Below, piece by piece: positions 1-64,000 of a stretch of DNA of 64,000 bases. The position numbers were made by a program, and so were the translations under genes. How positions within the stretch are numbered: position 1 is the first letter of the stretch; every line of letters begins with the position of its first letter. The stretch covers positions 33,045 through 97,044 of the forward strand of contig JAAYAJ010000023.1 of the NCBI GenBank assembly GCA_012719455.1. Reading direction: 5' to 3'. The DNA comes from Acidobacteriota bacterium (GTDB lineage: Bacteria > Acidobacteriota > UBA6911). The notes under the pieces were generated by a model, which saw only the letters and a program-made list of their open reading frames with translations, had not been told where the DNA came from and searched no databases.

Positions 1-259
1 GGCTGACGATATGGGCGGTGGCGTTGAGCACCGGCTTGCGGTTCGACATCGTCCTGCGGAGCGCGCAGGCGTTCTCGCAGATGTTGGCGCGGAAGACGTC
101 CGAGCAGCGCTGTCCCAGGGCTTCCTCCCGGGGAACTTGGGTGATCTCCTCGGCCGCCCGGTTGAAGCCCGTGATGCGCCATTCGAGATCGACGGTGAAG
201 ACCCCCTCGTTGATGGAATCCAGAATGGTCTGTTCCCTTCCTTCAGGCTGCCGGCTCAC
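1..259 (-). CDS. sigma-54-dependent transcriptional regulator, N-terminal PAS domain (partial; gene continues past window start). Putative GTG start at 259
   Basis: Minus-strand translation gives VSRQPEGREQTILDSINEGVFTVDLEWRITGFNRAAEEITQVPREEALGQRCSDVFRANICENACAL... This closely parallels the N-terminus of the complete regulator at 11695-13110 (ILESISDGVFTVDAGWNITSFNRAAEEITGV...RCSDVFRSSLCGQECAL). The frame is open to the window edge. Confidence 0.6.
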   Translation of the reverse strand, partial: MSRQPEGREQTILDSINEGVFTVDLEWRITGFNRAAEEITQVPREEALGQRCSDVFRANICENACALRRTMSNRKPVLNATAHIVS

Positions 260-356
260 ACACCCCCCATGTCAATGCAAAATGCAAAACAATAATACCA
301 TCATCCTTGCATTATGCAATACACATGCAGGCACAAAGGGACATTCCCGCCAGGGG

Positions 357-1142
357 TCACAGCCGCAGCGACAGTTTGCGGGCCGCGCGGCGGAACTGGC
401 GCGTCCCGCCCCCCTCGCTCACGGTTTTGAGGATCTGGGCGGAGTCCACGACCTGGAAGCCTGAAAGGAGGGTCACGCCGTACGGACGGAAGACTTCGGG
501 GAGGAAGGGGGTGGAGGGCCCGAGCACCGCGATCTCGCGCGCGCCCCGGCACAGCTCCAGCAGCCGGTCGATCGTTTGGTTCAGGAGCGACGACGCGGTC
601 AGGATAACGACGTCGCAAGCCGGAAGGTGCTCGCCCGCCGCCGTGTCGGGCAGGATGTCAAACTCCGGGTTGGATTTGCGCTCGAAGATGCAGAGCGAGC
701 CGGCGCGTTCCCTCAAAGGCGCGACCAGGGGCCCGAAATAGCCCACCATGCCGACGGCATCCCCGGCCCGCACCTGGAGGATCTCGGCGATGTCCGCCTC
801 CACAGCCGTTTCCGGGGCGGGGACGAGGGCGTTGAGCGTCGCCAAGCCCACGGCCGCCGCCGTCACGTTCGGATTCTTCAGCCACTCCACCAATTCCGCG
901 GCGGTGCGCCCGGCCACGCGTCCGGCCGCGGGCACCACGCAGCACGACTCGTACTCCCCCTCGTGCAGGGTATAGGCGAGGCCGCACGCCCCGTCGTCCA
1001 GGCAGACCGCCGTATAACCCAGTCCGATCCGGACATCGGCCGCCATCCTCTCCGCACCCAGCTCCTTCACCCGGTCCACCAGTTCGCTTGCCAGCATCTG
1101 CAATCCCCCTTTGCCGTCGATGCATGCAATCGGCATTCCCAT
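357..1142 (-). CDS. DUF364/DUF4213-family protein (Rossmann-like, putative cofactor or heavy-metal chelation domain)
   Basis: 261-aa ORF with a Gly-rich nucleotide-binding-like segment. Family assignment is from recall of DUF364 sequences. Lies directly upstream of and co-oriented with the partial sigma-54 regulator. Confidence 0.55.
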   Translation of the reverse strand: MGMPIACIDGKGGLQMLASELVDRVKELGAERMAADVRIGLGYTAVCLDDGACGLAYTLHEGEYESCCVVPAAGRVAGRTAAELVEWLKNPNVTAAAVGLATLNALVPAPETAVEADIAEILQVRAGDAVGMVGYFGPLVAPLRERAGSLCIFERKSNPEFDILPDTAAGEHLPACDVVILTASSLLNQTIDRLLELCRGAREIAVLGPSTPFLPEVFRPYGVTLLSGFQVVDSAQILKTVSEGGGTRQFRRAARKLSLRL

Positions 1143-1159
1143 CCCGGATCATCCGGTTG

Positions 1160-1175
1160 AGGACCGCAAATTGCA
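1160..1175 (+). promoter_or_regulatory. candidate sigma-54 (-24/-12) promoter upstream of NifX-like gene 1
   Basis: aGGaccgcaaatTGCAtg: GG-N10-GC spacing is correct. The -12 TTGCA is a perfect match; the -24 element is weak (GGACC vs GGCAC). About 90 bp upstream of the ATG at 1268. Confidence 0.3.
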
Positions 1176-1267
1176 TGGGTCTATGGGGTATGAAAGTATC
1201 ATGATTTTCCCTATACTGTAATGCCGGTTGCTGAAAACCGGGTTACCGATCAAAAAGGAGAGAAAAA

Positions 1268-1642
1268 ATGAAGGTAGGATTCCCCATCGAGACAGACAAC
1301 GGAATGGACAGCAAGGTCTATGGACATTTCGGCTCCGCCCCGGCATTTCTCATCGTCGACACGGAGCTTGACCAGGCTACCACGGTCGGCGGCTCCAGCG
1401 AGCACAAGGAACATGGCGCATGCAACCCGGTAAAGACCCTTGGCGGCAACCTCCCGGACGCCCTGGTGACGGGGGGGATCGGGATGGGGGCCATCATGCG
1501 GCTGGGCGAGATGGGCGTAAAGATCTACCGCGCGGCGGCGCCCACCGTGGGGGAGAACCTGGCCCTGCTCAAGCAAAACGGCTTACAGGAATTCTCCGCC
1601 AACGACACCTGCAAGGGACATGAGGGAGGCTGCGCCCATTAG
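1268..1642 (+). CDS. NifX/NifB-like dinitrogenase FeMo-cofactor biosynthesis family protein (PF02579-like), paralogue 1
   Basis: 124 aa, MKVGFPIETDNGMDSKVYGHFGSAPAFLIVD...GGIGMGA, the typical Nitro_FeMo-Co fold signature. RBS AAAGGAGAGAAAAAATG. Confidence 0.75.
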   Translation: MKVGFPIETDNGMDSKVYGHFGSAPAFLIVDTELDQATTVGGSSEHKEHGACNPVKTLGGNLPDALVTGGIGMGAIMRLGEMGVKIYRAAAPTVGENLALLKQNGLQEFSANDTCKGHEGGCAH

Positions 1643-1674
1643 CCCACTCCGCGCGCAACCGGGGAAACCTTAGT

Positions 1675-2103
1675 ATGCCTGTTCCCACGCAACACCATCT
1701 CGAGGACTCCAGGAACCGGGAGCACCCGGACTGCATCGCCTGCGGTCAGGGGAAGCTTCCGGGCTTGGGGCTGGAATTCGCCGTGTGCGAGGACCAAGGG
1801 GTCCGGGCGGAGTTTCCCTGCGCCCGCATCTACCAGGGCTACCCTGGTCTGCTCCATGGCGGCATCAGCTCCATGCTCCTGGATGCGGCGATGACCAACT
1901 GCCTTTTCGCCCATAATATCAGCGCCCTGACGGCCCGGATGATTCTTCGCTACCTGCATCCGGTCGAAGTCGACCGGCCGGCGACGGTCAAGGCGTGGCT
2001 CCGTGAATATGAGCCCCCCCTCTACGTTCTGGAGGCGGAAATTGAACAGAACGGCCGGGTTCTGGTGAGGGCCTCCGCAAAGTTCATCAACCGGGAACAG
2101 TAG
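1675..2103 (+). CDS. hotdog-fold thioesterase, PaaI-like
   Basis: 142 aa with the YQGYPGLLHGGISSMLLDAAM motif (an HGG thioesterase signature). Confidence 0.5.
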   Translation: MPVPTQHHLEDSRNREHPDCIACGQGKLPGLGLEFAVCEDQGVRAEFPCARIYQGYPGLLHGGISSMLLDAAMTNCLFAHNISALTARMILRYLHPVEVDRPATVKAWLREYEPPLYVLEAEIEQNGRVLVRASAKFINREQ

Positions 2104-2187
2104 CCGTTTTTGTCCCGATCGCGGTTGCATTTTGCGCGGATTCCCGCCAGAATTCCAAATTCAGCGCCGATTTAGGGAGACAATTCC

Positions 2188-2637
2188 ATGGACAACCCTG
2201 ACGAGGGGATGGAGCAGCCCGATTTCCCGGGTCCCATCCTTTTTTACAACGAAGAGGTGATCGATCATTTCACCAACCCGCGCAACGTGGGGGAACTCAC
2301 GGAGGCCGAAACGGACGGCTACGGGCTGGTCGGGGACCCCTCCTGCGGGGACCAGATGAAGCTCTGGATCCAGGTACGACAAAACCGGATCGAGAAGATC
2401 GCCTTCAAGTCCTTCGGCTGTCCCGGTGCCATCGCCACCAGCAGCATGCTGACGGAACTGGCGCAGGGTAAACCGGTCGAAGAGGCAAAGAGCATCACCG
2501 ACGACGACGTGGTGGAGGCCCTCGGGGGCATTCCGGAACGAAAGAAACACTGCTCGCTCCTGGGGGTGATGGCGCTCCAGGCCGCGATCCGGGACTGGGA
2601 AAGCCGGGGATCGGCGGGCGGGGGATCGCAACAGTGA
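2188..2637 (+). CDS. nifU: Fe-S cluster assembly scaffold protein, NifU/IscU N-terminal type
   Basis: 149 aa. Carries the conserved Cys-containing scaffold segments (GDPSCGDQM, FGCPGAIATSS, KKHCS). Overlaps the downstream nifS by 4 nt. Confidence 0.8.
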   Translation: MDNPDEGMEQPDFPGPILFYNEEVIDHFTNPRNVGELTEAETDGYGLVGDPSCGDQMKLWIQVRQNRIEKIAFKSFGCPGAIATSSMLTELAQGKPVEEAKSITDDDVVEALGGIPERKKHCSLLGVMALQAAIRDWESRGSAGGGSQQ

Positions 2638-3779
2638 TATACCTCGATCACAACGCCACCACCCCGCTCGACCGCCGGGTGCTGGATGCCATGACCCCCT
2701 ACCTGACCGAACAGTGGGGCAACAGCTCGAGCCCCTACCGCTTCGGCAACCAGGCGCGGATAGCCCTGGAAAACGCCCGGGCCCGCGTTGCGGCGTGCAT
2801 CGGCGCCGCCGCCGACGAGATCGTCTTCTGCGCAAGCGGGACGGAGGCGGACAACCTCGCCGTCCGCGGGGTCGCCGCCGCCCTGCGCGAGCGCGGCAAC
2901 CACATCGTCACCTCGTCCGTGGAGCACCATGCCGTGCTCCACACCTGCCGCGCGCTCGAGGCGGAAGGGTATCGCGTCACCTATCTCCCGGTCGACCGCG
3001 ACGGCCTCGTCGACATCGAGGAACTGGAGCGGAACCTCACGCCGGGCACCATCCTCGTCAGCGTCATGCACGCCAACAACGAAACGGGGGTGCTGCAGCC
3101 GGTCGGGGAGATCGCCCGGATCGCCCGGGAACGGGGGATCGTGTTTCATTCCGACGCGGTCCAGACGGCGGGAAAACTGCCCGGAATGCTGTGCCACACC
3201 GGCGCCGACCTCCTCTCCTTTTCGGCGCACAAGTTCTACGGCCCCAAGGGGGTCGGCGCCCTCTACGTCCGCCGCGGGACCCCCCTGCTTGCCCGAATCA
3301 CCGGGGGACCCCATGAGCACGGCCTGCGCGCCGGGACCGAAAATGTCCCCGGCATCGTCGGCCTGGCCGCCGCTCTCGCCCTGGCGGTGGAGTCGGCCGG
3401 GACGGAGGCTCCCGGGAGCGCCCGGCTGCGGGACCGGTTCGAATCCCTCGTCCTCCAGACCATTCCGGGCGCACGGATCAACGGGAACGGGGCCCCGCGC
3501 GTAGCCAACACCTCCAACCTGAGCTTTGACGCCGTGGACGGGGAATCGATCGTGCTGGGACTCGACCTGTCAGGGATCTGCATCTCGACCGGCTCGGCCT
3601 GCTCCACGGGGGACCCGGAACCCTCCCACGTGCTCCTGGCCATGGGGCTTTCCCCGAAGGAAGCGCAGGGTTCGGTCCGGGTTTCGCTCGGCCGGCACAC
3701 TGTAGCGGCGGAGATCGACGCCGCCGCATCCGCCCTGGAGCGGACGGTCGCGCGCCTGCGCGCCATTTCGTCCCTGTAG
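2634..3779 (+). CDS. nifS: cysteine desulfurase (NifS/IscS family, PLP-dependent). GTG start
   Basis: 381 aa. Aminotransferase class V hallmarks include the SFSAHKFYGPKG PLP-lysine region and the STGSACS active-site Cys loop. Translationally coupled to nifU. Confidence 0.85.
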   Translation: MIYLDHNATTPLDRRVLDAMTPYLTEQWGNSSSPYRFGNQARIALENARARVAACIGAAADEIVFCASGTEADNLAVRGVAAALRERGNHIVTSSVEHHAVLHTCRALEAEGYRVTYLPVDRDGLVDIEELERNLTPGTILVSVMHANNETGVLQPVGEIARIARERGIVFHSDAVQTAGKLPGMLCHTGADLLSFSAHKFYGPKGVGALYVRRGTPLLARITGGPHEHGLRAGTENVPGIVGLAAALALAVESAGTEAPGSARLRDRFESLVLQTIPGARINGNGAPRVANTSNLSFDAVDGESIVLGLDLSGICISTGSACSTGDPEPSHVLLAMGLSPKEAQGSVRVSLGRHTVAAEIDAAASALERTVARLRAISSL

Positions 3780-3784
3780 CCGCC

Positions 3785-4510
3785 CTACAGCCCCCAGCTC
3801 TTGAACATGTCCCGGTAAAACTGCGGCTGCTCGAAATCGGGGCGCATGACCATGTTGTGCTCCTTGTAGGAGAACATTCCTCCCGCCTCGAGCCCCGCGA
3901 CGAGGCCCGCCACCTTGGCCCCGGGGACGGCGAAGATGATTTCGTCCTCGGCAGTCAGCGCCCGCTGGTATTCGCCGGGATCGGGGAGCACCACCCACGA
4001 CTTTCCAGTCTTGATCGGTTCCACGACCGAATAGCCGCAGGAGGGGGGGAAGAAATGGCCCCGGACTTCGGGCACCTCCCCGATCTTCATCGAGAGGAGC
4101 AGGGCCCGCAGTTGGGCGTTGTTCATGTAGGCCAGGACCACGTCGGGCACGAAGGCGGCCTTTTTGAGCGGGGCGGTGAGCACCCCGACATACTTCCCCC
4201 GCTCGAAGGAGTCGTAGGGGTGGCTCCAGGCGGAGATCGAATCGGGTTTATCCACCATTCCGTAGGCCATCAGCGCGGTCGGGCACCAATGATCCTCCCC
4301 GAGCATCGCCACGGTCTTCCCTTCGCGCCGCGACAGGGCGACGGCCTGGCACTGGGCAAGATGGACCTTGCCGTCCCTGAAGGGGCGGAAGGCGTCGGGC
4401 GGAATCTCCGCTCCTTTCTCCAGCATCTTCAGGGCGACGGGTGACGTCCTCAGGATCAGGGTGTTCTCCAGTTTTTCCCCGTACGTATTGAAATCCTTCA
4501 CTGCGGGCAT
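3785..4510 (-). CDS. DUF169 domain protein
   Basis: 241-aa ORF with clean codon structure. Family call from recall of DUF169 (COG2043) sequences. Confidence 0.55.
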   Translation of the reverse strand: MPAVKDFNTYGEKLENTLILRTSPVALKMLEKGAEIPPDAFRPFRDGKVHLAQCQAVALSRREGKTVAMLGEDHWCPTALMAYGMVDKPDSISAWSHPYDSFERGKYVGVLTAPLKKAAFVPDVVLAYMNNAQLRALLLSMKIGEVPEVRGHFFPPSCGYSVVEPIKTGKSWVVLPDPGEYQRALTAEDEIIFAVPGAKVAGLVAGLEAGGMFSYKEHNMVMRPDFEQPQFYRDMFKSWGL

Positions 4511-4563
4511 GCGCCTCCTCCTTCGATATGGTTTGCGGTTGTCCCCTTATAGGCCCGCGCCGG

Positions 4564-5514
4564 CTACCGGGTCAAGGCCGAAAACCGGTAGTGGGCCGCC
4601 GCCGTATTGAGTTCGAAAACCCCGGGCATCTCCCGGCTGAAGGCGGTGAGAGCCTCGAACCCGGTGCAATGGGCCGGAATCAGGTGCCGGGGCGCCAGCC
4701 CCCGGATGTCCGCGATGGTCCTCCGGATCCTGTCGGCCGGGGCGTTGATCAGGTGGAAACCGCCGATGACGGCATGGACTTTGCGGACGCCCGAGACTTT
4801 CTGCGCCTGCCGGACGGTGTTGACGATTCCGGCGTGGGCGCAGCCCGAAACCACCACCAGCCCCTTCCCCTTCAACACGAAGAAGAGGGCCAGCTCCCCC
4901 GGGAAATCGTCCTGCTCCATCCGCTCCCCGCGCCGCACCAGCAGGGCGGGATTCGGAGTCTCGTAATCAGTCTCCCGCCCGATCCCGCCCGTCACCCAGA
5001 TTCCCGGGAGGATCTCGCCCGGGTCCCGGACCTCGACGGGGCGCACCCCCAGGGCTTCGAGCCCGCCCCTTTTCAACTGACCGATATCCTGCACCTCCAC
5101 GCTGCCGGGGCGCAGCGACCCGCGGCGGAGAAACGCCTCCACCCCGGCATAAAAGGGGAGACCCCCGGGGCTTCCGACCCGCCGCAGGATCTCCGCCGCC
5201 CCCGACCAGTGGTCGAAATGCCCATGGCTCAGGACAAAAGCCCCGCTATTCCCAAGGTCCAGGCCCAGCAGCCGGGCGTTGTCCAGTATCCTTTCCCCGT
5301 CGAGGCCGAAATCGAACATGCAGCGGCTCGTCCCGGCGCCCGTGGACACCTCGATGTAGTACGAGAGCCCGTGCTCGGCGTGGATGCATTCGCCCGCGCC
5401 CACGCGGTAGTGGGTGGACACCTCCGAATCGGGCCTCAGCGAGTCGTAGTAGTTGTCCGTAAGCACCCAGATGCGGACTTCATCCGCTTCCATCGTATGA
5501 CCGGCTTGTACCAT
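4564..5514 (-). CDS. MBL-fold metallo-hydrolase (COG1237-like)
   Basis: 316 aa with the metal-binding motif SHGHFDHWSG. Confidence 0.7.
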   Translation of the reverse strand: MVQAGHTMEADEVRIWVLTDNYYDSLRPDSEVSTHYRVGAGECIHAEHGLSYYIEVSTGAGTSRCMFDFGLDGERILDNARLLGLDLGNSGAFVLSHGHFDHWSGAAEILRRVGSPGGLPFYAGVEAFLRRGSLRPGSVEVQDIGQLKRGGLEALGVRPVEVRDPGEILPGIWVTGGIGRETDYETPNPALLVRRGERMEQDDFPGELALFFVLKGKGLVVVSGCAHAGIVNTVRQAQKVSGVRKVHAVIGGFHLINAPADRIRRTIADIRGLAPRHLIPAHCTGFEALTAFSREMPGVFELNTAAAHYRFSALTR

Positions 5515-5597
5515 TCCCCCCTCCTGGATTCGAGATCAGGGGCCGCAGCCGGCCCCTTCCCCCTCCTTGCAATTCTCCGGCCAGAGCCTGTACCATC

Positions 5598-5613
5598 TGG
5601 CCCATAAAATGCA
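5598..5613 (+). promoter_or_regulatory. candidate sigma-54 promoter upstream of the DsrE-like gene
   Basis: cTGGCCCataaaaTGCAtgg: TGGCCC has 5/6 matches to TGGCAC. GG-N10-GC spacing is exact. About 40 bp upstream of the ATG at 5656. Confidence 0.5.
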
Positions 5614-5655
5614 TGGTTTTTGAAGGGAATCCATAAAGAGAAAAGGAGACATCGA

Positions 5656-5976
5656 ATGAAACTGGGCATGATCATCAGTCAGACCGATCCGGAAACCGTG
5701 TTCAACGCCTTGCGCCTGGCACTCTACAGTCTCGAGCAGGGGGACCAGGTGCGCATCTTCCTCTCCGGCAGGGGGGTGGAGATCGACGACATCGAGGATG
5801 CCCGCTTCAACGTCAGGGAGCTGGCCCGGAAAATCCTGGACGCGGGGGGGGAATTCCTGGCCTGCGGCACCTGTCTCAAACTTCGCCAGTCCGAGGGCTC
5901 CGAAATCTGCCCCCTGTCCACCCTCAAGGACCACTATGAAATCGTCCGTGATTCGGACCGGCTGGTCACTATCTGA
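5656..5976 (+). CDS. DsrE/DsrF-like family protein (sulfur-relay-like fold)
   Basis: 106 aa, MKLGMIISQTDPETVFNALRLALYSLEQGDQVRIFLSGRGV...ACGTCL. Start chosen at the internal ATG, which has a GGAG RBS 7 nt upstream. Confidence 0.6.
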   Translation: MKLGMIISQTDPETVFNALRLALYSLEQGDQVRIFLSGRGVEIDDIEDARFNVRELARKILDAGGEFLACGTCLKLRQSEGSEICPLSTLKDHYEIVRDSDRLVTI

Positions 5977-6120
5977 TAGGTCGAGGGCCCCGAGCCCGGA
6001 CGACGTGATTATGGTGGAGACCCCTTCTCCCGGTGTGCTCAAATCCCGGGAAGCGCCGGCCCTTCGCGGCCGGTGCGGCGGAGGGTCCCCATGTTTCACC
6101 CGATACGGCGAGGATATGCA

Positions 6121-7428
6121 ATGAAAAACTTCGGCATCAGGATAATGGCGTCGGCGGCCCTGGCGCTCTGTCTCATTTTATCGGTCCCCGGCCGGACCTC
6201 GGGGAGCGAGCCCCCGACGACAGGGGCCTCGGCACGGCCCGATCACGTCACCCTCACCTGGACCGGGGACCCGGCCACGACGATGACGGTCACCTGGAGA
6301 ACGGATGCCACGGTCGGGGAGAGCTTCGTCGAGTACGGGCAGGGGGCCGCTCTCACCGGCAAAGCGCTCCGGGCGCCGGGGACGGCGCGCGATTTCACCT
6401 CCGACCTGGGGACGGCGCGGATCTTCTCAGCTACCCTCGCGGGGCTCGCCCCGGGCAAGCGCTACACCTACCGGGTCGGCGGCGGCGACCATTGGAGCGA
6501 AACCTCGAGTTTCGAGACCGCCCGGAAGAAGATCGACCGGTTCACCTTCCTCATTTTCGGCGACAGCCAGGCCCCGATCGACGGGGACGCTCCCTTCGGC
6601 ATCTGGCGCCGCACGGCGCTGAGCGCCATAAGGGAAAACCCCGAAGCACGCTTTATGGTCCTCACCGGCGACCTCACCGACTGGGGGTTGATGCAGGCCC
6701 ACTGGAACGCCTGGTTCGCCGCTTCCCGCGGCATCATCGACCGGCTCCCGTTCATGCCCGTATCGGGGAACCACGAGCATTACGGCTCCCGGAAAGCGGC
6801 CCGGCAGGATTACTACCTCGCGCAGTTCACCCTTCCCGGCAACGGGCCCGAAGGGCTCCGGGGCCAAGCCTATTCCTACGACTACGGCCCGGTCCATTTC
6901 GTGGTGCTCGACAGCCAGCAGGTGGAGCAGCGCCAGCAGGGGGACATCCTCACGCCCCAGAAGGAATGGCTCGAACGGGACCTGGCGGGGAGCGAGGCCC
7001 CCTGGAAGATCGCCTTCTTTCACCGCCCCCCCTACGGGACGAAGCTGAACCGGGACGAGGCCGAGATCCGCGACGCCTTCTGCCCGATCCTGGAACGTCA
7101 CGGCGTCGACCTGGTCTTCAATGCCCACGACCACGGGATCTCCCGCACCCCTCCCATGAAGGGGGGCGTCGCGATGGAAAAAGCCTCGGAGGGAACGATC
7201 TACCTCGTGGTGGGACACAGCGGCGGGAAAACCTACAAGGACAACGCCAGGAAGGAGTTCCACGACTTCTTCTACAATCCCCTCGACCAACCCAACTACT
7301 GGGTGCTCGAAGCTTCGGAAAAGAAAATCGGGGTGAAGGCGCGGAAAGTCGACGGAACAATCATCGACTCCTTCGAGATCGACAGCAAGGGGACCTTCAA
7401 ACAGAAAGAGCAGCTGAAGGAAAACTAG
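6121..7428 (+). CDS. secreted purple-acid-phosphatase-like metallophosphoesterase
   Basis: Signal peptide MKNFGIRIMASAALALCLILSVPG. Metallophosphatase motifs GDSQ, GDLTD, GNHE and NAHDHG are present, after an N-terminal PAP/FN3-like domain. Confidence 0.75.
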   Translation: MKNFGIRIMASAALALCLILSVPGRTSGSEPPTTGASARPDHVTLTWTGDPATTMTVTWRTDATVGESFVEYGQGAALTGKALRAPGTARDFTSDLGTARIFSATLAGLAPGKRYTYRVGGGDHWSETSSFETARKKIDRFTFLIFGDSQAPIDGDAPFGIWRRTALSAIRENPEARFMVLTGDLTDWGLMQAHWNAWFAASRGIIDRLPFMPVSGNHEHYGSRKAARQDYYLAQFTLPGNGPEGLRGQAYSYDYGPVHFVVLDSQQVEQRQQGDILTPQKEWLERDLAGSEAPWKIAFFHRPPYGTKLNRDEAEIRDAFCPILERHGVDLVFNAHDHGISRTPPMKGGVAMEKASEGTIYLVVGHSGGKTYKDNARKEFHDFFYNPLDQPNYWVLEASEKKIGVKARKVDGTIIDSFEIDSKGTFKQKEQLKEN

Positions 7429-7440
7429 CCCGCGGCCGCC

Positions 7441-7473
7441 CGGCAGGGGGCGGGCCAGGCCCTCCCCCTGCCG
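7441..7473. terminator. GC-rich hairpin between convergent genes (possible bidirectional terminator)
   Basis: cggcaggggg-N13-ccccctgccg: a perfect 10-bp stem lying between the stop codons at 7428 and 7478. The U-tract is weak. Confidence 0.4.
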
Positions 7474-7477
7474 CACC

Positions 7478-9163
7478 CTATCCTATTTCCTTCTCGAACG
7501 GCCACATGGCCAGCCCGCCGTCGAGCACCTTCACGTCGACGAATCCCGCCCCGACGAGCACGCGCGACGCCTCGTACCCCCGGAGCGAAATGGCGCAGTA
7601 GCAGACAATCTCCCGGTCGCGCGGGACCTCCGCGAGCCTCCGGCGCAGGGCGCCCAGCGGAATCAGGGTGGACTTGGGGAGCCGGACCTCGGCGTACTCC
7701 TCCGGGGAGCGGGCGTCGAGCAGGAAGAAGTCCTCGTTTGCCTCGATCTTCCGGTGGACCTCTTCGGCCGTGATCCCGACCATGAGCCCGTCGCGCTTGT
7801 TGCGCACAACGTTGGCCGCGGTGACGAGATTGTCCATGGCGGAGGCATAGGGGGGGGCGTAGCTGAGATCGAGCCCGGCGATGTCATCGATCGTCATCCC
7901 TGCCGTGATCGCCGTGGCCGCCACGTCGATCCGCTTGGCCCCTTCCCCAGGTCCCGTGACCTGCACCCCCAGCAGCCGGCCGGTTTTCCGGTCGGCGACC
8001 ATTTTCACCAGGAGCGGCTTGGACTCGGACATGTAGTGGGCCCGGTCGGCGCCCGGGACCATCGCGCTGATCACCTCGTACCCGGCGGCGCGGGCCGCGC
8101 GCTCGGTCAGCCCGGTCCGGCCGGCGCAGTAGTCGAAGACCTTGCAGATGGAACTTGCGACGATGCCGGGAAAGATTTCGTTCCCGCCGCAGATGTTGCA
8201 GGCGGCCACGCGCCCCTGCTTGTTGGCCGTCGATCCCAGTGGGACGAAGCACGGGTTTCCCGTGATCCGGTCGATGCACTCGACGCAATCGCCCGCGGCG
8301 TAGATGTCGGGGTCGGAGGTCTGGAGGCGGTCGTTGACACGGATGGCGCCGGTCTTTTCCCCGATCTCGAGCCCCGCCCCCTTGGCGAGCGCCACGTTGG
8401 GGCGCACCCCGATGGCGATGATGACCATGTCGGCGGGAAGTTCGCCCTTGTCCGTCTTCACGTGGGTGATCTTCCCACCGCCCCCCCGGTCCTCCAAGGC
8501 AAGCGCACGGGTGCCGGACAGGATGCGCACCCCTTGCGATTCCATGTAATTCTCGACCAGGCGCGCCATGTCCCAGTCGAGCATGCCGAGGATCTGCGGC
8601 AGCATCTCCACGATGGTGACCCGGCAGCCGTGCGCCACCAGGGCCTCGGTAGCCTCCACCCCGATCAGCCCCCCCCCGATGACAACCACGTCCCTGGCCG
8701 TACGTTCCGTGACCAGGCGCTTGATCCCCTCGGCGTCATGGATGCCGTGGAGCGTGAACACGTTCCCCTTGTCCACCCCGGGGATCGGGGGGATCATGGG
8801 AGTCGCCCCGGTGGCCAGGACCAGCTTGTCGTAATCGAGCGTCGACTCCTGCCGCGTGGCCAGGTCCCTGACGCGGACGCTCCGGGCGACGCGGTCGATC
8901 TCGAGCGCCTCCGTGCCGCTGCGGACCTCGAAGTTTTTCACGTTCCGGAAAAAGACCTCGTCCCGGATCACGCCGGCCGAAGTCCCCATAAGCTCCCGTT
9001 GCTCCTTGATCTCGCCCGAGACGTAGTAAGGGAGCCCGCACCCCGCGTAGGAGAGAAACGACCCCTTTTCGATGATGGTGACCTGGGCGTCCGGCGCCAT
9101 GCGCATGATCCTCGAAGCTGCCTTGGGGCCCGCGGCCACCCCCCCGATGATGACGACTTTCAC
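7478..9163 (-). CDS. CoA-disulfide reductase/NADH oxidase-family FAD flavoprotein with C-terminal rhodanese domain (GTG start)
   Basis: An FAD/NAD(P) disulfide-oxidoreductase fold carries a C-terminal rhodanese domain with the active-site Cys (CYCAISLRG). The GTG start has a GGAGA RBS. Confidence 0.8.
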   Translation of the reverse strand: MKVVIIGGVAAGPKAASRIMRMAPDAQVTIIEKGSFLSYAGCGLPYYVSGEIKEQRELMGTSAGVIRDEVFFRNVKNFEVRSGTEALEIDRVARSVRVRDLATRQESTLDYDKLVLATGATPMIPPIPGVDKGNVFTLHGIHDAEGIKRLVTERTARDVVVIGGGLIGVEATEALVAHGCRVTIVEMLPQILGMLDWDMARLVENYMESQGVRILSGTRALALEDRGGGGKITHVKTDKGELPADMVIIAIGVRPNVALAKGAGLEIGEKTGAIRVNDRLQTSDPDIYAAGDCVECIDRITGNPCFVPLGSTANKQGRVAACNICGGNEIFPGIVASSICKVFDYCAGRTGLTERAARAAGYEVISAMVPGADRAHYMSESKPLLVKMVADRKTGRLLGVQVTGPGEGAKRIDVAATAITAGMTIDDIAGLDLSYAPPYASAMDNLVTAANVVRNKRDGLMVGITAEEVHRKIEANEDFFLLDARSPEEYAEVRLPKSTLIPLGALRRRLAEVPRDREIVCYCAISLRGYEASRVLVGAGFVDVKVLDGGLAMWPFEKEIG

Positions 9164-9228
9164 GCTGTCTCCTTTCCCGGCGGCACGCCGGATCAACCGT
9201 TATCGGCTTTTATACCGCCATCGTGCTC

Positions 9229-9240
9229 CGATTGCAATCG
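9229..9240. promoter_or_regulatory. perfect 12-bp palindrome CGATTGCAATCG (candidate regulator/enhancer site)
   Basis: Lies in the divergent intergenic region upstream of the sigma-54 promoter at 9452. Related TTTTGCA/TGCAAAA half-sites occur at 9332-9343 and 9367-9380. Confidence 0.3.
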
Positions 9241-9451
9241 CCGACCTCAAGGCGTCTCTTCCCGCCGTGGCCGCTCCCGTCCGTGGTCGACATCCACGAG
9301 AAGGATCCTGCCCGCACCGGAGCCGGGCATCCATGCAAAACACCCGAATCCAGCTCTCCATTGCGGGCATTTTGCAATGCTCGACGGTCTCTTGCCGCAT
9401 CCGGCGGGCCGTCCCCCCGCGATTATGGCCCCGGCGCGGGTCCCGGCCGAT

Positions 9452-9467
9452 TGGCACGACTCCTGCA
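9452..9467 (+). promoter_or_regulatory. sigma-54 promoter of the NifX-like/MinD/MinD/EBP operon
   Basis: TGGCACgactccTGCA: a perfect -24 TGGCAC, exact GG-N10-GC spacing, and a -12 TGCA. It sits 64 bp upstream of the ATG at 9531. Confidence 0.6.
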
Positions 9468-9530
9468 TGGTCACCAGTGCGGCACCGCTGTGCGGCGCCG
9501 CGAAAATCTCTTCCAGGAGGTAGTCACCAA

Positions 9531-9896
9531 ATGAAAATCGTCATCAGTTCCCAGGGGAACACGCTGGATTCCATGGTAGACCCCCGCTTTGGACGGGCGG
9601 CGCAGTTCATCCTCTATGACACGGAAACGGAGAAGTTCGAAGTTCTCTCCAACCAGCAGAGCCTGAACGCGACGCAGGGCGCCGGCATCAAGGCGGCCGA
9701 GACCCTGTCCGGTCGCGGAGCCGAAGCGCTGATCACCGGCCACTGCGGTCCCAACGCGTTCCAAACCCTGTCGGCCGCCGGCATCGCCATATACATCGGG
9801 GCCGACGGGCTCACGGTGGCCCAGGCCATCGACAAGTTCAAGGCCGGCGAGCTCCGCACGGCGCAAGCGCCCGACGTCAAGGGCCACTGGCAATGA
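9531..9896 (+). CDS. NifX/NifB-like dinitrogenase FeMo-cofactor family protein, paralogue 2
   Basis: 121 aa, MKIVISSQGNTLDSMVDPRFGRAAQFILYD...ITGHCGPNA. RBS AGGAGG. Overlaps the next gene by 4 nt. Confidence 0.75.
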   Translation: MKIVISSQGNTLDSMVDPRFGRAAQFILYDTETEKFEVLSNQQSLNATQGAGIKAAETLSGRGAEALITGHCGPNAFQTLSAAGIAIYIGADGLTVAQAIDKFKAGELRTAQAPDVKGHWQ

Positions 9897-10780
9897 TCAT
9901 CGCGATCGCTTCCGGGAAGGGGGGGACCGGGAAAACGACCATCGCGACCAACCTCGCCATGTGTCTCCAGAAACCGGTCCGGCTGCTGGATTGCGACGTC
10001 GAGGAGCCCAACTGCCACATTTTCCTGAATCCCGACCTGGACGGCGGCGAACGGGCCACACTTCCCGTGCCCGTCATCGACGAAGGGCTGTGCAACAATT
10101 GCGGCGAATGCGGCCGCATCTGCCAGTTCAACGCCATCGTTTCGCTGAAGACGAAACCGCTGGTCTTCCCCGCCCTGTGCCACGGGTGCGGGGGATGCAT
10201 GCGGGTGTGCCCCACCGGGGCGATCAGCGAGGAGGGGCGCGAAATCGGCACTGTCGAGACCGGGACCAGCGGCCATATCGAATTCGTCCAGGGACGCCTT
10301 GACGTGGGGCAGGCACAGAGCCCTCCCCTGATCCGGGCCGTCAAGCGGCACATCGCGGAAGAAGGGGTGACCATCATCGACTGCCCCCCGGGGACCTCCT
10401 GCCCGGTGATCGCCGCGCTGAAGGGGTGCGATTACGCCGTCCTCGTCACCGAATCCACCCCTTTCGGGCTGCACGACCTGAAGCTGGCCGTGGCTACCGT
10501 ACGGCTGCTTCACCTTGATTTCGGGGTCGTGATCAACCGGGCCACCCCGCACGATGTCATGGTCCGGGAGTATTGCAAAAAGGAGCGCATCCCGGTCCTG
10601 CTCGAGATCCCGGACGATCGCAGGGTGGCCGAGGCCTATTCGCGCGGCAAGCTGATCGTCGAGGCGGTGCCCGAACTGAGGGAGTCGTTCGAGCGGCTGT
10701 GCTGCGCCATCATATCGAGAATCCAGCATCGCGACGCGGCGCCGATTCCGTGCGCCGGGACCACACCGGGGGTGTCATGA
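9893..10780 (+). CDS. MinD/ParA-superfamily P-loop ATPase with inserted 4Fe-4S ferredoxin domains
   Basis: IAIASGKGGTGKTT Walker A. Two Cys clusters (CNNCGECGRIC and CHGCGGCMRVCP) are inserted after the P-loop. Confidence 0.75.
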   Translation: MIIAIASGKGGTGKTTIATNLAMCLQKPVRLLDCDVEEPNCHIFLNPDLDGGERATLPVPVIDEGLCNNCGECGRICQFNAIVSLKTKPLVFPALCHGCGGCMRVCPTGAISEEGREIGTVETGTSGHIEFVQGRLDVGQAQSPPLIRAVKRHIAEEGVTIIDCPPGTSCPVIAALKGCDYAVLVTESTPFGLHDLKLAVATVRLLHLDFGVVINRATPHDVMVREYCKKERIPVLLEIPDDRRVAEAYSRGKLIVEAVPELRESFERLCCAIISRIQHRDAAPIPCAGTTPGVS

Positions 10781-11688
10781 AAGAACTGGTGGTAATCAGC
10801 GGCAAGGGGGGGACCGGCAAGACCAGCCTGACCGCCTCGCTGGCCGCCCTGGCCGGCGACGCCGTGATCGCCGACTGCGACGTGGACGCGGCGGACCTTC
10901 ACCTGCTGCTCTCCCCCAAGGTGCTCAAGGTCGAGGAGTTCCGGAGCGGGCGCGAGGCCGTCATCCGTCCCGGAGACTGCATCGCCTGCGATGTCTGCCG
11001 CGACGTGTGCCGCTACGACGCCGTCCGCCCGGTCTTCGAAAACGGGCGCAAGGCGCACTATGCCGTGGACGCGATCGCGTGCGAGGGGTGCGGCGTGTGC
11101 GTCCGCTTCTGCCCCGAACACGCCATCGATTTCCCGGAACGGGTGTGCGGGGAGTACCGCATCGGCGAGACCCGCTTCGGCCCCATGGTTTACGCGCAAC
11201 TGGGAATCGGGGCGGAGAATTCGGGGAAGCTGGTATCGACCGTCCGCAAGGAAGCCCGCGCGATCGCCGACGACGGCAATGCACGCTGGATCCTGGTGGA
11301 CGGCCCGCCCGGCATCGCCTGCCCCGTCATTGCCTCCATCACCGGCAGTTCGCTCGCCCTGGTCGTGGTGGAGCCCACCCTTTCGGGCATCCACGACATG
11401 GAGCGGGTGCTCGAACTGACCCGCCACTTCGCCCTGCCGACCTTCGTCTGTATCAACAAATGGGAACTCAACCCACAGATGACCCAGGAGATCGAGGCCG
11501 CCGCACTGGCCGCCGGCGTCTCCCTGGCGGGGAGGATCGGTTACGACCGGGCGGTCACGGACGCGCAGATCCGGGGCCTGACGGTAGTGGAACACGGGGG
11601 TCGGGCGGCGGAGGATATCCGCGCCGTGTGGGCCGCCCTGGCCGACGCGCCGGGCGCTCCGGCGGCGCCCGCAACCATGGAAGTCTGA
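10777..11688 (+). CDS. MinD/ParA-superfamily P-loop ATPase with inserted 4Fe-4S ferredoxin domains (second paralogue)
   Basis: VVISGKGGTGKTS Walker A. Cys clusters CIACDVCRDVC and CEGCGVCVRFCP. The start was re-picked at the ATGA overlap with the upstream gene (the ORF track extends to 10573). Confidence 0.75.
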   Translation: MKELVVISGKGGTGKTSLTASLAALAGDAVIADCDVDAADLHLLLSPKVLKVEEFRSGREAVIRPGDCIACDVCRDVCRYDAVRPVFENGRKAHYAVDAIACEGCGVCVRFCPEHAIDFPERVCGEYRIGETRFGPMVYAQLGIGAENSGKLVSTVRKEARAIADDGNARWILVDGPPGIACPVIASITGSSLALVVVEPTLSGIHDMERVLELTRHFALPTFVCINKWELNPQMTQEIEAAALAAGVSLAGRIGYDRAVTDAQIRGLTVVEHGGRAAEDIRAVWAALADAPGAPAAPATMEV

Positions 11689-11694
11689 CCGGCC

Positions 11695-13096
<1,402 letters not shown>

Positions 13097-13110
<14 letters not shown>

Positions 13111-13735
13111 TGATGTCTCCCAGGATGATGTCGGTCGCGATCCTCGCCCCGATCCCCGGGAGCATGCTGCACTTTTCGAACCCCTTCTCCTGCTCGAACC
13201 TCGCCATGTTCTCGGGACTGGCACCCGGATCCATGTAGCGGCCGAAGACAACGTCCTCCTGGATCTTGGGACAGGTGTAGGCGCCCACGGCCTCTCCGAA
13301 CCGCTCCATGAACTGCTTCGCCATCCCCATGGCGGCTCCCATGGATTCGAAATCCCCCAGGTCGTCGCTCCCCCGGTAGAGGCCGATGGCAGCGAGTCCC
13401 CCGGTCACCCCCCCGCACATCCAACCGGTGCTCCCGAACCCGGGGAACGGGGAGAGGGCGCGCAGGACCTCTACGCTGCCCAGCCCGAACTCCTCCATCA
13501 CCGCCAGCGCCGTGCCGCGCGCGCAGTTCCCGGCGAAGTAGTTGTACTCCTCGGCTCGCAGTTCGACCCGGGCCAGGATCCGTTCCCGATCGCGCAACGC
13601 CTCATCCGCACCGGGGAGCTTCCGGCTGAATCCCGCCGCGACGGCCGCCCGGCACCGGGCCTCGATGGCGGCCATATCCCATTCCCGCCCGGCCAGGGCC
13701 TTCAATTTCACCTGCAGCGCCTTGTAATCCGCCAT
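13097..13735 (-). CDS. C_GCAxxG_C_C family protein (putative redox-active)
   Basis: 212 aa with the NCARGTALAV and GWMCGGVTGG motifs typical of PF09719. Confidence 0.55.
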
Positions 13736-13901
13736 GGAATCTCCTCACCGTTGCGGGGAAAAGCCGGGCCGCATCGGCCACGATGGTCGCCCGGGGTTTG
13801 CCGGCCCCGCCCCGCCGAAACCCCGGCGCCATTGTAGCCGAAGGCCGCAGGGATCCGTACCGGTTTTCGCCCCGGTCTCTCCTCATCCCCTGATCGAGCC
13901 C

Positions 13902-14513
13902 CTACGGCCGGCACCGCCCGCACGGCCGGAATCCCGCGGCAACAGCCTCTGCGCGCGATTGAAAGACCCGCGTACAGCGCTTGCAGTTGTAATCCGGGCA
14001 GGAGGGGGCGTGGAAGACACGGCTCCCCGTGTTTCCGTGATAAACGATTGACCGGTTTTCCGCCGAACCGGAGGAGGTTCCCGGCGCTCCCCACATCCCT
14101 ACACCGGCCTCCTTGGCATCCTGTTCCAGCCGGGCGAGGAGCCAGTCGGAATTGAAACGGCCGTAGTACCGGGCAAGCCCCGCCTTCAGGAGTTCCACGG
14201 AGAGATCGCGGCCGTCGTCGAGGTACACCCTGGCGACGGTACGGCCGTATGGGTCCTGCTCCTTTTCGATCACGGTGACGGTCTTCCCGGCCGCCATCCG
14301 GGTCGCGAACGCCTTCGCCTCCTGCGCGAAGGGCTCCTCCTTCTCCGGACAATCGATCCCCTCGAGCCGGATGCGGATCCTGCCGCCGTCCTTCGACACC
14401 TCCATCGTATCGCCGTCGATGACGAAGAGGCATTGCGCGGTGAAGGTTTGGGGCACGGCGGGGAGGCCGCACAGGAGCACGAAGATCAGGAGCAGGGAGC
14501 CGCGCGCGTTCAT
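13902..14513 (-). CDS. secreted thermonuclease (SNase-like) with C-terminal Cys-rich metal-binding tail
   Basis: Signal peptide. The SNase core segments IDCPEK and TVARV...DGRDLSVELLKAGLA are present. C-terminal CPDYNCKRC...CGRC. Confidence 0.65.
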   Translation of the reverse strand: MNARGSLLLIFVLLCGLPAVPQTFTAQCLFVIDGDTMEVSKDGGRIRIRLEGIDCPEKEEPFAQEAKAFATRMAAGKTVTVIEKEQDPYGRTVARVYLDDGRDLSVELLKAGLARYYGRFNSDWLLARLEQDAKEAGVGMWGAPGTSSGSAENRSIVYHGNTGSRVFHAPSCPDYNCKRCTRVFQSRAEAVAAGFRPCGRCRP

Positions 14514-14606
14514 TTCATCCTCCGATGAGACCGCAGGAACCCGTCGCCTTTGGCCTCCGCCGTGGCGGTCGATGAGCGGGGGATCGGCGCTTCCCTCCCG
14601 GAAGGG

Positions 14607-15782
14607 CTATTCACTCGAATAATTGTCGAAATAGCCCTGGATATGGATGATGGGCGTTCCCTTGTCGCCGCTTCCGCTCATCAGGTCGCACAGGGAGCCG
14701 ACGAGGTCGGACAGGCGCCGGGGCGTTGTCCCGATTGAGGCTTCCTTGCCCAGCAGGTCATTCCCCTTCCCGGAGATGATGGCCCGAATTCTCTTTTCCG
14801 CATCTCCCGCCGGCAGGCCCGCAAGCTCGTTGTCGGCGATGTACTTGATCTTGATTTCGTTCAGGGTCCCGTCAAGCCCGGAGGTGAACCCCGGAGCAAC
14901 CACCGGGTCGGCGAGTTCCCAGATCTTCCCAATGGGGTCCTTGAAGGCGCCGTCGCCGTAGACCATCACCTCGACGTGCTTTCCGGTCGCCTCGAAAAGA
15001 CGCCGGTGGATTCCTTCACAAAACGCCTGCGCCTCCCTCGGAAAGAGCTTCAGCCGCGTCGGCCCCGCCTGGTTCGATCCCAGGAGCCCGTATTCCGGAT
15101 TCCACCCGCCCCTTCGGGGCTTGTTCATCAGGTCGTCGAGGCCGACCACCGTCCTGCCGCCCGCGGCCAACAGCCTCGCCTTTATCCGTTTCCGGTCGTG
15201 GATGTGCGCCACCACCACATCCTTTGAATAATCCAGCGCCCGGAGAGGATCGTTGGCCAGCACGATCTCGACATTCCCGTCCACTCCAAGGCTCGTGTAG
15301 AGCTCGATATAATCCAGCCCGGTAAAGGGGTGCTTGAAACTGTGGCCGAAATGCCTCCGGTATTCCTCCTGCGAAATCACATCGGCATGCGGATCGATGC
15401 CGGCGGCCTCCATCCCGTCGACATCCATGAGGTGGTTGCCCACCTCGTCGCACGGGTAGCTCAGCATGACCGTCACATGCCTGCGGCTCATCGCCAGGCC
15501 TTTGAGGATCAACGAAAATCGGTTCCGGCTCAGGATGGGGAAGAGGACGACAAAACCGTCGGTGAAGAGCTCCAGGGCCTGCTCGGCGATTTCGGCCACC
15601 TCCACGTAATTCCCCTGCGAGCGCGCAAGGAGAGACTCGGTGACGCCGACAATGTCGCGGTCCTTGATTTCAAAGCCATGGCTCCGCGCGGCTTCCAGGA
15701 CGCAATCAACGACGATCCGCTCGAGGTCGTCCCCCTGGCAGATGAGCGGGGCCCGGATGGCGCGGGCCTGGGTGCCGATCAT
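14607..15782 (-). CDS. CofE-like (F420-0:gamma-glutamyl ligase family) protein with a large internal insertion
   Basis: Pattern similarity to CofE at the N-terminus (PLICQGDDLERIV...RDIVGVTESLLARSQG), in the middle (GKHVEVMVYGDGA) and at the C-terminus (CDLMSGSGDKGTPIIHIQG). About 390 aa versus about 250 for canonical CofE. An alternative GTG start lies at 15791. Confidence 0.45.
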   Translation of the reverse strand: MIGTQARAIRAPLICQGDDLERIVVDCVLEAARSHGFEIKDRDIVGVTESLLARSQGNYVEVAEIAEQALELFTDGFVVLFPILSRNRFSLILKGLAMSRRHVTVMLSYPCDEVGNHLMDVDGMEAAGIDPHADVISQEEYRRHFGHSFKHPFTGLDYIELYTSLGVDGNVEIVLANDPLRALDYSKDVVVAHIHDRKRIKARLLAAGGRTVVGLDDLMNKPRRGGWNPEYGLLGSNQAGPTRLKLFPREAQAFCEGIHRRLFEATGKHVEVMVYGDGAFKDPIGKIWELADPVVAPGFTSGLDGTLNEIKIKYIADNELAGLPAGDAEKRIRAIISGKGNDLLGKEASIGTTPRRLSDLVGSLCDLMSGSGDKGTPIIHIQGYFDNYSSE

Positions 15783-15950
15783 TCTTCGCACTGACTCCTC
15801 CTTATGTACCGTCCGGCGCCGCGAAAGCGCAGGCCCCTCCAGCCTCCGCCGCCACGGCGGGGCGGCCGGAAGAAGGCATTGTCGCACGAGTCAACGTCCC
15901 CTGCAATGGCACCCCATCGGCGGGATCTTGCACCTCGGGGCGGCGCCGTC

Positions 15951-18398
15951 TCAGATCCGGTTCTCACTCCGGGAGATGAGGTCATCCTGGCAGTCGCGCG
16001 TCAACTCCACGAAATAGGCGGAGTACCCGGCAATGCGCACCACCAGGTTGCGGTGCTCTTCGGGAGCCTCCTGCGCCTTGCGCAGCAGCTCGGTCGACAC
16101 CACGTTGAACTGGGCTTCCGCGCCGCCCTTGTGCATGTACGTCTTCACCATGTCGCGCAGCTTGGCAATCCCGTCATCGCGGCTCAGAGAGGTGGGATGC
16201 AGCCGGATGTTCAGACAGACGCCGTCCATGAATTTGCTGTGGTCGTAGCAGAGCGAGGAGAGAAACACGGCGGTGGGGCCGTTGGTGTCCCGCCCCTGCA
16301 CCGGGGAGGCGGCATCGGCGATGGGGGTCCCGGCCTTTCTGCCGTCGGGCGTCGCCCAGGTGGTATACCCCTGTCCCACGTGGTCCGCCGCCCCGTACAG
16401 GCCGGCCTTGAAGATCCTGGTACGGGCGGAATAGCATTCCTTGCAGCTTTCGTAATAGGCGTTGATCACCCAGGCCATCTGCTCGTCGGCATAGGGGTCG
16501 GCATTCCCGAAATGGGGCACTTCGTGGATGATCCGCTGCCTCAGCTCCTCGTACCCCACCCAGTCGGCCATCACGGCGTCGTACAGCTCCCGCGCCGTGC
16601 ACAGCTTCCGGTCGAACACCATGTACCGGATAGCGGTCAGGGAGTCCGCCACCGTGGCCAGGCCGGTCGCGGTCCCTCCGTAGGAATTGTACTTGGCCCC
16701 TCCCCAGGTGCAATCCTTGCCCGACTCCATGCAGCCGTCGAGCGAAATGGACAGCATCGGGTGCGGCGTGTGGTACTGGACCAGGTACTCGAGATAATTG
16801 TTCAGGCTCACCTGGGCCTTGAGGAAGTAGCGGGCCAGGGTGCGCCAGGCCTCCCGGACCTCTTCGAACGACTTCATGTCGTACAGGTAACCGGTGTGGA
16901 TCGAGCACTGCTCACCGTTGTAGGGATTCTTGCCGTCGTTGATCGCCATGGCCACCAGCTTGCTGTAGTGGATGGAGGCGTGCGGGGGAGCCACCCCGTT
17001 GGCCGAGGCGTAGTCGTTCCCCGAGCCGGTGATCTCCTGGCAGCCGATGATGGCGTAGTCCCGGGCGTCCTCGAGGGTGAAGCCCAGCTCCCTGACGATT
17101 CCGGGGATGATGACTTCGTCGTTCTGGAACAGCGGCAGCCCGCCCACCTTGGTCGAGGTCTCCAGGGCCAGGGCCCACAGCTCGTCCGGGGTGCCCTTGT
17201 GGACCCGCAACGAGATCGTGGGGTCATGGAGGCTCAACCGGGCCAGGCTCTCCAGCACCATGGAGGTGACGGGGTTGCTGGCGTCCGCGCCCGTGGCGGG
17301 GTCCACCCCGCCGATGGTGGTGTGGAGATAGGTGTTGCCGATGCCGATGATCTTGACCAGTTCGCCGGCGCCCCCGCCGTACATGGAGTTGACCTTCATG
17401 AAGAAGCAGTCGACGATCTCCTGTGCCTCTTCAATCCCCAACCGGCCTTCTTCCAGGTCTTTCTTCAGGTAAGGCCAGGTGTACTGGTCGAAGCGCCCGA
17501 AGGAACCCACCCCGGCGATGAAGCTCAGGCGCAGGATGTACTGGTAGGTGATCGCCGCCTGGCACGCCTCGCGGAAGGTGCGGCAGGGGTTTTCCGAGAT
17601 CCATTCCAGGCTGTCCGCCATCGACTCCAGTTCGGCCCGGCGCTTCGAATCGGCGCAGGAAGCGGCCTTTTCCAGGCACTTCTCCGCGTAGCGCCTCAGG
17701 AGGATCGTCGCGGCGTCGCAGGACAGGACGACGCCGTTGTAGAACAGGCTGCGCTGGACATCCTCCCCCATGAGGTTGTTGACGTGGGCGTCCAGCCATT
17801 CCTGGGCCTGCCGGCGGATGGCGCCGTAACCCGTGTCGATGATCTTCCGGAAGCCCGGGGTCAGGTGGCCGCTCGGCATCATCAGCAGGGGTGCGCCCTT
17901 GACCGTGGCGGAGACCTCCAGGCGGCAGAGTTCCTCGTACCCCTCCGGCTGCCAGGCGGCCGCGATATCGTTGTATGTGCGCCCCTTCCAGTATTCGCGG
18001 ATCGACGCCAGGTCTTCATAATCCTCGGGAGCTATCGACATGCGCAGCTCCTCTTCGTCGGGATTGTGGTACAGACCGTCCTCCCTGAGGGTCCAGACGC
18101 CGTTTTCGATCATGGCCGGGAGCCATTCGCCGTTGCCCCAGTCGGGCATGTACCCGGCGCCGCAGAAATTCCGGCTGCTGTTGCCGACGATCATTTCGAA
18201 GTCCTCGACCCTGACCGTCATCTGCTCGCAGATCGCCTTCAGCACCGTGGGGCGGCGCAGGCAGGGGATGAGATTCTCATTCTCCTGGAAGCAACGCGTC
18301 GTGATCATGGCGCTTTCCGAGTCGCTCTGGATAACACGATCCCGGATCAATTGATGCATGAGCTGCATGCGCTCGCTTACGGGCTTGAATTTGTACAT
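15951..18398 (-). CDS. glycyl radical enzyme (PFL-like, PFL2/glycerol-dehydratase-type family), 815 aa
   Basis: C-terminal glycyl radical motif RIAGYSAYFVEL. Candidate catalytic Cys loop IIGCQEITG. The ATG at 18398 has a GGGGAGGACGAC RBS. The ORF track extends further upstream only through non-coding-looking sequence. Confidence 0.85.
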   Translation of the reverse strand: MYKFKPVSERMQLMHQLIRDRVIQSDSESAMITTRCFQENENLIPCLRRPTVLKAICEQMTVRVEDFEMIVGNSSRNFCGAGYMPDWGNGEWLPAMIENGVWTLREDGLYHNPDEEELRMSIAPEDYEDLASIREYWKGRTYNDIAAAWQPEGYEELCRLEVSATVKGAPLLMMPSGHLTPGFRKIIDTGYGAIRRQAQEWLDAHVNNLMGEDVQRSLFYNGVVLSCDAATILLRRYAEKCLEKAASCADSKRRAELESMADSLEWISENPCRTFREACQAAITYQYILRLSFIAGVGSFGRFDQYTWPYLKKDLEEGRLGIEEAQEIVDCFFMKVNSMYGGGAGELVKIIGIGNTYLHTTIGGVDPATGADASNPVTSMVLESLARLSLHDPTISLRVHKGTPDELWALALETSTKVGGLPLFQNDEVIIPGIVRELGFTLEDARDYAIIGCQEITGSGNDYASANGVAPPHASIHYSKLVAMAINDGKNPYNGEQCSIHTGYLYDMKSFEEVREAWRTLARYFLKAQVSLNNYLEYLVQYHTPHPMLSISLDGCMESGKDCTWGGAKYNSYGGTATGLATVADSLTAIRYMVFDRKLCTARELYDAVMADWVGYEELRQRIIHEVPHFGNADPYADEQMAWVINAYYESCKECYSARTRIFKAGLYGAADHVGQGYTTWATPDGRKAGTPIADAASPVQGRDTNGPTAVFLSSLCYDHSKFMDGVCLNIRLHPTSLSRDDGIAKLRDMVKTYMHKGGAEAQFNVVSTELLRKAQEAPEEHRNLVVRIAGYSAYFVELTRDCQDDLISRSENRI

Positions 18399-18794
18399 GT
18401 CGTCCTCCCCTTTATCCCAGCCTTTATTATAGCAGCGGGCGGGGGGAAAAGGCGGCAGGGATATTGCGCCATCGGCCGCCGCGGCGGCGGGTTCCTTCCG
18501 CGGCGCCTTCCGGTTTACCGTCCCCGCTTGCCGCGATCGGCGGATCCTCCTGATGCGGCAAGCATTGCGTGGTGCCGCAGGGGAGGGGTAAAAACGGCTT
18601 TCACCCGTACACCTGCGACCGGGATGAGAGAGTTTCCCCCGCCCATGGCGCACTTTTGGTATCTTTTTGGACCCAAAGGATGGTACACAAAAAAGAACGA
18701 TCGATAACGGGGTGTGATCGATCCACGACAAACCGGGTGAAGCCTCGAAAGCAGCGCAGGGCGACACAGGATTTGCAGAAAAGGAGATCCCGAC

Positions 18795-20804
18795 ATGCTG
18801 ACGAAGAATACGCGTCTGTTGCCGTTGGTCTTTGCATCCATGGCTATGGCCGCCGCGGCCTTTGCGCTCGATTACTCCGGCAGGCAGAAGAACCCGGCTA
18901 CCTTCGAAACCCTCGAAGAGGCCCGCTTAAGCGGGCCCGTCGCCGTCGCAGCCCTCGAGGGGAACGTCGGGGGGACCTTCAAATCCCACCCGGTCCTGGA
19001 CGGTTACCCGGCCGACACCACCTACATCTACCGGTCGCCGAACCTGTACGGCGGACGCGCCGCGGCCCGGATCAACACCAACCTCCTCGTGTTTGCAGAG
19101 AGATCCTTCCCCGGCAAGGACGCGGCCCGGCGCTACCTCGAAGACCTCGGGCTGATCCGCATCATCGACGAGGCGATCGGCAGCGTCATCCTGGTCACCC
19201 CGGCCAACGGGAAGGCCTTCGGCCCCAACGACCAGAAATACTACTATGCCCTCCAGACGGCCATCTTCGCGCAGAAGGCGGGAGAAAGCTCCGGGCCGGC
19301 CTTTGGCGGCGCTCCCGGAGCGGGCGCCAAGCCCGCCTTGGGCGCCCCCGCTGCGCCCGCAGGCAAGCCCGGTCCCGGGACCGTGCCGGGTCCCGGGATG
19401 TTCGGGGCGCGGGGAGCCAGGTATTCCGACGCCGAGTATTTCGGCGGCTTCGGCTATACCTATGTCATCGGGATCGACGGCGGAGCCGCCTACCTGAACA
19501 ACTACGTCGCGGGAACCCTCGACTACGTCAGCAGGATCGCCGGGATGCTGCTGATCAATGGAAGCATGGAAACCGGCCGCGAGGTCGCCGCCCTGGTTCC
19601 CGTATACCTGGTGAACGCACCCGACCGGGTGGTGGAAGCCTACAAGAAAGCCAACGATACGGACGCCTATGAAAAAACCGGGGAGGTGGAGGCGTTCTTC
19701 GACCAGTCCCTGCCGCTGAAGAGAGTGGTTGTGGCCCGGGACCGGAACCCGGACATCGCCCGGCATATCAGGAACGCCTACTACGACTTGTTCATCAAGG
19801 CGATGCGCGTACCGGTGGGGAGAGCGGGCCTCCACAGCGCTTCCACCCCTTACCAGGGTTACAGCATGGATCAGGCGCCGTTATCCCTCTGCGAACGGAA
19901 CGCCGTCATCGGCGGCGCCACCCGGGACGGCATTCGTGTCATCGGCCGCAGCGAGGACAGGTTCAGCCACATCAAGACCCCGGGCGGCGAATACCTGCAG
20001 ACCTGGTTCGAATACCTGCCCGATGAAGTGCTGCAAAAGACCGCCCCGACCGGGACCGTGCCCCTGGTTCTCGCCAACCACGGAGGCGGGGACGACCCCC
20101 GGCAGTTCATCGAGGAAATCGGCCTGCTGCCGCTGGCCGGCCGCGAGCGCTTCGCCATGGTCGCACCGGAGCATCAGAGCATCGGCTCGGTGCTTTCCGA
20201 ATCCCTCCCCGCCCTGGTGGAATACATGCTCGCCACTTATCCCGCACTAGACCCGGCGCGCGTGTACGTCACCGGGTATTCCATGGGCGGAGCTGCGACC
20301 CTGAGGGCCGTCAACGGAAAACCGTCCCTGTTCGCCGCGGCGGTGCCGATGGCGGCGGCCCCCTACACCGGGACCCCGGAACAAGCGGCCCGGCTTCAAA
20401 AGGCCCGCCTGCCGATCATGTTCACCACTTCCTCTTTTGACTTGGGGGGCGCGTTCGATCAGACCCGGGGCGCCATCGCCGGCGGATACCAGGCTCAGCT
20501 CAACCTGTTCCTCGGCTACAACGGGATGGACAAGATAGCGGCGTATGATTTCGAGGCTTACCCGGTGAACGGGTTCAAGGCCGACCGGATGCTGCGGGTG
20601 CGGCTCAACGGCGAATACGACAACTACCTCTGGTACCTCAACGACGGCGCCGGCGTCCCCATGGTCGCGCTCTCCTACACCATGAACCTCCAGCACGCCC
20701 TCTACCCGGAATACGGCAGGATCGCGTGGGAATTCTTCAAGCGCTACTCCCGCGACCCCCGGACCGGGAAAATCCGCTACCACCCGCACGGCGGAGGATT
20801 TTAG
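18795..20804 (+). CDS. secreted alpha/beta-hydrolase esterase (PHB-depolymerase/feruloyl-esterase-like C-terminal domain)
   Basis: Signal peptide MLTKNTRLLPLVFASMAMAAAAFA. Carries a Gly/Pro/Ala-rich linker and a C-terminal domain with the nucleophile elbow GYSMGG. Confidence 0.65.
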   Translation: MLTKNTRLLPLVFASMAMAAAAFALDYSGRQKNPATFETLEEARLSGPVAVAALEGNVGGTFKSHPVLDGYPADTTYIYRSPNLYGGRAAARINTNLLVFAERSFPGKDAARRYLEDLGLIRIIDEAIGSVILVTPANGKAFGPNDQKYYYALQTAIFAQKAGESSGPAFGGAPGAGAKPALGAPAAPAGKPGPGTVPGPGMFGARGARYSDAEYFGGFGYTYVIGIDGGAAYLNNYVAGTLDYVSRIAGMLLINGSMETGREVAALVPVYLVNAPDRVVEAYKKANDTDAYEKTGEVEAFFDQSLPLKRVVVARDRNPDIARHIRNAYYDLFIKAMRVPVGRAGLHSASTPYQGYSMDQAPLSLCERNAVIGGATRDGIRVIGRSEDRFSHIKTPGGEYLQTWFEYLPDEVLQKTAPTGTVPLVLANHGGGDDPRQFIEEIGLLPLAGRERFAMVAPEHQSIGSVLSESLPALVEYMLATYPALDPARVYVTGYSMGGAATLRAVNGKPSLFAAAVPMAAAPYTGTPEQAARLQKARLPIMFTTSSFDLGGAFDQTRGAIAGGYQAQLNLFLGYNGMDKIAAYDFEAYPVNGFKADRMLRVRLNGEYDNYLWYLNDGAGVPMVALSYTMNLQHALYPEYGRIAWEFFKRYSRDPRTGKIRYHPHGGGF

Positions 20805-20836
20805 CAGGAGGCCCGGCGAGGCGCGGGGCCGGCGAG

Positions 20837-21376
20837 TCAGTAGCGCGACGCTATCCAGCCGCTGTTGCAAAGGGTGAAACATTCGCCGCACGATCGGCAG
20901 GAAAGCTCCGCTCCTTCCACCAGCGCCGGCCGGCGTTCGACGCCGCGGCCCTTGAAGTAGATCCTGTTCTCTTTCTTGATCTCCGCGCAGTAGCGGAGGC
21001 AGCGCCCGCACTGGCTGCAGTCCGCAATGCCCGTTTGAAAGCGCGAGGAGGTGACCCCGTATTCCTCGGCGTACGTCTGCCAGGAAGGCCAGAGGAGTTC
21101 AATGACCATCTTGCGGATCTTGACCACCGTCTCCGTCTTCGTCCACACCCGGAGACCTTCTTCGATGGGATAGACGCAGGACGCCACGACCCTCTTGCGC
21201 CCCCCGGCGGTTTCGATCTCCACCATGCACATCCGGCAGGCGCCGAACGGCTCCAGCCGGTCGTCATCGCACAGGGTGGGTATTTCAATGCCGGCAGACC
21301 TGGCGGCCTGCAAAACGGTGGTTCCCGGCGCGCCCTCTACGGCACGACCGTCGATTTCCAATCGGATAGTATCCAC
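20837..21376 (-). CDS. NuoG-N-terminal-like / HoxU-like [2Fe-2S] + [4Fe-4S] iron-sulfur protein (GTG start)
   Basis: The 2Fe-2S ferredoxin-type segment (LCDDDRLEPFGACRMCMVE) is followed by 4Fe-4S Cys clusters (CSQCGRCLRYC; CRSCGECFTLC). It has no catalytic/molybdopterin domain. The GTG start has a GGGAGG RBS 11 nt after the NuoF-like stop. Confidence 0.6.
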   Translation of the reverse strand: MDTIRLEIDGRAVEGAPGTTVLQAARSAGIEIPTLCDDDRLEPFGACRMCMVEIETAGGRKRVVASCVYPIEEGLRVWTKTETVVKIRKMVIELLWPSWQTYAEEYGVTSSRFQTGIADCSQCGRCLRYCAEIKKENRIYFKGRGVERRPALVEGAELSCRSCGECFTLCNSGWIASRY

Positions 21377-21387
21377 GACGCCTCCCG

Positions 21388-23304
21388 CTACCTTGAAGTT
21401 CCGGCCAGGCCAATCTCTTCGGCGGATTTCCGCAGGACCGCACCCGCCGGAACCTTGACGACAGCACCGAATTTTGCAGGGCATGCCTTTAAGCAGGCGC
21501 CGCACTTGATGCACTTCTCATGGACGATGGTGAAAACACCCGCCTCCGACTTGTCGATGGCGTCCACCGGGCAGTTGCGCTGGCAGGCGCCGCAGGCCTG
21601 GCATTTCTCCTGGTCGATCTCGTAGGCGATGAGCGCCGTGCAAATGCCGGCGCGGCATCGTCCATGCCGGATGTGCTCCTCGTATTCCTCCCGGAAATAC
21701 TTCAGGGTGCTGGCCACCGGATTGGGCGCCGACTGGCCCAGCGCACAGAGAGATGCGACCTGCATGAATTCGGCCAGCTCCTCGAGGATTTCGAGATCCC
21801 CCTCCCGACCTTTCCCCGCGGCGATGTTGTCGAGGATGGCTAGCATCTGGCGAATCCCTTCGCGGCAGGGAACGCACTTGCCGCAGGACTCGTGTGCGAG
21901 GAAGCTGGTGTAGTACCGCGCGGTATCCACCATGCAGGTGTTTTCGTCCATGACGATCATGCCGCCCGACCCCATCATGGAACCCGCCTTGGTGAGTTCG
22001 TCAAAATCGACCGGAAGATCGAGGAGGGCCGCAGGAATGACACCGCCGGAAGGTCCACCGGTCTGCACGGCCTTGAACGATTTCCCGTCGGGAACCCCTC
22101 CGCCGATCTTGAAAATGATGTCGCGGAGCGGGATTCCCATCGAAACTTCCACCAGCCCCGTGTTTTTGACCTTGCCTACCAGGGAAAAGATCTTGGTGCC
22201 CTTGCTCCCTTCCGTCCCCATCCCACGGAACCAGTCGGCGCCCTTGTCGATGATATGGGGAACGGTGGCCCAAGTCTCGACGTTGTTCAGGCAGGAGGGT
22301 TTGCCCCAGAGCCCTTTCTCCGATGTGTGCACGTATTTGGGGCGCGGTTCACCGACACGCCCTTCGATGGCGCTCATCAGGGCGCTGGATTCCCCGGAAA
22401 CGAAGGCCCCGGCCCCGCGATGAATGACGACGTCGAAGGAGAATCCGGATCCGAGGATGTTCCTGCCGAGCAGCCCGTATTCGCGCGCCTGCTCAATGGC
22501 GATCTCGATGCTCTTGCGCGCCAGGGGATACTCCTGGCGCACGTAGATGAACCCTTCCGCGGCTCCAATCGCATAGGCGCCCAGGATCAGCCCTTCCAGG
22601 ACGCTGTGCGGGTTTCCCTGGAGCAGGCTGCCGTCCATGAAGGCGCCCGGATCCCCCTCATCAGCGTTGACAATGACATATTTCGGTTCGCCGGGAGCGT
22701 TGCGCGTGGTTTCCCACTTCCGGCCGGCGGGAAATCCGCCGCCGCCGCGGCCGCGCAGGTTGGCCTTTTTCACTTCGTGGAGCACCGATTCGGGCGTCAT
22801 TTCGGAAAGAGCCTTCGCCAGCGCGCCGTATCCGCCGACGGCGATGTAGTCCAGGATGCTGGAGGAGTCGATCCTGACGTTGTCCCCGAGCAGGACGCGC
22901 TCCTGGTGCCTGTAGAAGGGGATGTCCTGCAAGCGCTCGATGCGCTCGCCGGTTCCTTCATCGAGGTACAGGAGGTCGCGGACCGGACCTTCACCCGCGC
23001 CGAGCCCGTCGATGATGGGCGCCGCGTGCTTCGGCTGCACTTTGGTATAGCAGGTGTCGGAGGGGTGGATCACCACCAACGGGGCGCCTTCGCAGAAACC
23101 GTGGCACCCGGTCCGGCGGACGCCGACTTTGTGCCCGAGACCGCGCTTTTCGATCTCGCCATCCAATGCGTCCGCCACCGCCTCGGCGCCGCAGGCAAGA
23201 CAACCCGATCCCGTACACACCTCCAGCCAGTCCTTGGCGTTGCGCTGGGCGACGGCCTCCGCTCTCAATTTTTCAAGATCCGCGACGGTCTTCAAGCGTT
23301 TCAT
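21388..23304 (-). CDS. NuoF/HoxF-like NAD(H)-binding FMN flavoprotein subunit with N-terminal thioredoxin-like 2Fe-2S and C-terminal 2x[4Fe-4S] domains
   Basis: 638 aa. The FMN/NADH site carries the GRGGGGFPAGRKWE and ESCGKCVPCREG motifs. The C-terminal CxxCxxCxxxCP is present twice. Confidence 0.85.
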   Translation of the reverse strand: MKRLKTVADLEKLRAEAVAQRNAKDWLEVCTGSGCLACGAEAVADALDGEIEKRGLGHKVGVRRTGCHGFCEGAPLVVIHPSDTCYTKVQPKHAAPIIDGLGAGEGPVRDLLYLDEGTGERIERLQDIPFYRHQERVLLGDNVRIDSSSILDYIAVGGYGALAKALSEMTPESVLHEVKKANLRGRGGGGFPAGRKWETTRNAPGEPKYVIVNADEGDPGAFMDGSLLQGNPHSVLEGLILGAYAIGAAEGFIYVRQEYPLARKSIEIAIEQAREYGLLGRNILGSGFSFDVVIHRGAGAFVSGESSALMSAIEGRVGEPRPKYVHTSEKGLWGKPSCLNNVETWATVPHIIDKGADWFRGMGTEGSKGTKIFSLVGKVKNTGLVEVSMGIPLRDIIFKIGGGVPDGKSFKAVQTGGPSGGVIPAALLDLPVDFDELTKAGSMMGSGGMIVMDENTCMVDTARYYTSFLAHESCGKCVPCREGIRQMLAILDNIAAGKGREGDLEILEELAEFMQVASLCALGQSAPNPVASTLKYFREEYEEHIRHGRCRAGICTALIAYEIDQEKCQACGACQRNCPVDAIDKSEAGVFTIVHEKCIKCGACLKACPAKFGAVVKVPAGAVLRKSAEEIGLAGTSR

Positions 23305-24380
23305 GCCTGCGCCTCCTCCCTCTGCATTGTTTTGATGATTTTGTCAAGCCGGCTCCGGTCGGGATCCCGATAGTAGTCGCTGTCGATCTGGATCACCGGC
23401 GCCAGGGCGCAGCATCCCAGGCAATGAACGGTCTCCAGGGTGTAGGTGAGGCGGCTGTCCGTCTGTCCCGGTTGCAGACCCAGGGCGGCGGAGACCCTGC
23501 TCAGCAGTTCGGAGCTCCCCCGCACGTGGCAGGCCGTCCCGGTGCAGACCTGGAAAGAATGACGCCCCCGTGGTTCCAGGCTGAACGCCTCGTAGAAGTG
23601 CACGATTCCGTAGATCTCGCGCAGCGGAACGTCGAGTCTGCCGGATATCCATTCGAGGATGTGGCGCGGAAGCCAGTGAAACTTCTCCTGGACGTCCAGG
23701 AGCGTCTGGATGAGCGCATTCTTCCGGAAGCCGTAGCTGCGCATGATGGCGTCGGCTTGCAGGAGATCCTCGCGGATTTCGGCAATGGCGCGTCCCTTGT
23801 CCCAGGTCCGACCCAGGCTCTGCGCGTGGCGTTTCGCCTCTGTCTCGAGGCCGGCCAGCTCCTCGAGCAGCGTACGCTTTCCCATGCCCAGGGAGTAGGC
23901 TTCCTCGAGGAGTGCAAGCGCCTGAAGCAACAGGTCCTGTTTCATCCTGGGCGCGTGGGCCCGCCTGCGCAACCTGCCGAGCTCCACCCCGCGCCGCACC
24001 GACTCCAGGAGCCTTTCGGGATTGACCGGCTTGGCCAAATAATCGTGGGCTCCCAGCCGCATCGATTCCACCGCGGAATCCACCGTCCCCTTCCCGGTCA
24101 TGACGACCGGTACCGTGGCGGATGCGGCCTCGGCCAGGCGGCCGAGCGCCTCGAATCCGGCCACACCCGCAATCTCGGGATCCAGGAGTACGACGCTCGG
24201 ATTGTCCGCTTCCGCCATCCGGAGGCCCTGCTCCCCATCCCCCGCGACGGCGACGCGATAACCGTCCTCCTCCAGGATCCGGCGACAAGCCTCCGCGGAG
24301 GCGGCATCGTCATCGATAATGAGCACATCCAGCGGGGGCGATGCCTCCGGACCAATGACTGTCATCCTACGGGAATTCAT
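23301..24380 (-). CDS. response-regulator receiver domain fused to NuoE/HoxE-like [2Fe-2S] thioredoxin-like subunit
   Basis: N-terminal REC domain: DVLIIDDD, the phospho-acceptor in VVLLDPEI, VVMTG, and LAKP. C-terminal NuoE motif CTGTACHVRG...HCLGCCALAP. Overlaps the NuoF-like gene by 4 nt. Confidence 0.7.
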   Translation of the reverse strand: MNSRRMTVIGPEASPPLDVLIIDDDAASAEACRRILEEDGYRVAVAGDGEQGLRMAEADNPSVVLLDPEIAGVAGFEALGRLAEAASATVPVVMTGKGTVDSAVESMRLGAHDYLAKPVNPERLLESVRRGVELGRLRRRAHAPRMKQDLLLQALALLEEAYSLGMGKRTLLEELAGLETEAKRHAQSLGRTWDKGRAIAEIREDLLQADAIMRSYGFRKNALIQTLLDVQEKFHWLPRHILEWISGRLDVPLREIYGIVHFYEAFSLEPRGRHSFQVCTGTACHVRGSSELLSRVSAALGLQPGQTDSRLTYTLETVHCLGCCALAPVIQIDSDYYRDPDRSRLDKIIKTMQREEAQA

Positions 24381-25167
24381 AGACAACCTCTGTAATTGGC
24401 TACGTTTATGATAATGCTGCGTACCCCCGCCCGCCGACGCCCCGTCCCCGTCGGAGCTTTCCGGGCCTTGGCCCAAGGCCTCAGCCAAGTTTCCTGGGGG
24501 CCGAAATGGCATCGCTTGCGGGATTTCAACTGCCGTCATCCGGAAGGCTCGGCCTGTGCTTCTCGCGTTCTTGTGCAGTATTTACAAATGCTGTTTGCGG
24601 CAGGTCCGGTGTTTATCCTCGCCTTCCGGCATCCGCCGATCTCATTCCCGGGCGGTTCCTGTTACACTCGACGATTTGCGCCGCTTCCAGGCATGTTGCC
24701 AACCACCGGTGATTGCCAATCATGTTGAGCAAACCAGCCTTGCAGCGTTTCGGCGACAACTTCCTCCCTTTCAGAACCGTCATTGTATCGTCGCCCGCCC
24801 GAAAAACCAAGCAAGACAATGAGGCAGTCGCCGGGGGGATCGATGATGCAGCATGGCCGCCCCTTCCTCGAACCTGGAGAACGTCCGATCCAGGGGGGGG
24901 CAGCCCCGGCACGACCAGGGCGGGAATCACTCCCAGACCGGTCACCTCCTGGGACACCCACTCGAAGCCGAAGGGAGCGTCCGATTTAGCCCCATCCGTT
25001 TACTCCATCCTTTCCGCTTTCTCCGCCCGCTCAATCCGCATATAATGGCCTCAGGGTTTCTCCAGTTTCCAAGGCGTTAGAGGAAGAACTTTCCGAATCG
25101 GCGCCCGCGGCCCATTGCGCGGCAACGGACCGGTTTCCACGCGGATCCTTTACAACGGGAGGGAGAC

Positions 25168-25710
25168 ATGACGGAAAAAAAACAGACGAGCCGGAGGGAT
25201 TTTTTCCAGAACGTATCCGCCGGGGCGGCGGGGATGGCTTTTGCCAGCGTGCTGTCCACGCTGCATGCGGCCGCGGCGGCGCAGCAGCCGGACTATTACG
25301 GCAAGATGGACGTGAGCAAACTGGGGAATGTCTTGAGGGAACCCAATGTCGTTGAATTCAAGCCCTGGAAATCGATCCACTCGACGATCACTTCTCCCAT
25401 GATCACGGCATGGGGCACGGGGGACATTCCCGAGTCGAAGCTGGCGATCGGATTTGCCTATATCACCAAGCCCGACTCGCTGGGGGGAGCCACCCATTCC
25501 CATGCCCATGACCAGTGGATCTTCCTGATCGGCGGGGACGGGAAAAATTTCCTCGAATTCGACGCCGACGCCGAAATGCTGCTGGGCGACAAGGTCAGGA
25601 AGGTCAACTATTCCTGCTATTTCTATATTCCGCCCAACACGCCCCATTGCCCGCTGGTCATCAAGCGCGTCGGCAAGCCCATCGTCTTCATCGACGCGAG
25701 GATAGGCTGA
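25168..25710 (+). CDS. Tat-exported cupin-domain protein
   Basis: Twin-arginine signal SRRDFFQNVSAGAAGMAFA. A cupin-like His cluster (HSHAHDQW) is present. RBS GGGAGGGAGACATG. Confidence 0.6.
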   Translation: MTEKKQTSRRDFFQNVSAGAAGMAFASVLSTLHAAAAAQQPDYYGKMDVSKLGNVLREPNVVEFKPWKSIHSTITSPMITAWGTGDIPESKLAIGFAYITKPDSLGGATHSHAHDQWIFLIGGDGKNFLEFDADAEMLLGDKVRKVNYSCYFYIPPNTPHCPLVIKRVGKPIVFIDARIG

Positions 25711-25750
25711 CGCACCGATAGCGTCATAACCTGATGGGGTGCGGGACGCC

Positions 25751-26284
25751 ATGGTCTACCGTCACTGGTCCGCGCGCCCGGTAAAACTTGCCGGGCGGAC
25801 CTACCCGCAAAGCGGGCATCCCAAGCCGAATGGTTTCTGGTTTGACGTGGACGACAGCTGGAAGCGGTGGTGCATATCGGTGCGCTTCCGTATCGACAGG
25901 CTGCGCTACTCCCACGAGGTGACCATTCTCGACCCTTCTCGGGTCCTCTTGCTGGAAACGGCGGAAGAGATCGACCGGTTTACGCGCGCATACGGACATG
26001 ATCTTTCCTCCCATATCGAACCGTTGCAGGGACCCGAAGAAATGCGTGCGTTCGCGGACCAATACGGGCAGGACCTTTTCGCCGGTATTCGGAAGCACTT
26101 TTCCGCCTGCATCCTGTGGGGCGAAGTCGCCCAACGTCATGCCGGCATCATCGTCGCTCCCTATATCCCCGAAAGAAGCACCGCCTACCTGTGGTACGCG
26201 GGGTGGAACTGCGCCGGCGGATGCGTCTGGGATCTCAGCGTCATCCGCCTGGGCCGGGCACACCCGACCGAAACCGGCGCCTGA
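25751..26284 (+). CDS. hypothetical protein (no recognisable domain)
   Basis: ORF 25739-26284. The start is uncertain: GTG at 25739 or ATG at 25751. It lies 29 bp after the cupin gene on the same strand. Confidence 0.3.
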   Translation: MVYRHWSARPVKLAGRTYPQSGHPKPNGFWFDVDDSWKRWCISVRFRIDRLRYSHEVTILDPSRVLLLETAEEIDRFTRAYGHDLSSHIEPLQGPEEMRAFADQYGQDLFAGIRKHFSACILWGEVAQRHAGIIVAPYIPERSTAYLWYAGWNCAGGCVWDLSVIRLGRAHPTETGA

Positions 26285-26317
26285 AGGACAGGCAGGAAGA
26301 GGCGGGAACCGGCGCGG

Positions 26318-28273
26318 TCAACGGGACTTGCGGGGGCCGTAATGCGGGACGGGGGCGCCCCGTTCGTAGGCCCCCAAATCGGGCAACCGGCCGTGGTAGC
26401 CGTCATTGACATTCGGCAGGATGATCCCGGCATCGACCGCTTTCGAGCCGGCACGCAGGCGGAAGTCCAAATCCCTCGCATCATGCAGCCTGCCGGGATC
26501 TTCCGTCGTCAGGGCCGGAACATTTTCAAAAATGTCGTAGTCCAGCAGTACGCTGTGTACATCGTGCCCGGTAGCTGCGCTGTATTCCGCCAGGGTCCGA
26601 AAACGCCGCTCGACGCGCTTTCCGGTGAAATCCGCCGCCTTCCCGAAATCGGGCGATTTCCAGATGAAGGACACCTCCGCGCCGGGGTTCGGGCGGAAAC
26701 CGTTGTAATCCGAACTGGAATAATTCGTCGCGGTATCCACGCTGAACACCTCCTGCGCGGCGCCCTGTCCCAGGATCAGGTTGTTGCGATAGTGCAGGTT
26801 GGAGGCCTGGTCCATGGAAAGCACTTCGGAGGTAAAGGTGTTGTGGTAGACAAGGATGCCCGTGCTGTTGGCGGTGAACTTGACCGATCCCCCTTCCGGC
26901 GCGTGGTACACGATGTTGCGGATGAAATAGACCGGGCCCCCGAGAACGGGTTGCGTGCTCAGCGAACGATGCGCCTGGTTGAAGCAGCGGTTACGCAGGA
27001 CCCGGATGTTGTGCATGACGCCGTCGGCCTCGATGCAGTTGTCATCCACGTTGGTGATGTCGTTATTGTAGATATCGATGGATACCGGCATCCGTTCGCG
27101 GATCGGGTCGGGGTTGCCGTCCGGCTCGCCGTACGTCGCGTGATCGATGCCGTCGTGGAAGTTCGCAACATAGTTGTAGGCGATTACGTGTCCGGAACCG
27201 TAGACCTTCACAGCCAGTTCCGAAAGGACCGGCGTAGGATAGCCGGGAGTGCCCTGCCACACCCGCCCGATCCAGCCCTCCAGCCTTTCGGGATGACTCT
27301 TGCCGATAAACGTGTTGTCGGCGATGTAGAAATCTTTCGAGCCCGACCAGTCCGTATAGATCCCTCGCCCGATATTTTCCAGGCGGCAATTCTTGACACT
27401 CAACCCCACGGCTCCCGCCACTCCCTTGTGGCCGGCCTGGAAGGCCACTTCGGTGTTGCGGATGGTCAGGCCCTCGAAATAAAGGTAATCGGCTCCCATT
27501 ACGTCAAAAAGAACATGGTTGCCGGCTCCGTCAAAGATCGCCTCGCCGTCGCCGGCCGCCACGATGGCGATCGGTTTCTCCGCCGTTCCACTCTGGCGAA
27601 AGCGGTAGGTGCCGTCAAACAGCAGGCCCAGCTGGTTCGCGTAACGATAGCGGTCTTCCCGGTAAAGACCGGCATGAACCAGAATCGTATCTCCGGGTTT
27701 CACCCGGGGCGGGTAGGCGTTAAACCAGTCCGCGCCGTTTGCCTGGGTATAAAACGCGGCCAGAAGCCCCGTGAACGAAGGCTCCTGCTTTTTCCCTTTA
27801 AACCCCGGGGGGTACACGTGGAAAACGCGTCCCCCGGCATAGGGGCGAGGTTCGGCGCGGGTGCGGACCACGAATTGCCGGCGCGCGGTGTTTTCGACGC
27901 CGTCGGGGTCAGTCATTTGGAGGAGGACCTCGTACTCCGTATCTTCCTGCAGGTCCATGATGCTGCCGGCGAACATGTTCGGCGTTACGTAATCGTAGGC
28001 GCCGTAAGTGTTGATCATTTGTTCCCGCTGCAGGCGCAGAAGCGGCAAGCCGTCACGCCACCGGTCCTCTCCCACCTTCCGGTACTGTACCGCAACGCCG
28101 GCATTGCGGTTGGCGTCGCCGTCAATGCGCCACTCAAAGCCCAGCGATATCAGCGTGGGGGGCCCGACGATGAATTCGCCCGCCCGTGTTTTGTTTTCTT
28201 CCGCCGGCAACGCAACGGCCGATAGAAACAGCGGCACCATCAAGGAGAACAGCAGTCGCAGGATTGTCTTCAC
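26318..28273 (-). CDS. secreted right-handed parallel beta-helix repeat protein (pectin-lyase-fold; possible polysaccharide lyase/hydrolase)
   Basis: GTG start with a GGGAG RBS. Signal peptide VKTILRLLFSLMVPLFLSAVALPA. Repeated short beta-helix-like segments and NxxxN-type repeats (IYNNDITNVDDNCIEADG, IRNIVYHAPEGG). Confidence 0.55.
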   Translation of the reverse strand: MKTILRLLFSLMVPLFLSAVALPAEENKTRAGEFIVGPPTLISLGFEWRIDGDANRNAGVAVQYRKVGEDRWRDGLPLLRLQREQMINTYGAYDYVTPNMFAGSIMDLQEDTEYEVLLQMTDPDGVENTARRQFVVRTRAEPRPYAGGRVFHVYPPGFKGKKQEPSFTGLLAAFYTQANGADWFNAYPPRVKPGDTILVHAGLYREDRYRYANQLGLLFDGTYRFRQSGTAEKPIAIVAAGDGEAIFDGAGNHVLFDVMGADYLYFEGLTIRNTEVAFQAGHKGVAGAVGLSVKNCRLENIGRGIYTDWSGSKDFYIADNTFIGKSHPERLEGWIGRVWQGTPGYPTPVLSELAVKVYGSGHVIAYNYVANFHDGIDHATYGEPDGNPDPIRERMPVSIDIYNNDITNVDDNCIEADGVMHNIRVLRNRCFNQAHRSLSTQPVLGGPVYFIRNIVYHAPEGGSVKFTANSTGILVYHNTFTSEVLSMDQASNLHYRNNLILGQGAAQEVFSVDTATNYSSSDYNGFRPNPGAEVSFIWKSPDFGKAADFTGKRVERRFRTLAEYSAATGHDVHSVLLDYDIFENVPALTTEDPGRLHDARDLDFRLRAGSKAVDAGIILPNVNDGYHGRLPDLGAYERGAPVPHYGPRKSR

Positions 28274-28311
28274 GATTTGGCTCCCGTTTCCTGGACCTTC
28301 TGAATTCCAGC

Positions 28312-29271
28312 CTACTTCCCGGGTTTCCTGGGGTGTCGATTGAAGAACTCGAACACATCGGGCATGGAACCCGCGATGATGCTTCCATGGTCCAGGCCCG
28401 GCAACTCCTTCCACTGGACGTCGAAGCCGGCGGCTTTGAGCTGTTCGGCCGTGGTTCGCCCCATGGCGCCCAGCTTATCCTCGCTGCCGGCGGTAAAATA
28501 GAGCGGGGTGTCTTTCAACTTCCCCTTGGGATCGGGTGAGCCGAAGCCGGCGATACAGGCAACGGCCGCCCAGACCGGTGCATATTTTTCGCCGAGATAC
28601 AGCGCCCCGGCGCCTCCCATCGAGTGGCCCATCAGGAAGATGCGGTCGTCGTCGATGTCGAATTCCTTGCGGACCAGATCCAGGACTCTCATGGTGTCGA
28701 TTTCGCTGAGTTCCGAGACCCTGGCCGGGTCGGTCTCCCTGGTTCCGCCGATGGCCGGCCCCTGCATGACGGGCATTACCTTCGGAGGAGCGGCGCGCGC
28801 AGGCCCGGGAGCCGATGGGGCGTCCTTGCGTCCAGCGAACATGTTGGTGTTGCCGAACGGGGCGGTGGGGCTGTACCCCATCACGCCAACGAGGATGTAG
28901 CCGTTCTTTTCCGCCTCCTCCACGCAACCGGAACGCATGAAGGTGCCGTAGTTTCCAAGGTATCCATGCAGCGCCAGGACCAGGGGGGCCTTCTGGCCCT
29001 TGGCGATTTTCGAGGAGACAAACACCGCGTACGGCATGTTTTCTCCGGTTTCCTTGAAGCCGTATTCGCGGATTTCCACGCGATCATCGACCGGGTCGTG
29101 GCCGGCGCGCCGGGCCTGTCCCGCGGCCTTGCCCACGGGGGGGCTGGTCACCCTGGACACCCCGGGGGGGAGCGGCTGGTTTGCCGGAACCGCTGCGTTC
29201 TGTGCATAGGCCATGATCACCAGGCACATGGAGGCTGCCGCATACAACAACATCCTGCTTGTTTTTGACAT
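28312..29271 (-). CDS. secreted alpha/beta-hydrolase esterase (phospholipase/carboxylesterase or PHB-depolymerase-like)
   Basis: Signal peptide MSKTSRMLLYAAASMCLVIMAYA. Oxyanion/His region LALHGY and the GHSMGG nucleophile elbow. Confidence 0.7.
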   Translation of the reverse strand: MSKTSRMLLYAAASMCLVIMAYAQNAAVPANQPLPPGVSRVTSPPVGKAAGQARRAGHDPVDDRVEIREYGFKETGENMPYAVFVSSKIAKGQKAPLVLALHGYLGNYGTFMRSGCVEEAEKNGYILVGVMGYSPTAPFGNTNMFAGRKDAPSAPGPARAAPPKVMPVMQGPAIGGTRETDPARVSELSEIDTMRVLDLVRKEFDIDDDRIFLMGHSMGGAGALYLGEKYAPVWAAVACIAGFGSPDPKGKLKDTPLYFTAGSEDKLGAMGRTTAEQLKAAGFDVQWKELPGLDHGSIIAGSMPDVFEFFNRHPRKPGK

Positions 29272-29281
29272 GATACACCCC

Positions 29282-30505
29282 CTATCCCGCCGCCCCGGGC
29301 GGGACACTTCCCGTTGTGTACACCTTCACCGCCTTCAGTTCCCCGGAGGGGCAGACTGACTCACAGGCGCCGCAGCCGTTGCATTTTGCAGGATCGACGG
29401 CTGGAAAGGATTCATAGGCTTCTTCATCCCAATGGATCTTGATGGCCTCATAGGGACAGGCGTTTACGCAAGCCTGGCACTCGCTGATGCCCCATAGACA
29501 CAGGAATATGTCCACGCTGGCCGTTCCGATGACATAGCTGTTTTTCTGCTCCAGGTTCAGCCGCTGCAGGGCTCCGCTGGGGCAAACGGTCGTACAGGCA
29601 TGGCAGTCATTTCTGCAGTAATCATTTTCGAACCGGACAACGGGCGACAGGAATCCGAGGACCCCGGATTGTCCCGCATCGGGATGAATGATCCCGGATG
29701 GACAGGCGCGCATGCAATTGCCGCAGCGCATACAAAGGCCCGTAAACTCATGCTCTTCAATCGCGCCCGGCGGCCGCAACGGGGCGTGGTCGGATCTTGC
29801 CGCGCCGATCTTTCGTGCCGCCAGGCTCAACCCCAGGCCGGCTGCAACCGCAACAAACATTCTCCTGCCTGCCCAAACGGCCTTTCCGCGCGCGGTTCTT
29901 CCGCCCGGTTCGACTTGGCCCGACTTTCGAAAATTCCTGCAGAAGGACCCGGCCTTTCCCAGCAGGTCCTGGGTGGCGCCCAGGGGGCAGATCCGGGCGC
30001 ACCAGAGATCCCCCGAAGTGATCTGCAACAGGATGAGCAGGACGATGCCGTACAGGGAAGCCAGGACCGCCAGGACCCCCGTCGCTCGATATACCGAAAA
30101 CGCGTTGTTCAGGAACGCCAACGGGTCCATCCACAAAAAGAGCGGATAACCCAGGATGGCGCCGGCGGCCGTCAGCAAAACGATATATTCGCCTATGGGA
30201 GGGGAACGCTTCCACCAGGTTCCGGCCGGCGATCGGACGCCGGAAACGGCATCCAACAGCAGGCCGACCGGGCAGACATAGCGGCAGAACCACCTTTTCC
30301 GCAACAGCGCGATTGCCGCAAAAGCCAGGCCGAGGATGGATCCCACCCAGATCGTTCCACCCGCCAGGATTGTACCTATCACAACGAAGGAGCTGGCTTG
30401 TACAAATACCCTGGAGCTGTCGATCCAGAAGGGGAAGGGGGACAACATGAGAATCGCGAGCAGAAAACAACCCAGCCTCACGTAGATGCGTCCTTCACTT
30501 GTCAT
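29282..30505 (-). CDS. NapH/MauN-type membrane-bound polyferredoxin (integral membrane 4Fe-4S protein)
   Basis: Multiple TM helices with CRYVCPVG and CARICPLG motifs. C-terminal ferredoxin clusters CMRCGNCMRACP, CHACTTVCP, CQACVNACP and CNGCGACESVCP. Confidence 0.7.
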   Translation of the reverse strand: MTSEGRIYVRLGCFLLAILMLSPFPFWIDSSRVFVQASSFVVIGTILAGGTIWVGSILGLAFAAIALLRKRWFCRYVCPVGLLLDAVSGVRSPAGTWWKRSPPIGEYIVLLTAAGAILGYPLFLWMDPLAFLNNAFSVYRATGVLAVLASLYGIVLLILLQITSGDLWCARICPLGATQDLLGKAGSFCRNFRKSGQVEPGGRTARGKAVWAGRRMFVAVAAGLGLSLAARKIGAARSDHAPLRPPGAIEEHEFTGLCMRCGNCMRACPSGIIHPDAGQSGVLGFLSPVVRFENDYCRNDCHACTTVCPSGALQRLNLEQKNSYVIGTASVDIFLCLWGISECQACVNACPYEAIKIHWDEEAYESFPAVDPAKCNGCGACESVCPSGELKAVKVYTTGSVPPGAAG

Positions 30506-30634
30506 TCGGGCGCACCTCCTCTCCGGCACCTGAGCCCATGTACCCCCCCTAACCGCTCATGGCGGCATAGTTCCTTCCCGTCCCCATCGTGCGCAAACGC
30601 GTTCTCGAAAAACGACGCCATCAAAGAACGATCG

Positions 30635-32113
30635 CTAAGGCAGTATGACACCCTGCTTTTTGAGGCTGGATTGCAGGGCCCCGATATCGATCTTCCTGAG
30701 ATCCACACGGCTTTTGACCGACTGGGCCGCCGCGGTGCCGGCTGCCTGCCCGAGGCAGATGCAATGGTGGATCAGGTTGAAGGCGTCATTGGTGACGGCA
30801 TCCGATGAAAACGCCCGGCAGGCGACAAGCATGTTGTTGACATTGCGCGGGATCAGGCAACGATAGGGCATGTACATCAAGGGATTTTTTTCGTCCATGC
30901 CTGGAAAGATGGCGATGGTGTCCTTGAAAGGGGTTTTGTTTTTCATATCCTTTTCAGTGACAACATACTCCCCGACAACCCGTCGGCCGCCGCGCGTGCC
31001 GAGCTGCGAATTGGACAGAACGATGAAGCTCTTTTCGAAACCGGGAACATTCTTCTTGTAAAAATCGTGGGTGATCATCATCTCCTTGCGGCCCAGAAAC
31101 TCCACCCGTGTCAACTCCTCGACGTCGTACTGGCTTTTGTTCGCGTACCGGGGAAAGCACCAGACCACGTTCTCCTGGTTTTTCAGGTTGCTGGTCAGGA
31201 ATCCCGCCGTCCCCCCCAGCTTTCTGACCTCGCGCATCTTTTCGGCCAGTGCCTTGGCGTTGGCTTTCTTGTACTGCTCATATTTTTTCAGATCGACGTT
31301 GTCGATCCAGTAGGAGAACGAAAGGTTGGAACTCCTCAGGGCTTTATCGATATGGGTCTCGAAGCGTGCCCCCGTATAGGGGAGCAGGTCCCCATCGCCG
31401 GTGGAATCGATGACGATCTTCGCCAACACCGCCTGCCGGCCCGATTTGCTTTCAAAGATGACACCCTTGGCCTGGTTTCCCTCCATGATCGGCTCTGTTC
31501 CCCACGAATGGAGGTAGGTCTTGACCCCCGCTTCCGTCATCATGTCCTGAAACAGGCACTTGGACACCTCGGCATCGATGTGGGCCGAGTATCCCACACT
31601 GTTGCTGGTGGCGTAAAAGGGGGACCGGTTCCGGTAATATTCGACCAGTTTTTTGTCCCTGGACCCCCAATGCTCCTTCTTCGGGTAATCGGCCGCCTCC
31701 CTGGCATCCAGCCTCTTGATCCACTCCTGGGTGATGCCGGCGATCTGCTGCTTGCCGTTAATATCGGTCATGGCGGGGATGATGGTGACCAATCCGCCCG
31801 TGCTCATGCCGCCGAGGTGCTCGTATCTTTCAATGAGAACCGTGTCGGCTCCGCTCCTTGCCGCAGCCAGGGCCGCGCCGATCCCCCCCGGCCCGCCGCC
31901 TACGACCACGACATCGGCCGTTCGGCACACCTTGGTCTGACGGGCGGCTTCCCTGATCGTCCCCGCGGACGCCTTTGCCGACTTGGCGGATTGGGCCGAC
32001 ACCGGAATCGCCATACCTCCGGCGCTCAAAGCAACCGCCGTGGTCCCCTTGATTGCCGTGTTCTTGAAAAACTCCCTGCGAGTAATCCCATCACTAGTAT
32101 TGGAAAGTGCCAT
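30635..32113 (-). CDS. Tat-exported FAD-dependent oxidoreductase (PF12831-like)
   Basis: Twin-arginine signal ITRREFFKNTAIKGTTAVAL. FAD-binding Rossmann motif VVVVGGGPGGIGAALAAARSGADTVLIE. Confidence 0.7.
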   Translation of the reverse strand: MALSNTSDGITRREFFKNTAIKGTTAVALSAGGMAIPVSAQSAKSAKASAGTIREAARQTKVCRTADVVVVGGGPGGIGAALAAARSGADTVLIERYEHLGGMSTGGLVTIIPAMTDINGKQQIAGITQEWIKRLDAREAADYPKKEHWGSRDKKLVEYYRNRSPFYATSNSVGYSAHIDAEVSKCLFQDMMTEAGVKTYLHSWGTEPIMEGNQAKGVIFESKSGRQAVLAKIVIDSTGDGDLLPYTGARFETHIDKALRSSNLSFSYWIDNVDLKKYEQYKKANAKALAEKMREVRKLGGTAGFLTSNLKNQENVVWCFPRYANKSQYDVEELTRVEFLGRKEMMITHDFYKKNVPGFEKSFIVLSNSQLGTRGGRRVVGEYVVTEKDMKNKTPFKDTIAIFPGMDEKNPLMYMPYRCLIPRNVNNMLVACRAFSSDAVTNDAFNLIHHCICLGQAAGTAAAQSVKSRVDLRKIDIGALQSSLKKQGVILP

Positions 32114-32570
32114 GGCTCCCTCGTTTCTGAAAGGTTTAGGATGTAACGCCAACCTAGCCAACTATTCACCGATTTGTCAAGGTTTTCGTCACACAAAGGA
32201 ATCCGCAGGGCCGCCTGGCCCGCCGGGCCCACGGGGGAGCTCGGAGTCCTGCCGCCGACCCCCGGGGCATCTTCCCGAAGGGCGGGGACATCCCTGAGCC
32301 TTCATGCTTTGATCCCGACACGGAAACATCGTTTGGGCATTTCCATCCCGCGGCGCAAGCATGAAGGAAAACCATGCAACGAATGCTTTAGAATACCCCA
32401 TATCCATGCTAGGTTGGCCTTGTACAAATTCCGTTTTCCAAAACCTCTTTTCCGGAAGGGGAAACAGGGCGAATCGAGTCACCCGACGGCCGAGACCTGG
32501 TGGCCGGGCCCACCGCGCCGTGGACCTGCCGACAGGCGGAACTATCCAAGCTAGAAAAGGGAACCTCCCC

Positions 32571-33395
32571 ATGAATCTCAGAAACGCCGCACGGATCGCC
32601 ATCATGGCGGGGGCCGTCGTGCCACTGGCCGGCTGCACCGTGCAAAATCACTTTCTCTACTACCCGGGCCGGCGCCTGCCGACGACGGGGGAACTGGGGG
32701 TGCTGAACCTCCGGTTCTGGCCTTCCGGACCCGCGGCCTATCGCGGTTTCATCGGCGCGGCCACGATTGCGGCCGCGCAGGGCACCGTCATCGTTTTCCA
32801 CGGCAACGCGGGCACCGCCGCCGACCGGGCCTACTACGCCGATGCGTTGGCCCCGCTCGGCTACCGCGTCATCCTGGCCGAGTATCCCGGTTACGGCAGG
32901 CGTGATGGAAGGCTGGGCGAAGCGCCGTTCATCAGCGATGCCAAGGAGACCCTCCGGCTGGTGTCCGGGCAATACGGAAGCCCGATCTTCCTGCTCGGAG
33001 AATCCCTGGGCTGCGGAGTGGCGGCGCGACTGGCCGGGGACAACTCCCTCCGGATCGACGGCGTACTCCTGGTCACGCCGTGGGACACGCTCCGGGCCGT
33101 GGCCGGACACCATTTTCCGTGGGCGCCGCTCCGGCTCCTGCTGAGAGACCGGTACGACAGCGTCGGGCACCTGAAAGCCTACCCGGGCAGGGTCGGCATC
33201 GTCGGCGCTGAAAAGGACGAGGTGATTCCGGTCAGGCACGCGACGGCGCTCTACGAGTCCCGCGCCGGCGACAAACGGATGTTGATCATTCCCGGCGCCG
33301 GACACAACGACTGGATGGAACGGGTCGGCCCGGGCCATTGGCGGGAGTGGATGGATTATGTCCATGGAGCGCAGGCCGACCACGGGGGCTCGTAG
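32571..33395 (+). CDS. alpha/beta-hydrolase lipoprotein
   Basis: Lipobox PLAGC. GESLG nucleophile elbow. Catalytic His near the C-terminus (GAGHND). Confidence 0.65.
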   Translation: MNLRNAARIAIMAGAVVPLAGCTVQNHFLYYPGRRLPTTGELGVLNLRFWPSGPAAYRGFIGAATIAAAQGTVIVFHGNAGTAADRAYYADALAPLGYRVILAEYPGYGRRDGRLGEAPFISDAKETLRLVSGQYGSPIFLLGESLGCGVAARLAGDNSLRIDGVLLVTPWDTLRAVAGHHFPWAPLRLLLRDRYDSVGHLKAYPGRVGIVGAEKDEVIPVRHATALYESRAGDKRMLIIPGAGHNDWMERVGPGHWREWMDYVHGAQADHGGS

Positions 33396-33497
33396 ACCGC
33401 CGCCATGGAAACCCCCACGCCTCGAGGTACGCCCGGGAATCGTCGGCTGCCCGGATCCTGCGGCGGCGCGCTCGGGTCCCAGCCCATCCGTTCGCCG

Positions 33498-34118
33498 CTA
33501 CTTTTCCGGGGTGTCGAGCTTACAGGCGGGGGACAGAATGGCGGCCAATGCCCTGGAATTCGCCTTCAGGTCCCAGTTTCGGGGATCGGCGACAAGCCTG
33601 AGCGCGCAGCCCTCGATGAAGCTGGCGGCGATGTCCGCAAGGGATTCCCCGGTCACCCCGGGAAACCGTGCCGGTTGCTCGGCCACGACGGCCTGCGCCA
33701 GCGGCAGGTAGGAATCACGATGCCGCTTCAGTGCCTCCCGAATGCGATTGCGGATGACATCGTCGCGCGTACCCATAAACCAGAAATCGAAGAAGAGCTC
33801 GATGCGCGTCCGATCGTGTTGCAGGCGATCAAGGGCGCCCTGGACCTCGGCGGACAGGCGCGAGTAGGCGCTTTCCGGCGCAGCGCCGCTCTCCCCGCCG
33901 CGCCGCAGGATCGTCTTCGCGAGCAGCCATTCCAACAGCGCCAGCAGGAGTTCTCTCCGGCTGCGGAAATAAAAAAACACCAGGCCGTTGCTGACGCCGG
34001 CCTTCGCCGCCACGGCCCGAGTGGACAGGCCGGACAGGCGCTGCGCGAGTGCGACTTGGCAGGCGGCCTCCAGGATCTGCTCCCTCCGCCGGTCCTCGGA
34101 AACCCTTTTCCCAGACAT
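33498..34118 (-). CDS. TetR/AcrR-family transcriptional repressor
   Basis: N-terminal HTH RQRLSGLSTRAVAAKAGVSNGLVFFYF. Divergent from the RND operon. Confidence 0.8.
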   Translation of the reverse strand: MSGKRVSEDRRREQILEAACQVALAQRLSGLSTRAVAAKAGVSNGLVFFYFRSRRELLLALLEWLLAKTILRRGGESGAAPESAYSRLSAEVQGALDRLQHDRTRIELFFDFWFMGTRDDVIRNRIREALKRHRDSYLPLAQAVVAEQPARFPGVTGESLADIAASFIEGCALRLVADPRNWDLKANSRALAAILSPACKLDTPEK

Positions 34119-34169
34119 ATTCCCTCCATTGGTCGCATGCTCAACGATATGCTATCCTGCTTTTCCTGC

Positions 34170-34185
34170 TTGAGCAATTGCTCAA
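34170..34185. promoter_or_regulatory. candidate TetR operator: perfect 16-bp palindrome TTGAGCAATTGCTCAA
   Basis: Lies in the 86-bp divergent intergenic region between the TetR gene and the adaptor gene. A partial copy, TGCTCAACGATATGC, lies just upstream. Confidence 0.45.
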
Positions 34186-34204
34186 TATATAAGAGGAGGC
34201 GGTC

Positions 34205-35404
34205 ATGCTCTTCCCGAATCGAAGCGTTTTGGCGATAGCGGCCCTCGCGCTCATTCTCGCGGCCTGCGGGCAGGGGAGGGAGCCGGATATCGGAATGGCC
34301 CCGCCCATCCCGGTCCGGGTAAGGAAGCCGGACGTCGTCCAGCGGCCCGTACTCGTGGCGGCCAGCGGAACGGTGGAGGCGGCCAGGACGGCCGACATCG
34401 GGTTCCAGGTTCCGGGACTGGTCACACAGGTGTGGGTCGAGGAGGGGCAGGCTGTCCGCAAGGGGCAGGTTCTCGCCCAAATCGACGCCACCGACTATGG
34501 GTTCGGCCTGCAGGCGTCGGAAGGACAGGCGGCCGTCGCACAGGCGAATCTTGACAAGGCGCAGGCGGGCACGCGCGCCGAGGAGATGGAGCAGGCGCGC
34601 GCCGCGTACGAAAAGGCCGAGGACGAATACCACCGCTACCGGCAACTCTACGAGCGGAAAAGCATGGCGCCCGTGGATTTTTCAAAAGTCGAGGCGCTAT
34701 ACCGCGCGGCCAAGGCGCAATATGAAATGGCTAAAAACGGCGCGCGCCCGGAGGATCGGGATGCGGCCGGAGCCTCCGTCAGCCAGGCCCTGGCCCAGGT
34801 GGCCGCCAGCCGCAAGCGCGTCGCCGACACGCGCCTCGTATCGCCCATTGACGGGATTTTGGCGCGGCGCGCCATCGATCCGGGCGAAAATGTGAGCGCG
34901 GGCCTGCCGGTCTTCAGCATCGTCGATCTCAGAACGGTGCACGTGCGCGTCGGAATCCCGGAAGCGGACATCGGGCGGATCCACACGGGGCAGCACGCGC
35001 GGATAACGGTCCCGGCGCTGGATGGGAGAGAGTTCCCGGGCAGGGTCGAACTGGTGGGAGTCGCCGCCGACCCAAACTCGCGTACGTTTACAGCAAAAAT
35101 CTCCGTCCCGAACCCGGATCTCCGGCTGAAGGCGGGCATGATTGCCGAAGCCAGCATCGAGGGGAGCGGCAAGATCCACGCATTCGTTCTCCCTGGGGAA
35201 GCCGTCGTCCACGATCCCCAGGGCGCCAGTCTCGTCTACGTCTATTATCCCGACCACAAACGCGTGCATGCGCGCCGGGTCGAGGCCGGCGCCGTCCGGG
35301 ATAGGGGCGTGGAAATCAGCACGGGCCTTTCCGGCGACGAACTCGTCGTCGTGGCGGGCCAGCACCAGGTGCGCGAGGGTTCCCTGGTCGAGGTGATGCA
35401 ATGA
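34205..35404 (+). CDS. RND efflux periplasmic adaptor (membrane fusion protein, HlyD family) lipoprotein
   Basis: Lipobox ILAACG. Typical coiled-coil and beta-barrel adaptor regions. Overlaps the permease start by 4 nt. Confidence 0.8.
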   Translation: MLFPNRSVLAIAALALILAACGQGREPDIGMAPPIPVRVRKPDVVQRPVLVAASGTVEAARTADIGFQVPGLVTQVWVEEGQAVRKGQVLAQIDATDYGFGLQASEGQAAVAQANLDKAQAGTRAEEMEQARAAYEKAEDEYHRYRQLYERKSMAPVDFSKVEALYRAAKAQYEMAKNGARPEDRDAAGASVSQALAQVAASRKRVADTRLVSPIDGILARRAIDPGENVSAGLPVFSIVDLRTVHVRVGIPEADIGRIHTGQHARITVPALDGREFPGRVELVGVAADPNSRTFTAKISVPNPDLRLKAGMIAEASIEGSGKIHAFVLPGEAVVHDPQGASLVYVYYPDHKRVHARRVEAGAVRDRGVEISTGLSGDELVVVAGQHQVREGSLVEVMQ

Positions 35405-38400
35405 ATCCCGTGCGCAGCTCCTTGCGGCACCCCAATGTAACGCTCATGCTGACGGCGGCGCTCGTCCTTGCCGGCGTCTATGCCCTCGCGAAAATGCCGC
35501 GGCGCGAGGATCCGCAGATCACCATACGCGCCGGGCTGGTGTCGGCCCAGTATCCCGGCGCCACGGCGGAGCAGGTGGAAAAGCAGGTCACCGCCAAGAT
35601 CGAGGAGCGGCTGTTCCGCTACGCCGAAGTGCGCAAGGACCGGACCTATTCCACCAGCCGTCCGAACGTGGTCATTATCAACGTGGAGCTGGAGGACTGG
35701 GTAACGGACCCGGACACCTTCTGGTCCAACCTCCGCCACGACATGAATCAGCTCCGCGCCACGGATCTCCCGCAGTCCGTCCGCGGACCCGTCGTGGACT
35801 CGGACTTCGGCGACACCGTCGCCGCACTGATCGCGGTCCGCGGCACCCGCTACGGGTATCGCGAGCTGAAGGAATACGCGCAGCGCATCGAGGAAGGATT
35901 ACGGACTCTCCGGCCCGTGGCCAAGATCCGACGCATCGGCGAGCAGCCGGAGGAAGTTCGGATCACCAGTTCGCTGCAACGTCTTTCGCAATACGCCCTC
36001 AATCCCGCGAAAGTCGCCGCCGCACTGCAGGGGCGCAACACCGTCGAGTATGCCGGCAGCCTGGATTCCCCCTCCGCGGAAGTTCAAATGAATCCCAACG
36101 GACCGTTCCAGACCGAGGACCAGATCCGGCGCGTGATCGTCGACCTGTCTCCCACGAGCGGCCAGCCCGTGCACATCGGGGATGTGGCCGACGTGCGCCG
36201 CGGATACAAGGACCTGGAATTTGCCACGCGCTTCATGGGAGAGCCGGCGTTGATGCTGGCGGTCGAAATGCAGGAAGGCAACAATATCGTTGAATTCGGG
36301 GACGCCCTGCGCGCCGAACTGGAGAAGGTAAAAAAGACTTTGCCTCCCGACATCCGCATCGATTTCGTGGCCGACCAGCCGCGCATGGTGAAGGAACGCA
36401 TCTCCCATTTTATCCGGGAATTCGGGGTTGCCATCACCGCCGTCATTCTCGTGACCATGCTGCTTTTGCCTTTCCACGTGGCGCTGATCGCGGCATTGGC
36501 GATCCCCATCACGGTTGCCGTCACCTTCGGCGCCATGAACGTTTTCGGCGTCGAATTGCACCAGGTTTCGATCTCGGCCCTCATCGTCGTCCTGGGAATG
36601 GTGGTCGACGACGCCATCGTGGTCGCGGACAACTACGTCGAGTTGCTCGACCACGGGGCGCCCGTGCCGGAAGCGGCATGGCGCAGCGCATCCGAAATGG
36701 CGGTGCCGGTGTTCACGGCGACCCTCACGATCGTCGCTTCTTTCCTCCCCCTGCTGATGCTTTCGGGGGCCGTCGGGGAATTCATCAGCGCCCTGCCGCT
36801 GACCGTGGCCATCGCTCTGCTCGTCTCTTTCGCCGTCGCGATGCTGGTGACGCCGCTGTTGTCGCGCTTCTTCATCAAGAAGGGGCTCCGGGAAGAAGTC
36901 CCCAACGGACTGCGGGCGCGCTTGAGCCCGCTCACCCTGATGCGGCGACGCTACATGCGCGCCATCGGCTTTTCGATGAAGCACAAGCCCCTTGTCCTCG
37001 CCGGCGCCCTGCTCGCGTTTCTCGCCGGCGTCGCGATGTTGCATTTTGTCCCGCGCCAGTTTTTTCCATCGGCGGAACGAAACCAGTTCGTCGTCGACCT
37101 GTTCGCCCCGGAAGGCACCCGAATCGAACTTACAGACGAGCTGGCGCGCCGCATCGAGAAGCACCTGGCGCAGCAAACGCCGGTGCGCGATTATTCCACG
37201 TTCGTGGGAGGCAGCGCCCCCCGGTTTTATTACAACGTGAGCCCTCAGCCGCCCGCTTCCAACTATGCCCAGTTCCTGGTGAACACGGAATCGGTGCGGG
37301 ATACGCCCCCGCTGACCTATCGCCTGCGGGAACAGCTCACGCGGCTCGTCCCCGAGGCCCTCGTGATCGTGCGCCAGCTCGACCAGGGACATGTCATCGA
37401 GGCGCCCGTGGAGGTGCGCATTTCGGGAGGCGACATCGCCAGGTTGAAGGAAATCGGCGATGGCGTGCAGCGGGTGCTGCAGGAAACGCCCGGCGCAGTG
37501 TATGTGCATACCGACTACCGCCAGGACCTGTGGCAGATGCGCATCGACGTGAAGGAGGAATCCGCCAACCGCATGGGACTCAGCAACAGTTCCATTGCGC
37601 AACAGCTGGCGGCAAGCTTCCACGGCCTTCCCGTGACGACGTTCTGGGAAGGGGATCGCGCGGTGGACGTGGTCCTGCGAGTGGAAGAGGATCGCCGGAA
37701 ATCCTTCGCCGATGTTGAGAACGCCTACGTCACGTCCTATCTCACGGGGGCACGGGTTCCGCTGCGCTCCGTCGCCTCGTTCCATCCCGAGTGGCAGAGC
37801 GGCCGCATCGTCCGGCGCAACGGCGTCCGGACGATAACGGTGCGCTGCTTTCCCGACGAGCACCGTCTCGCCTCGCAGATTCTGGCGTCGGCGGCAGGGA
37901 AGCTGGATGGCATGAATCTGCCGCAAGGGTACGCGATCGCCTTCGGGGGCGAGGCCGAAAGGCAGGCGGAGACATTCGCGGAATTGGTCCACGTATTGAT
38001 CGTCAGCATCGCGGCCATATTCCTGATCCTGCTGTTTCAGTTCCGCTCCGTCTCGGAGTCGCTGGTCGTGATGGCGGCTATCCCGCTGGCGTTTCCGGGC
38101 GCCGTCGCGGGATTGCTTCTGATGGGCAACCCGTTCGGATTTACGGCATTCATGGGCATCGTGAGCCTGGGAGGCATAGTCGTGCGCAACTCCATCATCC
38201 TGGTCGATTACATCAAAGAACGCCTGCGCGAGGGAGTCGGTCTCGAGCAGGCGGCCATGGAGGCAGGGGAGCGAAGGCTGCGGCCGATCTTCCTGACAAC
38301 GATGGCCGCGGCCGTGGGCGTGACCCCGATGATATTCTCGGGGTCCTCTCTGTGGTCGCCCCTCGCCAGCACCATCGCCGTCGGCTTGATCGTGTCCATG

Positions 38401-39801
38401 TTCTTTACGCTGATCGTCGTCCCCGTGCTTTTTACCCTCACCAAAAGGCGCAGGGCTTCCGCCCCGTCGTCCGCCGCCTTCGTTGCAGTCCTGTTGGCCG
38501 TTTTCCTCCTTACCCCTCCCGCCGCCCGTGCCGGGCAGCGGCGCATTTCGCTGGACGAGGCCGTCGACCTGGCCGTGAGCAACAACAGCGTGGTAAGGCT
38601 CTCTTCGCTGCGGATCCAAGAGGCCGAAGCCAGGCGGGACCAGGCGAGGTCCAATTATTTCCCGCAGGTGTCGAACGAGTCCAGCCTGTACAACATCATC
38701 GAAAAGCAGAGGCTCGTTCTTCCCGCCGGTTCGCTGGGATCCGGTTCCCCGATCGGGGAAATCCCCGCCGTACCAACGACCATTTATCAGGGCGGACGCT
38801 CTCTGCTGCTCTCCCAAACCACGGTCGCCCAGCCGCTGACACAGCTGTTCAAAATACGGGCGGGAAACGCGGTGGCCCGAACGGACAGCGCCATCGCAAA
38901 AACACATCTCGAGCGGGCCCGGGTGGAAGTCGCCGCGAAAACCAAGGAGTTGTATTACACGCTGCTGGGACTGGAGGCACGGCAGAAGGCTGCGCAAGCC
39001 GCGGTCGCAGCCGCGCAGGCGCGGCTCGAAGAGAGCCGCGATGCCGCCGAGACGGGAACCGCCCTGGCGGTGCAGGCCATGCGGGCGCAATCGGCCCTTC
39101 TGGAACGCCGACAGGCCGTCATGACGCTGGATATGCAGGTCGAGGATGCGCTGTTGGAACTTAACGAATTGATCGGGCTGCCGCTCGACACGGAACTTGT
39201 CCTGGCCCCGGCGGAAACCAGGCCCGCCATTCCGTCGCTCGAGGATTCCCTTAGCGAAGCCGCGTCACGAAGCCCGGAACTGGAAGCTGCGAGGCTGACG
39301 GTCGAAAAGGCGCGCCATGCCTTTGCCGCCGCGAGGTCCGACCGCATTCCCGAAATCGGGCTGTTTGCCCAACATATCTACCAGGACGGGGTCCCTTTTC
39401 TCGCGTCCAATAACGGCGTCGTCGGTTTCAGGCTGAACTACGACCTCTTCGATTGGGGCAAGCGCAAGGGAGCCATCCAGGAAAGGGCGTCGCAGCTCGC
39501 GCAGGCGGAAGAAGAGATGCGCCGCGTGGAACGACGAATCCGGATCGACGTCGAAAAGGCCTACCGGCGCGTTCAGCGCGTCGCGGGCGTGGCCGAGGTG
39601 GCGCGCGAAGCCTTGAACGTCACCAGGGAAACCCTGCGCATCGCCAAAGACCAGTATGAACTGGGACTCGGCAGCCGGGCGCTTTATGAAGAGGCGAACG
39701 CCGCGGCGGCCGCCGCGGACGCCGACCTCGTCGCCGCGGACTGTCAAATAGCGGCGGCGCTGGCGGACCTGGACCGGCTGCGCGGAGACAGGAGCAATTA
39801 G
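35401..39801 (+). CDS. RND efflux permease (AcrB/HAE1-like, about 1020 aa) fused in frame to a TolC-like outer membrane factor (about 445 aa)
   Basis: Continuous 1466-aa ORF. The N-terminal 12-TM RND fold is followed by ...TKRRRASAPSSAAFVAVLLAVFLLTPPAARA, a signal-peptide-like segment. An OMF domain with two coiled-coil repeats follows. There is no stop codon at the junction. Confidence 0.75.
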   Translation: MNPVRSSLRHPNVTLMLTAALVLAGVYALAKMPRREDPQITIRAGLVSAQYPGATAEQVEKQVTAKIEERLFRYAEVRKDRTYSTSRPNVVIINVELEDWVTDPDTFWSNLRHDMNQLRATDLPQSVRGPVVDSDFGDTVAALIAVRGTRYGYRELKEYAQRIEEGLRTLRPVAKIRRIGEQPEEVRITSSLQRLSQYALNPAKVAAALQGRNTVEYAGSLDSPSAEVQMNPNGPFQTEDQIRRVIVDLSPTSGQPVHIGDVADVRRGYKDLEFATRFMGEPALMLAVEMQEGNNIVEFGDALRAELEKVKKTLPPDIRIDFVADQPRMVKERISHFIREFGVAITAVILVTMLLLPFHVALIAALAIPITVAVTFGAMNVFGVELHQVSISALIVVLGMVVDDAIVVADNYVELLDHGAPVPEAAWRSASEMAVPVFTATLTIVASFLPLLMLSGAVGEFISALPLTVAIALLVSFAVAMLVTPLLSRFFIKKGLREEVPNGLRARLSPLTLMRRRYMRAIGFSMKHKPLVLAGALLAFLAGVAMLHFVPRQFFPSAERNQFVVDLFAPEGTRIELTDELARRIEKHLAQQTPVRDYSTFVGGSAPRFYYNVSPQPPASNYAQFLVNTESVRDTPPLTYRLREQLTRLVPEALVIVRQLDQGHVIEAPVEVRISGGDIARLKEIGDGVQRVLQETPGAVYVHTDYRQDLWQMRIDVKEESANRMGLSNSSIAQQLAASFHGLPVTTFWEGDRAVDVVLRVEEDRRKSFADVENAYVTSYLTGARVPLRSVASFHPEWQSGRIVRRNGVRTITVRCFPDEHRLASQILASAAGKLDGMNLPQGYAIAFGGEAERQAETFAELVHVLIVSIAAIFLILLFQFRSVSESLVVMAAIPLAFPGAVAGLLLMGNPFGFTAFMGIVSLGGIVVRNSIILVDYIKERLREGVGLEQAAMEAGERRLRPIFLTTMAAAVGVTPMIFSGSSLWSPLASTIAVGLIVSMFFTLIVVPVLFTLTKRRRASAPSSAAFVAVLLAVFLLTPPAARAGQRRISLDEAVDLAVSNNSVVRLSSLRIQEAEARRDQARSNYFPQVSNESSLYNIIEKQRLVLPAGSLGSGSPIGEIPAVPTTIYQGGRSLLLSQTTVAQPLTQLFKIRAGNAVARTDSAIAKTHLERARVEVAAKTKELYYTLLGLEARQKAAQAAVAAAQARLEESRDAAETGTALAVQAMRAQSALLERRQAVMTLDMQVEDALLELNELIGLPLDTELVLAPAETRPAIPSLEDSLSEAASRSPELEAARLTVEKARHAFAAARSDRIPEIGLFAQHIYQDGVPFLASNNGVVGFRLNYDLFDWGKRKGAIQERASQLAQAEEEMRRVERRIRIDVEKAYRRVQRVAGVAEVAREALNVTRETLRIAKDQYELGLGSRALYEEANAAAAAADADLVAADCQIAAALADLDRLRGDRSN

Positions 39802-39809
39802 CGCCAAAG

Positions 39810-39846
39810 AAACCGCGGCGGCCCGCGGAGCCGCCGCGGTTTTATC
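39810..39846. terminator. bidirectional intrinsic terminator between convergent genes
   Basis: aaaccgcggcggc-ccgcggag-gccgccgcggtttt: a 13-bp GC-rich stem with T/A tracts on both sides, 9 nt after the stop at 39801. Confidence 0.55.
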
Positions 39847-39852
39847 TCCCGT

Positions 39853-40833
39853 TCACCGTGCCGGAAAGTTTTTCCGTTCGATGGTCCACCTCTCATCCGT
39901 GCACAAGCCGCACTGATCGCCCACGAAACGGGCGGCGGCCTTTGCATCACCGCGCAATTGCCAGTTCAGCCAGTCCACCGCCACCTGCGCGGCGGCACCG
40001 CCGTTTGGTTCGTGGTAGGTGCCTCCATGGCCTACCGGCAGGTTTGCCACCGCCACGGGAACATGGTCGATCAGCCGGAAGTCCTCCATGCCATTCTCAT
40101 AGGCAACGTCGGTCGACCCGCCCAGTATGTAGAGAACGGGCGTGTGATAGTTCTTCACCGTCGACTTGGGCACCTTGAAGCCGGGCATGCTGGCCCGTTC
40201 ACCGTCATAGGTGCCCGTGTTCTGCATGATCAGGGTCTTCACACGCGGATCCCCGGCGACCAGAGCCGCTTGCAGGCCTCCACAACTGAAGCCCGATACG
40301 GCCACCTGCCGCGGATCGATGCGCCCGAAATACGGGCTGCCCTGACGGCTGTTCTCGGCCAGCGCCCAGTCGATGGCCCTGGTGAGATCCGATGGTTCGG
40401 TGCGCGGAAAGGGCTTCGGCTCTGCGGCGGGCGGATGGGCTCCCGGCCCGCTGAGGATGCGACCGGACGCAAGCACCAGGTAACCGTGCGACGCCAGCTC
40501 AAGCAGATGGAAGCGGGTGCTGGCGGCATCATCCGAACAGCCGCCGTTTCCCCACGCAACCACGCCCAGTTTCTGCGAACCCATCGCCGCCAGGTTGGCC
40601 GGTCGATACACCACATGCCTTGGGAGCTCGGGAATCTCCTCCTTCATCGCCGGGTAGGCGCCGGTGCCCGGGGTGTCCGGAATGTTGTTCTGTCCAAATC
40701 CCGGCGGACCCATCGCCGCCCGATTGGGCCCACCGGCGCGGGACGCGGGCGGCTGCTGGGCGGCGGCCGCCCGCGCGCCGACCAGGGCGCCGGCCATTAC
40801 CATGACGCATATCAAACCTTTTGCGGTACGCAT
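39853..40833 (-). CDS. secreted alpha/beta-hydrolase (dienelactone-hydrolase/esterase-like)
   Basis: Signal peptide MRTAKGLICVMVMAGALVGARAAAA. Nucleophile elbow GFSCGG. Confidence 0.6.
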   Translation of the reverse strand: MRTAKGLICVMVMAGALVGARAAAAQQPPASRAGGPNRAAMGPPGFGQNNIPDTPGTGAYPAMKEEIPELPRHVVYRPANLAAMGSQKLGVVAWGNGGCSDDAASTRFHLLELASHGYLVLASGRILSGPGAHPPAAEPKPFPRTEPSDLTRAIDWALAENSRQGSPYFGRIDPRQVAVSGFSCGGLQAALVAGDPRVKTLIMQNTGTYDGERASMPGFKVPKSTVKNYHTPVLYILGGSTDVAYENGMEDFRLIDHVPVAVANLPVGHGGTYHEPNGGAAAQVAVDWLNWQLRGDAKAAARFVGDQCGLCTDERWTIERKNFPAR

Positions 40834-40915
40834 AATCGATGACAGCCTCCCTTCTTTTCCACCGTGCCACGAAGAGCACGAGGGACACGAAGAAACCCTC
40901 CATTCATTCGGCTCT

Positions 40916-42511
40916 TTACCGCTCTCCTCCGTTCATCCCGGCCTGTTCCCTGCGCCATTGATAGTACGCATCATAAGCCTTCAGTTTTTCCAGGTTCGGG
41001 ATCGGCTTTGCGACGGCGGTATCGTCGAAATACAGAACCTTCTGGTCATCCTCGGTAAAGTTGGGCCATTCCGGCAGGCCGGGTCCGTTCGGGTCCCCCT
41101 TGTCGGCAAAATTGATCCAGTAAGACTGAATCATTTCGGAAAGAGCCAGGTCTTCCGGTCGAGGTTCGCCAGTCCGCCCTCCGAAATTTCCAAACACATA
41201 GGGGATCTCGTCCGCATGATTGGCGCCTTCGGGGGACGCCGGCGTCCGATGGTCATAATAGTAGACAAACGCTTTGCCCTTCCCCATCCGGGATTGAAGC
41301 CGGGCCCAGGCCCAAGTGGGCCAGGAAAAGGCGAATTCGCGGAAAACATCGGCCGAGGCACGGGCGGCTTCGGCGTCGGTCGCATGGGGATAGGCTTCCA
41401 GAATGACATCAGCCCGTTCTCCATACCCGGACCGGATCTGTTGTTCAAACTGATCAGGGGTGACGGAACCCCTCATGAACAATCCGCCTTCGTTGGAATT
41501 GGTGCCCACCAGGATCGGAGTGTCGTTGAACCGTCCCTTCTCATACTGTTCGTAAGGATCTCCCGGGATTACATATCCATCGGCCACCGGCCAAAAAGCG
41601 GCGCCGCCGCCCATTCCTCCTCCGGCGGCCTGCTGGATCTGTTCAGCCGGCAGAGCCCGCGCGGCCTTGATGTTGTCGACACCGAGTTTATTCAGGAAGC
41701 TCGCTCCATCCGATTCCGCCAGCGCCAGTGAGGGGACATTCATTCCCGCTCCCGCTACGACCCGCGGCGGAGCAAACGAGCCGCCGCTTTCGGAAATTGC
41801 GCGCTGGAACAGCCCTTGGGCGGGCGGCGCTGCGGCCAGCATGCCGACCGCGATTCCTCCTGCGGATTCGCCGAAAATCGTTACCCGCGACGGGTCGCCT
41901 CCGAACCGGCCGATATTGTCCCTTACCCACTGGAGCCCGGCGATCATATCCTGAAGTCCATAGGTTCCGGATCCGCGGCCGCTTTCACCGCTGAGCTCCG
42001 GGTGGGCCATAAATCCGAAGACGCCGAGCCGATAGGCAATACTTACAAGCACAACCCCTTTTTGGGCGAATTTGGTTCCGTCGAACATCGGCGTACCCGT
42101 CATTCCACCGACGAATGCGCCGCCGTGAATCCAGACCATCACCGGCCGCTTTTCATCGGCCTTCTTGGCTCCGGTCCAGATGTTCAGGTACAGGCAGTCC
42201 TCACTGAAATTGGCGGAAGTGCCCGTCATCGCAGCCATGCTTGCATCCTGCATGCACCCGCAAGCATATGCATCCGCACTCTTTACACCCGTCCAGGCCT
42301 CCGCCGGCTGCGGAGATTTCCAGCGCAGGTCGCCGACCGGAGGCGCCGCAAAGGGAATTCCTTTGTACACCAAAACACCGTCCTGTTCGACGCCTTCGAT
42401 AGTTCCTCCGGCCACCTCAACGGTTGTTTTCAGGGGCGGCGAACCGCATGCGCCGGCAAATAAAACAACAACCATCATTACAAAAAAACACCCTAAACGT
42501 TTTGACAGCAT
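40916..42511 (-). CDS. carboxylesterase type B (COesterase family) lipoprotein
   Basis: Lipobox LFAGACG. Type-B carboxylesterase signatures include the GESAGG nucleophile elbow. Confidence 0.8.
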   Translation of the reverse strand: MLSKRLGCFFVMMVVVLFAGACGSPPLKTTVEVAGGTIEGVEQDGVLVYKGIPFAAPPVGDLRWKSPQPAEAWTGVKSADAYACGCMQDASMAAMTGTSANFSEDCLYLNIWTGAKKADEKRPVMVWIHGGAFVGGMTGTPMFDGTKFAQKGVVLVSIAYRLGVFGFMAHPELSGESGRGSGTYGLQDMIAGLQWVRDNIGRFGGDPSRVTIFGESAGGIAVGMLAAAPPAQGLFQRAISESGGSFAPPRVVAGAGMNVPSLALAESDGASFLNKLGVDNIKAARALPAEQIQQAAGGGMGGGAAFWPVADGYVIPGDPYEQYEKGRFNDTPILVGTNSNEGGLFMRGSVTPDQFEQQIRSGYGERADVILEAYPHATDAEAARASADVFREFAFSWPTWAWARLQSRMGKGKAFVYYYDHRTPASPEGANHADEIPYVFGNFGGRTGEPRPEDLALSEMIQSYWINFADKGDPNGPGLPEWPNFTEDDQKVLYFDDTAVAKPIPNLEKLKAYDAYYQWRREQAGMNGGER

Positions 42512-42780
42512 CCCGCGCCTCCTGAAAAAGTGTCGGCATGACCCTGCCGATCGACGTTTTTAATTCAAGTCAGACCCTATTGGTTTTTTCGGTTCTTCCG
42601 GCTTTTGAGTGGGTGCCACAACATAATAGTGGTTTAGAATGTCAGGATCCTGCAAGTGGAAAGTAGCGGCAAGGCCTGATTGAAAATACCGCGGGCGATT
42701 GCCGGAGCGGCAAAAACCATCATGCACCGGCCACCGCCGTCCGTCGCATTTCAGCCGGGTTGCGCTCGAGGAGGACGCAC

Positions 42781-43251
42781 ATGATCAAGATTGATATTCC
42801 GGGGCTGGCACCCCTGCGCCTGAGCCACTTGGTACTGGACGTCAACGGGACCCTTGCGCTGGACGGGGGGCTGATCGAGGGGGTGGGAGAGCGACTCCGA
42901 CGGCTGGCCGGGGAGATCGAAATCCACTTGGTAACGGCCGACACCTTCGGGACGACGGACGCCATCGCCCGGGCGCTCGGGCTCCGCTCGACCCTCATCC
43001 CCCTGCACAACCAGGCGGAGGCGAAGCGGGCCCACGTCGAACGGCTGGGAGCGGACGCCGTCGCCGCCATAGGCAACGGGGCCAACGACGCGCTCATGCT
43101 CGAGCGCGCGGCCCTGGGGATCGCCGTCCTCGGTCCGGAAGGGGCGGCCACCGTCGCCCTGCTCGCGGCTCCCGTGGCCGTTCGCGACATCCAATGCGGG
43201 CTGGACCTGCTGCTCCACCCCCGGAGGCTCGCAGCCACCCTGCGGCGCTGA
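42781..43251 (+). CDS. HAD-superfamily hydrolase (small HAD / P-type-ATPase-like phosphatase domain)
   Basis: HAD motif I LVLDVNGTL. A later motif GNGANDALM is also present. Confidence 0.5.
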   Translation: MIKIDIPGLAPLRLSHLVLDVNGTLALDGGLIEGVGERLRRLAGEIEIHLVTADTFGTTDAIARALGLRSTLIPLHNQAEAKRAHVERLGADAVAAIGNGANDALMLERAALGIAVLGPEGAATVALLAAPVAVRDIQCGLDLLLHPRRLAATLRR

Positions 43252-43285
43252 CCCTGCCCTACCGTTCGGCGCGCAACCGGCCGGG

Positions 43286-44077
43286 TCACGCTTCCAGTTC
43301 GAACCGAAAGCGCGCCTGTCCGCAAATGACCTCGTCCCCAGACTGCAGCCGGATGCCGCAGGGGTTGCCCGAGGGCACCTCCAGCGACCTTTCCTCCCTC
43401 ACGATGCTGGTGCCGTAGCGGCTGACCTCGTCCATGATCAGGAATTCCTGGCTCGCGTGGTCCCACCAGATCCTGGCGTGCGCGTAACTCACGGTGGAAT
43501 TGATCTCGCCCCCGTCGTCGAGGAAGATGAAATCGTTTTTGCGGATCACCCGTCCTTCGCGGTCGGTCACTTCGGGCGAACGCCCGACGAGCACCCTCTC
43601 CTTCCGCAGCCGCCAGAACGGCTCCGCCGCGACGCCCTTGGTGATCGTCAACCGCACCGCGGGCATCTCCCGCTTCCCGGACGGGTCACGCTTGACGAAC
43701 TCGATTTTGTAGACCGCCAGGGGCATGGGATCGGCGCCCGGGACCGCTTCGGAGGCCACCGAAATCTCCACCGGCTCCGGGAGGCGGACCTGCGCCTCCT
43801 CGAGCATCTGCAGGATATCCCCCTTGAGCGACCCCCCCTCGAGAAAGGCGGCACGGAAAGCCTCCCCCTGGTCGTCCGTAAGGGGGTAGAGAAGGACCGA
43901 AATTTTCCCGTAGGGGAACGCTTTCCCGGAGGATTCGGTGACGAACCTGGAATCCACCTGTTCCAGGACCTGGCGCCGGATTTCCGACAATTTCTGCATC
44001 GTCTCCGGGCTGAAGGCATTGTCGAATCGCGAGCGGAGCCGCTGCTCCGATTGCGCCAGGATATCCCATATCCCCAT
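43286..44077 (-). CDS. FHA-domain protein
   Basis: C-terminal FHA signature VLVGRSPE...SYAHARI...GTSI...LQSGDEVICGQARFRFEL. The ORF-track entry (43286-44596) is longer, but its N-terminal half is antisense to panD. The start was re-picked at MGIWDIL. Confidence 0.55.
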   Translation of the reverse strand: MGIWDILAQSEQRLRSRFDNAFSPETMQKLSEIRRQVLEQVDSRFVTESSGKAFPYGKISVLLYPLTDDQGEAFRAAFLEGGSLKGDILQMLEEAQVRLPEPVEISVASEAVPGADPMPLAVYKIEFVKRDPSGKREMPAVRLTITKGVAAEPFWRLRKERVLVGRSPEVTDREGRVIRKNDFIFLDDGGEINSTVSYAHARIWWDHASQEFLIMDEVSRYGTSIVREERSLEVPSGNPCGIRLQSGDEVICGQARFRFELEA

Positions 44078-44260
44078 GTTCCCGCTCCCCGCACTCGGCC
44101 CCGTGCCCGCCCACACGGCGCGCCCGGACATTCCGTTACCTTTGGGATCCAAGTGTATCACGTCCCGTCGGCGCCGGGGGGGAGTGATAACGGCAAATCC
44201 GTTATTGGGTGGACGAAGAAAGAGGTTTAGGGCATTATTTCGATGGATCGGAAGAAAACT

Positions 44261-44602
44261 ATGCGCTGGGTATTGAAATCGAAGATTCACAAGGCGACGG
44301 TGACCGAAGCCGACGTGCACTACGTCGGCAGCATCACCATCGACGAGGATCTCATGGACCGGGTGGGGCTCTGGCCCGGGGAAAAGGTCCTGGTCGTCAG
44401 CAACACCACCGGCGAGAGGCTGGAAACCTACGTGATCGAAGGCCGGCGGGGATCCGGCGAGATCTGCATGAACGGGGCCGCCGCGCACATGATCAAGCGC
44501 GGGGACGAGATCATCATCATGGGCTTCGAGCTGGTATCCGAACCGATCACCCCCAGGGTCATCCTCGTAGACGAGCACAACCGCTTCCTGCGGCAACTCT
44601 GA
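44261..44602 (+). CDS. panD: aspartate 1-decarboxylase
   Basis: [32 protein letters not shown] aligns with the PanD N-terminus, including the Gly-Ser processing site. Confidence 0.8.
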
Positions 44603-44605
44603 TCC

Positions 44606-45019
44606 CTATCCTTCGTCATCCTTCACCCGCGAGCGGAGCTTCTTGATGTCCGCACGCCTCTTTTTCTTCTCGAGCCGTTGGAGGCGTGAGGCCGCGCTCG
44701 GTCGCGACCGGCGCCGGGCTTTCGGGGGGACCGACGCCTTTTCGATCAACTCGGCCAGCCGCGCAAGGGCGTCCTCGCGGTTGCGCTGCTGCGTGCGGTA
44801 ACGCCGGGCCTCGATCAGGATCTCCCCCGCGGCGTTCACCCTCCTGCCCGCCAGGCGTAGCAGCCGCTCCCGGACCTCGGGGGACAGGACGCGCGAATGT
44901 AGGGCGTCAAACCGGAGCTGCACCGCGGTCGCGACCTTGTTCACATTCTGTCCCCCGGGGCCCGAGGCGCGGACGAACTCGAAGCTGATTTCATCCGGCG
45001 GAATGTCGATCGGAGCCAT
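44606..45019 (-). CDS. arfB: peptidyl-tRNA hydrolase ArfB (alternative ribosome-rescue factor, release-factor-like GGQ protein)
   Basis: ASGPGGQNVNKV GGQ motif and a basic C-terminal tail, in 137 aa. Confidence 0.8.
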   Translation of the reverse strand: MAPIDIPPDEISFEFVRASGPGGQNVNKVATAVQLRFDALHSRVLSPEVRERLLRLAGRRVNAAGEILIEARRYRTQQRNREDALARLAELIEKASVPPKARRRSRPSAASRLQRLEKKKRRADIKKLRSRVKDDEG

Positions 45020-46017
45020 CAGGGCGCCTTCCCCTCATCCGGGGGAGGCGCCGTCCCTCTCAGAATCAGGACCGGCGCCCCCCTGTCGACCTCCCCCGGC
45101 CGAATCGCGGGGTTGGCACCCGCCAGCGGATCGACGGCGAAATCCCAGACCAATTCGTTGGGCGCCCCCTCCCGGTCAAACTCCACGAGGGCATATTCCC
45201 CCGGCTCGACCGGGGCGGCGGGGGTGACCTTCACCCAGTAGTCGCTGACCGGCTCCACGATAGTTTCCACGTATTGGGCGCGGACGCTCATGCGCCCGTA
45301 AACGGCGATATTGTAGCTGAACACCACCCGGTTCCCCTTCCGCTCCTCGCAGGAAACCAGCCGGAGCCGCCCCGCGGCGCCCTCACTGTCGCCCGGCAAC
45401 GCACCGTCGCCCCGCGGCGCTCCGTTGCCGGGCTCAACCGGGAAATAGATCTCCGGCACCGTTGTGTGCGACCGCACGTCGGCGCGCGGCCCCTCGAGCT
45501 CGATCATCTGCCGGGAACCGGCGACCGGATTGAGGATGCCCCGGAGGATATTGCCTTTCATGTTCTTGTTCAGCCGCCCGCCGCTCTGGTCGAGCAACAC
45601 CAGCACGGGCGCCCCCCCGTAGCGGTCGACCAGGTAGACCCGGCCGGGGGCGGGCAGGCGCATTCCCGGGGCGACCTGCGGGGCCCGGGCCAGGTCCTCC
45701 TGCCGCTGCCGCCGGGCGCTCTCCCCCGCGGCAGCCGACCGCTCGGCCGCCGCGTCCGCTTCGCGCCGCGCCTGCCGCTCCGTCGCCGGCCAATCGACCA
45801 GTTCCGCGGGCATCTCCTCCCACTCGTTGCGCTCGGCGCTGTAGTAGCGGAGGCGCCCCCCCTCAATGGAGTAACCCCGGACCCGTTCCCGGGAACCGTC
45901 GGTCAACACGAGGACGCGCGCGGCCCCTTCGGCCGCCTCCCCGCCGAGAGAGAAGGGGACGGGAAGACAGAGAAGCGCCAAGAGGAAGGTAGACAGTTTC
46001 CGGCGTCCGACACTCAC
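45019..46017 (-). CDS. hypothetical secreted protein (GTG start)
   Basis: Signal peptide VSVGRRKLSTFLLALLCLPVPFSLG with a GGGAG RBS. No recognisable domain. ATGA-coupled to arfB. Confidence 0.4.
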   Translation of the reverse strand: MSVGRRKLSTFLLALLCLPVPFSLGGEAAEGAARVLVLTDGSRERVRGYSIEGGRLRYYSAERNEWEEMPAELVDWPATERQARREADAAAERSAAAGESARRQRQEDLARAPQVAPGMRLPAPGRVYLVDRYGGAPVLVLLDQSGGRLNKNMKGNILRGILNPVAGSRQMIELEGPRADVRSHTTVPEIYFPVEPGNGAPRGDGALPGDSEGAAGRLRLVSCEERKGNRVVFSYNIAVYGRMSVRAQYVETIVEPVSDYWVKVTPAAPVEPGEYALVEFDREGAPNELVWDFAVDPLAGANPAIRPGEVDRGAPVLILRGTAPPPDEGKAP

Positions 46018-46112
46018 AGGCTTTCTCCCGTCCACGACCGAAAAGTAGCACAGAACCCCGCGCCCCGACAGGACCCTTTGATTGGATCGCCCCGGCGCCG
46101 GCAAAGGTTCAC

Positions 46113-46745
46113 CTACCGGACCCGGAACCGGTGCGCACCCAGGGCCAGGGCGAGGGCACGGCACTCCTCGATCTCCCCCGGGGCGAGGACATGACCGACG
46201 ACGCTCGCCTGGACTTCCTCGAAATGCGCGGGCGCGCGGGAGAGGAAATCGAGCACCGAATCCCACAGGACCTCAGCCGTGACCGGGGCTCCGCCGTGCG
46301 CCCCGAATTGCTCCAGGTCGGGAAGGCACAGCTGCAGGTAACGGGCCATATCGGGCGCGTTGAGCGAAACCGACACCCGGTCGACCGCGGCGCCAAGTTG
46401 CGGCAGCACGTCCCGGCCGTGGATGACGCATGCGTGCCCGTTGGTGTTGAGCCGGATCTTCGCCCCCCCGCTCCGCAGCCAGTCGGCCGCTTCGCCGACG
46501 AGGTCCAGCCGGTAGGTCGGCTCCCCGTATCCGCACCAGACGATCTCCCGGAACCGCCGCGGCCCCCCGTGGCGCATCACCGCCTCCCGCAGCGGGCTGA
46601 AATCGGGCTCTTCCGCCCCCCGCAGCAGCGCTCCACCCAGGCCGTCGGAATCCCTGCGCACGCAAAAAGAGCAGCGGTTGGCGCAACGGTTGGTCACGTT
46701 GAGGTACAACCGGCCGGGATCCCCGTAACGATAAGCGTATTCCAT
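46113..46745 (-). CDS. small radical SAM domain protein
   Basis: CANRCSFC (CxxxCxxC) near the N-terminus, 210 aa. Not GRE-activase-like: it has no ferredoxin inserts. Confidence 0.65.
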   Translation of the reverse strand: MEYAYRYGDPGRLYLNVTNRCANRCSFCVRRDSDGLGGALLRGAEEPDFSPLREAVMRHGGPRRFREIVWCGYGEPTYRLDLVGEAADWLRSGGAKIRLNTNGHACVIHGRDVLPQLGAAVDRVSVSLNAPDMARYLQLCLPDLEQFGAHGGAPVTAEVLWDSVLDFLSRAPAHFEEVQASVVGHVLAPGEIEECRALALALGAHRFRVR

Positions 46746-46883
46746 GATTCCGTCCGCCCGTGAGGATAGGGTGTAAAGCGATGATTGTACACCCGGCCGT
46801 TTTGGGCTTCGAGCCCTCCCCGCCCCGGGGTTATAGTAGGAGTCGCCCTCCGCATCGGGCGGCGGGAGAGTATGGGGGAAACC

Positions 46884-47402
46884 ATGGCTTGCATCCGGGC
46901 CTTCGGGCCGTTCGTACCCGACATCGACCCTTCCTCCTTCGTCGCCGAAAACGCAACGGTCGTGGGCGAGGTCCGCATCGCGGCCGAAGCGAGCATCTGG
47001 TACGGGACCGTGCTGCGGGGAGACGTGGGAGCGATCGTGATCGGGGAGCGGAGCAACATCCAGGACCTGTGCATGGTCCACTGCACGACCGACCGGTCGC
47101 GCACCCTCGTGGGGCGGGAGGTGTCGGTGGGGCACGGCGCGGTGCTGCACGGATGCATCCTCGGCGACGGCTGCCTGGTCGGGATGGGCGCCATCGTCAT
47201 GGATAACGCCGTGGTGGGGGAGGACGCCGTCGTCGCCGCGGGCGCCGTGGTACTGGAAGGGCAGACGCTCGAAAGCGGCTGCCTCTACGCGGGGATCCCG
47301 GCGCGGAAAATCAAGACGCTCACGGCGGAACGGATCGCCGCGAACCGGCGCAATGCCGCCCACTACATCGAACTCGGGCGGATGCATCGACTGGCCGACT
47401 GA
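46884..47402 (+). CDS. gamma-class carbonic anhydrase family protein (left-handed beta-helix, YrdA/PaaY-like)
   Basis: Hexapeptide repeats with the conserved motif SIWYGTVLRGD. Confidence 0.75.
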   Translation: MACIRAFGPFVPDIDPSSFVAENATVVGEVRIAAEASIWYGTVLRGDVGAIVIGERSNIQDLCMVHCTTDRSRTLVGREVSVGHGAVLHGCILGDGCLVGMGAIVMDNAVVGEDAVVAAGAVVLEGQTLESGCLYAGIPARKIKTLTAERIAANRRNAAHYIELGRMHRLAD

Positions 47403-47489
47403 TTTTCCGGATCCGGGCGGAAGGCGCCGGCGGGACGGGGGACCCTCGGGGAAGAACGTTCCTCTCTTTTCACGACCAAAGGAGGACAC

Positions 47490-47618
47490 GTGCTGAATCT
47501 ATTGTGGATGATCATCATCGGTTTCATCGCGGGCGCGCTCGCCAAACTCCTGATGCCCGGGATGCGGCCCGAGACTCCGGCCGCCCGCCAAACACTGTCA
47601 CGTCCCGGAAACTCGTGA
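47490..47618 (+). pseudogene. truncated GlsB/YeaQ/YmgE-family membrane protein fragment (42 codons)
   Basis: (M)IIIGFIAGALAKLLMPG matches the family's N-terminus, then diverges to a stop after 42 codons. Full-length members are about 80 aa. Confidence 0.3.
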
Positions 47619-47667
47619 GATAATGGTGTTTTCGTCAAGACAACAGGTCAAAAGGAGGACCTGCGCC

Positions 47668-47931
47668 ATGACTTCGCCCTCCGGAGTTTCGCTCGCCCGC
47701 CGCGTGCTCGCACGCTTCCACTTTCGTTTTCCCACCCTGGTCGCACTCCTGGCGGTGCTCACCCTGGCCGACTTCGTCATCCCCGACTTCATCCCCTTCA
47801 TAGATGAAATCGGCCTGGCCCTGCTGACGCTGCTGTTCGCGATGTGGCGCGACCGCAAGGCGCCGGATCAGCCCGCGGCCGCAGGGGGTTCGACGGCGCC
47901 CGACGCCGCCTGGATCAAGCCGCGGTTGTAG
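47668..47931 (+). CDS. small hypothetical membrane protein
   Basis: 87 aa with one hydrophobic helix. RBS AAAGGAGGA 8 nt upstream. Confidence 0.4.
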   Translation: MTSPSGVSLARRVLARFHFRFPTLVALLAVLTLADFVIPDFIPFIDEIGLALLTLLFAMWRDRKAPDQPAAAGGSTAPDAAWIKPRL

Positions 47932-48059
47932 ACCGCCCGCTCGCCCCGCGCCGCCGCCGGGCGGCGCTCCATGCAGCCGCCCTCCCACGGGGAACCCACG
48001 CCTTGGAGGGGAGGGCCGAAATCGATCCAGGAGCAGTTGATTCCAACCCGCATGAAGCC

Positions 48060-48608
48060 TCACGCCCGCCCGCGCCGCTCTCGAATCGCCCGCCAGGCCT
48101 GGAGCCCCAGCAACGCCAGGACCAGGACAGCCATAGGCACGGGGAGCAACACCGCGAGCAACGCCGCGGCCCCTGCAGCCGCCGTCGCCGGAACACCCGG
48201 GGCGGCGCCGACGGAGACCTTCCCGGCGCCGGGAACGCGCCGGGCCGAGGCCCGGGCGGCCTGTACCCCCCCGGCCACCAGGATCCCACAGACCATGGCG
48301 AGCACGGGGCTCAACCCGCTGATGGCGTGGCTGGCGGCGGCAAAGAGGATGGCGCCTGCGACGGGACGGGCCAGGGTGCGGATCCGCTCGAGGATGACGG
48401 CCACCGCGGGCACCCGCCCCGCCGTCTCCTCGAGGACCAAAAGCGCCGCGAGCAACGCCAGCACCCAGCCGTTTTCCAGGGCGTCCCAGGGGGCGCCGAG
48501 GGTGATGAGGGGGGTGAACCTCGCCAGCAGGCCCACCACGAGGAGCGGGAGGTAGGCATTGAGCCCCGTGGCCGCGCTCAGACCGAACGCCGATAGGATG
48601 TCGATCAT
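48060..48608 (-). CDS. DUF4126-family integral membrane protein
   Basis: 182 aa. Multi-TM, rich in Ala/Leu/Gly. Confidence 0.5.
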   Translation of the reverse strand: MIDILSAFGLSAATGLNAYLPLLVVGLLARFTPLITLGAPWDALENGWVLALLAALLVLEETAGRVPAVAVILERIRTLARPVAGAILFAAASHAISGLSPVLAMVCGILVAGGVQAARASARRVPGAGKVSVGAAPGVPATAAAGAAALLAVLLPVPMAVLVLALLGLQAWRAIRERRGRA

Positions 48609-48659
48609 CGCTTCCCCCGCCTGCAGCCTCGATTGCGGGGCATTATACCAATGCGGACG

Positions 48660-49478
48660 CTACCGCCGCACCGCCTTCCAGGGGGTGCTTGCGCCCGCCG
48701 CCGTCCGGGTCCCCGATATCGCGCCCTCTTCGATCCGGCCGGTATAGAGGACGCCCGCGGCAACGAAATCGATCCGGTCGCCGGTGACCTTGCCCGAGAC
48801 CATGGCACTCCGGTTCCCCGTCCGAAGCGTTCCGGAAACCATCTGGAAATCCTGGCTAAGCTCCAGTTCCCCGCCCTCCATTTCCCAGATTCCCTGCACC
48901 CCGGCCGGGACGATCCAGAGATAGGCCGTGCACCAGGTGATGCAGCTTTCGGGGAGGTTGGCGACCACGTCCGCCTTCCAGTCCTCCATGGTGAAGCTGT
49001 TCGACACGATCCGGGTGCCGGGCTTCAGGCTGAGGAGCGTGGGGCGCAGCTTCAGGTTGATGCTGGGAAGGAGGAACATGGTAAGGACCGTGGCCTCGGA
49101 GAAATCGGTCTCGAACAGGTCCGCCTTCTTGAAGGACGCCAGGGAGCTCACCCCCTCCTTTTCCGCGTTGCGGATCGACAGTTCGACCATTTCGGGGTTG
49201 TATTCGATCCCGAGGGCCCGCACCCCGCGCTGGGCGGCCGAAATCACCGTGCGCCCGTCCCCCGAGCCCAGGTCGATCACGTAGTCCGCGGGGGTGACCT
49301 TCGCCAGGTCGAGCATGACATCGACCAGGGCCTGGTCGGTCGGGACCCAGACCACGTCCTTCCCCGGCTGCCCCACCTGGGGCTGGTACCCCTCCGTCTG
49401 GGCCAGCGCCCCGGTCACTGCGATGCAAAGCCCGAACACCACCATCAACCCGTACCTGGAAGGCGATCGCTTCGTCAT
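48660..49478 (-). CDS. secreted class I SAM-dependent methyltransferase
   Basis: Signal peptide MTKRSPSRYGLMVVFGLCIAVTGALA. SAM motif I VIDLGSGDGR. Confidence 0.6.
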   Translation of the reverse strand: MTKRSPSRYGLMVVFGLCIAVTGALAQTEGYQPQVGQPGKDVVWVPTDQALVDVMLDLAKVTPADYVIDLGSGDGRTVISAAQRGVRALGIEYNPEMVELSIRNAEKEGVSSLASFKKADLFETDFSEATVLTMFLLPSINLKLRPTLLSLKPGTRIVSNSFTMEDWKADVVANLPESCITWCTAYLWIVPAGVQGIWEMEGGELELSQDFQMVSGTLRTGNRSAMVSGKVTGDRIDFVAAGVLYTGRIEEGAISGTRTAAGASTPWKAVRR

Positions 49479-49745
49479 TATTGCGGCTCCTTGTCGATCG
49501 GCCCGGGGCGGCCCGCGGTTCCCCGCGTCGGGACCCAATCGCCCCGATGGAACCCGCGCACCCTCCGGCTGCCGGAAAAGCCGATTATAATCCCGACCCT
49601 TTCCCATCTCCTACGGAAACTGTCGGCCGCCCCCGCATTTTTTCCCTCCCGGAATTCGTGGACGGGGATGCGGGCGACCGGCGGGCGATCGGGCTCACCG
49701 GCCGGGGGATGCATTCCCCGGCCGGTGCGACGGACCGGGTCGCCG

Positions 49746-50852
49746 TCAGCGGATGATCTGGATCTCGTCCGACATTCCCTGCTCGTAGGTGCTCCAGCCG
49801 GAGTTCATCCCGTACGGGCTCCGATGCAGGACCGCCTCGATCCGGCGGATGAGGCCGTTCTCGACCTTGAAGATCTCGGCAACCTGCCAGGTCCAGGGCT
49901 CCGTCGGGCCCTCGACGGCGTCGCGGCCGTCGGGGGTCTTGAAATGGCGCGATTTGCCGGCCGCGTGGTCGAAGAAGCAGAAGCTGAACACCACCCCGCG
50001 TTCGTGGTCCACGGCCACGAAACGGCGGTCGCGGATCCGCGTCACGAAGTAGATCAGCCCCGACTCGAACTGCTGCCTGCATCCCCAGTGGCTCGAATAA
50101 ACCGTCGAAGTGAGGGGGTCGGGCATCTCCTGCCCCGGCGCTAGCGGCACGTTGGTGGCCGGGTTGCCGTTTTCGATCCGGTGGCAGTCATCCGTAAAGG
50201 GGTAGTATCCCTTGCCGTCGTTTTTCTGCATCCCGGTGAAGTAGGCGTTGGCCGTCCGGATCATCTCTTCCCGGGTGGGGCGTCCCGCCTCGGGAATCAC
50301 TTCCGAGTACACCGGGTGGGGGGAGCCCAGCTTTTCGATCCTGTCGGCGACCGAGGGGGCGGGGGGCCGGCTCGGGTCGAGCAGGTTGCTCTCCGGCCGG
50401 ATCACCAGCTGTTCAGCTTCCGTAATCAGCCCATCCTGGATTTTCAGCCGAATGGCGAGGGCCACGGAAGAGGGGGGCTGGTTGCGCGGGGCTTCCTCGC
50501 GCGCGGTGCCGATGAAGGCCACCTGCTGAGTCTCCATGTCCGGAACGTAGAACTTGTAGCTCCCCTTGCCGACCATGCTGGCCCACAGCCCCTCGCCGAG
50601 CTGCAACTGGACGCCGTTTTCGGTAAAGCGGCATTCGGGCGCGAACAGGGTCGGGGCGGCCTCGTGCGCCAGCATCGCGTCCAGGTACCGGTCCACGTAC
50701 CCTTCCAGGCAGGCACGGTCGCAGGGAGCGGCGGCCGGGGCAGACTCCGGACCCGCATTGGAAGAATCGGTTTTCTGGCAGGCGGAAGCGCTGAGCAGCA
50801 GAAAAACGACACAGATGGCACTGATGGTTTTAGCTCGCATATTTCCCTCCAT
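49746..50852 (-). CDS. hypothetical lipoprotein
   Basis: Lipobox LLSASAC. RBS GGAGGG. No recognisable domain. Confidence 0.45.
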   Translation of the reverse strand: MEGNMRAKTISAICVVFLLLSASACQKTDSSNAGPESAPAAAPCDRACLEGYVDRYLDAMLAHEAAPTLFAPECRFTENGVQLQLGEGLWASMVGKGSYKFYVPDMETQQVAFIGTAREEAPRNQPPSSVALAIRLKIQDGLITEAEQLVIRPESNLLDPSRPPAPSVADRIEKLGSPHPVYSEVIPEAGRPTREEMIRTANAYFTGMQKNDGKGYYPFTDDCHRIENGNPATNVPLAPGQEMPDPLTSTVYSSHWGCRQQFESGLIYFVTRIRDRRFVAVDHERGVVFSFCFFDHAAGKSRHFKTPDGRDAVEGPTEPWTWQVAEIFKVENGLIRRIEAVLHRSPYGMNSGWSTYEQGMSDEIQIIR

Positions 50853-50923
50853 TTATATAATGAGACCGATGGGCTTCATCATACTCACGAGGGGGGGAGG
50901 GATCAACCGGGAACGGGCGGCGG

Positions 50924-51667
50924 TCAGTGGGAATGCAGGGCCAGGTGCAGGAAGAGGATCAGGACCACCCCGAGGGAGAAGCCGGCCAGGACGATGCGCT
51001 TGCCGTGATTGACCAGTTCGCCGAAAACGGCATGAAGGGCCAGGAAGATGAAGCCGCCCCCCACGTGCACCAGGGCCAGGTCTATCCAGAGGCCGGAAAC
51101 TCTGGGCAGGATCCAGAGACCCAGGATGCCGCCCAGGAGCGTGGTCGATTCCACGGCGGCCACGACGGCAACCGCCCGCAGCCGCTTCATGCCGGAGGCC
51201 AGCAGGAGTGCCCCTAGCGCCAGGCCTTCCGGGACCTTGTGCACGCAGATGGCCAGCAGCAGGGTGGCGTCCATGCTCCTCCCCATGGATTCCTCCCGGC
51301 CCAGGGCGAGGGCCAGGCCGTCCAGGGTGCTGTGCAGGCCCAGGGCCACGATCATCGCGACCGCGATCTCGCTGAAATGGCGGGTGGCGGCCTCGTCGAA
51401 GTGGCTGGCGGCGCAGGCGGGGCAGACGTGAAACACGTACCGGCTGACCAGGAAGAAGACCCCGTACCCCGAGATCAGCGCCGCGGCCACTTGCACCGTC
51501 GTCAGGCCCTCGCGGCATTCCGGAATAATGACAAAGACGGTCACGCCGAGCAGGGCCCCGGCGGCCAGGCTGATCAGCCGGCAGAGGCTCCGGTGCGACA
51601 CGGCAACGGCCGAACTGGCGGCGCCCCCGGCAACGGCCAGCGCAAACGCCAGCAAAACCCTGGCCAT
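50924..51667 (-). CDS. ZIP-family metal (zinc/iron) transporter, ZupT-like
   Basis: HKVPEGLALG signature in a multi-TM protein. Confidence 0.75.
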   Translation of the reverse strand: MARVLLAFALAVAGGAASSAVAVSHRSLCRLISLAAGALLGVTVFVIIPECREGLTTVQVAAALISGYGVFFLVSRYVFHVCPACAASHFDEAATRHFSEIAVAMIVALGLHSTLDGLALALGREESMGRSMDATLLLAICVHKVPEGLALGALLLASGMKRLRAVAVVAAVESTTLLGGILGLWILPRVSGLWIDLALVHVGGGFIFLALHAVFGELVNHGKRIVLAGFSLGVVLILFLHLALHSH

Positions 51668-51737
51668 CACCACCCCCGCGTCCTGCACACCGCCTCCGCG
51701 CCGGGAATCCCGGTGTCCCGCTTCCCGAACATCGTTA

Positions 51738-51754
51738 TTGCAAATGATCTTGCA
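51738..51754. promoter_or_regulatory. candidate Fur/Zur-family operator (imperfect inverted repeat TTGCAAATGATCTTGCA)
   Basis: AT-rich inverted repeat in the divergent intergenic region between the ZIP transporter and the Fur-family gene. A second related site lies at about 51770-51795. Confidence 0.3.
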
Positions 51755-51824
51755 TTTTCCACAATCCCCGGCAAATGTCAACGATCATGCAAGGCTCTTG
51801 CCATAAGGAGGGTCACGCGCTAGG

Positions 51825-52217
51825 ATGCCTTACGGAGATATGCGGATGCAGAGAAAGACGAGCCAGCGCGACGCCATCCGGGAGGTCTTCCGCCAAAACG
51901 ACCGCCCGCTCGCCATAGAGGAGATCCTCGAGGCCGGCCGACGGCGCGTCCGCTCCCTGAACCAGGCGACGGTGTACCGCAACCTGAAGCTGCTGGTGGA
52001 ATCGGGCTGGCTGAAGAAGATCCACGCCCCGGAACGGGGCACCCTGTACGAGATCGCGGGGAAAGCCCACCACCACCATTTTCGGTGCCGCCGGTGCGAG
52101 CGGATGTTCGAAATCGAGGGGTGCGCGTTCAACGACCGCCATTCGACACCACCCGGGTTCGTGACCGAAGGGCACGAAATCTTTCTCTTCGGGCTCTGCG
52201 CTGCCTGTCGGAGTTGA
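51825..52217 (+). CDS. Fur-family transcriptional regulator (likely Zur, from the divergent ZIP transporter)
   Basis: Winged helix followed by HHHHFRCRRCERMFE...C...C metal sites. The start may be one of the internal ATGs (51843 or 51849). Confidence 0.75.
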   Translation: MPYGDMRMQRKTSQRDAIREVFRQNDRPLAIEEILEAGRRRVRSLNQATVYRNLKLLVESGWLKKIHAPERGTLYEIAGKAHHHHFRCRRCERMFEIEGCAFNDRHSTPPGFVTEGHEIFLFGLCAACRS

Positions 52218-52324
52218 CGCCGCCGGGGAACCCGATCCGGCGGAAGGATCCCTTGAGTTTCCTCCCGGAAAAAGGAAGGTTTCGTGCTGGCATCCCCGTT
52301 TTGTAATGGAAAAGGAGAATCTCG

Positions 52325-52984
52325 ATGCGCTTGACCGTTCTTGCTTTGACTCTTACGGCTTTACTGTCGACGCTCGCGCCCGGCACCGCCGCAGCCCAGG
52401 CCAGGGCAAAAACCAACCGGGGGAATTTGGGAAATCCCGCCCTGCTGAAGGAAACCGCGCCTGAAAAGTTTCAGGCCAGGTTCACCACCTCCAAAGGGAA
52501 CTTCGTGATCGAGGTTACGCGCGCGTGGGCCCCCAACGGCGCCGACCGCTTCTACAACCTGGTGAAGAACGGCTACTACGACAACTGCCGCTTCTTCCGG
52601 GTGGTGGACGGCTTCATGGTCCAGTTCGGCATCAACGGAGATCCGGGACTGAACAGGGTTTGGAACACGGCCACCATCAAGGACGACCCGGTCAAGCAAT
52701 CGAACAAGGAAGGTTATGTCACCTTCGCCACGACCGCCGCCCCCAACTCGCGCGCGACCCAGATCTTCATCAATTTCGCCGACAACCCCTACCTGGACCG
52801 CCAGCGTTTCGCTCCCTTCGGGAAGGTGGTCGAGGGGATGGACGTCGTTAATGCCATCAACAAGGAGTACGGTGAAAAGCCGGACCAGGGGAAGATCATG
52901 GTGGTGGGGAATTCCTACCTGCAAAAAGAATTCCCCAGGCTCGATTTCATCAAGTCGGCCACCATCGTCGCCGGCGTGAAGTAA
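52325..52984 (+). CDS. secreted cyclophilin-type peptidyl-prolyl cis-trans isomerase
   Basis: Signal peptide. Cyclophilin core FHRVVDGFMVQFG. Confidence 0.85.
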   Translation: MRLTVLALTLTALLSTLAPGTAAAQARAKTNRGNLGNPALLKETAPEKFQARFTTSKGNFVIEVTRAWAPNGADRFYNLVKNGYYDNCRFFRVVDGFMVQFGINGDPGLNRVWNTATIKDDPVKQSNKEGYVTFATTAAPNSRATQIFINFADNPYLDRQRFAPFGKVVEGMDVVNAINKEYGEKPDQGKIMVVGNSYLQKEFPRLDFIKSATIVAGVK

Positions 52985-53003
52985 CGGCAGGGGACCTACC
53001 GAA

Positions 53004-54440
53004 TTGCCGGAGGAGCGTATCGTGAGCGAAGAGCCGGAGGAAGATTTTGCCGCAATGTTCGAAGCCTCGTTTCAGGTGAAGAGGCTCGGCAAGGGGGACG
53101 CGATCGAGGGGAGCATTGTCGCCATCGGCCCGGAGACCGCCCTGGTCGACGTGGGGGGAAAGGGGGAAGCCGTCATCGACGTCGACGAGCTGAAGAACCC
53201 CGAGGGGGAGCTCGAGTTCGCCGTCGGCGACCGCATCGAGGCGACCGTCGTCTCCACCGCCGGGGGGCTGAAGCTTTCCCGGAAGCTGCTGGCGGCGGCC
53301 GCGAGCAACCGCCAGCTCGAGGACGCCTTCCGCAGCGGCCTGCCCGTGGAGGGAAAGGTCGAGCGGGAAATCAAGGGGGGATACGAGGTAAGGGTCGGCC
53401 GCAGCCGGGCCTTTTGCCCCGGGTCCCAGATCGATCTCCGGGGTGCCGAGGCCGTCGACCATGTGGGGAGCGTCTACCCGTTCCGCATCATCGAATACCG
53501 GGAGGGGGGAGCGAGCATCGTCCTCTCACGCCGGGCGCTGCTCGAGGAGGAGCGGCAGGCGGAGGCTGCAGCTGTCCGCCAGAGCGTGGTCCCCGGCGCC
53601 GTCCTGACCGGCCGCGTCGCCTCCGTCCGCGAATTTGGAGCCTTCGTCGACCTGGGCGCGGGAGTCCAGGGCCTGCTGCACGTGTCCGAAATGTCGTGGG
53701 CGCGGGTGGCTTCCCCCTCCGAGGTGGTCTCGCCTGGCGAGGAGATCACCGTCAAGGTCCTCGGCGTAGACGAGGAAAAGGGGCGGATCTCGCTGGGGCT
53801 GAAACAGCTGTCGGACGACCCCTGGCTGAAGGCGGGGGAAGTGTACGCCGTGGGCCGGCTCCGGCCCGGCCGGGTCACCCGCGTTGCCGAATTCGGCGCC
53901 TTCGTGGAGCTCGAGCCCGGAATCGAGGGGCTGGCCCACGCGTCCACCTTTGCGCCCTCCGCCGCGGGGGGCTGGTCGAGCCGCGTCACCCCGGGAATGA
54001 CGGGAACGTTCGAGATCCTCTCCGTCGACCTGGAACAGAAACGGATCGGCGTAGCGCTCCAGGGAGAGGGATCCGCGCCGACAGCCGGCGCCGCCCGGAC
54101 GGGCATCGTCCCGGGGGCGCGCCTGACCGGAAAGGTCGAGCGGCTCGAGAAGTTCGGCGTGTTCGTGTTCCTGGCCCCGGGACGGACCGGCCTGATCCCG
54201 GTGAATGAAACGGGGGTCGCCAGGGAGGCGGATCTCGCGCGCGCCTTTCCCGTCGGGGGCGAGGTCGAGGTCATCGTGCTCGAAGTGGACCCCTCGGGCC
54301 GGCGTATCCGCCTGAGCGCGAAGGCGGTGGCTGAGGCGCGCGAGGCCGAGGAAGTGCGCGAGTGGAAGGAACGGCAGGCTCCCTCATCCGAAGGCTTCGG
54401 CTCGCTGGCCGACAAGCTCCGGGAGGCCCTGAAAAAATAG
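53004..54440 (+). CDS. S1 RNA-binding-domain repeat protein (ribosomal protein S1-like, 4-5 S1 domains)
   Basis: The N-terminus EDFAAMFEASF resembles RpsA. Repeated S1 motifs (G.V..V...GAFV.L). Confidence 0.7.
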   Translation: MPEERIVSEEPEEDFAAMFEASFQVKRLGKGDAIEGSIVAIGPETALVDVGGKGEAVIDVDELKNPEGELEFAVGDRIEATVVSTAGGLKLSRKLLAAAASNRQLEDAFRSGLPVEGKVEREIKGGYEVRVGRSRAFCPGSQIDLRGAEAVDHVGSVYPFRIIEYREGGASIVLSRRALLEEERQAEAAAVRQSVVPGAVLTGRVASVREFGAFVDLGAGVQGLLHVSEMSWARVASPSEVVSPGEEITVKVLGVDEEKGRISLGLKQLSDDPWLKAGEVYAVGRLRPGRVTRVAEFGAFVELEPGIEGLAHASTFAPSAAGGWSSRVTPGMTGTFEILSVDLEQKRIGVALQGEGSAPTAGAARTGIVPGARLTGKVERLEKFGVFVFLAPGRTGLIPVNETGVAREADLARAFPVGGEVEVIVLEVDPSGRRIRLSAKAVAEAREAEEVREWKERQAPSSEGFGSLADKLREALKK

Positions 54441-54485
54441 GGGACGGGCGCCGATGTCCACGGAGGGACCCCGGTGCCCGCCTCC

Positions 54486-55160
54486 TCATCTCCGCGCCTT
54501 CAACCGCTCCGCGATCAGGCGCATATAGGCCGCGCGCGCATCCGTGCTACGCCTGAGCATCGTATTGCCGGCGTGGATCCTCCGCAGCATCAGCACCTCG
54601 TCCACGATCGCTTCCCGGTACCCCCGGGCCCGGGCCCGCTCGAACCATTCCACGGTTTCGTAAAACTCGCGGTCTTCGGGGAATCCCCCGGTCTCCAGGA
54701 AATCGGTCCGGGCCATGAAGACGCACCCGGCGCTGTAGCCGGTCCGGACCTCCAGGTCCCCTTCGCTCACCCCCTGCTTCCCGGCCAGTTCGGGGCTGAG
54801 AAAATTCTGCATCTTGCAGAGGACGATGTGCGGGGCGTCGTCCCCCGCGGCCCGCTCGAGCTGTCTCTCCAGCTTGGCGGGCTCCCACAGGTCGTCCGCG
54901 TCCAGGAAGGCGATAAAGGCGCCGGTGGCGGCCTCGGCGCCCCGGTTGCGCGCCCGGGAGACCCCGGCCGGGGGCTGGCGCAGGATGCGGATCCCCGGGA
55001 AGGCCCGGAAGGCGACCGCGACCGTATCGTCCAGGGAGCCGTCGTCCACCAAGACAACCTCGTCCGGTTTGTGGGTCTGGAGGCGCACGCTCTCCAGGGT
55101 TTCCCCGATCGTCCGCCCCGCGTTCCGGGCCGGGATGACTACGCTAATCGTTGCGTTCAA
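54486..55160 (-). CDS. family 2 glycosyltransferase
   Basis: ISVVIPARN...DDGS DxD-type GT-A fold, 224 aa. Confidence 0.75.
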   Translation of the reverse strand: MNATISVVIPARNAGRTIGETLESVRLQTHKPDEVVLVDDGSLDDTVAVAFRAFPGIRILRQPPAGVSRARNRGAEAATGAFIAFLDADDLWEPAKLERQLERAAGDDAPHIVLCKMQNFLSPELAGKQGVSEGDLEVRTGYSAGCVFMARTDFLETGGFPEDREFYETVEWFERARARGYREAIVDEVLMLRRIHAGNTMLRRSTDARAAYMRLIAERLKARR

Positions 55161-55554
55161 CCGGCCACCCCTCGGAGATGTCGACCTGGTGGATCGGGTC
55201 GATCAGCAGCAGTTCCTGCAAGTCCTCGAAGCAGGTAAGGGTGGGAGCTTCCCCCCCGGCCGGCGGCTTCAGATCGTGGGTCCGGCTGGCTTCCCTCGCC
55301 GGCCTCAGGATCTCCTGGCGAAGGAGTTCTCCGAGGAAGCGGGGGACCGCCTCGCGCGCGTCCCAGCCCCGGGACCCGCCCCCTTCCGCCAGCGCCTCGA
55401 CGACGTCGTCGGGGGACGCCCCCGCGGCGAGGGCGGAAAACAGGAAGGTTCCCACCGGGTTCAGGGCGTAGTACAGACCCCGCTCGCCGTCGATGACGAC
55501 GGCGTTCCCCTCGATCACCTCGTGGATGATGCGCGGTTCGTTGACCTCGTACAT
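55144..55554 (-). CDS. PqqD-family (RRE-like) peptide-chaperone homologue
   Basis: MYEVNEPRIIHEVIEGNAVVIDGERGLYYALNPVGTFLFSAL... has a PqqD-like pattern. RBS GGAGG. Overlaps the neighbours on both sides. Confidence 0.45.
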   Translation of the reverse strand: MYEVNEPRIIHEVIEGNAVVIDGERGLYYALNPVGTFLFSALAAGASPDDVVEALAEGGGSRGWDAREAVPRFLGELLRQEILRPAREASRTHDLKPPAGGEAPTLTCFEDLQELLLIDPIHQVDISEGWPVERND

Positions 55555-56750
55555 TTCCGTTCCTCCATTTTCTTCATTAACCGGCGCAGGGCGTGGCCGG
55601 GCAACTGCCAGAAATGCCCGAGTCCCCAAACCAGCTTGAGATACCCTGGAAAGGACAACAGGCAGCTGATGAAGGACTCGTCCAGCCGCTTGATCCGGTG
55701 GCGGTCCCAGATACGTCTCAGGCTGAAGTCCCGGTTGCCGGACCGGGCGTTGCGCCGCTCGATCGCCTGTCTCCTGCGGTGGTACCTCGTGTGGACCCTC
55801 AGGGCCCGCTCCACGTAGAAAGACCCGTAATCCAGGTTGTCCCGCAGTCTCTCCATGACGCCCGTGGGAACCAGTCCCGCGTCGACCGACTGCAGGTAGC
55901 GGAGCGCGTAGCGGACGTTGTAGGAAACACCCCTGGCCTCCGCGGTTGCGACAAACAGCCCCCAGTCGATCGCGGCGCCCCGGATCAGGCCCGCAGCATC
56001 CAGGATCCAGAGCAGGTTGTCCGGATAGGTCTCCTCGAAGACCAGGGGCGCACGGACCCCATTGACGCAGGCGAGGAGCAACTGGTCCTCCGGGCATGGG
56101 ATCCGGGCGGCGGCGCCCAGAAAGCTCCCCGTCACCGTGCGGGCACGCAGGCCGTCGTCGAAACCGGGGCCGACATGCTCGTAGAGGGCGGCGATATGCA
56201 GGTCGATGCGGTGGCCCCGCCCGTTCTCACAGTCATGACCGTGGGGGCTCCAGTAGAGGCGCTGCGCCTCGGTCGCCCTGACGGAATGGAACCCGCACGC
56301 CGAGAGGATGTCCAGTGCCCGGCTCCCTTCCGTCTCCGCGACCAGCAGGTCCAGGTCGTGCATCGGCCTCCGGCCCGGCGGCATGCGGAGGGCGGCACTG
56401 ACCCCCGCGCCCTTCAGCAGGACGGCGTCGACCCCCTGCCGCCGGAGGTCTTCAAGCACGGGGGCGACGGCCGAGAGCAAAAGCGAGGTCTTGGTGAAAA
56501 AGAAGGTGTAGAGGCTCTTGAGCCGGGGACGCAGGGGACCGTCATACCCGGCCTCCCCGGCCGCCACGTACAGCGCCGGGGCCAGGAGCTGCGCCAGGTA
56601 GTCGATCTCGTCGAACTCGACCCCGGCCTCCCATTCCGAAAACGCGCGTTTCCCCTCCTCCCCGCCGCACACGATGGCCTTCAGCATCCGGAGGTGCCCC
56701 GCCTTCAGGGGGTGGTGCGCGCCAAAACGATAGGACGCCGGAATACCCAT
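55515..56750 (-). CDS. uncharacterised nucleotidyltransferase-family protein (PF14907/NTP_transf_5-like)
   Basis: 411 aa. The start overlaps the kinase stop by 1 nt (TGATG). Confidence 0.5.
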   Translation of the reverse strand: MGIPASYRFGAHHPLKAGHLRMLKAIVCGGEEGKRAFSEWEAGVEFDEIDYLAQLLAPALYVAAGEAGYDGPLRPRLKSLYTFFFTKTSLLLSAVAPVLEDLRRQGVDAVLLKGAGVSAALRMPPGRRPMHDLDLLVAETEGSRALDILSACGFHSVRATEAQRLYWSPHGHDCENGRGHRIDLHIAALYEHVGPGFDDGLRARTVTGSFLGAAARIPCPEDQLLLACVNGVRAPLVFEETYPDNLLWILDAAGLIRGAAIDWGLFVATAEARGVSYNVRYALRYLQSVDAGLVPTGVMERLRDNLDYGSFYVERALRVHTRYHRRRQAIERRNARSGNRDFSLRRIWDRHRIKRLDESFISCLLSFPGYLKLVWGLGHFWQLPGHALRRLMKKMEERKCTRSTNRASSTR

Positions 56751-57769
56751 CAGCCCCTCGCTCCCAGCGAGTCGATGAACCGGCCGATACTGCGGGGGAT
56801 CTCCCCGAAATCCCCGCCGAGCTCGAGATCGTAGCAGGGCACGCCGCGACAAAGCGCGGCGAGGCCCGACAGGATGTGCTGGCCGCCCCCCTGGGCCTGC
56901 AGCACCGTGCTCGTCGCCATCTCCATGAGGATGACCGAGGGCGCCGCCGGGGAAATCGTCGTCCGCCCGCCCCCCCCGATCCGGGGCCGGAGAACGGCCG
57001 CGACGGGGAGCGAGCGGACAATGGGCCCGTCCGAATGGTTCAGCATGACCACGTTCTTGTTCTGCGTCTTGTTGGTCGGGTGAAGGCGGCGGGAGAGTTC
57101 CGGAAACCGCGGAAGGGTGTCATCGGTGAGCTTTGCACCGCGGTAGATATGAAACGCGTGCGCGGGGGATTCAGGCTCGACCGCCACGTAATCGTCCCCC
57201 AGGAACTCCAGCCCGTTCAAATGGCAGGCCAGGGCCGTGGTGGATTTGCCCGCCCCGCCGCGCCCCACCAGGAGCACGCCCCGGCCGTTTCGGCCTACGC
57301 TCGCGGCGTGCGTGAAAACCAGGCCCCGTGCCGCCAAGATCCAGTGCAACAGGAACCGCATCGGGGTGCAGACCTCGTAATCGGGGAGGGCGGACCGGTC
57401 GGCGACGCAATACCAGGCGCGGTTGATATCGGTATCGATGAAGCAGAAGATCTCCCCCTCGGGATTGTAGAAGAGGTGCCTGCTCCCCTGGTGGGAAACC
57501 GAGACGCGGTCCCGGTACCGCCGGAGCTCGTCAATCACGGGCGAGTGGGTGAAAACCTCCTCGTCCTCCCAAATGGCAATCGCGAAGTCGGCCTCCCCGG
57601 GGGGTGCGGGGATTTGGTTTTCCTGCAGGGAGGGGAGCAGAACCCCGGCGGGACCTTCCTGGGAGCATTCGAGCCGGATGACGACTCCCGCCACGCGGAG
57701 ATGGACCGCATAACGCCCCCGCTGCCTTTCGAAACTGTCTTGAAGCACATTCCCTGTTCCGGCCTGCAA
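56750..57769 (-). CDS. HprK-related serine kinase (HPr kinase C-terminal-domain-like P-loop protein)
   Basis: P-loop GVLLVGRGGAGKSTTALA, characteristic of the HprK/P C-domain. 339 aa. Confidence 0.6.
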   Translation of the reverse strand: MQAGTGNVLQDSFERQRGRYAVHLRVAGVVIRLECSQEGPAGVLLPSLQENQIPAPPGEADFAIAIWEDEEVFTHSPVIDELRRYRDRVSVSHQGSRHLFYNPEGEIFCFIDTDINRAWYCVADRSALPDYEVCTPMRFLLHWILAARGLVFTHAASVGRNGRGVLLVGRGGAGKSTTALACHLNGLEFLGDDYVAVEPESPAHAFHIYRGAKLTDDTLPRFPELSRRLHPTNKTQNKNVVMLNHSDGPIVRSLPVAAVLRPRIGGGGRTTISPAAPSVILMEMATSTVLQAQGGGQHILSGLAALCRGVPCYDLELGGDFGEIPRSIGRFIDSLGARG

Positions 57770-57787
57770 AATCTCTCCTCCTCTCGT

Positions 57788-58642
57788 TCAATTCAGGATG
57801 TCGTCCAGTTCCTTCATCAGCGCCTGGTACTTGTTCTTGTCCAGCCGGAAAGGGGAGAGGGCTCCCCGGTCCTTGAGGAGCTGGTGGCAGACGACGACTC
57901 CGCGCCCCAAGAGGTCCTGCTTCTGCGCCTTGGTCAGGCTGTGCAGCACCGTGACCGGGTACAGCCTCTCGCGGTCAATCCAATCCTTCAGGCCGTCGCC
58001 GGAGGGGTAATCCCAGCTCAGCATGAGGAGGCCGCTGCAGGTCCCGTAATCAATGGCGTCGCTCGTGAACCGGGTGTTGGTGGCCACCCCCCCGCTGAAG
58101 GTGGCTCCAGGGTATTTGCCCGATTCCTTGAACCGGTCGATGATGTCGTTCACCCGCGAACGCACGTAGAGCGGCACCTGTACGTTCACCGTCTTTTCCG
58201 CGCTCAGCCCGTACTTGCACTCCATGAAGAGGCGGTGACGATCCCGCACGGCAACCACGTCCACTTCGTGGCTCACGCAGCGCCCCTTGAGGACCTGCCC
58301 TATCTCCACCGCGTATCCCTGCCGCTCGATCACCTTGCCGACCAGGCGCTCGAAGGGGTAGCCCGTGGGCCCCATTTCCATGATCGCCTGCTTCAACTTG
58401 TAGCGCGAGGCCACCAGTCGCTTCTTCTTGCGCAGCAGGGCGAAGGCGCGGGCATAGATCTTCCGCGTGGGGACCCCGTCGACCAGCCAGGCCTCGATGT
58501 CCCTGGCCACCTCCCGGATGATGTCCTCCCCTGCGCCCGCGCGGCGCAGCGATTCCTCGAGCTTCTCGATCCGGAACGGCTCCTTTACGCCCGAAGCCTT
58601 CGTGATGAGGACCGCCCGCTTCTCATCTTCACGCATTGTCAT
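57788..58642 (-). CDS. ATP-cone domain protein fused to Mrr-like (PD-(D/E)xK) restriction-endonuclease domain
   Basis: N-terminal ATP-cone-like segment. C-terminal YPFERLVGKVIERQGYAVEI...HEVDVVAV...ECKY PD-ExK pattern. Lies 18 bp upstream of the kinase gene. Confidence 0.55.
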   Translation of the reverse strand: MTMREDEKRAVLITKASGVKEPFRIEKLEESLRRAGAGEDIIREVARDIEAWLVDGVPTRKIYARAFALLRKKKRLVASRYKLKQAIMEMGPTGYPFERLVGKVIERQGYAVEIGQVLKGRCVSHEVDVVAVRDRHRLFMECKYGLSAEKTVNVQVPLYVRSRVNDIIDRFKESGKYPGATFSGGVATNTRFTSDAIDYGTCSGLLMLSWDYPSGDGLKDWIDRERLYPVTVLHSLTKAQKQDLLGRGVVVCHQLLKDRGALSPFRLDKNKYQALMKELDDILN

Positions 58643-58900
58643 TCCCCCGCCCGTGGACCTTCGCTCACGGGCGGCCGCCCCGGATTATACACTCCCCGCA
58701 GGCATACCGGCCATAAATACGCGCAGAGGCTGTTGAGCGGCCGCTTGGCGCACCGGGTGGCGGGGCAGATGCCGACCGCCCGGTGCGGCAGAACGCCCAT
58801 GCTCGGGGCGCACGCATGTACGCCCGACCGGACGTTGCTTACATGACCAAAGTTTTTCAGGAACGCGCCCCCGGCGGAAAAGGGGGCGGCCATCAGGATC

Positions 58901-60181
58901 TCAGTCGACCCGCACCAGCCGGTAGTTCCTGCGGCCATGGCGCACCACGAGAAAACCCCCGTCGAGGAGATCGGAGGCCGTCACCCGGCGCGCGGTGTCG
59001 GCGACGCGGAGGTTGTTCAGGTAGATCCCCCCGCCCTCGACGGCGCGCCGCGCCTCCCCCTTGGACGCTGCCGCCCCGCATTCCACCAGGAAATCGGCGA
59101 CGGCCAGGCCGTCTCCCCCGAGCCGAGCCGCGGCGATCGTACCCGAGGGAACATCGGCGAAGATGTCGGCCACCTCGGCCCCCGTCAGCCCCGCGACCTC
59201 GCCGCCGAAAAGCACCTGGGAAGCTTGTTCCGCCTTGGCAAGGGCCGTTTCGTCGTGGACCATCCGCGTCATCTCCTGTGCCAGCCGGCGCTGCGCCTCG
59301 CGCCGCTCGGGATTGCGGCTCACCGCATCCTCCAGTGCCTCGATCTCGGCCCGGTCCAGCCAGGTGAAATACCGGAGGTAGTTGACGACGTCGCGGTCAT
59401 CGGTGTTCAGCCAGAACTGGTAGAAGCGGTAGGGGGAGGTCCGCGCGGCCGAGAGCCAGACGGCGCCCGAAGCGGTCTTGCCGAACTTGGTCCCGTCCGC
59501 CTTGGTGATCAGGGGGTAGACCAACGCGCCCGCGCTCCTGCCCCGCATCCGCCGGATCAACTCCACGCCGGCGGTGATGTTGCCCCACTGGTCGCTCCCC
59601 CCGGTCTGCAGCGTGCAGCCGAAGTGGTCGTGCAGGTGGAGGAAATCGTACGACTGCAGCAGCATGTAGCTGAACTCGGTGAACGAAATCCCGTCCTCGC
59701 GCTCCAGCCGCATCCGGACCGAGTCCTTGGCGATCATGTAATTGACGGTGAAGTACTTGCCTATGTCGCGCAGGAAATCGACCAGGTTCAGCCCGAGGAG
59801 CCAGTCGGCGTTGTTGAGCAGCAGCGCGGGGTTTGTTTTCACCTCGAAATCGAGGAAGTGGGCCAGTTGCCGCTTGATCGCCTCGATGTTGGACTCGATC
59901 TCTTCGCGCGACAGCAGCAGCCGTTCGTCGGAGCGGCCGCTCGGGTCGCCGATCATGCTCGTGCCGCCGCCGGCCAGCGCGATCGGGACGTGGCCGCAAC
60001 GCTGCAGGCGCGCCAGGGCCAGCAGCGGGACCATGTGCCCCACATGCAGGCTGTCGGCCGTCGCGTCGAACCCGTTATACACCCGCACGGGGCCGCCGGC
60101 GAGCATCTCCGGCACGCTTTCGGTATTCCCGTACACCAGGCCCCGCCACGACAACTCCTCAAACACGCTGTGCCCCATCAT
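58901..60181 (-). CDS. tyrS: tyrosine--tRNA ligase
   Basis: HIGH motif (LHVGH) and KMSKS-like KFGKT. The C-terminal S4 domain is present. The start may be the ATG at 60202. Confidence 0.85.
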
Positions 60182-60292
60182 CCGGTCCTCTCCTTGATTC
60201 AACGGGAAAACATACCCGATTCACCCGGGAGCTGCTAGTATAACCTTATCGCGGCGGTCCTTCCTGCTACGGCCGCCGCAAGGGAGGAACCG

Positions 60293-61171
60293 ATGTCCAG
60301 AGCATTATTCGTCTGTCTTTGCGCCCTCTTCTGCGTCCCGGTCCCGCTGCCGGCCCAGGAGGCGGCCGCCGCGGCCCCGGTTGCCGGGCCGGTGTACATG
60401 ATCGAGGGGAAGGGGGCGGGCAACATCGGCGTGATCGCCCACCCCGGGGGGGCCATCGTGATCGACTCCGGGATGGCCGCATCGGCGGCCGGGGTGCGCG
60501 CCGCCCTCGAAGCGCTCCCGGGAGGGGGGAAGATCCGTTTCCTCGTCAACACCCACTGGCACAGCGACCACACCGACGGCAACCACGCCTTGGGACAGGG
60601 AGCGGCCATCGTCGCCCATGACCGGGTCCGGCCGCTCCTTGCCCGTCCGCAGAGCCTGATGGGACAGACGACCGCGGCGTTGCCGGACGAAGCGCTCCCC
60701 TCGGTCACCTTTTCGAACCGGCTGACCCTGTACGCCGGGGACCTCCCGGTCCGCCTCGTGCATTACCCGGGGGCGCACACCAACGGGGACACGGTCGTCT
60801 TCGTCGACCGCTACAAGGCCGTGCACATGGGGGACATGTTCTTCAACGGTCAGTTCCCCTTCCTCGACGTCGACAACGGCGGGGAAATCGAAAGCTGGGT
60901 GCACCACCTGGACGACATCGTCTCCAAGCTGCCCGCCGACGCGCGCATCATCCCCGGGCACGGCCCCCTGGCGACGGTCGCGGACCTCGTCGCCTTCCGC
61001 AACATGCTGGCGCGGTCGGCCGAAATCGTGGGGGAGCGGATGAAACAGGGCAAGACCCTGGACCAGGTCAAAAACGCCGGGCTGCCGCTCGAGTTCGAGC
61101 CCTGGACCCGGGGGTTCATGAGCACCGCCCAGTGGCTGGAGCTGGTCTACCGGAGCCTCGCGAAAAACTAG
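60293..61171 (+). CDS. secreted MBL-fold metallo-hydrolase
   Basis: Signal peptide. HWHSDH metal-binding motif. Confidence 0.7.
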   Translation: MSRALFVCLCALFCVPVPLPAQEAAAAAPVAGPVYMIEGKGAGNIGVIAHPGGAIVIDSGMAASAAGVRAALEALPGGGKIRFLVNTHWHSDHTDGNHALGQGAAIVAHDRVRPLLARPQSLMGQTTAALPDEALPSVTFSNRLTLYAGDLPVRLVHYPGAHTNGDTVVFVDRYKAVHMGDMFFNGQFPFLDVDNGGEIESWVHHLDDIVSKLPADARIIPGHGPLATVADLVAFRNMLARSAEIVGERMKQGKTLDQVKNAGLPLEFEPWTRGFMSTAQWLELVYRSLAKN

Positions 61172-61182
61172 TCAGGGTCCTG

Positions 61183-61968
61183 TCACCACAGCGAGCCGAT
61201 GGCGGCCGTGGCCAGGATGATGACGGCATAGGAACAGCCGAGCCAGAGGGCGGCCGTCGAGGTCTTGAGCTTGCGCGAAACCGCCGCGGCGCCGATGGCC
61301 AGCAGCGCGATCATCCAGATGTTGAAGATGTCGATCCCCTGCGCCAGCCCCATGACGAACTTCGGCAGCGTCCCCGGCTCCAGGACCCCATCGAGCAGGG
61401 AACCCAGGTTGGAAACGATCACCGACCGCAGGTCCGCCGCGGACACCTCCCCCGGCTGCTTGAACTGCAGGATCACGGCCATCAGAACAGTCGTCACGAT
61501 CGAGACCGCGATCGTGGCGTAGAGGGAGACGGCCAGCAGCGGCTTGAACCGGTTCTCGGCGCCCGCGATCAGGCTGAACAGCTTCATGAACCCGGCGATG
61601 ACGAGGCAGAGCAGCAGGGTCGATATCCCCCCCATCACGACGGTGCCCTTGCCCGCCACGTTCGACATCAGCGCCAACTGCTGCTCCATCTGCTCCGCGG
61701 TGATCCTTCCCTGCGCCACCGCCTCTTCGAGCTGCGCCTCCATGGACGCCTGCATGTCGACCTTCTGGGTGACGTACCAAGCGCTGCCCAAGCCCAGGAT
61801 CACCGCCACGAGGATGGGCACGAGCAGCCGCGGGGCGCGCCCGATCTCGGCAAAAGCCTCCTTCGGGGATGTGTACACCCCGCCGAGACGGCTGAAGAAA
61901 TTCCGGGCCGGGGGCGGCGCCTCCCCCCCTTCGGCGCCCAGGGGTTCACGAACGGATTCCGGCTCCAA
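61183..61968 (-). CDS. Yip1-family membrane protein
   Basis: Five TM helices following an N-terminal soluble region. Family call from recall. Confidence 0.55.
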   Translation of the reverse strand: MEPESVREPLGAEGGEAPPPARNFFSRLGGVYTSPKEAFAEIGRAPRLLVPILVAVILGLGSAWYVTQKVDMQASMEAQLEEAVAQGRITAEQMEQQLALMSNVAGKGTVVMGGISTLLLCLVIAGFMKLFSLIAGAENRFKPLLAVSLYATIAVSIVTTVLMAVILQFKQPGEVSAADLRSVIVSNLGSLLDGVLEPGTLPKFVMGLAQGIDIFNIWMIALLAIGAAAVSRKLKTSTAALWLGCSYAVIILATAAIGSLW

Positions 61969-62145
61969 GGCCCCTCCTTACCATTTCTGATCGGGATCGA
62001 AAGAAACCAAGGCAGTATACAAAAAAACGGGGCCGCGCCGCAGCAAGAATCGCCCGATTTTTGGCGCACCCCGGGCGGGCTTTGAAGTATGATGACCCTG
62101 GGACACACGCCGCGGACAACGGCACGATCGGAACAGGAGGCGCTC

Positions 62146-63141
62146 ATGACCGAAGAGTACAGTCCCGAAAAGCTGCTGCAGATCGCACGCGGGTTCATGG
62201 AAAGCCGGATCCTGCTCTCGGCCGCCGAACTCGACCTGTTCACGCTCCTCGAGGCGGCGCCGCTCTCCGCCGAGGAGATCGCGAACAAAACGGGCGCGGA
62301 CCTGCGCGCCCTGACCGCGCTCGTCGACGCGCTGGCCGCCATGGGCCTCCTTGCAAAAACGGAGGCAGGGTATTCCTGCCCCCCCGGTGTAGCGCACTGG
62401 CTGGGCGGGCACTCCCCCAAAACCATCCTCCCCATGGTGCACCACATGGCGGGCCTCTGGCCGCGCTGGTCGCGCCTCACGGCCATCGTCAAGGGATATC
62501 CCCCGGCCAAGGAAAAGCTCGACTTGACGCGCAACGCCGCGGAACTCCGGGCCTTCATCGGCGCCATGCACTCGATCGGCACGCCCATGGCCGCGCGCAT
62601 CGCGGCCGCCGTCGATGCCGGAACGGCCCGGGCGCTGCTGGACGTGGGAGGCGGCTCGGGCACCTACACGATCGCCTTCCTGCGCGCCGTCCCGGAGATG
62701 CGGGCGACCCTGTTCGACCTGCCCCCCGTAATCGAAATGGCCCGGGAACGCCTCGGGGAGGAAGGGATGCTCGGGCGCACGACCCTGGTGGCCGGCAACT
62801 TTCACCACGATGATTTCCCCGGCGGGCACGACCTGGCCCTGATCTCCGCCATCATTCACTCCAACAGCCCGGAGGAAAACCTGAACCTCTACCGGAGGGT
62901 GTTCCGGGCGCTCAAGGCGGGGGGGCGCATCCTGGTCCGGGACCACGTCATGAGTCCCGACCGGACACGGCCCCGGGATGGTGCGGTGTTCGCCATCAAC
63001 ATGCTGGTGGGGACCTCCGGAGGGGGGACCTACACCTTCGGGGAAATCGAGGCCGACCTCGACAGGGCGGGGTTCACCGGCATCCGCCTCCTGTGCGAGG
63101 GGGACCACATGGACGCCGTCGTCGAGGCGCACCGTCCCTAG
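62146..63141 (+). CDS. class I SAM-dependent O-methyltransferase (with N-terminal dimerisation/winged-helix domain)
   Basis: SAM motif LLDVGGGSGTY. RBS AGGAGG. Confidence 0.7.
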   Translation: MTEEYSPEKLLQIARGFMESRILLSAAELDLFTLLEAAPLSAEEIANKTGADLRALTALVDALAAMGLLAKTEAGYSCPPGVAHWLGGHSPKTILPMVHHMAGLWPRWSRLTAIVKGYPPAKEKLDLTRNAAELRAFIGAMHSIGTPMAARIAAAVDAGTARALLDVGGGSGTYTIAFLRAVPEMRATLFDLPPVIEMARERLGEEGMLGRTTLVAGNFHHDDFPGGHDLALISAIIHSNSPEENLNLYRRVFRALKAGGRILVRDHVMSPDRTRPRDGAVFAINMLVGTSGGGTYTFGEIEADLDRAGFTGIRLLCEGDHMDAVVEAHRP

Positions 63142-63183
63142 CCCCGCAACACCAAAGCCTGAAACGACACTTACGGAGGTTCC

Positions 63184-64000
63184 ATGAAACCGCTCGCCCT
63201 CATCGCCGCATTCACCCTGGTCCTGACCTGGGCTCTCGCCGCCCGGACGGAGGAACCCCCCGGAGCCGAAGACCCCTACCTCTGGCTCGAGGATGTCACG
63301 GGGGAGAAGGCGCTCGCATGGGTCCGGGCCCGCAATGCCGAAAGCGAAAAGGAGCTTGCCGGAACGCCCGCGTTCGCCCAAATCGAGCGCGGCATCCTCG
63401 AGATCCTCGACTCGAAGGAGCGGATCCCCTCGATCAGCAAGGCGGGCCCCTGGTTCTACAACTTCTGGCGCGACGAGCGGAATCCGCGCGGGCTCTGGCG
63501 GCGCACCACGCTCGCGGAATACCGGAAACCGGACCCGAAGTGGGAGGTGGTGCTCGACCTGGACGCCCTCGGCAAGACCGAAGGGCGCAACTGGGTCTGG
63601 GGAGGCGCCCAGATCCTCAGGGCCGGCGGCTGGCGCCGCGCCCTGGTGAGCCTGTCGCCGGGCGGGTCGGACGCGGTCGTGGTGCGGGAGTTCGACATCG
63701 AATCCCGCTCCTTCGTCAAGGGGGGGTTCGAACTGCCGGAAGCCAAGAGCGAGGTCTCCTGGATCGATCGCGATCACATCTACGTCAACACCGATTTCGG
63801 CCCGGGGTCGATGACGACTTCGGGCTATCCCCGGATCGGCAAGCGCTGGCGGCGCGGCACCCCGCTCGCGAGCGCCTCCACGGTGTTCGAGGGGAAGGAG
63901 ACCGACGTCTCCGCGGGCGCGTTCTTCGACGACACCAAGGGGTTCGAGCGGCACTTCGCCTACCGCTCGCCCGGATTCTACGAAACCGAGGTCTACCTCC
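63184..64000 (+). CDS. prolyl-oligopeptidase (S9A) family protein, N-terminal beta-propeller domain (partial; runs off window end)
   Basis: Signal peptide. The DPYLWLEDVTGEKALAWVRARN motif is typical of the POP N-terminus. The frame is open to position 64000. Confidence 0.6.
   Translation, partial: MKPLALIAAFTLVLTWALAARTEEPPGAEDPYLWLEDVTGEKALAWVRARNAESEKELAGTPAFAQIERGILEILDSKERIPSISKAGPWFYNFWRDERNPRGLWRRTTLAEYRKPDPKWEVVLDLDALGKTEGRNWVWGGAQILRAGGWRRALVSLSPGGSDAVVVREFDIESRSFVKGGFELPEAKSEVSWIDRDHIYVNTDFGPGSMTTSGYPRIGKRWRRGTPLASASTVFEGKETDVSAGAFFDDTKGFERHFAYRSPGFYETEVYL

Follow-up and report, generated by a model that had tools for sequence, protein, structure and literature searches.

An uncharacterised clade of glycyl radical enzymes usually without linked activases and a chance CofE-like neighbour in an Acidobacteriota genome

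The glycyl radical enzyme gene

The window, that is, the whole 64-kb stretch of DNA that was analysed, carries a gene for a glycyl radical enzyme (GRE) on the minus strand. The gene and its catalytic elements are located as follows.

15951..18398, minus strand: GRE gene, 815 aa, member of an uncharacterised 'GCQEI' clade (Pfam PFL-like and Gly_radical)
17865..17867, minus strand: codon of His178, equivalent to glycerol dehydratase His164, the proposed general acid (alignment to 1r8w)
17031..17045, minus strand: Cys loop GCQEI, aa 452-456; CXE motif in which the usual Val is Gln (C453/E455 align with glycerol dehydratase C433/E435)
16002..16037, minus strand: glycyl radical loop RIAGYSAYFVEL, aa 788-799, radical site G791 (direct reading; G791 aligns with glycerol dehydratase G763)

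The GRE reading frame is intact and its product begins MYKFKP. The catalytic barrel was identified by the PFL-like domain PF02901 (E 1.4e-145, aa 26-677; Pfam, IPR004184). The C-terminal radical domain was recognised by Gly_radical PF01228 (Pfam; E 3.4e-27, aa 694-797) and by RIAGYS at residues 788-793, which corresponds to the RVxG[FY] loop. In an HMMER alignment to glycerol dehydratase (1r8w), C453, E455, H178, Y357, Y668 and G791 are paired with C433, E435, H164, Y339, Y640 and G763, and C453 also aligns with the catalytic Cys of CutC, PD, HpzG and 9rco. C453-Q454-E455 constitutes the CXE motif of 1,2-eliminases and isomerases as defined in PMC13450708, and H178 occupies the position of the His that characterises C-O eliminases. 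The CXE motif is carried by GRE decarboxylases and isomerases as well. The residues of glycerol dehydratase that bind glycerol or diol, H281, S282 and D447, are not kept in the alignment, where they are replaced by G296, V297 and P472; the last of these pairings is uncertain because the site falls in an indel region. The preliminary description had reported a GRE with a canonical glycyl radical loop and a Cys loop unlike the GCVE type. Both observations held once the active-site residues had been inspected, and glycerol dehydratase and CutC carry GCVEP at the Cys loop.

At least 24 public contigs with an Acidobacteriota label carry the identical protein. An AlphaFold2 model of the GRE, built from a 14-sequence alignment, had a mean pLDDT of 57 with active-site segments below 50 and was set aside as unusable for fold search or pocket analysis. 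An Rfam scan (E <= 1) of positions 13000-19500 detected no riboswitch or leader, and a motif scan of the minus strand in 18399-18794, upstream of the GRE, gave no sigma-54 promoter. A near-match read by eye, GGCAC..N..TGC, was rejected for its wrong spacing. Over the whole window the total of sigma-54 matches was at the chance level; the best site (9452-9467, plus strand) precedes an ORP-type operon, not the GRE.

The CofE-like neighbour

The genes that flank the GRE are the following.

18795..20804, plus strand: 669-aa alpha/beta-hydrolase or esterase with a signal-like N-terminus, divergent from the GRE (gene tables, profile matches)
14607..15782, minus strand: CofE-like long-form protein (PF01996/COG1478), 391 aa, or 394 aa from a GTG at 15791 (Pfam 7.4e-51)
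15093..15491, minus strand: approximate extent of the insert in the CofE-like product (about aa 98-230), a predicted alpha/beta subdomain (PF01996 spread and AlphaFold model)
13902..14513, minus strand: Staphylococcal-nuclease-like gene with an N-terminal signal-like sequence, in the variable segment, unrelated to the GRE (Pfam SNase; NCBIfam nuclease and 'sunset' domain)
13874..15940, no strand: variable segment with the CofE-like and secreted nuclease genes; the syntenic sister species has a sulfatase gene in its place (blastn and gene tables)

The CofE-like gene lies 168 nt downstream of the GRE in the same orientation, and a consensus scan found no intrinsic terminator between the two. PF01996 matches its product with 173 bits, and the spread of this 218-position profile over aa 9-383 indicates an insert of some 150 aa, in agreement with the long insertion noted in the preliminary description. 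In the AlphaFold model, strands and helices alternate at aa 103-214 (block pLDDT 71-96), and the best Foldseek matches are the A. fulgidus CofE structures 2phn, 2g9i and 7uld (E 2e-7). No PDB sequence was matched at E 0.01. The CofE equivalog TIGR01916 reached only 36.9 bits against a cutoff of 180.65, with the match limited to aa 11-72. The compact CofE architecture of about 250 aa is not present; the protein has 391 aa and belongs to a widespread family with a norm of 395 aa, found mainly in Clostridia and Spirochaetia. Clostridia and Spirochaetia are not known to make F420. F420 biosynthesis genes were absent from the called neighbours of the gene and of the homologues examined, and folate genes flank neither the gene nor its three homologues examined. 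The matches are not due to chance, and the protein is a distant homologue of CofE into which an alpha/beta subdomain is inserted; it is likely to be an amide-forming ligase that acts on something other than F420.

The possibility was considered that the two genes form a functional pair, as the preliminary description had proposed, with the ligase producing or modifying a cofactor or substrate for the GRE, or standing in for the missing activase partner. The genes are co-oriented and closely spaced, and the arrangement is identical on all 10 contigs of the same species. However, a CofE-like gene occurs within 10 kb of the GRE in 0/80 other species-level clade loci, so the pairing is confined to this species. 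In the sister species, whose GRE is syntenic and 93% identical, a sulfatase gene on the opposite strand occupies exactly the CofE-like slot; homology between the two loci (blastn) stops 10 nt past the GRE stop codon and restarts just before the C_GCAxxG_C_C gene. On the other side, the 669-aa hydrolase (88% amino acid identity to the sister copy) is the sole neighbour conserved with the sister species, and it is absent from the other 80 clade loci. Moreover, the three CofE-like homologues examined, one of them 87% identical, lie in unrelated contexts without a GRE, and GREs need no organic cofactor (PMC13450708). The functional pair is thereby essentially refuted, including the suggestion that the ligase modifies a cofactor of the GRE. 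The CofE-like gene is a chance neighbour in a variable insertion slot and is not functionally tied to the GRE.

Activases and the GCQEI clade

The preliminary description had stated that the window holds no activase and that its only radical SAM gene is of a non-activase type. Both statements were confirmed, the gene in question being:

46113-46745, minus strand: sole radical SAM gene of the window, TIGR04038 TatD-associated radical SAM protein (171 bits, cutoff 129.7)

No activase gene adjoins the GRE as in a typical GRE-activase operon, and tblastn with three cognate activases as queries detected none in the 64 kb. An HMM built from five activases matched only the ferredoxin domain of a polyferredoxin (29285-30556) in the window, which was rejected as an activase because it has no Radical_SAM domain. 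In a search of public proteins with the five-activase profile, none of the best 120 matches came from contigs of this organism. Near the sister-species GRE, a 322-aa radical SAM gene was likewise rejected because it had only generic MoaA-like matches (44 bits).

The absence of a linked activase is usual among relatives of this GRE. The clade is recognised by the signature IGCQEI[TV]G; counted by this or by a second pattern, GNTY[LQ]H[TN]T[IV], 405 matches were confirmed in species-representative genomes. An activase is linked in 6/80 clade loci and unlinked in 74/80; where at least 5 kb was available on both flanks, the figures are 6/39 and 33/39. Clade GREs are thus usually encoded without a linked activase. 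Alkalibaculum sporogenes has an activase with 70% identity to that of Sporomusa, on a different contig from the clade GRE. In Clostridiales UBA735 the activase is encoded beside a second GRE, and the clade GRE lies over 10 kb away on that contig.

Clade members share 60-89% identity across Acidobacteriota, Bacillota, Desulfobacterota and Coriobacteriia, and the values of 85-89% between phyla suggest horizontal transfer. G-C-Q-E-I is invariant in 85/85 clade sequences, as are H178, N355, T356, Y357, H359, T361, H673 and Q676, and RIAG[YF]S is found in 84 of the 85. The clade occurs in Acidobacteriota of peat, soil and digesters, Oscillospiraceae of termite gut and rumen, acetogens, Desulfatiglans and Coriobacteriia. 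A frequent companion clade, 'GRE2', has the Cys loop GCVEPAGSGND and is 38-39% identical to the GCQEI clade. Gene neighbourhoods across the clade showed weak and heterogeneous enrichment, too variable to name a substrate.

The GRE scored below the cutoff of 12/12 NCBIfam equivalog models, the best reaching 428 bits against a cutoff of 1000. No solved structure from its own clade was matched, the nearest solved GRE being 33% identical. The GRE does not figure in the list given by a 2026 review (PMC13450708), and a literature search returned no relevant paper on the clade, on GRE ether lyases, or on GREs in methoxy-aromatic metabolism. The earlier remark that the substrate class is not obvious is therefore upheld. 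The GRE belongs to a large uncharacterised clade that has no assigned reaction and has probably spread horizontally. The preliminary description had named as its refutation a characterised clade with routinely unlinked activases and an unconserved neighbour. Half of this holds: the unlinked activases and the unconserved neighbour were found, in a clade that is itself uncharacterised.

Could the GRE be an inactive relic, acquired horizontally without its activase, not activatable, and deprived of a conserved active-site Asp (D296G)? The lack of an activase in 64 kb and the high identity between phyla are compatible with this. Furthermore, positions 295-296 are Ala-Gly, a pair unique to this species, in place of the Gly-Asp of close relatives. 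The HypD loop holds the essential Asp278 (PMC7077986); the 295-296 loop of the GRE was equated with it from numbering, not from an alignment. With Ala-Gly at these positions, the specificity, or even the activity, of the GRE could therefore differ. However, position 296 varies in further clade members, where Ala, Cys and Pro occur. The GRE dN/dS of 0.19 relative to the sister species indicates purifying selection, and, as the gene is also syntenic in both species, it has been kept by vertical descent. Changes at conserved sites are not overrepresented, the two singleton changes at otherwise invariant positions being typical of the subclade. With an intact reading frame and every catalytic motif present, a relic is quite improbable.

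Proposed chemistry and relation to known systems

We favour, with a probability of about 0.6, the explanation that this is a functional stand-alone GRE of the IGCQEI[TV]G clade, of eliminase type and activated in trans, to which the CofE-like neighbour is unrelated. Activation in trans, eliminase-type chemistry and the nature of the substrate are what we infer to be most likely. The radical would be installed on Gly791 by a radical SAM activase encoded at another site in the genome and would then move to Cys453. Glu455 would then deprotonate a hydroxyl to give a ketyl radical, and a group on the adjacent carbon would leave. This leaving group would most likely be an oxygen group that receives a proton via His178. 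Such chemistry would be that of the GRE 1,2-eliminases and isomerases; the roles of the CXE glutamate and of His164 in GRE eliminases are described in PMC13450708. The substrate would differ from all those known and would probably be a polar compound of greater size than glycerol, perhaps of plant origin.

The assignment as an eliminase, which is based on sequence alignment, is most likely correct, although a decarboxylase of the arylacetate type, or another radical reaction on aromatic or phenylpropanoid-derived acids, was also considered for the clade. Decarboxylases, too, have a Glu two residues past the catalytic Cys, and SDRs, OYE-like enoate reductases and URO-D-like proteins recur as neighbours of clade GREs. 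Within the wider host range, Acetobacterium, Alkalibaculum and Desulfatiglans are aromatic degraders, which was counted in favour of this alternative. The hosts Sporomusa and Sporobacter have likewise been linked to methoxylated or lignin-derived aromatics (PMC4585845). However, the eliminase profiles score higher (HpsG/HpfG 428/418, HypD 403 and CutC 389) than those of indoleacetate decarboxylase (378) and HPAD (294). The best solved-structure match is glycerol dehydratase, and the His equivalent to its His164 is invariant in the clade. A decarboxylase is accordingly unlikely.

Returning to the eliminase reading, it is conceivable, at slightly less than even odds, that the IGCQEI[TV]G clade together with 'GRE2' represents a new class of GRE eliminase or isomerase, spreading between phyla as a single gene and acting on a substrate new for GREs, which might be a polyol, hydroxy acid, hydroaromatic or ether from plants or lignin. 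Spread as a single gene would be possible in that case because resident, non-cognate activases can switch the GRE on.

For this window, a tempting but false gene pairing has been removed. The clade itself is a well-conserved and widely distributed GRE family with a diagnostic Cys loop, and offers a concrete target for enzyme discovery. Its travel without an activase bears on the partner specificity of GRE activases, a question hardly studied according to the 2026 review (PMC13450708).

Among known systems, the GRE resembles the B12-independent glycerol dehydratase of Clostridium butyricum (PDB 1R8W/1R9D) and the related diol, sulfopropanediol and hydroxyproline dehydratases PD, HpfG/HpsG and HypD in its PFL-like barrel and Gly_radical domain. 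With the glycerol dehydratase group it shares the R[IV]AGYSA Gly loop, Cys-x-Glu, the His at the His164 position and the Tyr residues at the Y339 and Y640 positions; identity to glycerol dehydratase is 33% over 778 aligned residues. It differs in the Cys loop, which is GCQEI rather than the GCVEP of glycerol dehydratase, CutC, propanediol dehydratase and 9rco, and in a 5-residue insertion after this loop, in the highly conserved GSGNDY..NG..PP segment. The conserved D/H-V-x-Q-G stretch on the strand after Y668 is also unlike glycerol dehydratase and CutC, and in its clade, unlike the glycerol dehydratase group, the activase is usually not adjacent. The C-N and C-S eliminases CutC and isethionate sulfite-lyase IslA/IseG have the same fold and the same Cys/Glu/Gly apparatus. 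CutC, however, has Asp at the position of His178, and profile scores of the GRE to CutC/IslA-type lyases are below those to dehydratases. The C-S lyases have a sulfonate-binding Arg/Gln/Arg triad (PMC13450708).

The CofE-like protein resembles CofE, the F420-0:gamma-glutamyl ligase of A. fulgidus (2PHN/2G9I/7ULD), in PF01996 and in fold (TM 0.51-0.54 normalised to CofE). Identity is 11-15%, and the inserted alpha/beta subdomain makes the protein longer (391 aa; CofE, about 250 aa). In chlamydia, which lacks F420, the COG1478 homologue FolC2 (CT611) takes the place of FolC and ligates glutamate to a different cofactor (PMC1971073); this is a precedent for a possible role of the CofE-like gene outside F420 synthesis.

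The glycyl radical enzyme and its clade

The glycyl radical enzyme (GRE) is encoded within an open reading frame at 15951-18767 (minus strand). An internal ATG at 18398, preceded by the ribosome-binding site GGGGAGGA and a TATAAT box, gives a product of 815 residues. The protein matched two Pfam domains, PFL-like at E = 1.4e-145 and Gly_radical at E = 3.4e-27, and it carries RIAGYSAYFVEL at residues 788-799 and the Cys loop GCQEI at residues 452-456. Alignment with glycerol dehydratase (1r8w; 33% identity over 778 residues) paired C453 with C433, E455 with E435, H178 with H164, Y357 with Y339, Y668 with Y640 and G791 with G763. Both domains, both loops and the aligned catalytic residues showed that the preliminary description of the enzyme was correct. 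The corresponding Cys loop is GCVEP in glycerol dehydratase, CutC, propanediol dehydratase and 9rco.

The substrate class had been considered not obvious, a reading that was upheld. The GRE fell below the cutoff of every curated equivalog model (cutoffs 1000-1150), scoring 428 for HpsG, 418 for HpfG, 403 for HypD, 389 for CutC, 378 for IAD and 294 for HPAD. Moreover, a review of June 2026, which notes that entire GRE clades are still without validation, does not list it (PMC13450708). Scans found neither a sigma-54 site nor an Rfam element nor a consensus terminator associated with the GRE.

With each species represented by a single genome, 405 confirmed relatives were recovered, recognised by IGCQEI[TV]G or by a second pattern of the clade. 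The clade is tightly conserved, with identities of 59-89% to the window GRE, and is found in Acidobacteriota, in termite-gut and rumen Oscillospiraceae and Lachnospiraceae, in Sporobacter termitidis, Acetobacterium paludosum, Sporomusa acidovorans and Alkalibaculum sporogenes, and in Desulfatiglans, Desulfobacterales and Coriobacteriia. Identities of 85-89% extend across phyla, linking Acidobacteriota, Sporobacter and Papillibacter of the Bacillota, and MAGs of the Desulfobacterales and Desulfatiglandales (loci L015-L034); the values between Acidobacteriota, Bacillota and Desulfobacterota include identities of 85-86%. This degree of similarity points to recent horizontal transfer of the GRE between phyla as a single gene, without its activase. 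The locus in the window is an ordinary solitary member of a widespread GRE clade that has no assigned reaction. GRE clades lacking characterisation are already known to be many; the GCQEI clade is nevertheless well suited to enzyme discovery, and it offers a natural system in which to test how specific activases are.

Location of the activating enzyme

Three activases (radical SAM activating enzymes) that adjoin orthologous GREs in other genomes gave no tblastn match in the 64-kb window. When the six-frame open reading frames of the window were all searched with a hidden Markov model built from five such activases, the sole match was to a ferredoxin domain. The two genes considered were:

29285-30556, minus strand: polyferredoxin of 424 residues with Fer4_5 and dicluster domains, matched weakly by the activase model through its ferredoxin motif
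46113-46745, minus strand: small TatD-nuclease-associated radical SAM protein (TIGR04038, 171 bits), the one radical SAM gene in the window

The first was rejected as an activase, having Fer4 domains and no Radical_SAM domain. The second is unrelated to GRE activation. Both searches bear out the earlier claim that the window holds no activase, and the TIGR04038 assignment agrees with the view that its only radical SAM gene is of a small, non-activase type.

When up to 10 kb on each side was inspected for the best 80 of the 405 relatives, an activase was present at 6 loci; the proportion was 6 of 39 where at least 5 kb was available on both sides. One of these six activases is the partner of a different GRE. 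Direct adjacency to the clade GRE was confined to one subclade (Sporomusa, Anaerofustis, Acetobacterium). In Alkalibaculum sporogenes, an activase 70% identical to that of Sporomusa lies on another contig than the clade GRE, and in Clostridiales UBA735 the activase adjoins a second type of GRE, and over 10 kb separates it from the clade GRE. Because the activase is linked at few loci, yet present elsewhere in member genomes, an unlinked activase is the rule for the GCQEI clade and not a peculiarity of the window.

The second GRE type, likewise uncharacterised (about 800 residues, 38-39% identical, with GCVEPAGSGND as its Cys loop), was found in seven genomes, either no more than 10 kb from the clade GRE or on its contig (loci L100, which is UBA735 contig DBLB01000058.1, L054, L037, L042, L082, L092 and L067). 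In UBA735 the island around the activase and second GRE also contains 2-hydroxyacid dehydrogenase, DUF386, URO-D-like, OYE-like reductase, Fe-ADH, SDR, PEP-mutase-family, Amidohydro_2 and ABC-transporter genes. The clade GRE and the second type probably serve together in a two-GRE catabolic pathway. Paralogues in tandem or close by were found at 14 loci.

The CofE-like gene and the flanking regions

The GRE and the CofE-like gene had been proposed to act as a functional pair. The relevant features are:

15951-18398, minus strand: GRE
14607-15782, minus strand: CofE-like gene, co-oriented with the GRE and 168 nt downstream of it
13902-14513, minus strand: staphylococcal-nuclease-like protein whose N-terminus is signal-like and whose C-terminal domain resembles the "sunset" or Ada-type zinc-binding domains
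13874-15940: replaceable cassette holding the CofE-like gene and the secreted nuclease

The preliminary description of an elongated CofE homologue with an insertion was borne out. The protein matched PF01996 (E = 7.4e-51) with the 218-position profile stretched across residues 9-383, scored 37 bits against the CofE equivalog (cutoff 181) and had no sequence match in the PDB. An AlphaFold model (25 homologues, pLDDT 78, pTM 0.75) was closest among solved structures to the A. fulgidus CofE entries (E = 2e-7, TM 0.51-0.54 normalised to CofE, 11-15% identity), relative to which it has a predicted additional alpha/beta subdomain at about residues 98-230. The long form, at about 395 residues, is standard in a very large family from Clostridia, Spirochaetia and others (at least 8000 scored candidates, all with E <1e-5).

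The proposed pairing did not survive comparison with other genomes. An identical GRE occurs on ten contigs labelled Acidobacteriota at NCBI, but all belong to one species and so provide no independent evidence for it. By tblastn, a CofE-like gene was found at none of the best 80 of the 405 clade loci within 10 kb on each side. Conversely, no GRE lies beside the CofE-like homologues of a Clostridium genome, a Clostridia MAG and an 87%-identical relative. A syntenic sister species (L098; GRE 93% and flanking genes 87-90% identical) has the order esterase, GRE, C_GCAxxG_C_C, sigma-54 activator, two CbiA/Fer4 genes and Nitro_FeMo-Co gene, with an opposite-strand sulfatase between the GRE and the C_GCAxxG_C_C gene, in the slot of the CofE-like gene. 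In blastn, homology ended 10 nt past the GRE stop codon and resumed just before the C_GCAxxG_C_C gene, identifying 13874-15940 as a replaceable cassette. In the sister species a VapB antitoxin gene (9504-9832) lies just upstream of the GRE and the sulfatase (12518-14236) just downstream, indicating that the GRE flanks are prone to indels on both sides.

Further genes surround the GRE:

about 9450-13110, plus strand: ORP-type cluster with an MrpORP-like match, including a Nitro_FeMo-Co domain gene (plus strand)
9893-10780 and 10777-11688, plus strand: two CbiA/MinD-like (CbiA/Fer4) Fe-S ATPase genes
11695-13110, plus strand: PAS sigma-54 activator, a member of the ORP-type cluster
18795-20804, plus strand: secreted hydrolase of the esterase or PHB-depolymerase-like kind, transcribed divergently from the GRE and kept in the sister species
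20837-24539, minus strand: conserved trio of a response-regulator/2Fe-2S-thioredoxin-like fusion, a NuoF-like flavoprotein (638 residues) and a Fer2/Fer4 protein
about 26300-28300: Pel9A-like beta-helix protein and a further esterase

A sigma-54 -24/-12 promoter-like site with one mismatch lies at 9452-9467, at the ORP-type cluster, which the activator probably serves rather than the GRE. The trio recurs near the CofE-like homologue of the 87%-identical relative (L097). The hydrolase, the Pel9A-like protein and the second esterase are a possible hint of plant-polymer degradation near the GRE.

Chemistry, substrate and specificity

Retention of Cys-x-Glu, a His at the position of glycerol dehydratase His164 and closest similarity to dehydratases favour eliminase- or isomerase-type chemistry for the clade. 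The thiyl radical would take hydrogen from the carbinol carbon of the substrate, the Glu would aid formation of a ketyl radical, and the beta substituent would then leave. Replacement of the glycerol-binding residues, a five-residue insertion past the Cys loop and polar invariant residues indicate that the substrate differs from glycerol and is probably larger and polar. Invariant in 85 aligned clade sequences are G-C-Q-E-I, H178, R302, D304, Q305, N355-T356-Y357, H359, T361, G458, G460, P472, Y668, A670, H673 and Q676. The remaining pocket-lining stretches divide the clade into subclades, which suggests that specificity has diversified within it.

In about 80 surveyed loci, the recurrent neighbours, none of them universal, were SDR (13 loci), OYE-like reductase (9), URO-D-like (8) and transketolase (6) genes and, less often, PEP-mutase family (5), MATE (4) and LysR (4) genes. 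Genome record titles suggested termite gut, rumen and a peat experiment as habitats. Neighbours and habitats together hint at plant-derived compounds as substrates, which the host organisms of the clade may favour.

Compared with the sister species, the window GRE has a dN/dS of 0.19. At sites that do not otherwise vary among 29 subclade sequences it has only two singleton changes, a count typical of the set. Ala295-Gly296 (codons 17511-17516, minus strand) occurs in the window species alone, whereas close relatives have Gly-Asp, and the change could alter specificity. These residues lie in the beta-1 loop, which aligns with H281/S282 of glycerol dehydratase. Matched by residue numbering rather than by alignment, this is apparently the loop that in HypD carries Asp278, a residue essential in that enzyme (PMC7077986).

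What the first reader, a model, noticed from the sequence alone, without database searches (positions are those of the whole stretch)
20837..24380. HoxEFU-like diaphorase module whose NuoE-like subunit carries a receiver (REC) domain, with no catalytic partner gene
Three co-oriented genes encode a NuoE-like 2Fe-2S subunit, a NuoF-like FMN/NAD(H) flavoprotein and a short NuoG-N-terminal/HoxU-like Fe-S protein. The NuoE-like protein has a full N-terminal REC domain, with the acid pocket DDD, a phospho-acceptor Asp and conserved Thr and Lys. This implies that phosphorylation by an unknown histidine kinase gates an NAD(H)-linked electron-transfer module. Downstream there is no hydrogenase, formate dehydrogenase or other catalytic subunit: the operon ends 32 bp before a convergent esterase gene. 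The physiological electron acceptor or donor of the module is therefore unknown.
Basis: partly seen in the sequence, partly recalled or inferred. Interest (0 to 1): 0.6.

Follow-up and report, generated by a model that had tools for sequence, protein, structure and literature searches.

The report
Receiver-gated orphan NADH–ferredoxin redox module
Three genes encode the flavin and iron-sulfur core of an electron-bifurcating-type NADH/ferredoxin enzyme whose small subunit carries a two-component receiver domain and which has no catalytic partner gene; the same cassette recurs in many Acidobacteria and other bacteria, usually beside a sensor kinase, so a redox enzyme of unknown substrate is probably switched directly by phosphorylation.

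Summary
On the minus strand, 24380→20837, three coupled genes encode a REC + NuoE-type [2Fe-2S] protein (359 aa), a 638-aa NuoF-type flavoprotein and a 179-aa [2Fe-2S] + 2×[4Fe-4S] protein. The operon ends 32 bp before a convergent esterase gene. "HoxEFU-like" is imprecise. The flavoprotein has the extra N- and C-terminal clusters of the bifurcating BfuB/HydB class. All three proteins match solved BfuABC enzymes best, and the HoxE and HoxU models score far below their cut-offs. The third protein is a minimal BfuA that stops just after its last cluster.

The receiver is canonical (DDD, Asp67, Thr95, Tyr114, Lys117). Asp67 is kept in 110 of 121 orthologues. The cassette is conserved in 18 other loci from several phyla with no recurrent catalytic neighbour. 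The only recurrent neighbours are an NtrC-type σ54 activator (11 loci) and a sensor kinase (10 loci, three with an [FeFe]-hydrogenase-like domain). The enzyme's receiver resembles the neighbouring activator's receiver more than it resembles orthologous receivers of another lineage, which suggests one shared kinase. This window has no such kinase gene nearby.

Most likely it is a phospho-gated, stand-alone NAD(H)/ferredoxin core with an unknown diffusible or distant partner. I found no literature on it.

The parts
23301..24380 (-). REC-BfuC (REC + NuoE/HydC-type [2Fe-2S] subunit), 359 aa
   Evidence: Pfam Response_reg 4.6e-25 and 2Fe-2S_thioredx 3.3e-44. A 100%-identical 359-aa protein exists in the database. 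AF2 mean pLDDT is 79. The C-terminal half matches HydC/NfnC/WorC and the N-terminal half matches CheY-like receivers.
23997..24326 (-). Receiver (REC) domain, residues 19-128
   Evidence: Predicted (beta-alpha)5 fold. Foldseek target TM-score is 0.88-0.91 to receivers 3crn, 6ifh and 4d6y. D23/D24/D25, D67, T95, Y114 and K117 are all present.
24180..24182 (-). Codon of the predicted phospho-acceptor Asp67
   Evidence: Window 24168-24194(-) translates to VVLLDPEIA. The aligned column is Asp in 110 of 121 family members.
23754..23996 (-). Family-specific helical linker between REC and the NuoE-like domain, residues 129-209
   Evidence: Conserved in the 359-385 aa lineage and absent from the 285-305 aa fusions. 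AF2 predicts helices with low confidence at 143-170. No Pfam match.
23325..23753 (-). NuoE/BfuC-like domain with the C1 [2Fe-2S] site (C279, C284, C320, C324)
   Evidence: Pfam PF01257 covers positions 2-144 of 145. The four Cys are invariant in 121 sequences. Best PDB matches are 7p5h_C, 7t2r_C, 8a6t_C and 9mqx_C.
21388..23304 (-). BfuB/HydB-type flavoprotein, 638 aa: N-terminal [2Fe-2S], FMN/NAD(H) site, [4Fe-4S], C-terminal 2x[4Fe-4S]
   Evidence: Pfam domains. The nine best PDB hits are all B subunits of bifurcating BfuABC enzymes; 7t2r_B scores 733 bits and aligns residues 28-618, including both CxxCxxCxxxCP motifs.
20837..21376 (-). Minimal BfuA, 179 aa: [2Fe-2S] plus two [4Fe-4S], no catalytic domain, ends 9 residues after the last Cys
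   Evidence: Pfam Fer2_4 and Fer4_7, with no PF10588 hit. The only full-length PDB match is 9mqx_A, WorA. Eleven of the 12 Cys are invariant in 18 orthologues and the twelfth is Cys in 17 of 18.
24381..24760 (-). Conserved non-coding 5' region of the operon, with a perfect palindrome GGCCTTGG-G-CCAAGGCC at 24464-24480
   Evidence: Alignment with L003, L005 and L014 shows long near-identical blocks with indels. The palindrome is unique in the window and was never seen in shuffles. No Rfam match.
20805..20836 (.). 32-bp gap to the convergent alpha/beta-hydrolase gene (18795..20804, + strand); end of the operon

Best explanation
The three genes encode a complete but 'headless' BfuABC-type core, of the same class as HydABC, NfnABC and WorABC. 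It consists of a [2Fe-2S] BfuC subunit with a canonical N-terminal receiver, an FMN/NAD(H) BfuB subunit with all the extra clusters of the bifurcating class, and a minimal BfuA. The minimal BfuA is only a short iron-sulfur wire ([2Fe-2S] plus two [4Fe-4S]) with nothing catalytic attached.

Shown here: the domain and ligand content, the operon structure, the conservation of exactly this cassette across phyla without a catalytic neighbour, and its frequent pairing with a sensor kinase and an NtrC-type activator.

Inferred:
(1) The complex moves electrons between NAD(H), ferredoxin and a third partner. That partner is diffusible or encoded far away, and it docks at the exposed distal cluster of the minimal BfuA.
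(2) Asp67 of the receiver is phosphorylated by a sensor kinase. In relatives this is the kinase that also serves the neighbouring NtrC-type regulator. In this genome the kinase is unlinked and unidentified.
(3) Phosphorylation switches the enzyme. The likely route is a change in receiver dimerisation or in the freedom of BfuC, whose [2Fe-2S] domain must swing between the flavin and the ferredoxin-side clusters in solved Bfu enzymes.

The result would be transcriptional and instant post-translational control of a redox valve from one signal.
For: Identity of the core:
- Pfam domains.
- The nine best PDB hits of the flavoprotein are all bifurcating Bfu B subunits.
- BfuC-type matches by sequence and by fold.
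- The minimal BfuA aligns end to end only with WorA.
- All cluster ligands are conserved.
- The Bfu criteria are taken from PMC9304861 and PMC12318220.

Stand-alone nature:
- In 18 other loci the only recurrent neighbours are an NtrC-type activator (11 loci) and a kinase (10 loci), with no catalytic gene.

Receiver function:
- The receiver residues are complete here, and the Asp is kept in 110 of 121 orthologues.
- The receiver on BfuC is 42-53% identical to the receiver of the adjacent activator, against 33% to BfuC receivers of the other lineage.
- In the alpha1 segment the same-locus identity is 44-76%.
- In three loci BfuA carries a further receiver with the same alpha1 helix.

Generality: receiver-BfuC fusions also occur in complexes that do have a catalytic part. 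L015 has a formate-dehydrogenase-type BfuA, and L089 has Hdr-like genes downstream.
Against: - No kinase or receiver-containing activator was found in the annotated genes of this window.
- The window's own clade (L001, L003, L005, L086, L087) also lacks them next to the cassette.
- 11 of 121 orthologues have lost the Asp. Three of these are among the 14 closest relatives.
- The window's loop after Asp67 reads DPEIAG instead of the usual DLKMPG. Phospho-control may therefore be relaxing in this clade.
- Bifurcation is inferred from cluster content only.
- The third partner is unknown.
- There is no expression, phosphotransfer or activity evidence.
Confidence: 0.55

Rival explanations
1. It is the HoxEFU diaphorase of a bidirectional [NiFe] hydrogenase whose HoxYH genes lie elsewhere.
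For: HoxE and HoxU are among the top NCBIfam names, and the three-gene order E-F-U is the same.
Against: Both scores are far below the curated cut-offs: 131 against 224 for HoxE, and 101 against 333 for HoxU. The flavoprotein has the additional N- and C-terminal clusters that non-bifurcating homologues lack. The third protein lacks PF10588. No hoxYH-like gene lies next to any of 19 cassettes.
Confidence: 0.05
2. It is a Bfu core that docks permanently to a dedicated catalytic module encoded elsewhere in the genome, such as an Hdr-like, tungsten oxidoreductase, formate dehydrogenase or hydrogenase module. This would resemble Type 2 Bfu enzymes, but with split loci.
For: In L089 the cassette is followed by HdrA-like, FlpD and HdrCB-like genes. 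In L015 the BfuA is a full formate-dehydrogenase subunit. Type 2 Bfu enzymes use a small BfuA to plug into separate catalytic subunits.
Against: 16 of 18 related loci from several phyla have no such neighbour. The minimal BfuA lacks the C-terminal zinc finger and adaptor helix that WorA uses to recruit WorS; the alignment stops at WorA residue 183 of 247.
Confidence: 0.25
3. In this clade the receiver is no longer phosphorylated. It serves as a structural or dimerisation domain (a pseudo-receiver in function), and the enzyme is regulated only at transcription.
For: No kinase or activator lies next to the cassette in the window's clade. Three of the 14 closest orthologues have lost the Asp, and the window has an atypical DPEIAG loop. 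In L085 and L011, where the kinase gene is missing, the neighbouring activator's receiver has lost its Asp, to His and Asn respectively.
Against: The window itself keeps every catalytic receiver residue. Across the family the Asp, Thr/Ser and Lys are kept in 91-99% of sequences. L085 and L011 keep the Asp in the BfuC receiver even though the activator lost it.
Confidence: 0.2
4. The complex is mainly a signalling device. It reads the NADH/ferredoxin redox state and, through its receiver, competes for or drains phosphate from the kinase, tuning the NtrC-type regulator. It is not a metabolic enzyme.
For: There is no catalytic module in nearly all loci, and the cassette is tightly linked with a kinase and an activator. 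The alpha1 helix is shared between the receivers.
Against: Every cofactor ligand of a full electron-transfer chain is conserved, including the ferredoxin-side clusters. That is costly for a mere sensor. The receiver is N-terminal, the usual input position. In the window's clade no kinase or activator is adjacent.
Confidence: 0.1

Closest known systems
BfuABC family of electron-bifurcating enzymes (HydABC, NiFe-HydABCSL, NfnABC/StnABC, WorABCSL; PMC9304861, PMC12318220)
   Same: All three subunits match these best. The B subunit scores 733 bits to 7t2r_B and 715 to 9mqx_B, with the N-terminal [2Fe-2S], FMN site, [4Fe-4S] and C-terminal 2x[4Fe-4S]. The C subunit has the C1 [2Fe-2S] site. The A subunit has the A1, A2 and A4 clusters like WorA.
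   Different: No catalytic domain or catalytic subunit is attached or adjacent. BfuA is shorter than any solved one: 179 aa against 247 for WorA, without the zinc finger and adaptor helix. BfuC carries a receiver domain plus an 80-residue linker. The family description does not mention any receiver.
HoxEFU diaphorase of cyanobacterial-type bidirectional [NiFe] hydrogenases
   Same: Homologous subunits in the same gene order. HoxEFU can act as a ferredoxin:NAD(P)H oxidoreductase sub-complex (abstract of PMC11647496).
   Different: The scores are below the HoxE and HoxU cut-offs. The flavoprotein has extra clusters, the U-like protein lacks PF10588, there is no HoxYH, and a receiver is present.
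Orphan or Type 4 Bfu clusters with unknown third substrate, and the predicted rubrerythrin-linked Rub-Bfu (PMC9304861, clade 57)
   Same: A Bfu core whose third substrate cannot be read from its neighbours. In two acidobacterial loci (L085, L011) a rubrerythrin gene lies two genes upstream.
   Different: Type 4 clusters lack BfuA, whereas a minimal BfuA is present here. Rubrerythrin is not adjacent in the window or in most loci.
Putative sensory [FeFe] hydrogenases (group C) linked to kinases
   Same: In L090, L092 and L093 the kinase upstream of the cassette carries Fer4 + Fe_hyd_lg_C + FeS + HisKA + HATPase_c domains. The cluster-binding Cys are kept, but the proton-relay Cys is replaced, giving SSNCP.
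   Different: This applies to relatives only. The window and other Acidobacteriota have no such kinase nearby, or have a Cache/HAMP kinase instead.
Response regulators with enzymatic output domains (e.g. CheB, PleD, RpfG; from general knowledge)
   Same: An N-terminal receiver fused to a non-DNA-binding effector. The canonical residues are present.
   Different: The output is a subunit of a multi-subunit flavin/iron-sulfur oxidoreductase. I found no description of such an output in the paper library.

Membership tests
BfuABC (bifurcating HydABC-type) core | BfuB with an FMN/NAD(H) site and the proximal [4Fe-4S] (B1) | tested here: met
   Complex1_51K 1.3e-41 and NADH_4Fe-4S 3.5e-34. The GRGGGGFP and SCGKCVPCREG motifs align with 7t2r_B.
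BfuABC (bifurcating HydABC-type) core | BfuB C-terminal 2x[4Fe-4S] domain (B3/B4) and N-terminal [2Fe-2S] (B5), which are absent from non-bifurcating homologues | tested here: met
   Two Fer4 motifs at residues 561-611 and 2Fe-2S_thioredx at 23-100. The Cys align with 7t2r_B. The criterion comes from PMC9304861.
BfuABC (bifurcating HydABC-type) core | B2 site (Zn or cluster) in BfuB | not tested
   A CxxxxC pair aligns with 7t2r_B, but the ligand set was not checked.
BfuABC (bifurcating HydABC-type) core | BfuC with the C1 [2Fe-2S] cluster | tested here: met
   C279, C284, C320 and C324 are invariant in 121 sequences. PF01257 scores 3.3e-44.
BfuABC (bifurcating HydABC-type) core | BfuA N-terminal cluster chain (A1 [2Fe-2S], A2 and A4 [4Fe-4S]) | tested here: met
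   Of the 12 Cys, 11 are invariant and one is Cys in 17 of 18 orthologues. The protein aligns with WorA residues 3-183. The His-ligated cluster domain is absent, as in WorA.
BfuABC (bifurcating HydABC-type) core | A catalytic domain or subunit for a third substrate | tested here: not met
   None is present in the operon, in the annotated genes of the 64-kb window, or in 16 of 18 related loci.
BfuABC (bifurcating HydABC-type) core | Coupled NAD(H)/ferredoxin/third-substrate bifurcation activity | not testable with these tools
   This needs enzyme assays.
HoxEFU diaphorase | HoxE and HoxU equivalog scores above the NCBIfam cut-offs | tested here: not met
   HoxE scores 131.3 against 224, and HoxU 101.1 against 333.
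HoxEFU diaphorase | Genetic association with HoxYH | tested here: not met
   No hydrogenase subunit was found in the annotated window genes or next to 18 related cassettes. The rest of the genome could not be seen.
Two-component receiver (REC) domain | CheY-like (beta-alpha)5 fold | tested here: met
   PF00072 scores 4.6e-25. The AF2 secondary structure fits. Foldseek target TM-score is 0.88-0.91 to receivers.
Two-component receiver (REC) domain | Acid pocket, phospho-acceptor Asp, Thr/Ser, Lys and aromatic switch residue | tested here: met
   D23/D24/D25, D67, T95, K117 and Y114 are present. In the family, Asp is kept in 110 of 121, Thr/Ser in 112 of 121 and Lys in 120 of 121.
Two-component receiver (REC) domain | A cognate histidine kinase | tested here: inconclusive
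   None was found in the annotated window genes. A kinase lies two genes upstream in 10 of 18 related loci, and the receiver's alpha1 helix covaries with that of the adjacent activator.
Two-component receiver (REC) domain | Phosphorylation of the Asp | not testable with these tools
   This needs phosphotransfer assays.

The most novel reading that the evidence does not exclude
One sensor kinase, either Cache-type or carrying an [FeFe]-hydrogenase-like H-cluster domain, phosphorylates in parallel an NtrC-type sigma-54 activator and receiver domains built into the BfuC subunit (in some lineages also the BfuA subunit) of an electron-bifurcating-type flavoenzyme core. One signal would then both induce and instantly gate a stand-alone NADH/ferredoxin valve that has no dedicated catalytic subunit. 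This would be the first two-component control acting directly on a flavin-based bifurcating core. In the hydrogenase-like lineage, the kinase's own Fer4/H-cluster half might even be the missing partner that docks on the minimal BfuA.
Probability: 0.3. Interest if true: 0.8.

Novelty: new variant of a known kind. Interest (0 to 1): 0.62.

Why it matters
Flavin-based electron bifurcation sets the NADH/ferredoxin balance of anaerobic metabolism, yet almost nothing is known about how these enzymes are switched at the protein level. A receiver domain built into the core would give a concrete, testable switch: Asp67, BeF3- and acetyl phosphate. The fusion is conserved in hundreds of sequences from Acidobacteriota, a dominant soil phylum, and from other phyla. 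The adjacent kinases in relatives point to the signals involved.

The cassette also defines a large class of Bfu cores with a minimal BfuA and no third-substrate module. Finding its partner would extend the known reaction range of the family, or would show that a regulated, non-energy-conserving NADH:ferredoxin short-circuit exists.

Tried and rejected
- Catalytic partner beyond the operon boundary. Pfam on 39 proteins of the window (three of them the cassette's own) found a glycyl-radical enzyme, hydrolases, a TAT-exported FAD oxidoreductase with a membrane polyferredoxin, an RND pump and others. It found no hydrogenase, formate dehydrogenase, Hdr or kinase.
- Sigma-54 promoter upstream of the operon. 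Good -24/-12 matches exist in L085, L013 and L001. The window has only TGGCTG-N5-TTGG, which is not conserved in its close relatives. Rejected for this window.
- Rex-type NADH-sensing operator. TTGTAAATACTGCACAA in the leader has the wrong spacing and is poorly palindromic in relatives (by eye). Rejected.
- Known RNA element in the long leader. There is no Rfam match at E ≤ 1.
- Downstream methyltransferase, short-chain dehydrogenase, UGSC and 424-aa genes, which recur in some acidobacterial loci, as possible partners. The methyltransferase and UGSC proteins have signal-peptide-like N-termini. The set is absent from the window's operon (the methyltransferase homologue is at 48693-49445) and from other lineages. 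This is treated as local synteny.
- Upstream 254-aa and 180/181-aa genes. These are not conserved next to the cassette.
- The metagenome scan with the family alignment returned mostly plain NuoE genes, with only L095, L096 and L168 full length, so it added little.
- Literature. Six searches and targeted reads of the Bfu papers found no mention of a receiver fused to NuoE, HydC, HoxE or BfuC. The library is incomplete, so this is absence of evidence only.

Full report
**What is there**

The window is GC-rich (about 64%). Its best matches are Acidobacteriota MAGs, some assigned to Bryobacterales. The finding's three genes lie on the minus strand.

- Gene 1 runs 24380→23301. The longest ORF starts at 24539, but a 100%-identical database protein is 359 aa and all orthologues are 354-372 aa. 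A conserved AGAGG precedes the ATG at 24380, and the sequence upstream shows indels between close relatives.
- Gene 2 runs 23304→21388 and overlaps gene 1 by 4 nt.
- Gene 3 starts at a GTG at 21376, five nt after GGGAGG, and ends at 20837. It is 179 aa, like its orthologues.
- A convergent alpha/beta-hydrolase gene ends at 20804, exactly 32 bp away.

**Domains**

- Protein 1 has Response_reg (4.6e-25) and the NuoE-type thioredoxin-like [2Fe-2S] domain (3.3e-44).
- Protein 2 has the NuoF FMN domain, SLBB and the NuoF [4Fe-4S] domain. It also has an N-terminal thioredoxin-like [2Fe-2S] domain and a C-terminal pair of ferredoxin-type [4Fe-4S] motifs.
- Protein 3 has an N-terminal NuoG-type [2Fe-2S] domain and a two-cluster ferredoxin domain. 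It does not have the His-ligated cluster domain PF10588.

An AlphaFold model of protein 1 (mean pLDDT 79) gives three parts: a (βα)5 receiver at residues 19-141, a poorly defined helical linker, and a confident NuoE-like half. Foldseek matches the C-terminal half to HydC, NfnC and WorC (target TM about 0.71). It matches the N-terminal half to CheY-like receivers (target TM 0.88-0.91). No solved chain covers both halves.

**Which family**

The NCBIfam HoxE and HoxU models score 131 and 101 bits, against cut-offs of 224 and 333.

The nine best solved relatives of the flavoprotein are all B subunits of electron-bifurcating BfuABC enzymes: NiFe-HydABCSL, WorABCSL, three HydABC, two NfnABC and StnABC. 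The alignment to 7t2r_B runs from residue 28 to 618. It includes the four N-terminal Cys and both C-terminal CxxCxxCxxxCP motifs. Schut et al. (PMC9304861) state that exactly these extra clusters are missing from non-bifurcating homologues such as the Ralstonia hydrogenase, Nqo and FdsB.

Protein 3 aligns end to end only with WorA (9mqx_A). WorA is the small BfuA of the tungsten aldehyde oxidoreductase, which has the A1, A2 and A4 clusters but not A3. The window's protein stops where WorA's zinc finger and adaptor helix begin. Of its 12 Cys, 11 are invariant in 18 orthologues and the twelfth is Cys in 17 of 18. The four [2Fe-2S] Cys of protein 1 are invariant in 121 sequences.

The module therefore meets every tested structural criterion of a Bfu core except one. 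It has no catalytic domain or subunit for a third substrate.

**The receiver**

D23-D24-D25, D67, T95, Y114 and K117 are all present. Conservation among 121 family members:

| Residue | Conserved |
|---|---|
| Acceptor Asp | 110 of 121 |
| Thr/Ser | 112 of 121 |
| Lys | 120 of 121 |
| Cys32 in helix α1 (unexpected) | 116 of 121 |

Losses of the Asp are scattered, but three of them fall among the 14 closest relatives. The window's loop after the Asp reads DPEIAG, where the family consensus is DLKMPG. The receiver looks functional, but constraint may be relaxing in this clade.

**How widespread, and with what**

At least 120 proteins with 59-100% identity have the same two-domain architecture, and more than 600 were significant in the first search. 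An exhaustive search and a second word-indexed search show further REC-NuoE fusions of 285-385 aa in other lineages.

I compared 18 other loci carrying the cassette. The three genes are always together and in the same order. After removing shadow ORFs, the only gene families that recur next to them are:

- an NtrC-type REC-σ54-HTH activator directly upstream (11 loci);
- upstream of that activator, a sensor kinase (10 loci):
  - Cache/HAMP type in six loci, including four acidobacterial ones (three of them assigned to Bryobacterales);
  - a plain HisKA kinase in one locus;
  - in three loci, a kinase whose sensor half is Fer4 + [FeFe]-hydrogenase H-cluster domain + FeS. This kinase keeps the cluster Cys but has Asn in place of the proton-relay Cys.

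In those last three loci the minimal BfuA carries a receiver of its own.

No catalytic gene recurs. There are two exceptions. L089 has HdrA-like, FlpD and HdrCB-like genes downstream. L015, from a Thermodesulfovibrio MAG, has a REC-NuoE and a BfuB followed by a full 813-aa formate-dehydrogenase-type BfuA. Receiver-BfuC fusions are therefore not restricted to headless cores.

The window and its nearest relatives (L001, L003, L005, L086, L087) have neither kinase nor activator next to the cassette. The only σ54 activator found in the window is a PAS-type one without a receiver, about 8 kb away.

**Evidence for a shared kinase**

Within a locus, the BfuC receiver is 42-53% identical to the receiver of the adjacent activator. 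BfuC receivers of the Cache and hydrogenase-like lineages are only 31-38% identical to each other.

In the α1 segment the same-locus identity averages 44% in the Cache lineage and 76% in the hydrogenase-like lineage. From general knowledge, α1 carries much of kinase-regulator specificity. Between lineages this identity is 20-34%.

Either the receivers co-evolve with one kinase, or they arose by local duplication. Both readings point to the same kinase serving both proteins.

In L085 and L011 the kinase gene is absent. There the activator's receiver has lost its Asp (to His and Asn), while the BfuC receiver keeps it.

**Mechanism proposed**

The following points are shown:
- a complete cofactor chain for NAD(H), FMN, clusters and the ferredoxin-side clusters, plus a short cluster wire ending at the surface of a 179-aa protein;
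- a canonical receiver on the subunit whose [2Fe-2S] domain is mobile in solved Bfu enzymes.

The following points are inferred:
- The complex couples NAD(H) and ferredoxin to a third partner that is diffusible or encoded elsewhere.
- Alternatively it may act as a plain ferredoxin:NAD+ valve. Being dissipative, such a valve would need tight control.
- Phosphorylation of Asp67 switches it, probably through receiver dimerisation or by restraining or releasing BfuC.

I give this composite 0.55. The identity of the core is close to certain. Phospho-gating is about even odds for this particular clade. The partner is unknown.

The rivals are: a split-locus Type 2 Bfu with a dedicated catalytic module elsewhere (0.25), a receiver that has become structural (0.2), a redox-sensing signalling device (0.1), and a true HoxEFU (0.05).

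**Novelty**

Databases label these proteins automatically as "NADH-quinone oxidoreductase subunit E" or "response regulator". In the paper library I found no description of a receiver fused to NuoE, HydC, HoxE or BfuC. I also found no description of this cassette with its kinase and activator.

The Bfu family paper contains neither "receiver" nor "response regulator". It notes only that some Bfu cores have an unknown third substrate. The library is incomplete, so prior description elsewhere cannot be excluded.

I rate it a new variant of a known kind: a Bfu core with a built-in two-component switch and a minimal BfuA.

**Limits**

- Only the 64-kb window and ±10 kb around relatives could be seen, so genome-wide co-occurrence could not be computed.
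- The taxonomy of several metagenomic loci is unknown.
- Every functional statement beyond domain and ligand content is inference.

Noticed in passing
window 24381-24760 (palindrome at 24464-24480): The roughly 380 nt upstream of the operon are conserved at DNA level in close relatives (L003, L005, L014), with indels that rule out coding. They contain a perfect palindrome GGCCTTGG-G-CCAAGGCC about 85 nt before the start codon. There is no Rfam match. This could be a leader RNA hairpin or a regulator binding site.
   Followed up: partly
window 24285-24287 (Cys32 of the receiver): A Cys in helix alpha1 of the receiver is conserved in 116 of 121 orthologues. It is also present at the same position in the receivers of most adjacent NtrC-type activators of the Cache-kinase lineage (motif GCxQTLE). 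It may be a specificity or redox-sensitive residue.
   Followed up: partly
L090 4160-8503, L092 4514-8845, L093 4458-8846: A recurrent trio lies upstream of the cassette. It consists of a short gene with only the sigma-54 DNA-binding domain, a histidine kinase whose sensor is Fer4 + [FeFe]-hydrogenase H-cluster domain + FeS (SSNCP instead of TSCCP), and an NtrC-type activator. In these loci the minimal BfuA also carries a receiver.
   Followed up: partly
L085 6289-7638 and L011 4335-5711: In loci that keep the NtrC-type activator but lack the kinase gene, the activator's receiver has lost its phospho-acceptor Asp (to His and Asn) and part of the acid pocket. The BfuC receiver next to it keeps them. 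A rubrerythrin gene lies just upstream in both loci.
   Followed up: partly
L015 1055-6772: A Thermodesulfovibrio MAG has a 287-aa REC-NuoE and a BfuB-type flavoprotein followed by a full 813-aa formate-dehydrogenase-type BfuA. A separate receiver protein lies upstream. Receiver-BfuC fusions therefore also occur in Bfu enzymes with a known catalytic part.
   Followed up: partly
L085, L013 and L001, about 60-110 nt upstream of the REC-NuoE start: Good sigma-54 -24/-12 promoter matches (TGGCGC-N5-TTGC, TGGCTG-N5-TTGC, AGGCAT-N5-TTGC) precede the cassette in some orthologous loci. They are absent from the window's clade.
   Followed up: partly
window 35401-39801 (+): A single 1466-aa ORF fuses a complete AcrB-type RND transporter (ACR_tran, residues 5-1013) to an outer-membrane efflux protein (OEP/TolC-type, two repeats extending to residue 1460). 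It follows an HlyD-type adaptor gene and a divergent TetR gene. This is an unusual inner-membrane pump and outer-membrane channel fusion.
   Followed up: partly
window 15951-18767 (-) and 14607-15887 (-): A 938-aa glycyl-radical enzyme (PFL-like + Gly_radical) has no radical-SAM activase next to it. The downstream gene matches F420-0:gamma-glutamyl ligase, with the profile stretched over 375 residues. A PFL-like gene lies in the same relative position in L003 and L004.
   Followed up: no
window 29282-32161 (-): A FAD-dependent oxidoreductase with a twin-arginine signal (PF12831, 2.1e-80) is followed by a 415-aa membrane polyferredoxin (Fer4_5 + several Fer4). This looks like an exported redox pair of unknown substrate.
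   Followed up: no
window 10573-13110 (+): A CbiA/MinD-type ATPase with an inserted ferredoxin domain is followed by a PAS-sigma54-HTH activator that has no receiver domain. This is the only sigma-54 activator found in the window.
   Followed up: no

Follow-up and report, generated by a model that had tools for sequence, protein, structure and literature searches.

The 64,000-nucleotide stretch of DNA analyzed here (the window), which originates from an uncultured acidobacterium from sediment, carries a gene for a predicted exported FAD-dependent flavoprotein next to one for a membrane polyferredoxin, and the two proteins are likely to form a coupled extracytoplasmic redox module. A conserved flavoprotein partner is thereby identified for a polyferredoxin of the dual Sec/Tat-targeted polytopic type, known from Q1NSB0 (PFD) of the delta-proteobacterium MLMS-1, whose published study was confined to membrane insertion and assigned it neither a physiological partner nor a function (Tooke et al., eLife 2017, PMC5449189). 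On balance, we favor the explanation that the module is a quinol-fed periplasmic reductase acting on a substrate released by esterases and glycosidases. The module probably links the respiratory chain to a plant-derived compound outside the cytoplasm.

The Tat-signal flavoprotein and the membrane polyferredoxin

As an earlier, sequence-only reading of this DNA had described, four co-oriented genes with gaps of at most 130 bp are present, all of them on the minus strand and at the coordinates it gave; the gaps, running from the flavoprotein gene through the polyferredoxin and esterase genes to the beta-helix gene, are 129, 10, and 38 bp. The flavoprotein gene (30635..32113, minus strand), whose ATG is preceded by the Shine-Dalgarno sequence GAGGGAG, encodes a 492-amino acid FAD-dependent oxidoreductase. 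Its product matches the Pfam family FAD_oxidored (PF12831) from position 1 to 416 of 416 (1.9e-80, 271.6 bits against a cut-off of 27) and contains an invariant dinucleotide-binding motif, GGGPGG (residues 72-77), so that match length, gathering score, and motif all place it in this family. The N-terminus, MALSNTSDGITRREFFKNTAIKG...VSA/Q (the slash marks the cleavage site), combines a twin-arginine motif (T-R-R-E-F-F-K, residues 11-17), a hydrophobic stretch, and a cleavage site of the A-x-A type. This predicted Tat signal is kept in orthologues, and R12, R13, and F15 are invariant in an alignment of 40 sequences. The protein has 5435 homologues, which fall into more than 120 clusters at 70% identity or above. 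Every full-length copy of the A and B paralogue types from outside the Dehalococcoidia bears the Tat motif, which is absent from a third paralogue type (451-482 amino acids; loci L016, L017, and L025).

The structure model of the flavoprotein is poor (pLDDT 59.8), and its structural matches (TM no higher than 0.39) are therefore generic and uninformative about the substrate; a PDB comparison yielded no solved structure that matches past the Rossmann N-terminus. The best remote similarity of the flavoprotein, a weak one, is to a group of C=C reductases, the geranylgeranyl reductases. Assignment to the respiratory enoate reductases of the FAD_binding_2 superfamily (FccA, UrdA, Crd/Cir) was rejected, as the PF00890 match is confined to residues 67-143, in the N-terminal dinucleotide-binding region, and neither an FMN_bind domain nor a haem motif was found in the protein. 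Although the flavoprotein is not a member of that group, it may work in a similar mode. Like the exported FAD_binding_2 reductases of fumarate, urocanate, acrylate, and cinnamate (bioRxiv 10.1101/2022.12.26.521950), it is a flavoenzyme with a signal peptide and a presumed electron source in the membrane, its paralogues multiply within genomes, and it has cytosolic relatives without a signal. Unlike those reductases, it belongs to PF12831, has no FMN-binding or cytochrome domain or partner, and appears to have a polyferredoxin as its electron partner instead.

The open reading frame of the polyferredoxin (29282..30505, minus strand) extends to a GTG at 30529, and a start at M9 agrees with an identical database protein of 407 amino acids (P0241); residue numbers given here are those of the 415-amino acid frame from the GTG, and 8 has to be subtracted for the 407-amino acid protein. 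Pfam identifies two Fer4_5 domains (PF12801) and ferredoxin dicluster domains. Among the NCBIfam profiles, NapH covers residues 47-194 and the NapG/MauM profiles cover residues 226-403 (TIGR00397, 8.4e-22; NapG NF007012, 1.4e-21), all below their equivalog cut-offs. The protein was rejected as a true NapG or NapH (76.8 bits against a cut-off of 269 and 53.9 against 234, respectively), and no molybdoenzyme gene that would indicate a napA-type context was found in the locus or in related loci. What had been read as a NapH/MauN-type protein with four ferredoxin clusters does have NapH-type membrane Fe-S character, but it is in fact a NapH-NapG fusion, and the four clusters belong to its NapG-like half.

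Hydropathy analysis places four hydrophobic helices (residues 15-33, 58-76, 116-134, and 152-170) in the NapH-like membrane part (29948..30487), which also carries two CX3CP motifs (C82-C86-P87 and C177-C181-P182) predicted to face the cytoplasm. Downstream of these four helices, an internal twin-arginine motif, R222-R223, directly precedes a fifth helix (residues 224-242; motif and helix at 29804..29866), which has the lowest hydrophobicity of all (Kyte-Doolittle 1.45; helices 1-4 score 1.78-2.65) and is followed by arginine and lysine residues (...AARKIGAARS). The NapG-profile match begins within this helix, at residue 226, and the NapG/MauM-like domain (29321..29779) opens with LRPPGA and holds four cysteine motifs starting at C266, C305, C344, and C383. 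Both CX3CP motifs, R222-R223, LRPPGA, and 16 cysteines are invariant in all 12 aligned polyferredoxins and conserved across 29 loci, and distant homologues of 39-50% identity (L065-L070) retain the twin arginines, helix 5, and LRPPGA.

The dual Sec/Tat polyferredoxins (PMC5449189) are defined by the fusion of a CX3CP-containing, NapH-like part to a NapG-like domain with four clusters, by twin arginines before helix 5, and by weak hydrophobicity of that helix followed by positive charges. PFD of MLMS-1 shares with the window protein this fusion, the five transmembrane helices, the helix-5 features, and the four cysteine motifs in the exported domain, and in MLMS-1 the same helix-5 features were shown experimentally to cause a handover from Sec to Tat (PMC5449189). 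Because the polyferredoxin belongs to this family, a periplasmic location is predicted for its NapG-like ferredoxin domain: the Sec pathway would insert helices 1-4, and the internal twin-arginine motif would pass helix 5 and the folded Fe-S domain to Tat. However, the seven clusters expected of the family, three cytoplasmic and four outside, are not all present, as only two CX3CP motifs precede helix 5. The window protein is also shorter than PFD, with 407 amino acids and a helix 5 that in PFD lies at 338-359. Since the extra cytoplasmic ferredoxin-type cluster region of PFD, which is present in the distant L037 homologue, is missing here, we regard the window protein as a shorter variant of the family.

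Conservation of the pair

The check that the sequence-only reading had suggested, whether the flavoprotein/NapH-type pair is shared by other genomes, had a positive outcome: the pair is kept across phyla. In other genomes, a polyferredoxin gene lies within 4.5 kb downstream of 33 of the 39 assessable Tat-bearing flavoprotein copies and of none of the 16 assessable signal-less copies, 13 of which are from Dehalococcoidia. At least three of the six Tat-bearing copies without such a gene are from MAGs or loci with a linked copy elsewhere. The linked copies come from Acidobacteriota, Desulfatiglans, and Desulfobacteraceae MAGs, and tblastn searches located the polyferredoxin gene directly downstream of one or more flavoprotein genes in about 29 loci. 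The distant polyferredoxin genes L065-L070 are likewise preceded by PF12831 genes, whose products are 32-36% identical to the window flavoprotein and bear Tat motifs wherever their N-terminus is on the contig (L065, L067, and L068). One further homologue, L073, has no adjoining flavoprotein gene.

As the arrangement recurs in so large a share of the Tat-bearing copies and at deep divergence, it is not due to chance. Identity is high across phyla (60-90%), and because the loci are phylogenetically related and probably spread partly by gene transfer, the counts do not represent independent events. The sequence-only reading was to be given up if the genes proved not to be syntenic in relatives and the orthologues lacked a Tat signal. 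The pair was found to be syntenic, and the Tat-less homologues, such as those of Dehalococcoidia, also lack the polyferredoxin gene, which makes the argument for coupling stronger.

Electron flow and candidate substrate

In the module that we propose, the flavoprotein would be exported on its own by Tat. Electron exchange between the membrane part of the polyferredoxin and the menaquinone pool would follow the example of NapGH, NosGH, and the NapGH-like quinol dehydrogenase (Qdh) of Sulfurospirillum, and the periplasmic clusters would either donate electrons to the FAD in the flavoprotein or accept them from it, presumably with the two proteins in direct contact. In NapGH, NosGH, and Qdh (the last from the organohalide-respiration region of Sulfurospirillum multivorans; PMC4585668), too, a NapH-type membrane protein and a periplasmic NapG-type four-cluster ferredoxin are encoded beside a Tat-exported terminal enzyme of the periplasm. 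In contrast to those systems, a single polypeptide takes the place of two here, its partner is an FAD enzyme where theirs is a molybdo-, copper-, or corrinoid enzyme, and nap, nos, and rdh genes are absent. A NapGH-like quinol dehydrogenase has been proposed as the electron feed for PceA (PMC4585668), and NapH-like proteins have been described as modular links to reductases or oxidases outside the cytosol (Meheust et al., eLife 2021, PMC8238504). The flavinylated systems described in the latter study, NosR, PceC, and their relatives, resemble the window polyferredoxin in that a PF12801 protein forms a conduit from the membrane to an extracytosolic enzyme. However, an ApbE-flavinylated FMN-binding domain is part of those proteins or occurs alongside them, whereas the window polyferredoxin has a NapG-like Fe-S domain instead.

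The flavoprotein would then be a quinol-fed terminal reductase of a small organic molecule, although for the reductive direction of electron flow, taken by itself, we put the chances at about even. The module may also run in reverse, with the flavoprotein as a periplasmic dehydrogenase that acts on a sugar, alcohol, or aldehyde set free by the hydrolases and with electrons moving from the NapG-like clusters via the NapH-like part to the quinone pool. Sequence fixes neither direction, NapH-like conduits also accompany an extracytosolic alcohol oxidase (PMC8238504), and glycosidases and sugar transporters are found among the neighbours. Nevertheless, we consider this reversal rather doubtful, as the characterized NapGH-type units cited here have been described as quinol dehydrogenases that feed reductases (PMC4585668), exported copies in the flavin reductase survey are typically respiratory reductases (bioRxiv 10.1101/2022.12.26.521950), and the remote similarity of the flavoprotein, weak as it is, is to C=C reductases and not to sugar oxidases.

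It is improbable that the polyferredoxin acts as a quinone-independent transmembrane wire, in which a donor in the cytoplasm (ferredoxin or NAD(P)H-linked enzymes) would supply the CX3CP sites and, through the periplasmic clusters, the flavoprotein. In favor of such a wire, the C-terminal cytoplasmic dicluster region of NapH is missing and no quinol site is recognizable by sequence; the window contains a NuoE/NuoF-like gene pair at a distance of 1.6 kb, and cytoplasmic flavoprotein homologues of Dehalococcoidia adjoin the ferredoxin-dependent oxidoreductases AOR and IOR. However, the NuoEF-like genes are not conserved beside the pair in other loci, and the published role of NapH-type proteins is quinol oxidation. 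We regard it as very unlikely that the adjacency reflects co-transfer, independent genes, or a role in maturation (cofactor or redox, as proposed for MauM/MauN), for although MauM and MauN are NapG and NapH homologues tied to maturation and not to respiration, and the identities across phyla suggest horizontal transfer of a cassette, the pairing is still seen where the flavoproteins are 32-36% identical, well after any one transfer event, it strictly tracks the Tat signal, and there is no other conserved exported redox protein to mature.

Of the 37 exported-clade loci, 29 contain at least one esterase-family gene, as against none of 12 Dehalococcoidia loci. The exported-clade loci hold 64 such genes in 623 kb, from seven families that differ from locus to locus and include COesterase, PF00756, Peptidase_S15/CocE, GDSL, tannase/feruloyl esterase, and BD-FAE. 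Extracytoplasmic redox chemistry combined with ester hydrolysis, in the sense of the earlier reading, is thus a fair summary, since esterases recur around the pair. Other recurrent neighbours are a GH51 arabinofuranosidase, a sugar ABC transporter, an OYE ene-reductase, and MtaA/URO-D-like methyltransferases; the glycosidase and sugar-transport genes further include GH97, GH120-like (a beta-helix protein in L067), and a sugar-binding protein. If the module is a quinol-fed reductase, secreted esterases and glycosidases would free its small-molecule target from esterified material of the plant-cell-wall type (hemicellulose). The leading candidate, which we put forward with low confidence, is a hydroxycinnamate such as ferulate; flavin reductases with a signal peptide respire cinnamates, ferulate among them (bioRxiv 10.1101/2022.12.26.521950). 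Because the esterase families vary and only three loci of this family carry the beta-helix gene, this suggestion is one drawn from gene neighbourhood.

Accessory and neighbouring genes

The esterase and beta-helix genes are variable accessories of a two-gene core: a four-gene operon is present, as had been noted, but the whole set is kept only in the near relatives L006 and L061-L063. An esterase gene follows the pair in L002, L003, L004, L006, and L061-L063. That of the window (28312..29271, minus strand) encodes an alpha/beta-hydrolase carboxylesterase of 319 amino acids, predicted to be secreted, which resembles the carbohydrate esterases of PF00756 (Esterase) in its score (4.9e-8, 33.5 bits against a gathering cut-off of 22), its G-x-S-x-G nucleophile elbow (GHSMGG), and its Sec signal peptide. 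Its closest solved relative is the carboxylesterase LC-Est1C (3wyd, 1.3e-27). An identity as a PHB depolymerase was rejected, as those models score under their cut-offs.

The beta-helix gene (26318..28273, minus strand) starts with GTG and encodes a 651-amino acid protein with a Sec signal peptide, predicted to be secreted, in which an N-terminal FN3-like beta-sandwich accompanies a right-handed beta-helix; the AlphaFold2 model confirmed the fold (pLDDT 89.5, pTM 0.91). The best Foldseek matches are a GH28 exo-polygalacturonase and PL6 lyases, with low TM values of 0.25-0.48, and the PDB contained no sequence match. Precomputed Pfam data list PF22842 (Pel9A-like), and a fresh Pfam scan gave sub-threshold Beta_helix and Chondroitinase B matches only. 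The gene is sporadic at the pair, and its large family occurs mostly elsewhere.

The two convergent genes noted beside the operon are present at 25168..25710 and 25739..26284, both on the plus strand. The first had been called a Tat-exported cupin: the 180-amino acid product does have a twin-arginine N-terminus (SRRDFFQN), for which TAT-signal models are borderline, but its resemblance to cupins is weak (Cupin_2, E=0.012, 15.7 bits, under the Pfam cut-off of 27.2). A 92% identical copy occurs in L006, and distant homologues (cluster c4) occur in 11 of all fetched loci, or 10 of the 49 counted. The second product, of 181 amino acids, has neither a signal peptide nor a family match in Pfam and NCBIfam scans, and its gene is restricted to the near relatives L006 (84%) and L061-L063. 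On the other side of the operon, a divergent gene (32571..33395, plus strand; called as 274 amino acids in the same organism) encodes an alpha/beta hydrolase (Pfam Hydrolase_4 and Abhydrolase_1) with a lipoprotein-type N-terminus (...PLAGC), possibly a further esterase of the locus.

The flavoprotein-polyferredoxin pair and its conservation

The four co-oriented genes described by the sequence-only reading are present on the minus strand, with intergenic gaps of 129, 10 and 38 bp. They encode a flavoprotein (30635-32113, 492 aa), a membrane polyferredoxin (29282-30505, 407 aa), an esterase (28312-29271, 319 aa) and a beta-helix protein (26318-28273, 651 aa, with a GTG start). The flavoprotein matches Pfam PF12831 across the whole model (1.9e-80) and has a canonical twin-arginine signal at its N-terminus (MALSNTSDGITRREFFKNTAIKG...VSA|Q); the esterase and the beta-helix protein carry Sec-type signal peptides. 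The polyferredoxin ORF is open up to a GTG at 30529, and the identical database protein P0241 begins at the ninth codon; residue numbers below refer to the 415-aa ORF from that GTG. Of the two convergent genes, the one at 25168-25710 had been read as a Tat-exported cupin: its product does have a twin-arginine N-terminus (SRRDFF), but its cupin match is only sub-threshold. The other (25739-26284) is without a family match.

Identical copies of the window proteins occur in the same gene order in Acidobacteriota MAGs (loci L062 and L063), which places the window in an uncultured lineage of this phylum. The window has a G+C content of 58-69%, and no tRNA or Rfam element was found anywhere in it. 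Scanning 24.5-34.5 kb for promoters and terminators yielded no matches above chance; the same was true of the sigma-54 promoter pattern, which was absent from the correct strand upstream of the operon, and the intergenic region at 32.1-32.6 kb has no inverted repeats. In one assembly of a near-identical organism (L061:6734-7639, GCA_900198705.1), the flavoprotein gene is truncated to 301 aa and the upstream genes differ (a 7TM-HD protein and an ETF fragment), owing to either a rearrangement or an assembly join; the polyferredoxin, esterase, beta-helix and two convergent genes are intact.

A scan for flavoprotein relatives, using one genome per species, found 55 loci. Relative to the window copy, Acidobacteriota flavoproteins are mostly 85-90% identical (second copies 69-74%), those of Desulfatiglans, Desulfatiglandales and Desulfobacteraceae 68-82%, one from Phycisphaerae 71% and those of Dehalococcoidia 59-68%. 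By tblastn, the polyferredoxin gene lies directly downstream of the flavoprotein gene in about 29 loci. In Desulfatiglans, two flavoprotein paralogues in tandem are followed by a membrane gene with weak Nramp similarity and then by the polyferredoxin. The motif [ST]RRxF[FV][KR] is present in all full-length non-Dehalococcoidia copies of the two main flavoprotein paralogue types. A signal is absent from a third paralogue type (451-482 aa; L016, L017, L025) and from the Dehalococcoidia copies, which begin a few residues ahead of the FAD-binding fold.

Among flavoprotein copies with enough flanking sequence, a polyferredoxin gene within 4.5 kb downstream accompanies 33 of the 39 that bear a Tat signal and none of the 16 that lack one, counts that are not independent events but form a clear pattern. 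At least three of the six unpaired Tat-bearing copies are second copies whose MAG or locus has a linked copy elsewhere. A metagenome scan seeded with the polyferredoxin alignment yielded homologues of 39-50% identity, and in six of these loci (L065-L070) a PF12831 gene only 32-36% identical to the window flavoprotein lies directly upstream. The three with the N-terminus on the contig (L065, L067, L068) have Tat motifs (TRRELM, NRRDCL and TRRECL, respectively), and the polyferredoxins retain the RR pair, helix 5 and LRPPGA. One polyferredoxin homologue (L073) has no flavoprotein neighbour. As the pairing is kept at 32-36% identity and tracks the Tat signal, it is old and follows export of the flavoprotein, as expected if the polyferredoxin is the electron partner of the flavoprotein. 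The sequence-only reading is supported in part: a fixed four-gene operon is rejected as the conserved unit, since only the pair is widely conserved.

The Nramp-like gene encodes a 417-aa membrane protein (4.9e-11, below the cut-off; e.g., L014:13028-14281). It is found in L014, L016, L017, L019-L021, L031, L035 and L038, loci titled as Desulfatiglans, Desulfatiglandales, Desulfobacteraceae, Desulfobacterales or unclassified Deltaproteobacteria, mostly between the second flavoprotein paralogue and the polyferredoxin and, in L038, directly upstream of the flavoprotein. The protein is a candidate transporter of the module.

Architecture of the polyferredoxin and family of the flavoprotein

The membrane protein had been taken for a plain NapH/MauN-type protein, a view replaced here by that of a NapH-NapG fusion on the basis of both profiles and layout. 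NCBIfam NapH models cover residues 47-194 and NapG/MauM models residues 226-403, all with scores below the equivalog cut-offs. Hydropathy analysis gives four strong helices (residues 15-33, 58-76, 116-134 and 152-170), with CX3CP motifs after helices 2 and 4. A positively charged loop ends at R222-R223, directly before a weaker fifth helix (224-242; Kyte-Doolittle 1.45 vs 1.78-2.65 for helices 1-4) that is followed by R/K residues, LRPPGA and four cysteine motifs. Alignments of 12 sequences and of 29 loci show no variation in the RR pair, in either CX3CP motif, in LRPPGA or in 16 of the cysteines.

This architecture is that of the 'polytopic polyferredoxin' of strain MLMS-1, which was termed a NapH-NapG fusion by Tooke et al. 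(eLife 2017, PMC5449189). Reporter fusions showed that export of helix 5 of the MLMS-1 protein is Tat- and RR-dependent; low hydrophobicity and trailing positive charges determine the handover from Sec to Tat (PMC5449189). In contrast to the MLMS-1 protein, the window polyferredoxin is shorter and without the extra cytoplasmic cluster region, which is kept in the distant homologue of L037; it agrees with the dual Sec/Tat NapH-NapG fusion family in every feature compared except cluster number. Because the layout matches that of the polytopic polyferredoxin, the NapG-like domain is predicted to be periplasmic. The polyferredoxin is not NapG or NapH proper, and a role as a Nap nitrate-reductase accessory protein is rejected, with scores below cut-off and napA absent.

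The flavoprotein belongs to a large family: in a library of 50%-identity representatives, 12,543 relatives were found at E<=0.001 and 941 at E<=1e-30. When the 136 best representatives whose N-terminus is intact are considered, only about five have a twin-arginine leader, and the exported clade is a minority within a mostly cytoplasmic family. PDB sequence and profile searches found no solved structure matching past the dinucleotide-binding (Rossmann) stretch, and neither a close solved structure nor a characterised member was found for the clade. The best of its weak remote similarities is that to geranylgeranyl reductases, and the protein has no Fe-S or haem motif. AlphaFold2, given 40 homologues of >=70% identity, produced a poor model (pLDDT 59.8) that Foldseek matched only to two-domain FAD folds of a generic kind (TM <=0.39); therefore, no function was drawn from it.

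In Dehalococcoidia (L042-L044, L048-L052; e.g., L052:657-7521), two tandem paralogues without a signal share about 62% and 51% identity with the window flavoprotein. Beside them is the gene of an 1101-aa fusion between the alpha subunit of indolepyruvate:ferredoxin oxidoreductase and a GltD-like NADPH-oxidoreductase domain; several loci also have an adjoining aldehyde:ferredoxin oxidoreductase gene. The Dehalococcoidia copies are the cytoplasmic form of the enzyme, presumably with another electron partner.

Esterases, the beta-helix protein and other neighbours

All predicted proteins of the loci were clustered and the cluster representatives compared with Pfam and NCBIfam. At least one esterase-family gene is present in 29 of the 37 exported-clade loci (64 genes in 623 kb) and in none of the 12 Dehalococcoidia loci. 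The families are COesterase, PF00756, Peptidase_S15/CocE, GDSL, tannase/feruloyl esterase and BD-FAE, together with the type found in the window operon. Also recurrent near the module are GH51 arabinofuranosidase, sugar ABC transporter, OYE ene-reductase, MtaA/URO-D-like methyltransferase, MFS transporter and UGSC-family genes. The last (PF24696) occur in 7 of the 37 loci (L001:14986-16710, L002:14234-15892, L010, L011, L015, L028 and L039), often with a small 134-aa partner. In the window itself, there are a divergent lipoprotein alpha/beta hydrolase (32571-33395), a 669-aa alpha/beta-hydrolase/Peptidase_S9-like protein (18795-20804, plus strand) and a type-B carboxylesterase (40916-42511, minus strand; COesterase 2.4e-112) of the same cluster as the commonest neighbour in the other loci.

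The window's own esterase gene follows the pair only in L002-L004, L006 and L061-L063. The nearest solved relative of its product is the compost carboxylesterase LC-Est1C (1.3e-27), and PHB depolymerase is rejected, with model scores below the cut-offs. The beta-helix gene accompanies the pair only in near relatives of the window and occupies another position in L017 (Desulfatiglandales); a GH120-like beta-helix gene lies directly upstream of the pair in L067. The beta-helix protein comes from a family of over 6,600 members, of which some in Gammaproteobacteria and Bryobacteraceae are 60-70% identical to it. The confident model of the window protein (pLDDT 89.5, pTM 0.91) has an FN3-like sandwich followed by a right-handed beta-helix; among solved structures, it is matched best by a GH28 exo-polygalacturonase and by PL6 lyases, with low TM scores. 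A PDB sequence and profile search gave no match. Precomputed Pfam annotation assigns PF22842 (Pel9A-like beta-helix) to the protein and its homologues, but our local Pfam scan of the protein lacks PF22842 even at E<=10. With such inconsistent evidence, a firm PL9 assignment is rejected; the GH28 and PL6 structural matches and the precomputed annotation point to a putative enzyme of the uronate-polysaccharide type, with no family assigned.

Proposed role of the module and other features of the window

In the mechanism that we propose, helices 1-4 of the polyferredoxin would be inserted by Sec, and at the internal RR motif Tat would take over helix 5 together with the folded four-cluster domain; Tat would also export the flavoprotein. 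The membrane part would swap electrons with the quinone pool, and the periplasmic clusters would link to the FAD of the flavoprotein. Exchange with the quinone pool is also the proposed function of NapGH and, in Sulfurospirillum, of the NapGH-like quinol dehydrogenase feeding PceA (PMC4585668). Systems in which a NapGH-type unit serves a periplasmic redox enzyme are of a known kind, and the flavoprotein-polyferredoxin pair would be a variant of them. The gene anatomy and the comparative pattern are observed directly, and the topology, the coupling to quinol, the contact between the two proteins, the direction of electron flow and the substrate are inferred from them and from precedent.

The most likely role of the module would be that of a quinol-fed periplasmic reductase. 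Our guess for its substrate is a small molecule from esterified hemicellulose that is unsaturated or can be reduced in some other way, hydroxycinnamates being the leading candidates. Both proposals are based on the neighbours: feruloyl-type and other carbohydrate esterases, arabinofuranosidase, sugar uptake, a cytoplasmic ene-reductase and methyltransferase-fold proteins. Gut bacteria respire cinnamates, ferulate among them, by means of exported flavin reductases from a different family, which have cytosolic relatives without signal peptides (bioRxiv 10.1101/2022.12.26.521950). The window flavoprotein is a PF12831 member and not an exported FAD_binding_2 reductase, but may function similarly. 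In a published account, NapH-type proteins are modular conduits that serve extracytosolic reductases or oxidases (PMC8238504). The main rival to the reductase role is an oxidative one, in which the flavoprotein would be a periplasmic dehydrogenase feeding the quinone pool. The association between signal peptide and polyferredoxin gene is strict, which makes the coupling directly testable.

No published description of the pairing was found in an incomplete literature collection, including works on PF12831, on NapH with flavoprotein and esterase, and on xanthan-lyase/PUL. Studies of the NapH-NapG fusion have to date treated it solely as a model of membrane-protein insertion, and a conserved partner would give it a function. 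It is possible, if on balance rather unlikely, that exported PF12831 flavoenzymes wired to quinone by a Sec/Tat NapH-NapG fusion form an unrecognised, widespread periplasmic respiratory class, through which anaerobic sediment bacteria use esterified plant-cell-wall products such as ferulate or other hydroxycinnamates as terminal electron acceptors. Such a class could include Acidobacteriota, Desulfatiglans, Desulfobacteraceae and possibly PVC-type bacteria. It would assign a physiological role to the polytopic polyferredoxin family for the first time, and would extend the theme of many exported flavin reductases from gut bacteria to environmental phyla and a different enzyme family. A respiratory reductase or dehydrogenase for plant-derived compounds would also be an extra electron sink or source in the carbon turnover of anoxic sediments.

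Elsewhere in the window, a response-regulator receiver domain fused to a NuoE-type [2Fe-2S] thioredoxin-like ferredoxin (23301-24539, minus strand) overlaps by 4 bp the gene of a NuoF-like 638-aa protein with C-terminal ferredoxin motifs (21388-23304, minus strand), and in L062 a 2Fe-2S/4Fe-4S protein follows this pair; the genes may encode a regulated NADH-linked redox complex. A large glycyl-radical enzyme is encoded at 15951-18767 (minus strand; PFL-like 2.1e-145 plus Gly_radical), far from a radical-SAM-domain ORF at 46113-47489. At 7478-9196 (minus strand), a pyridine-nucleotide disulphide oxidoreductase with a C-terminal rhodanese domain has a CoA-disulphide-reductase-like architecture. 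Residues 44-418 of a 426-aa ORF (14607-15887, minus strand) match the 218-position model of F420-0:gamma-glutamyl ligase, a spread that implies a large insertion or a duplicated domain. Finally, a 1466-aa protein (35401-39801, plus strand) consists of an entire RND transporter (ACR_tran, 1.2e-187) with an outer-membrane factor domain attached (OEP, residues ~1280-1460), an unusual union of inner- and outer-membrane transport components in one polypeptide; its gene is preceded by those of an adaptor protein (34205-35404, plus strand) and a TetR regulator (33498-34118, minus strand).
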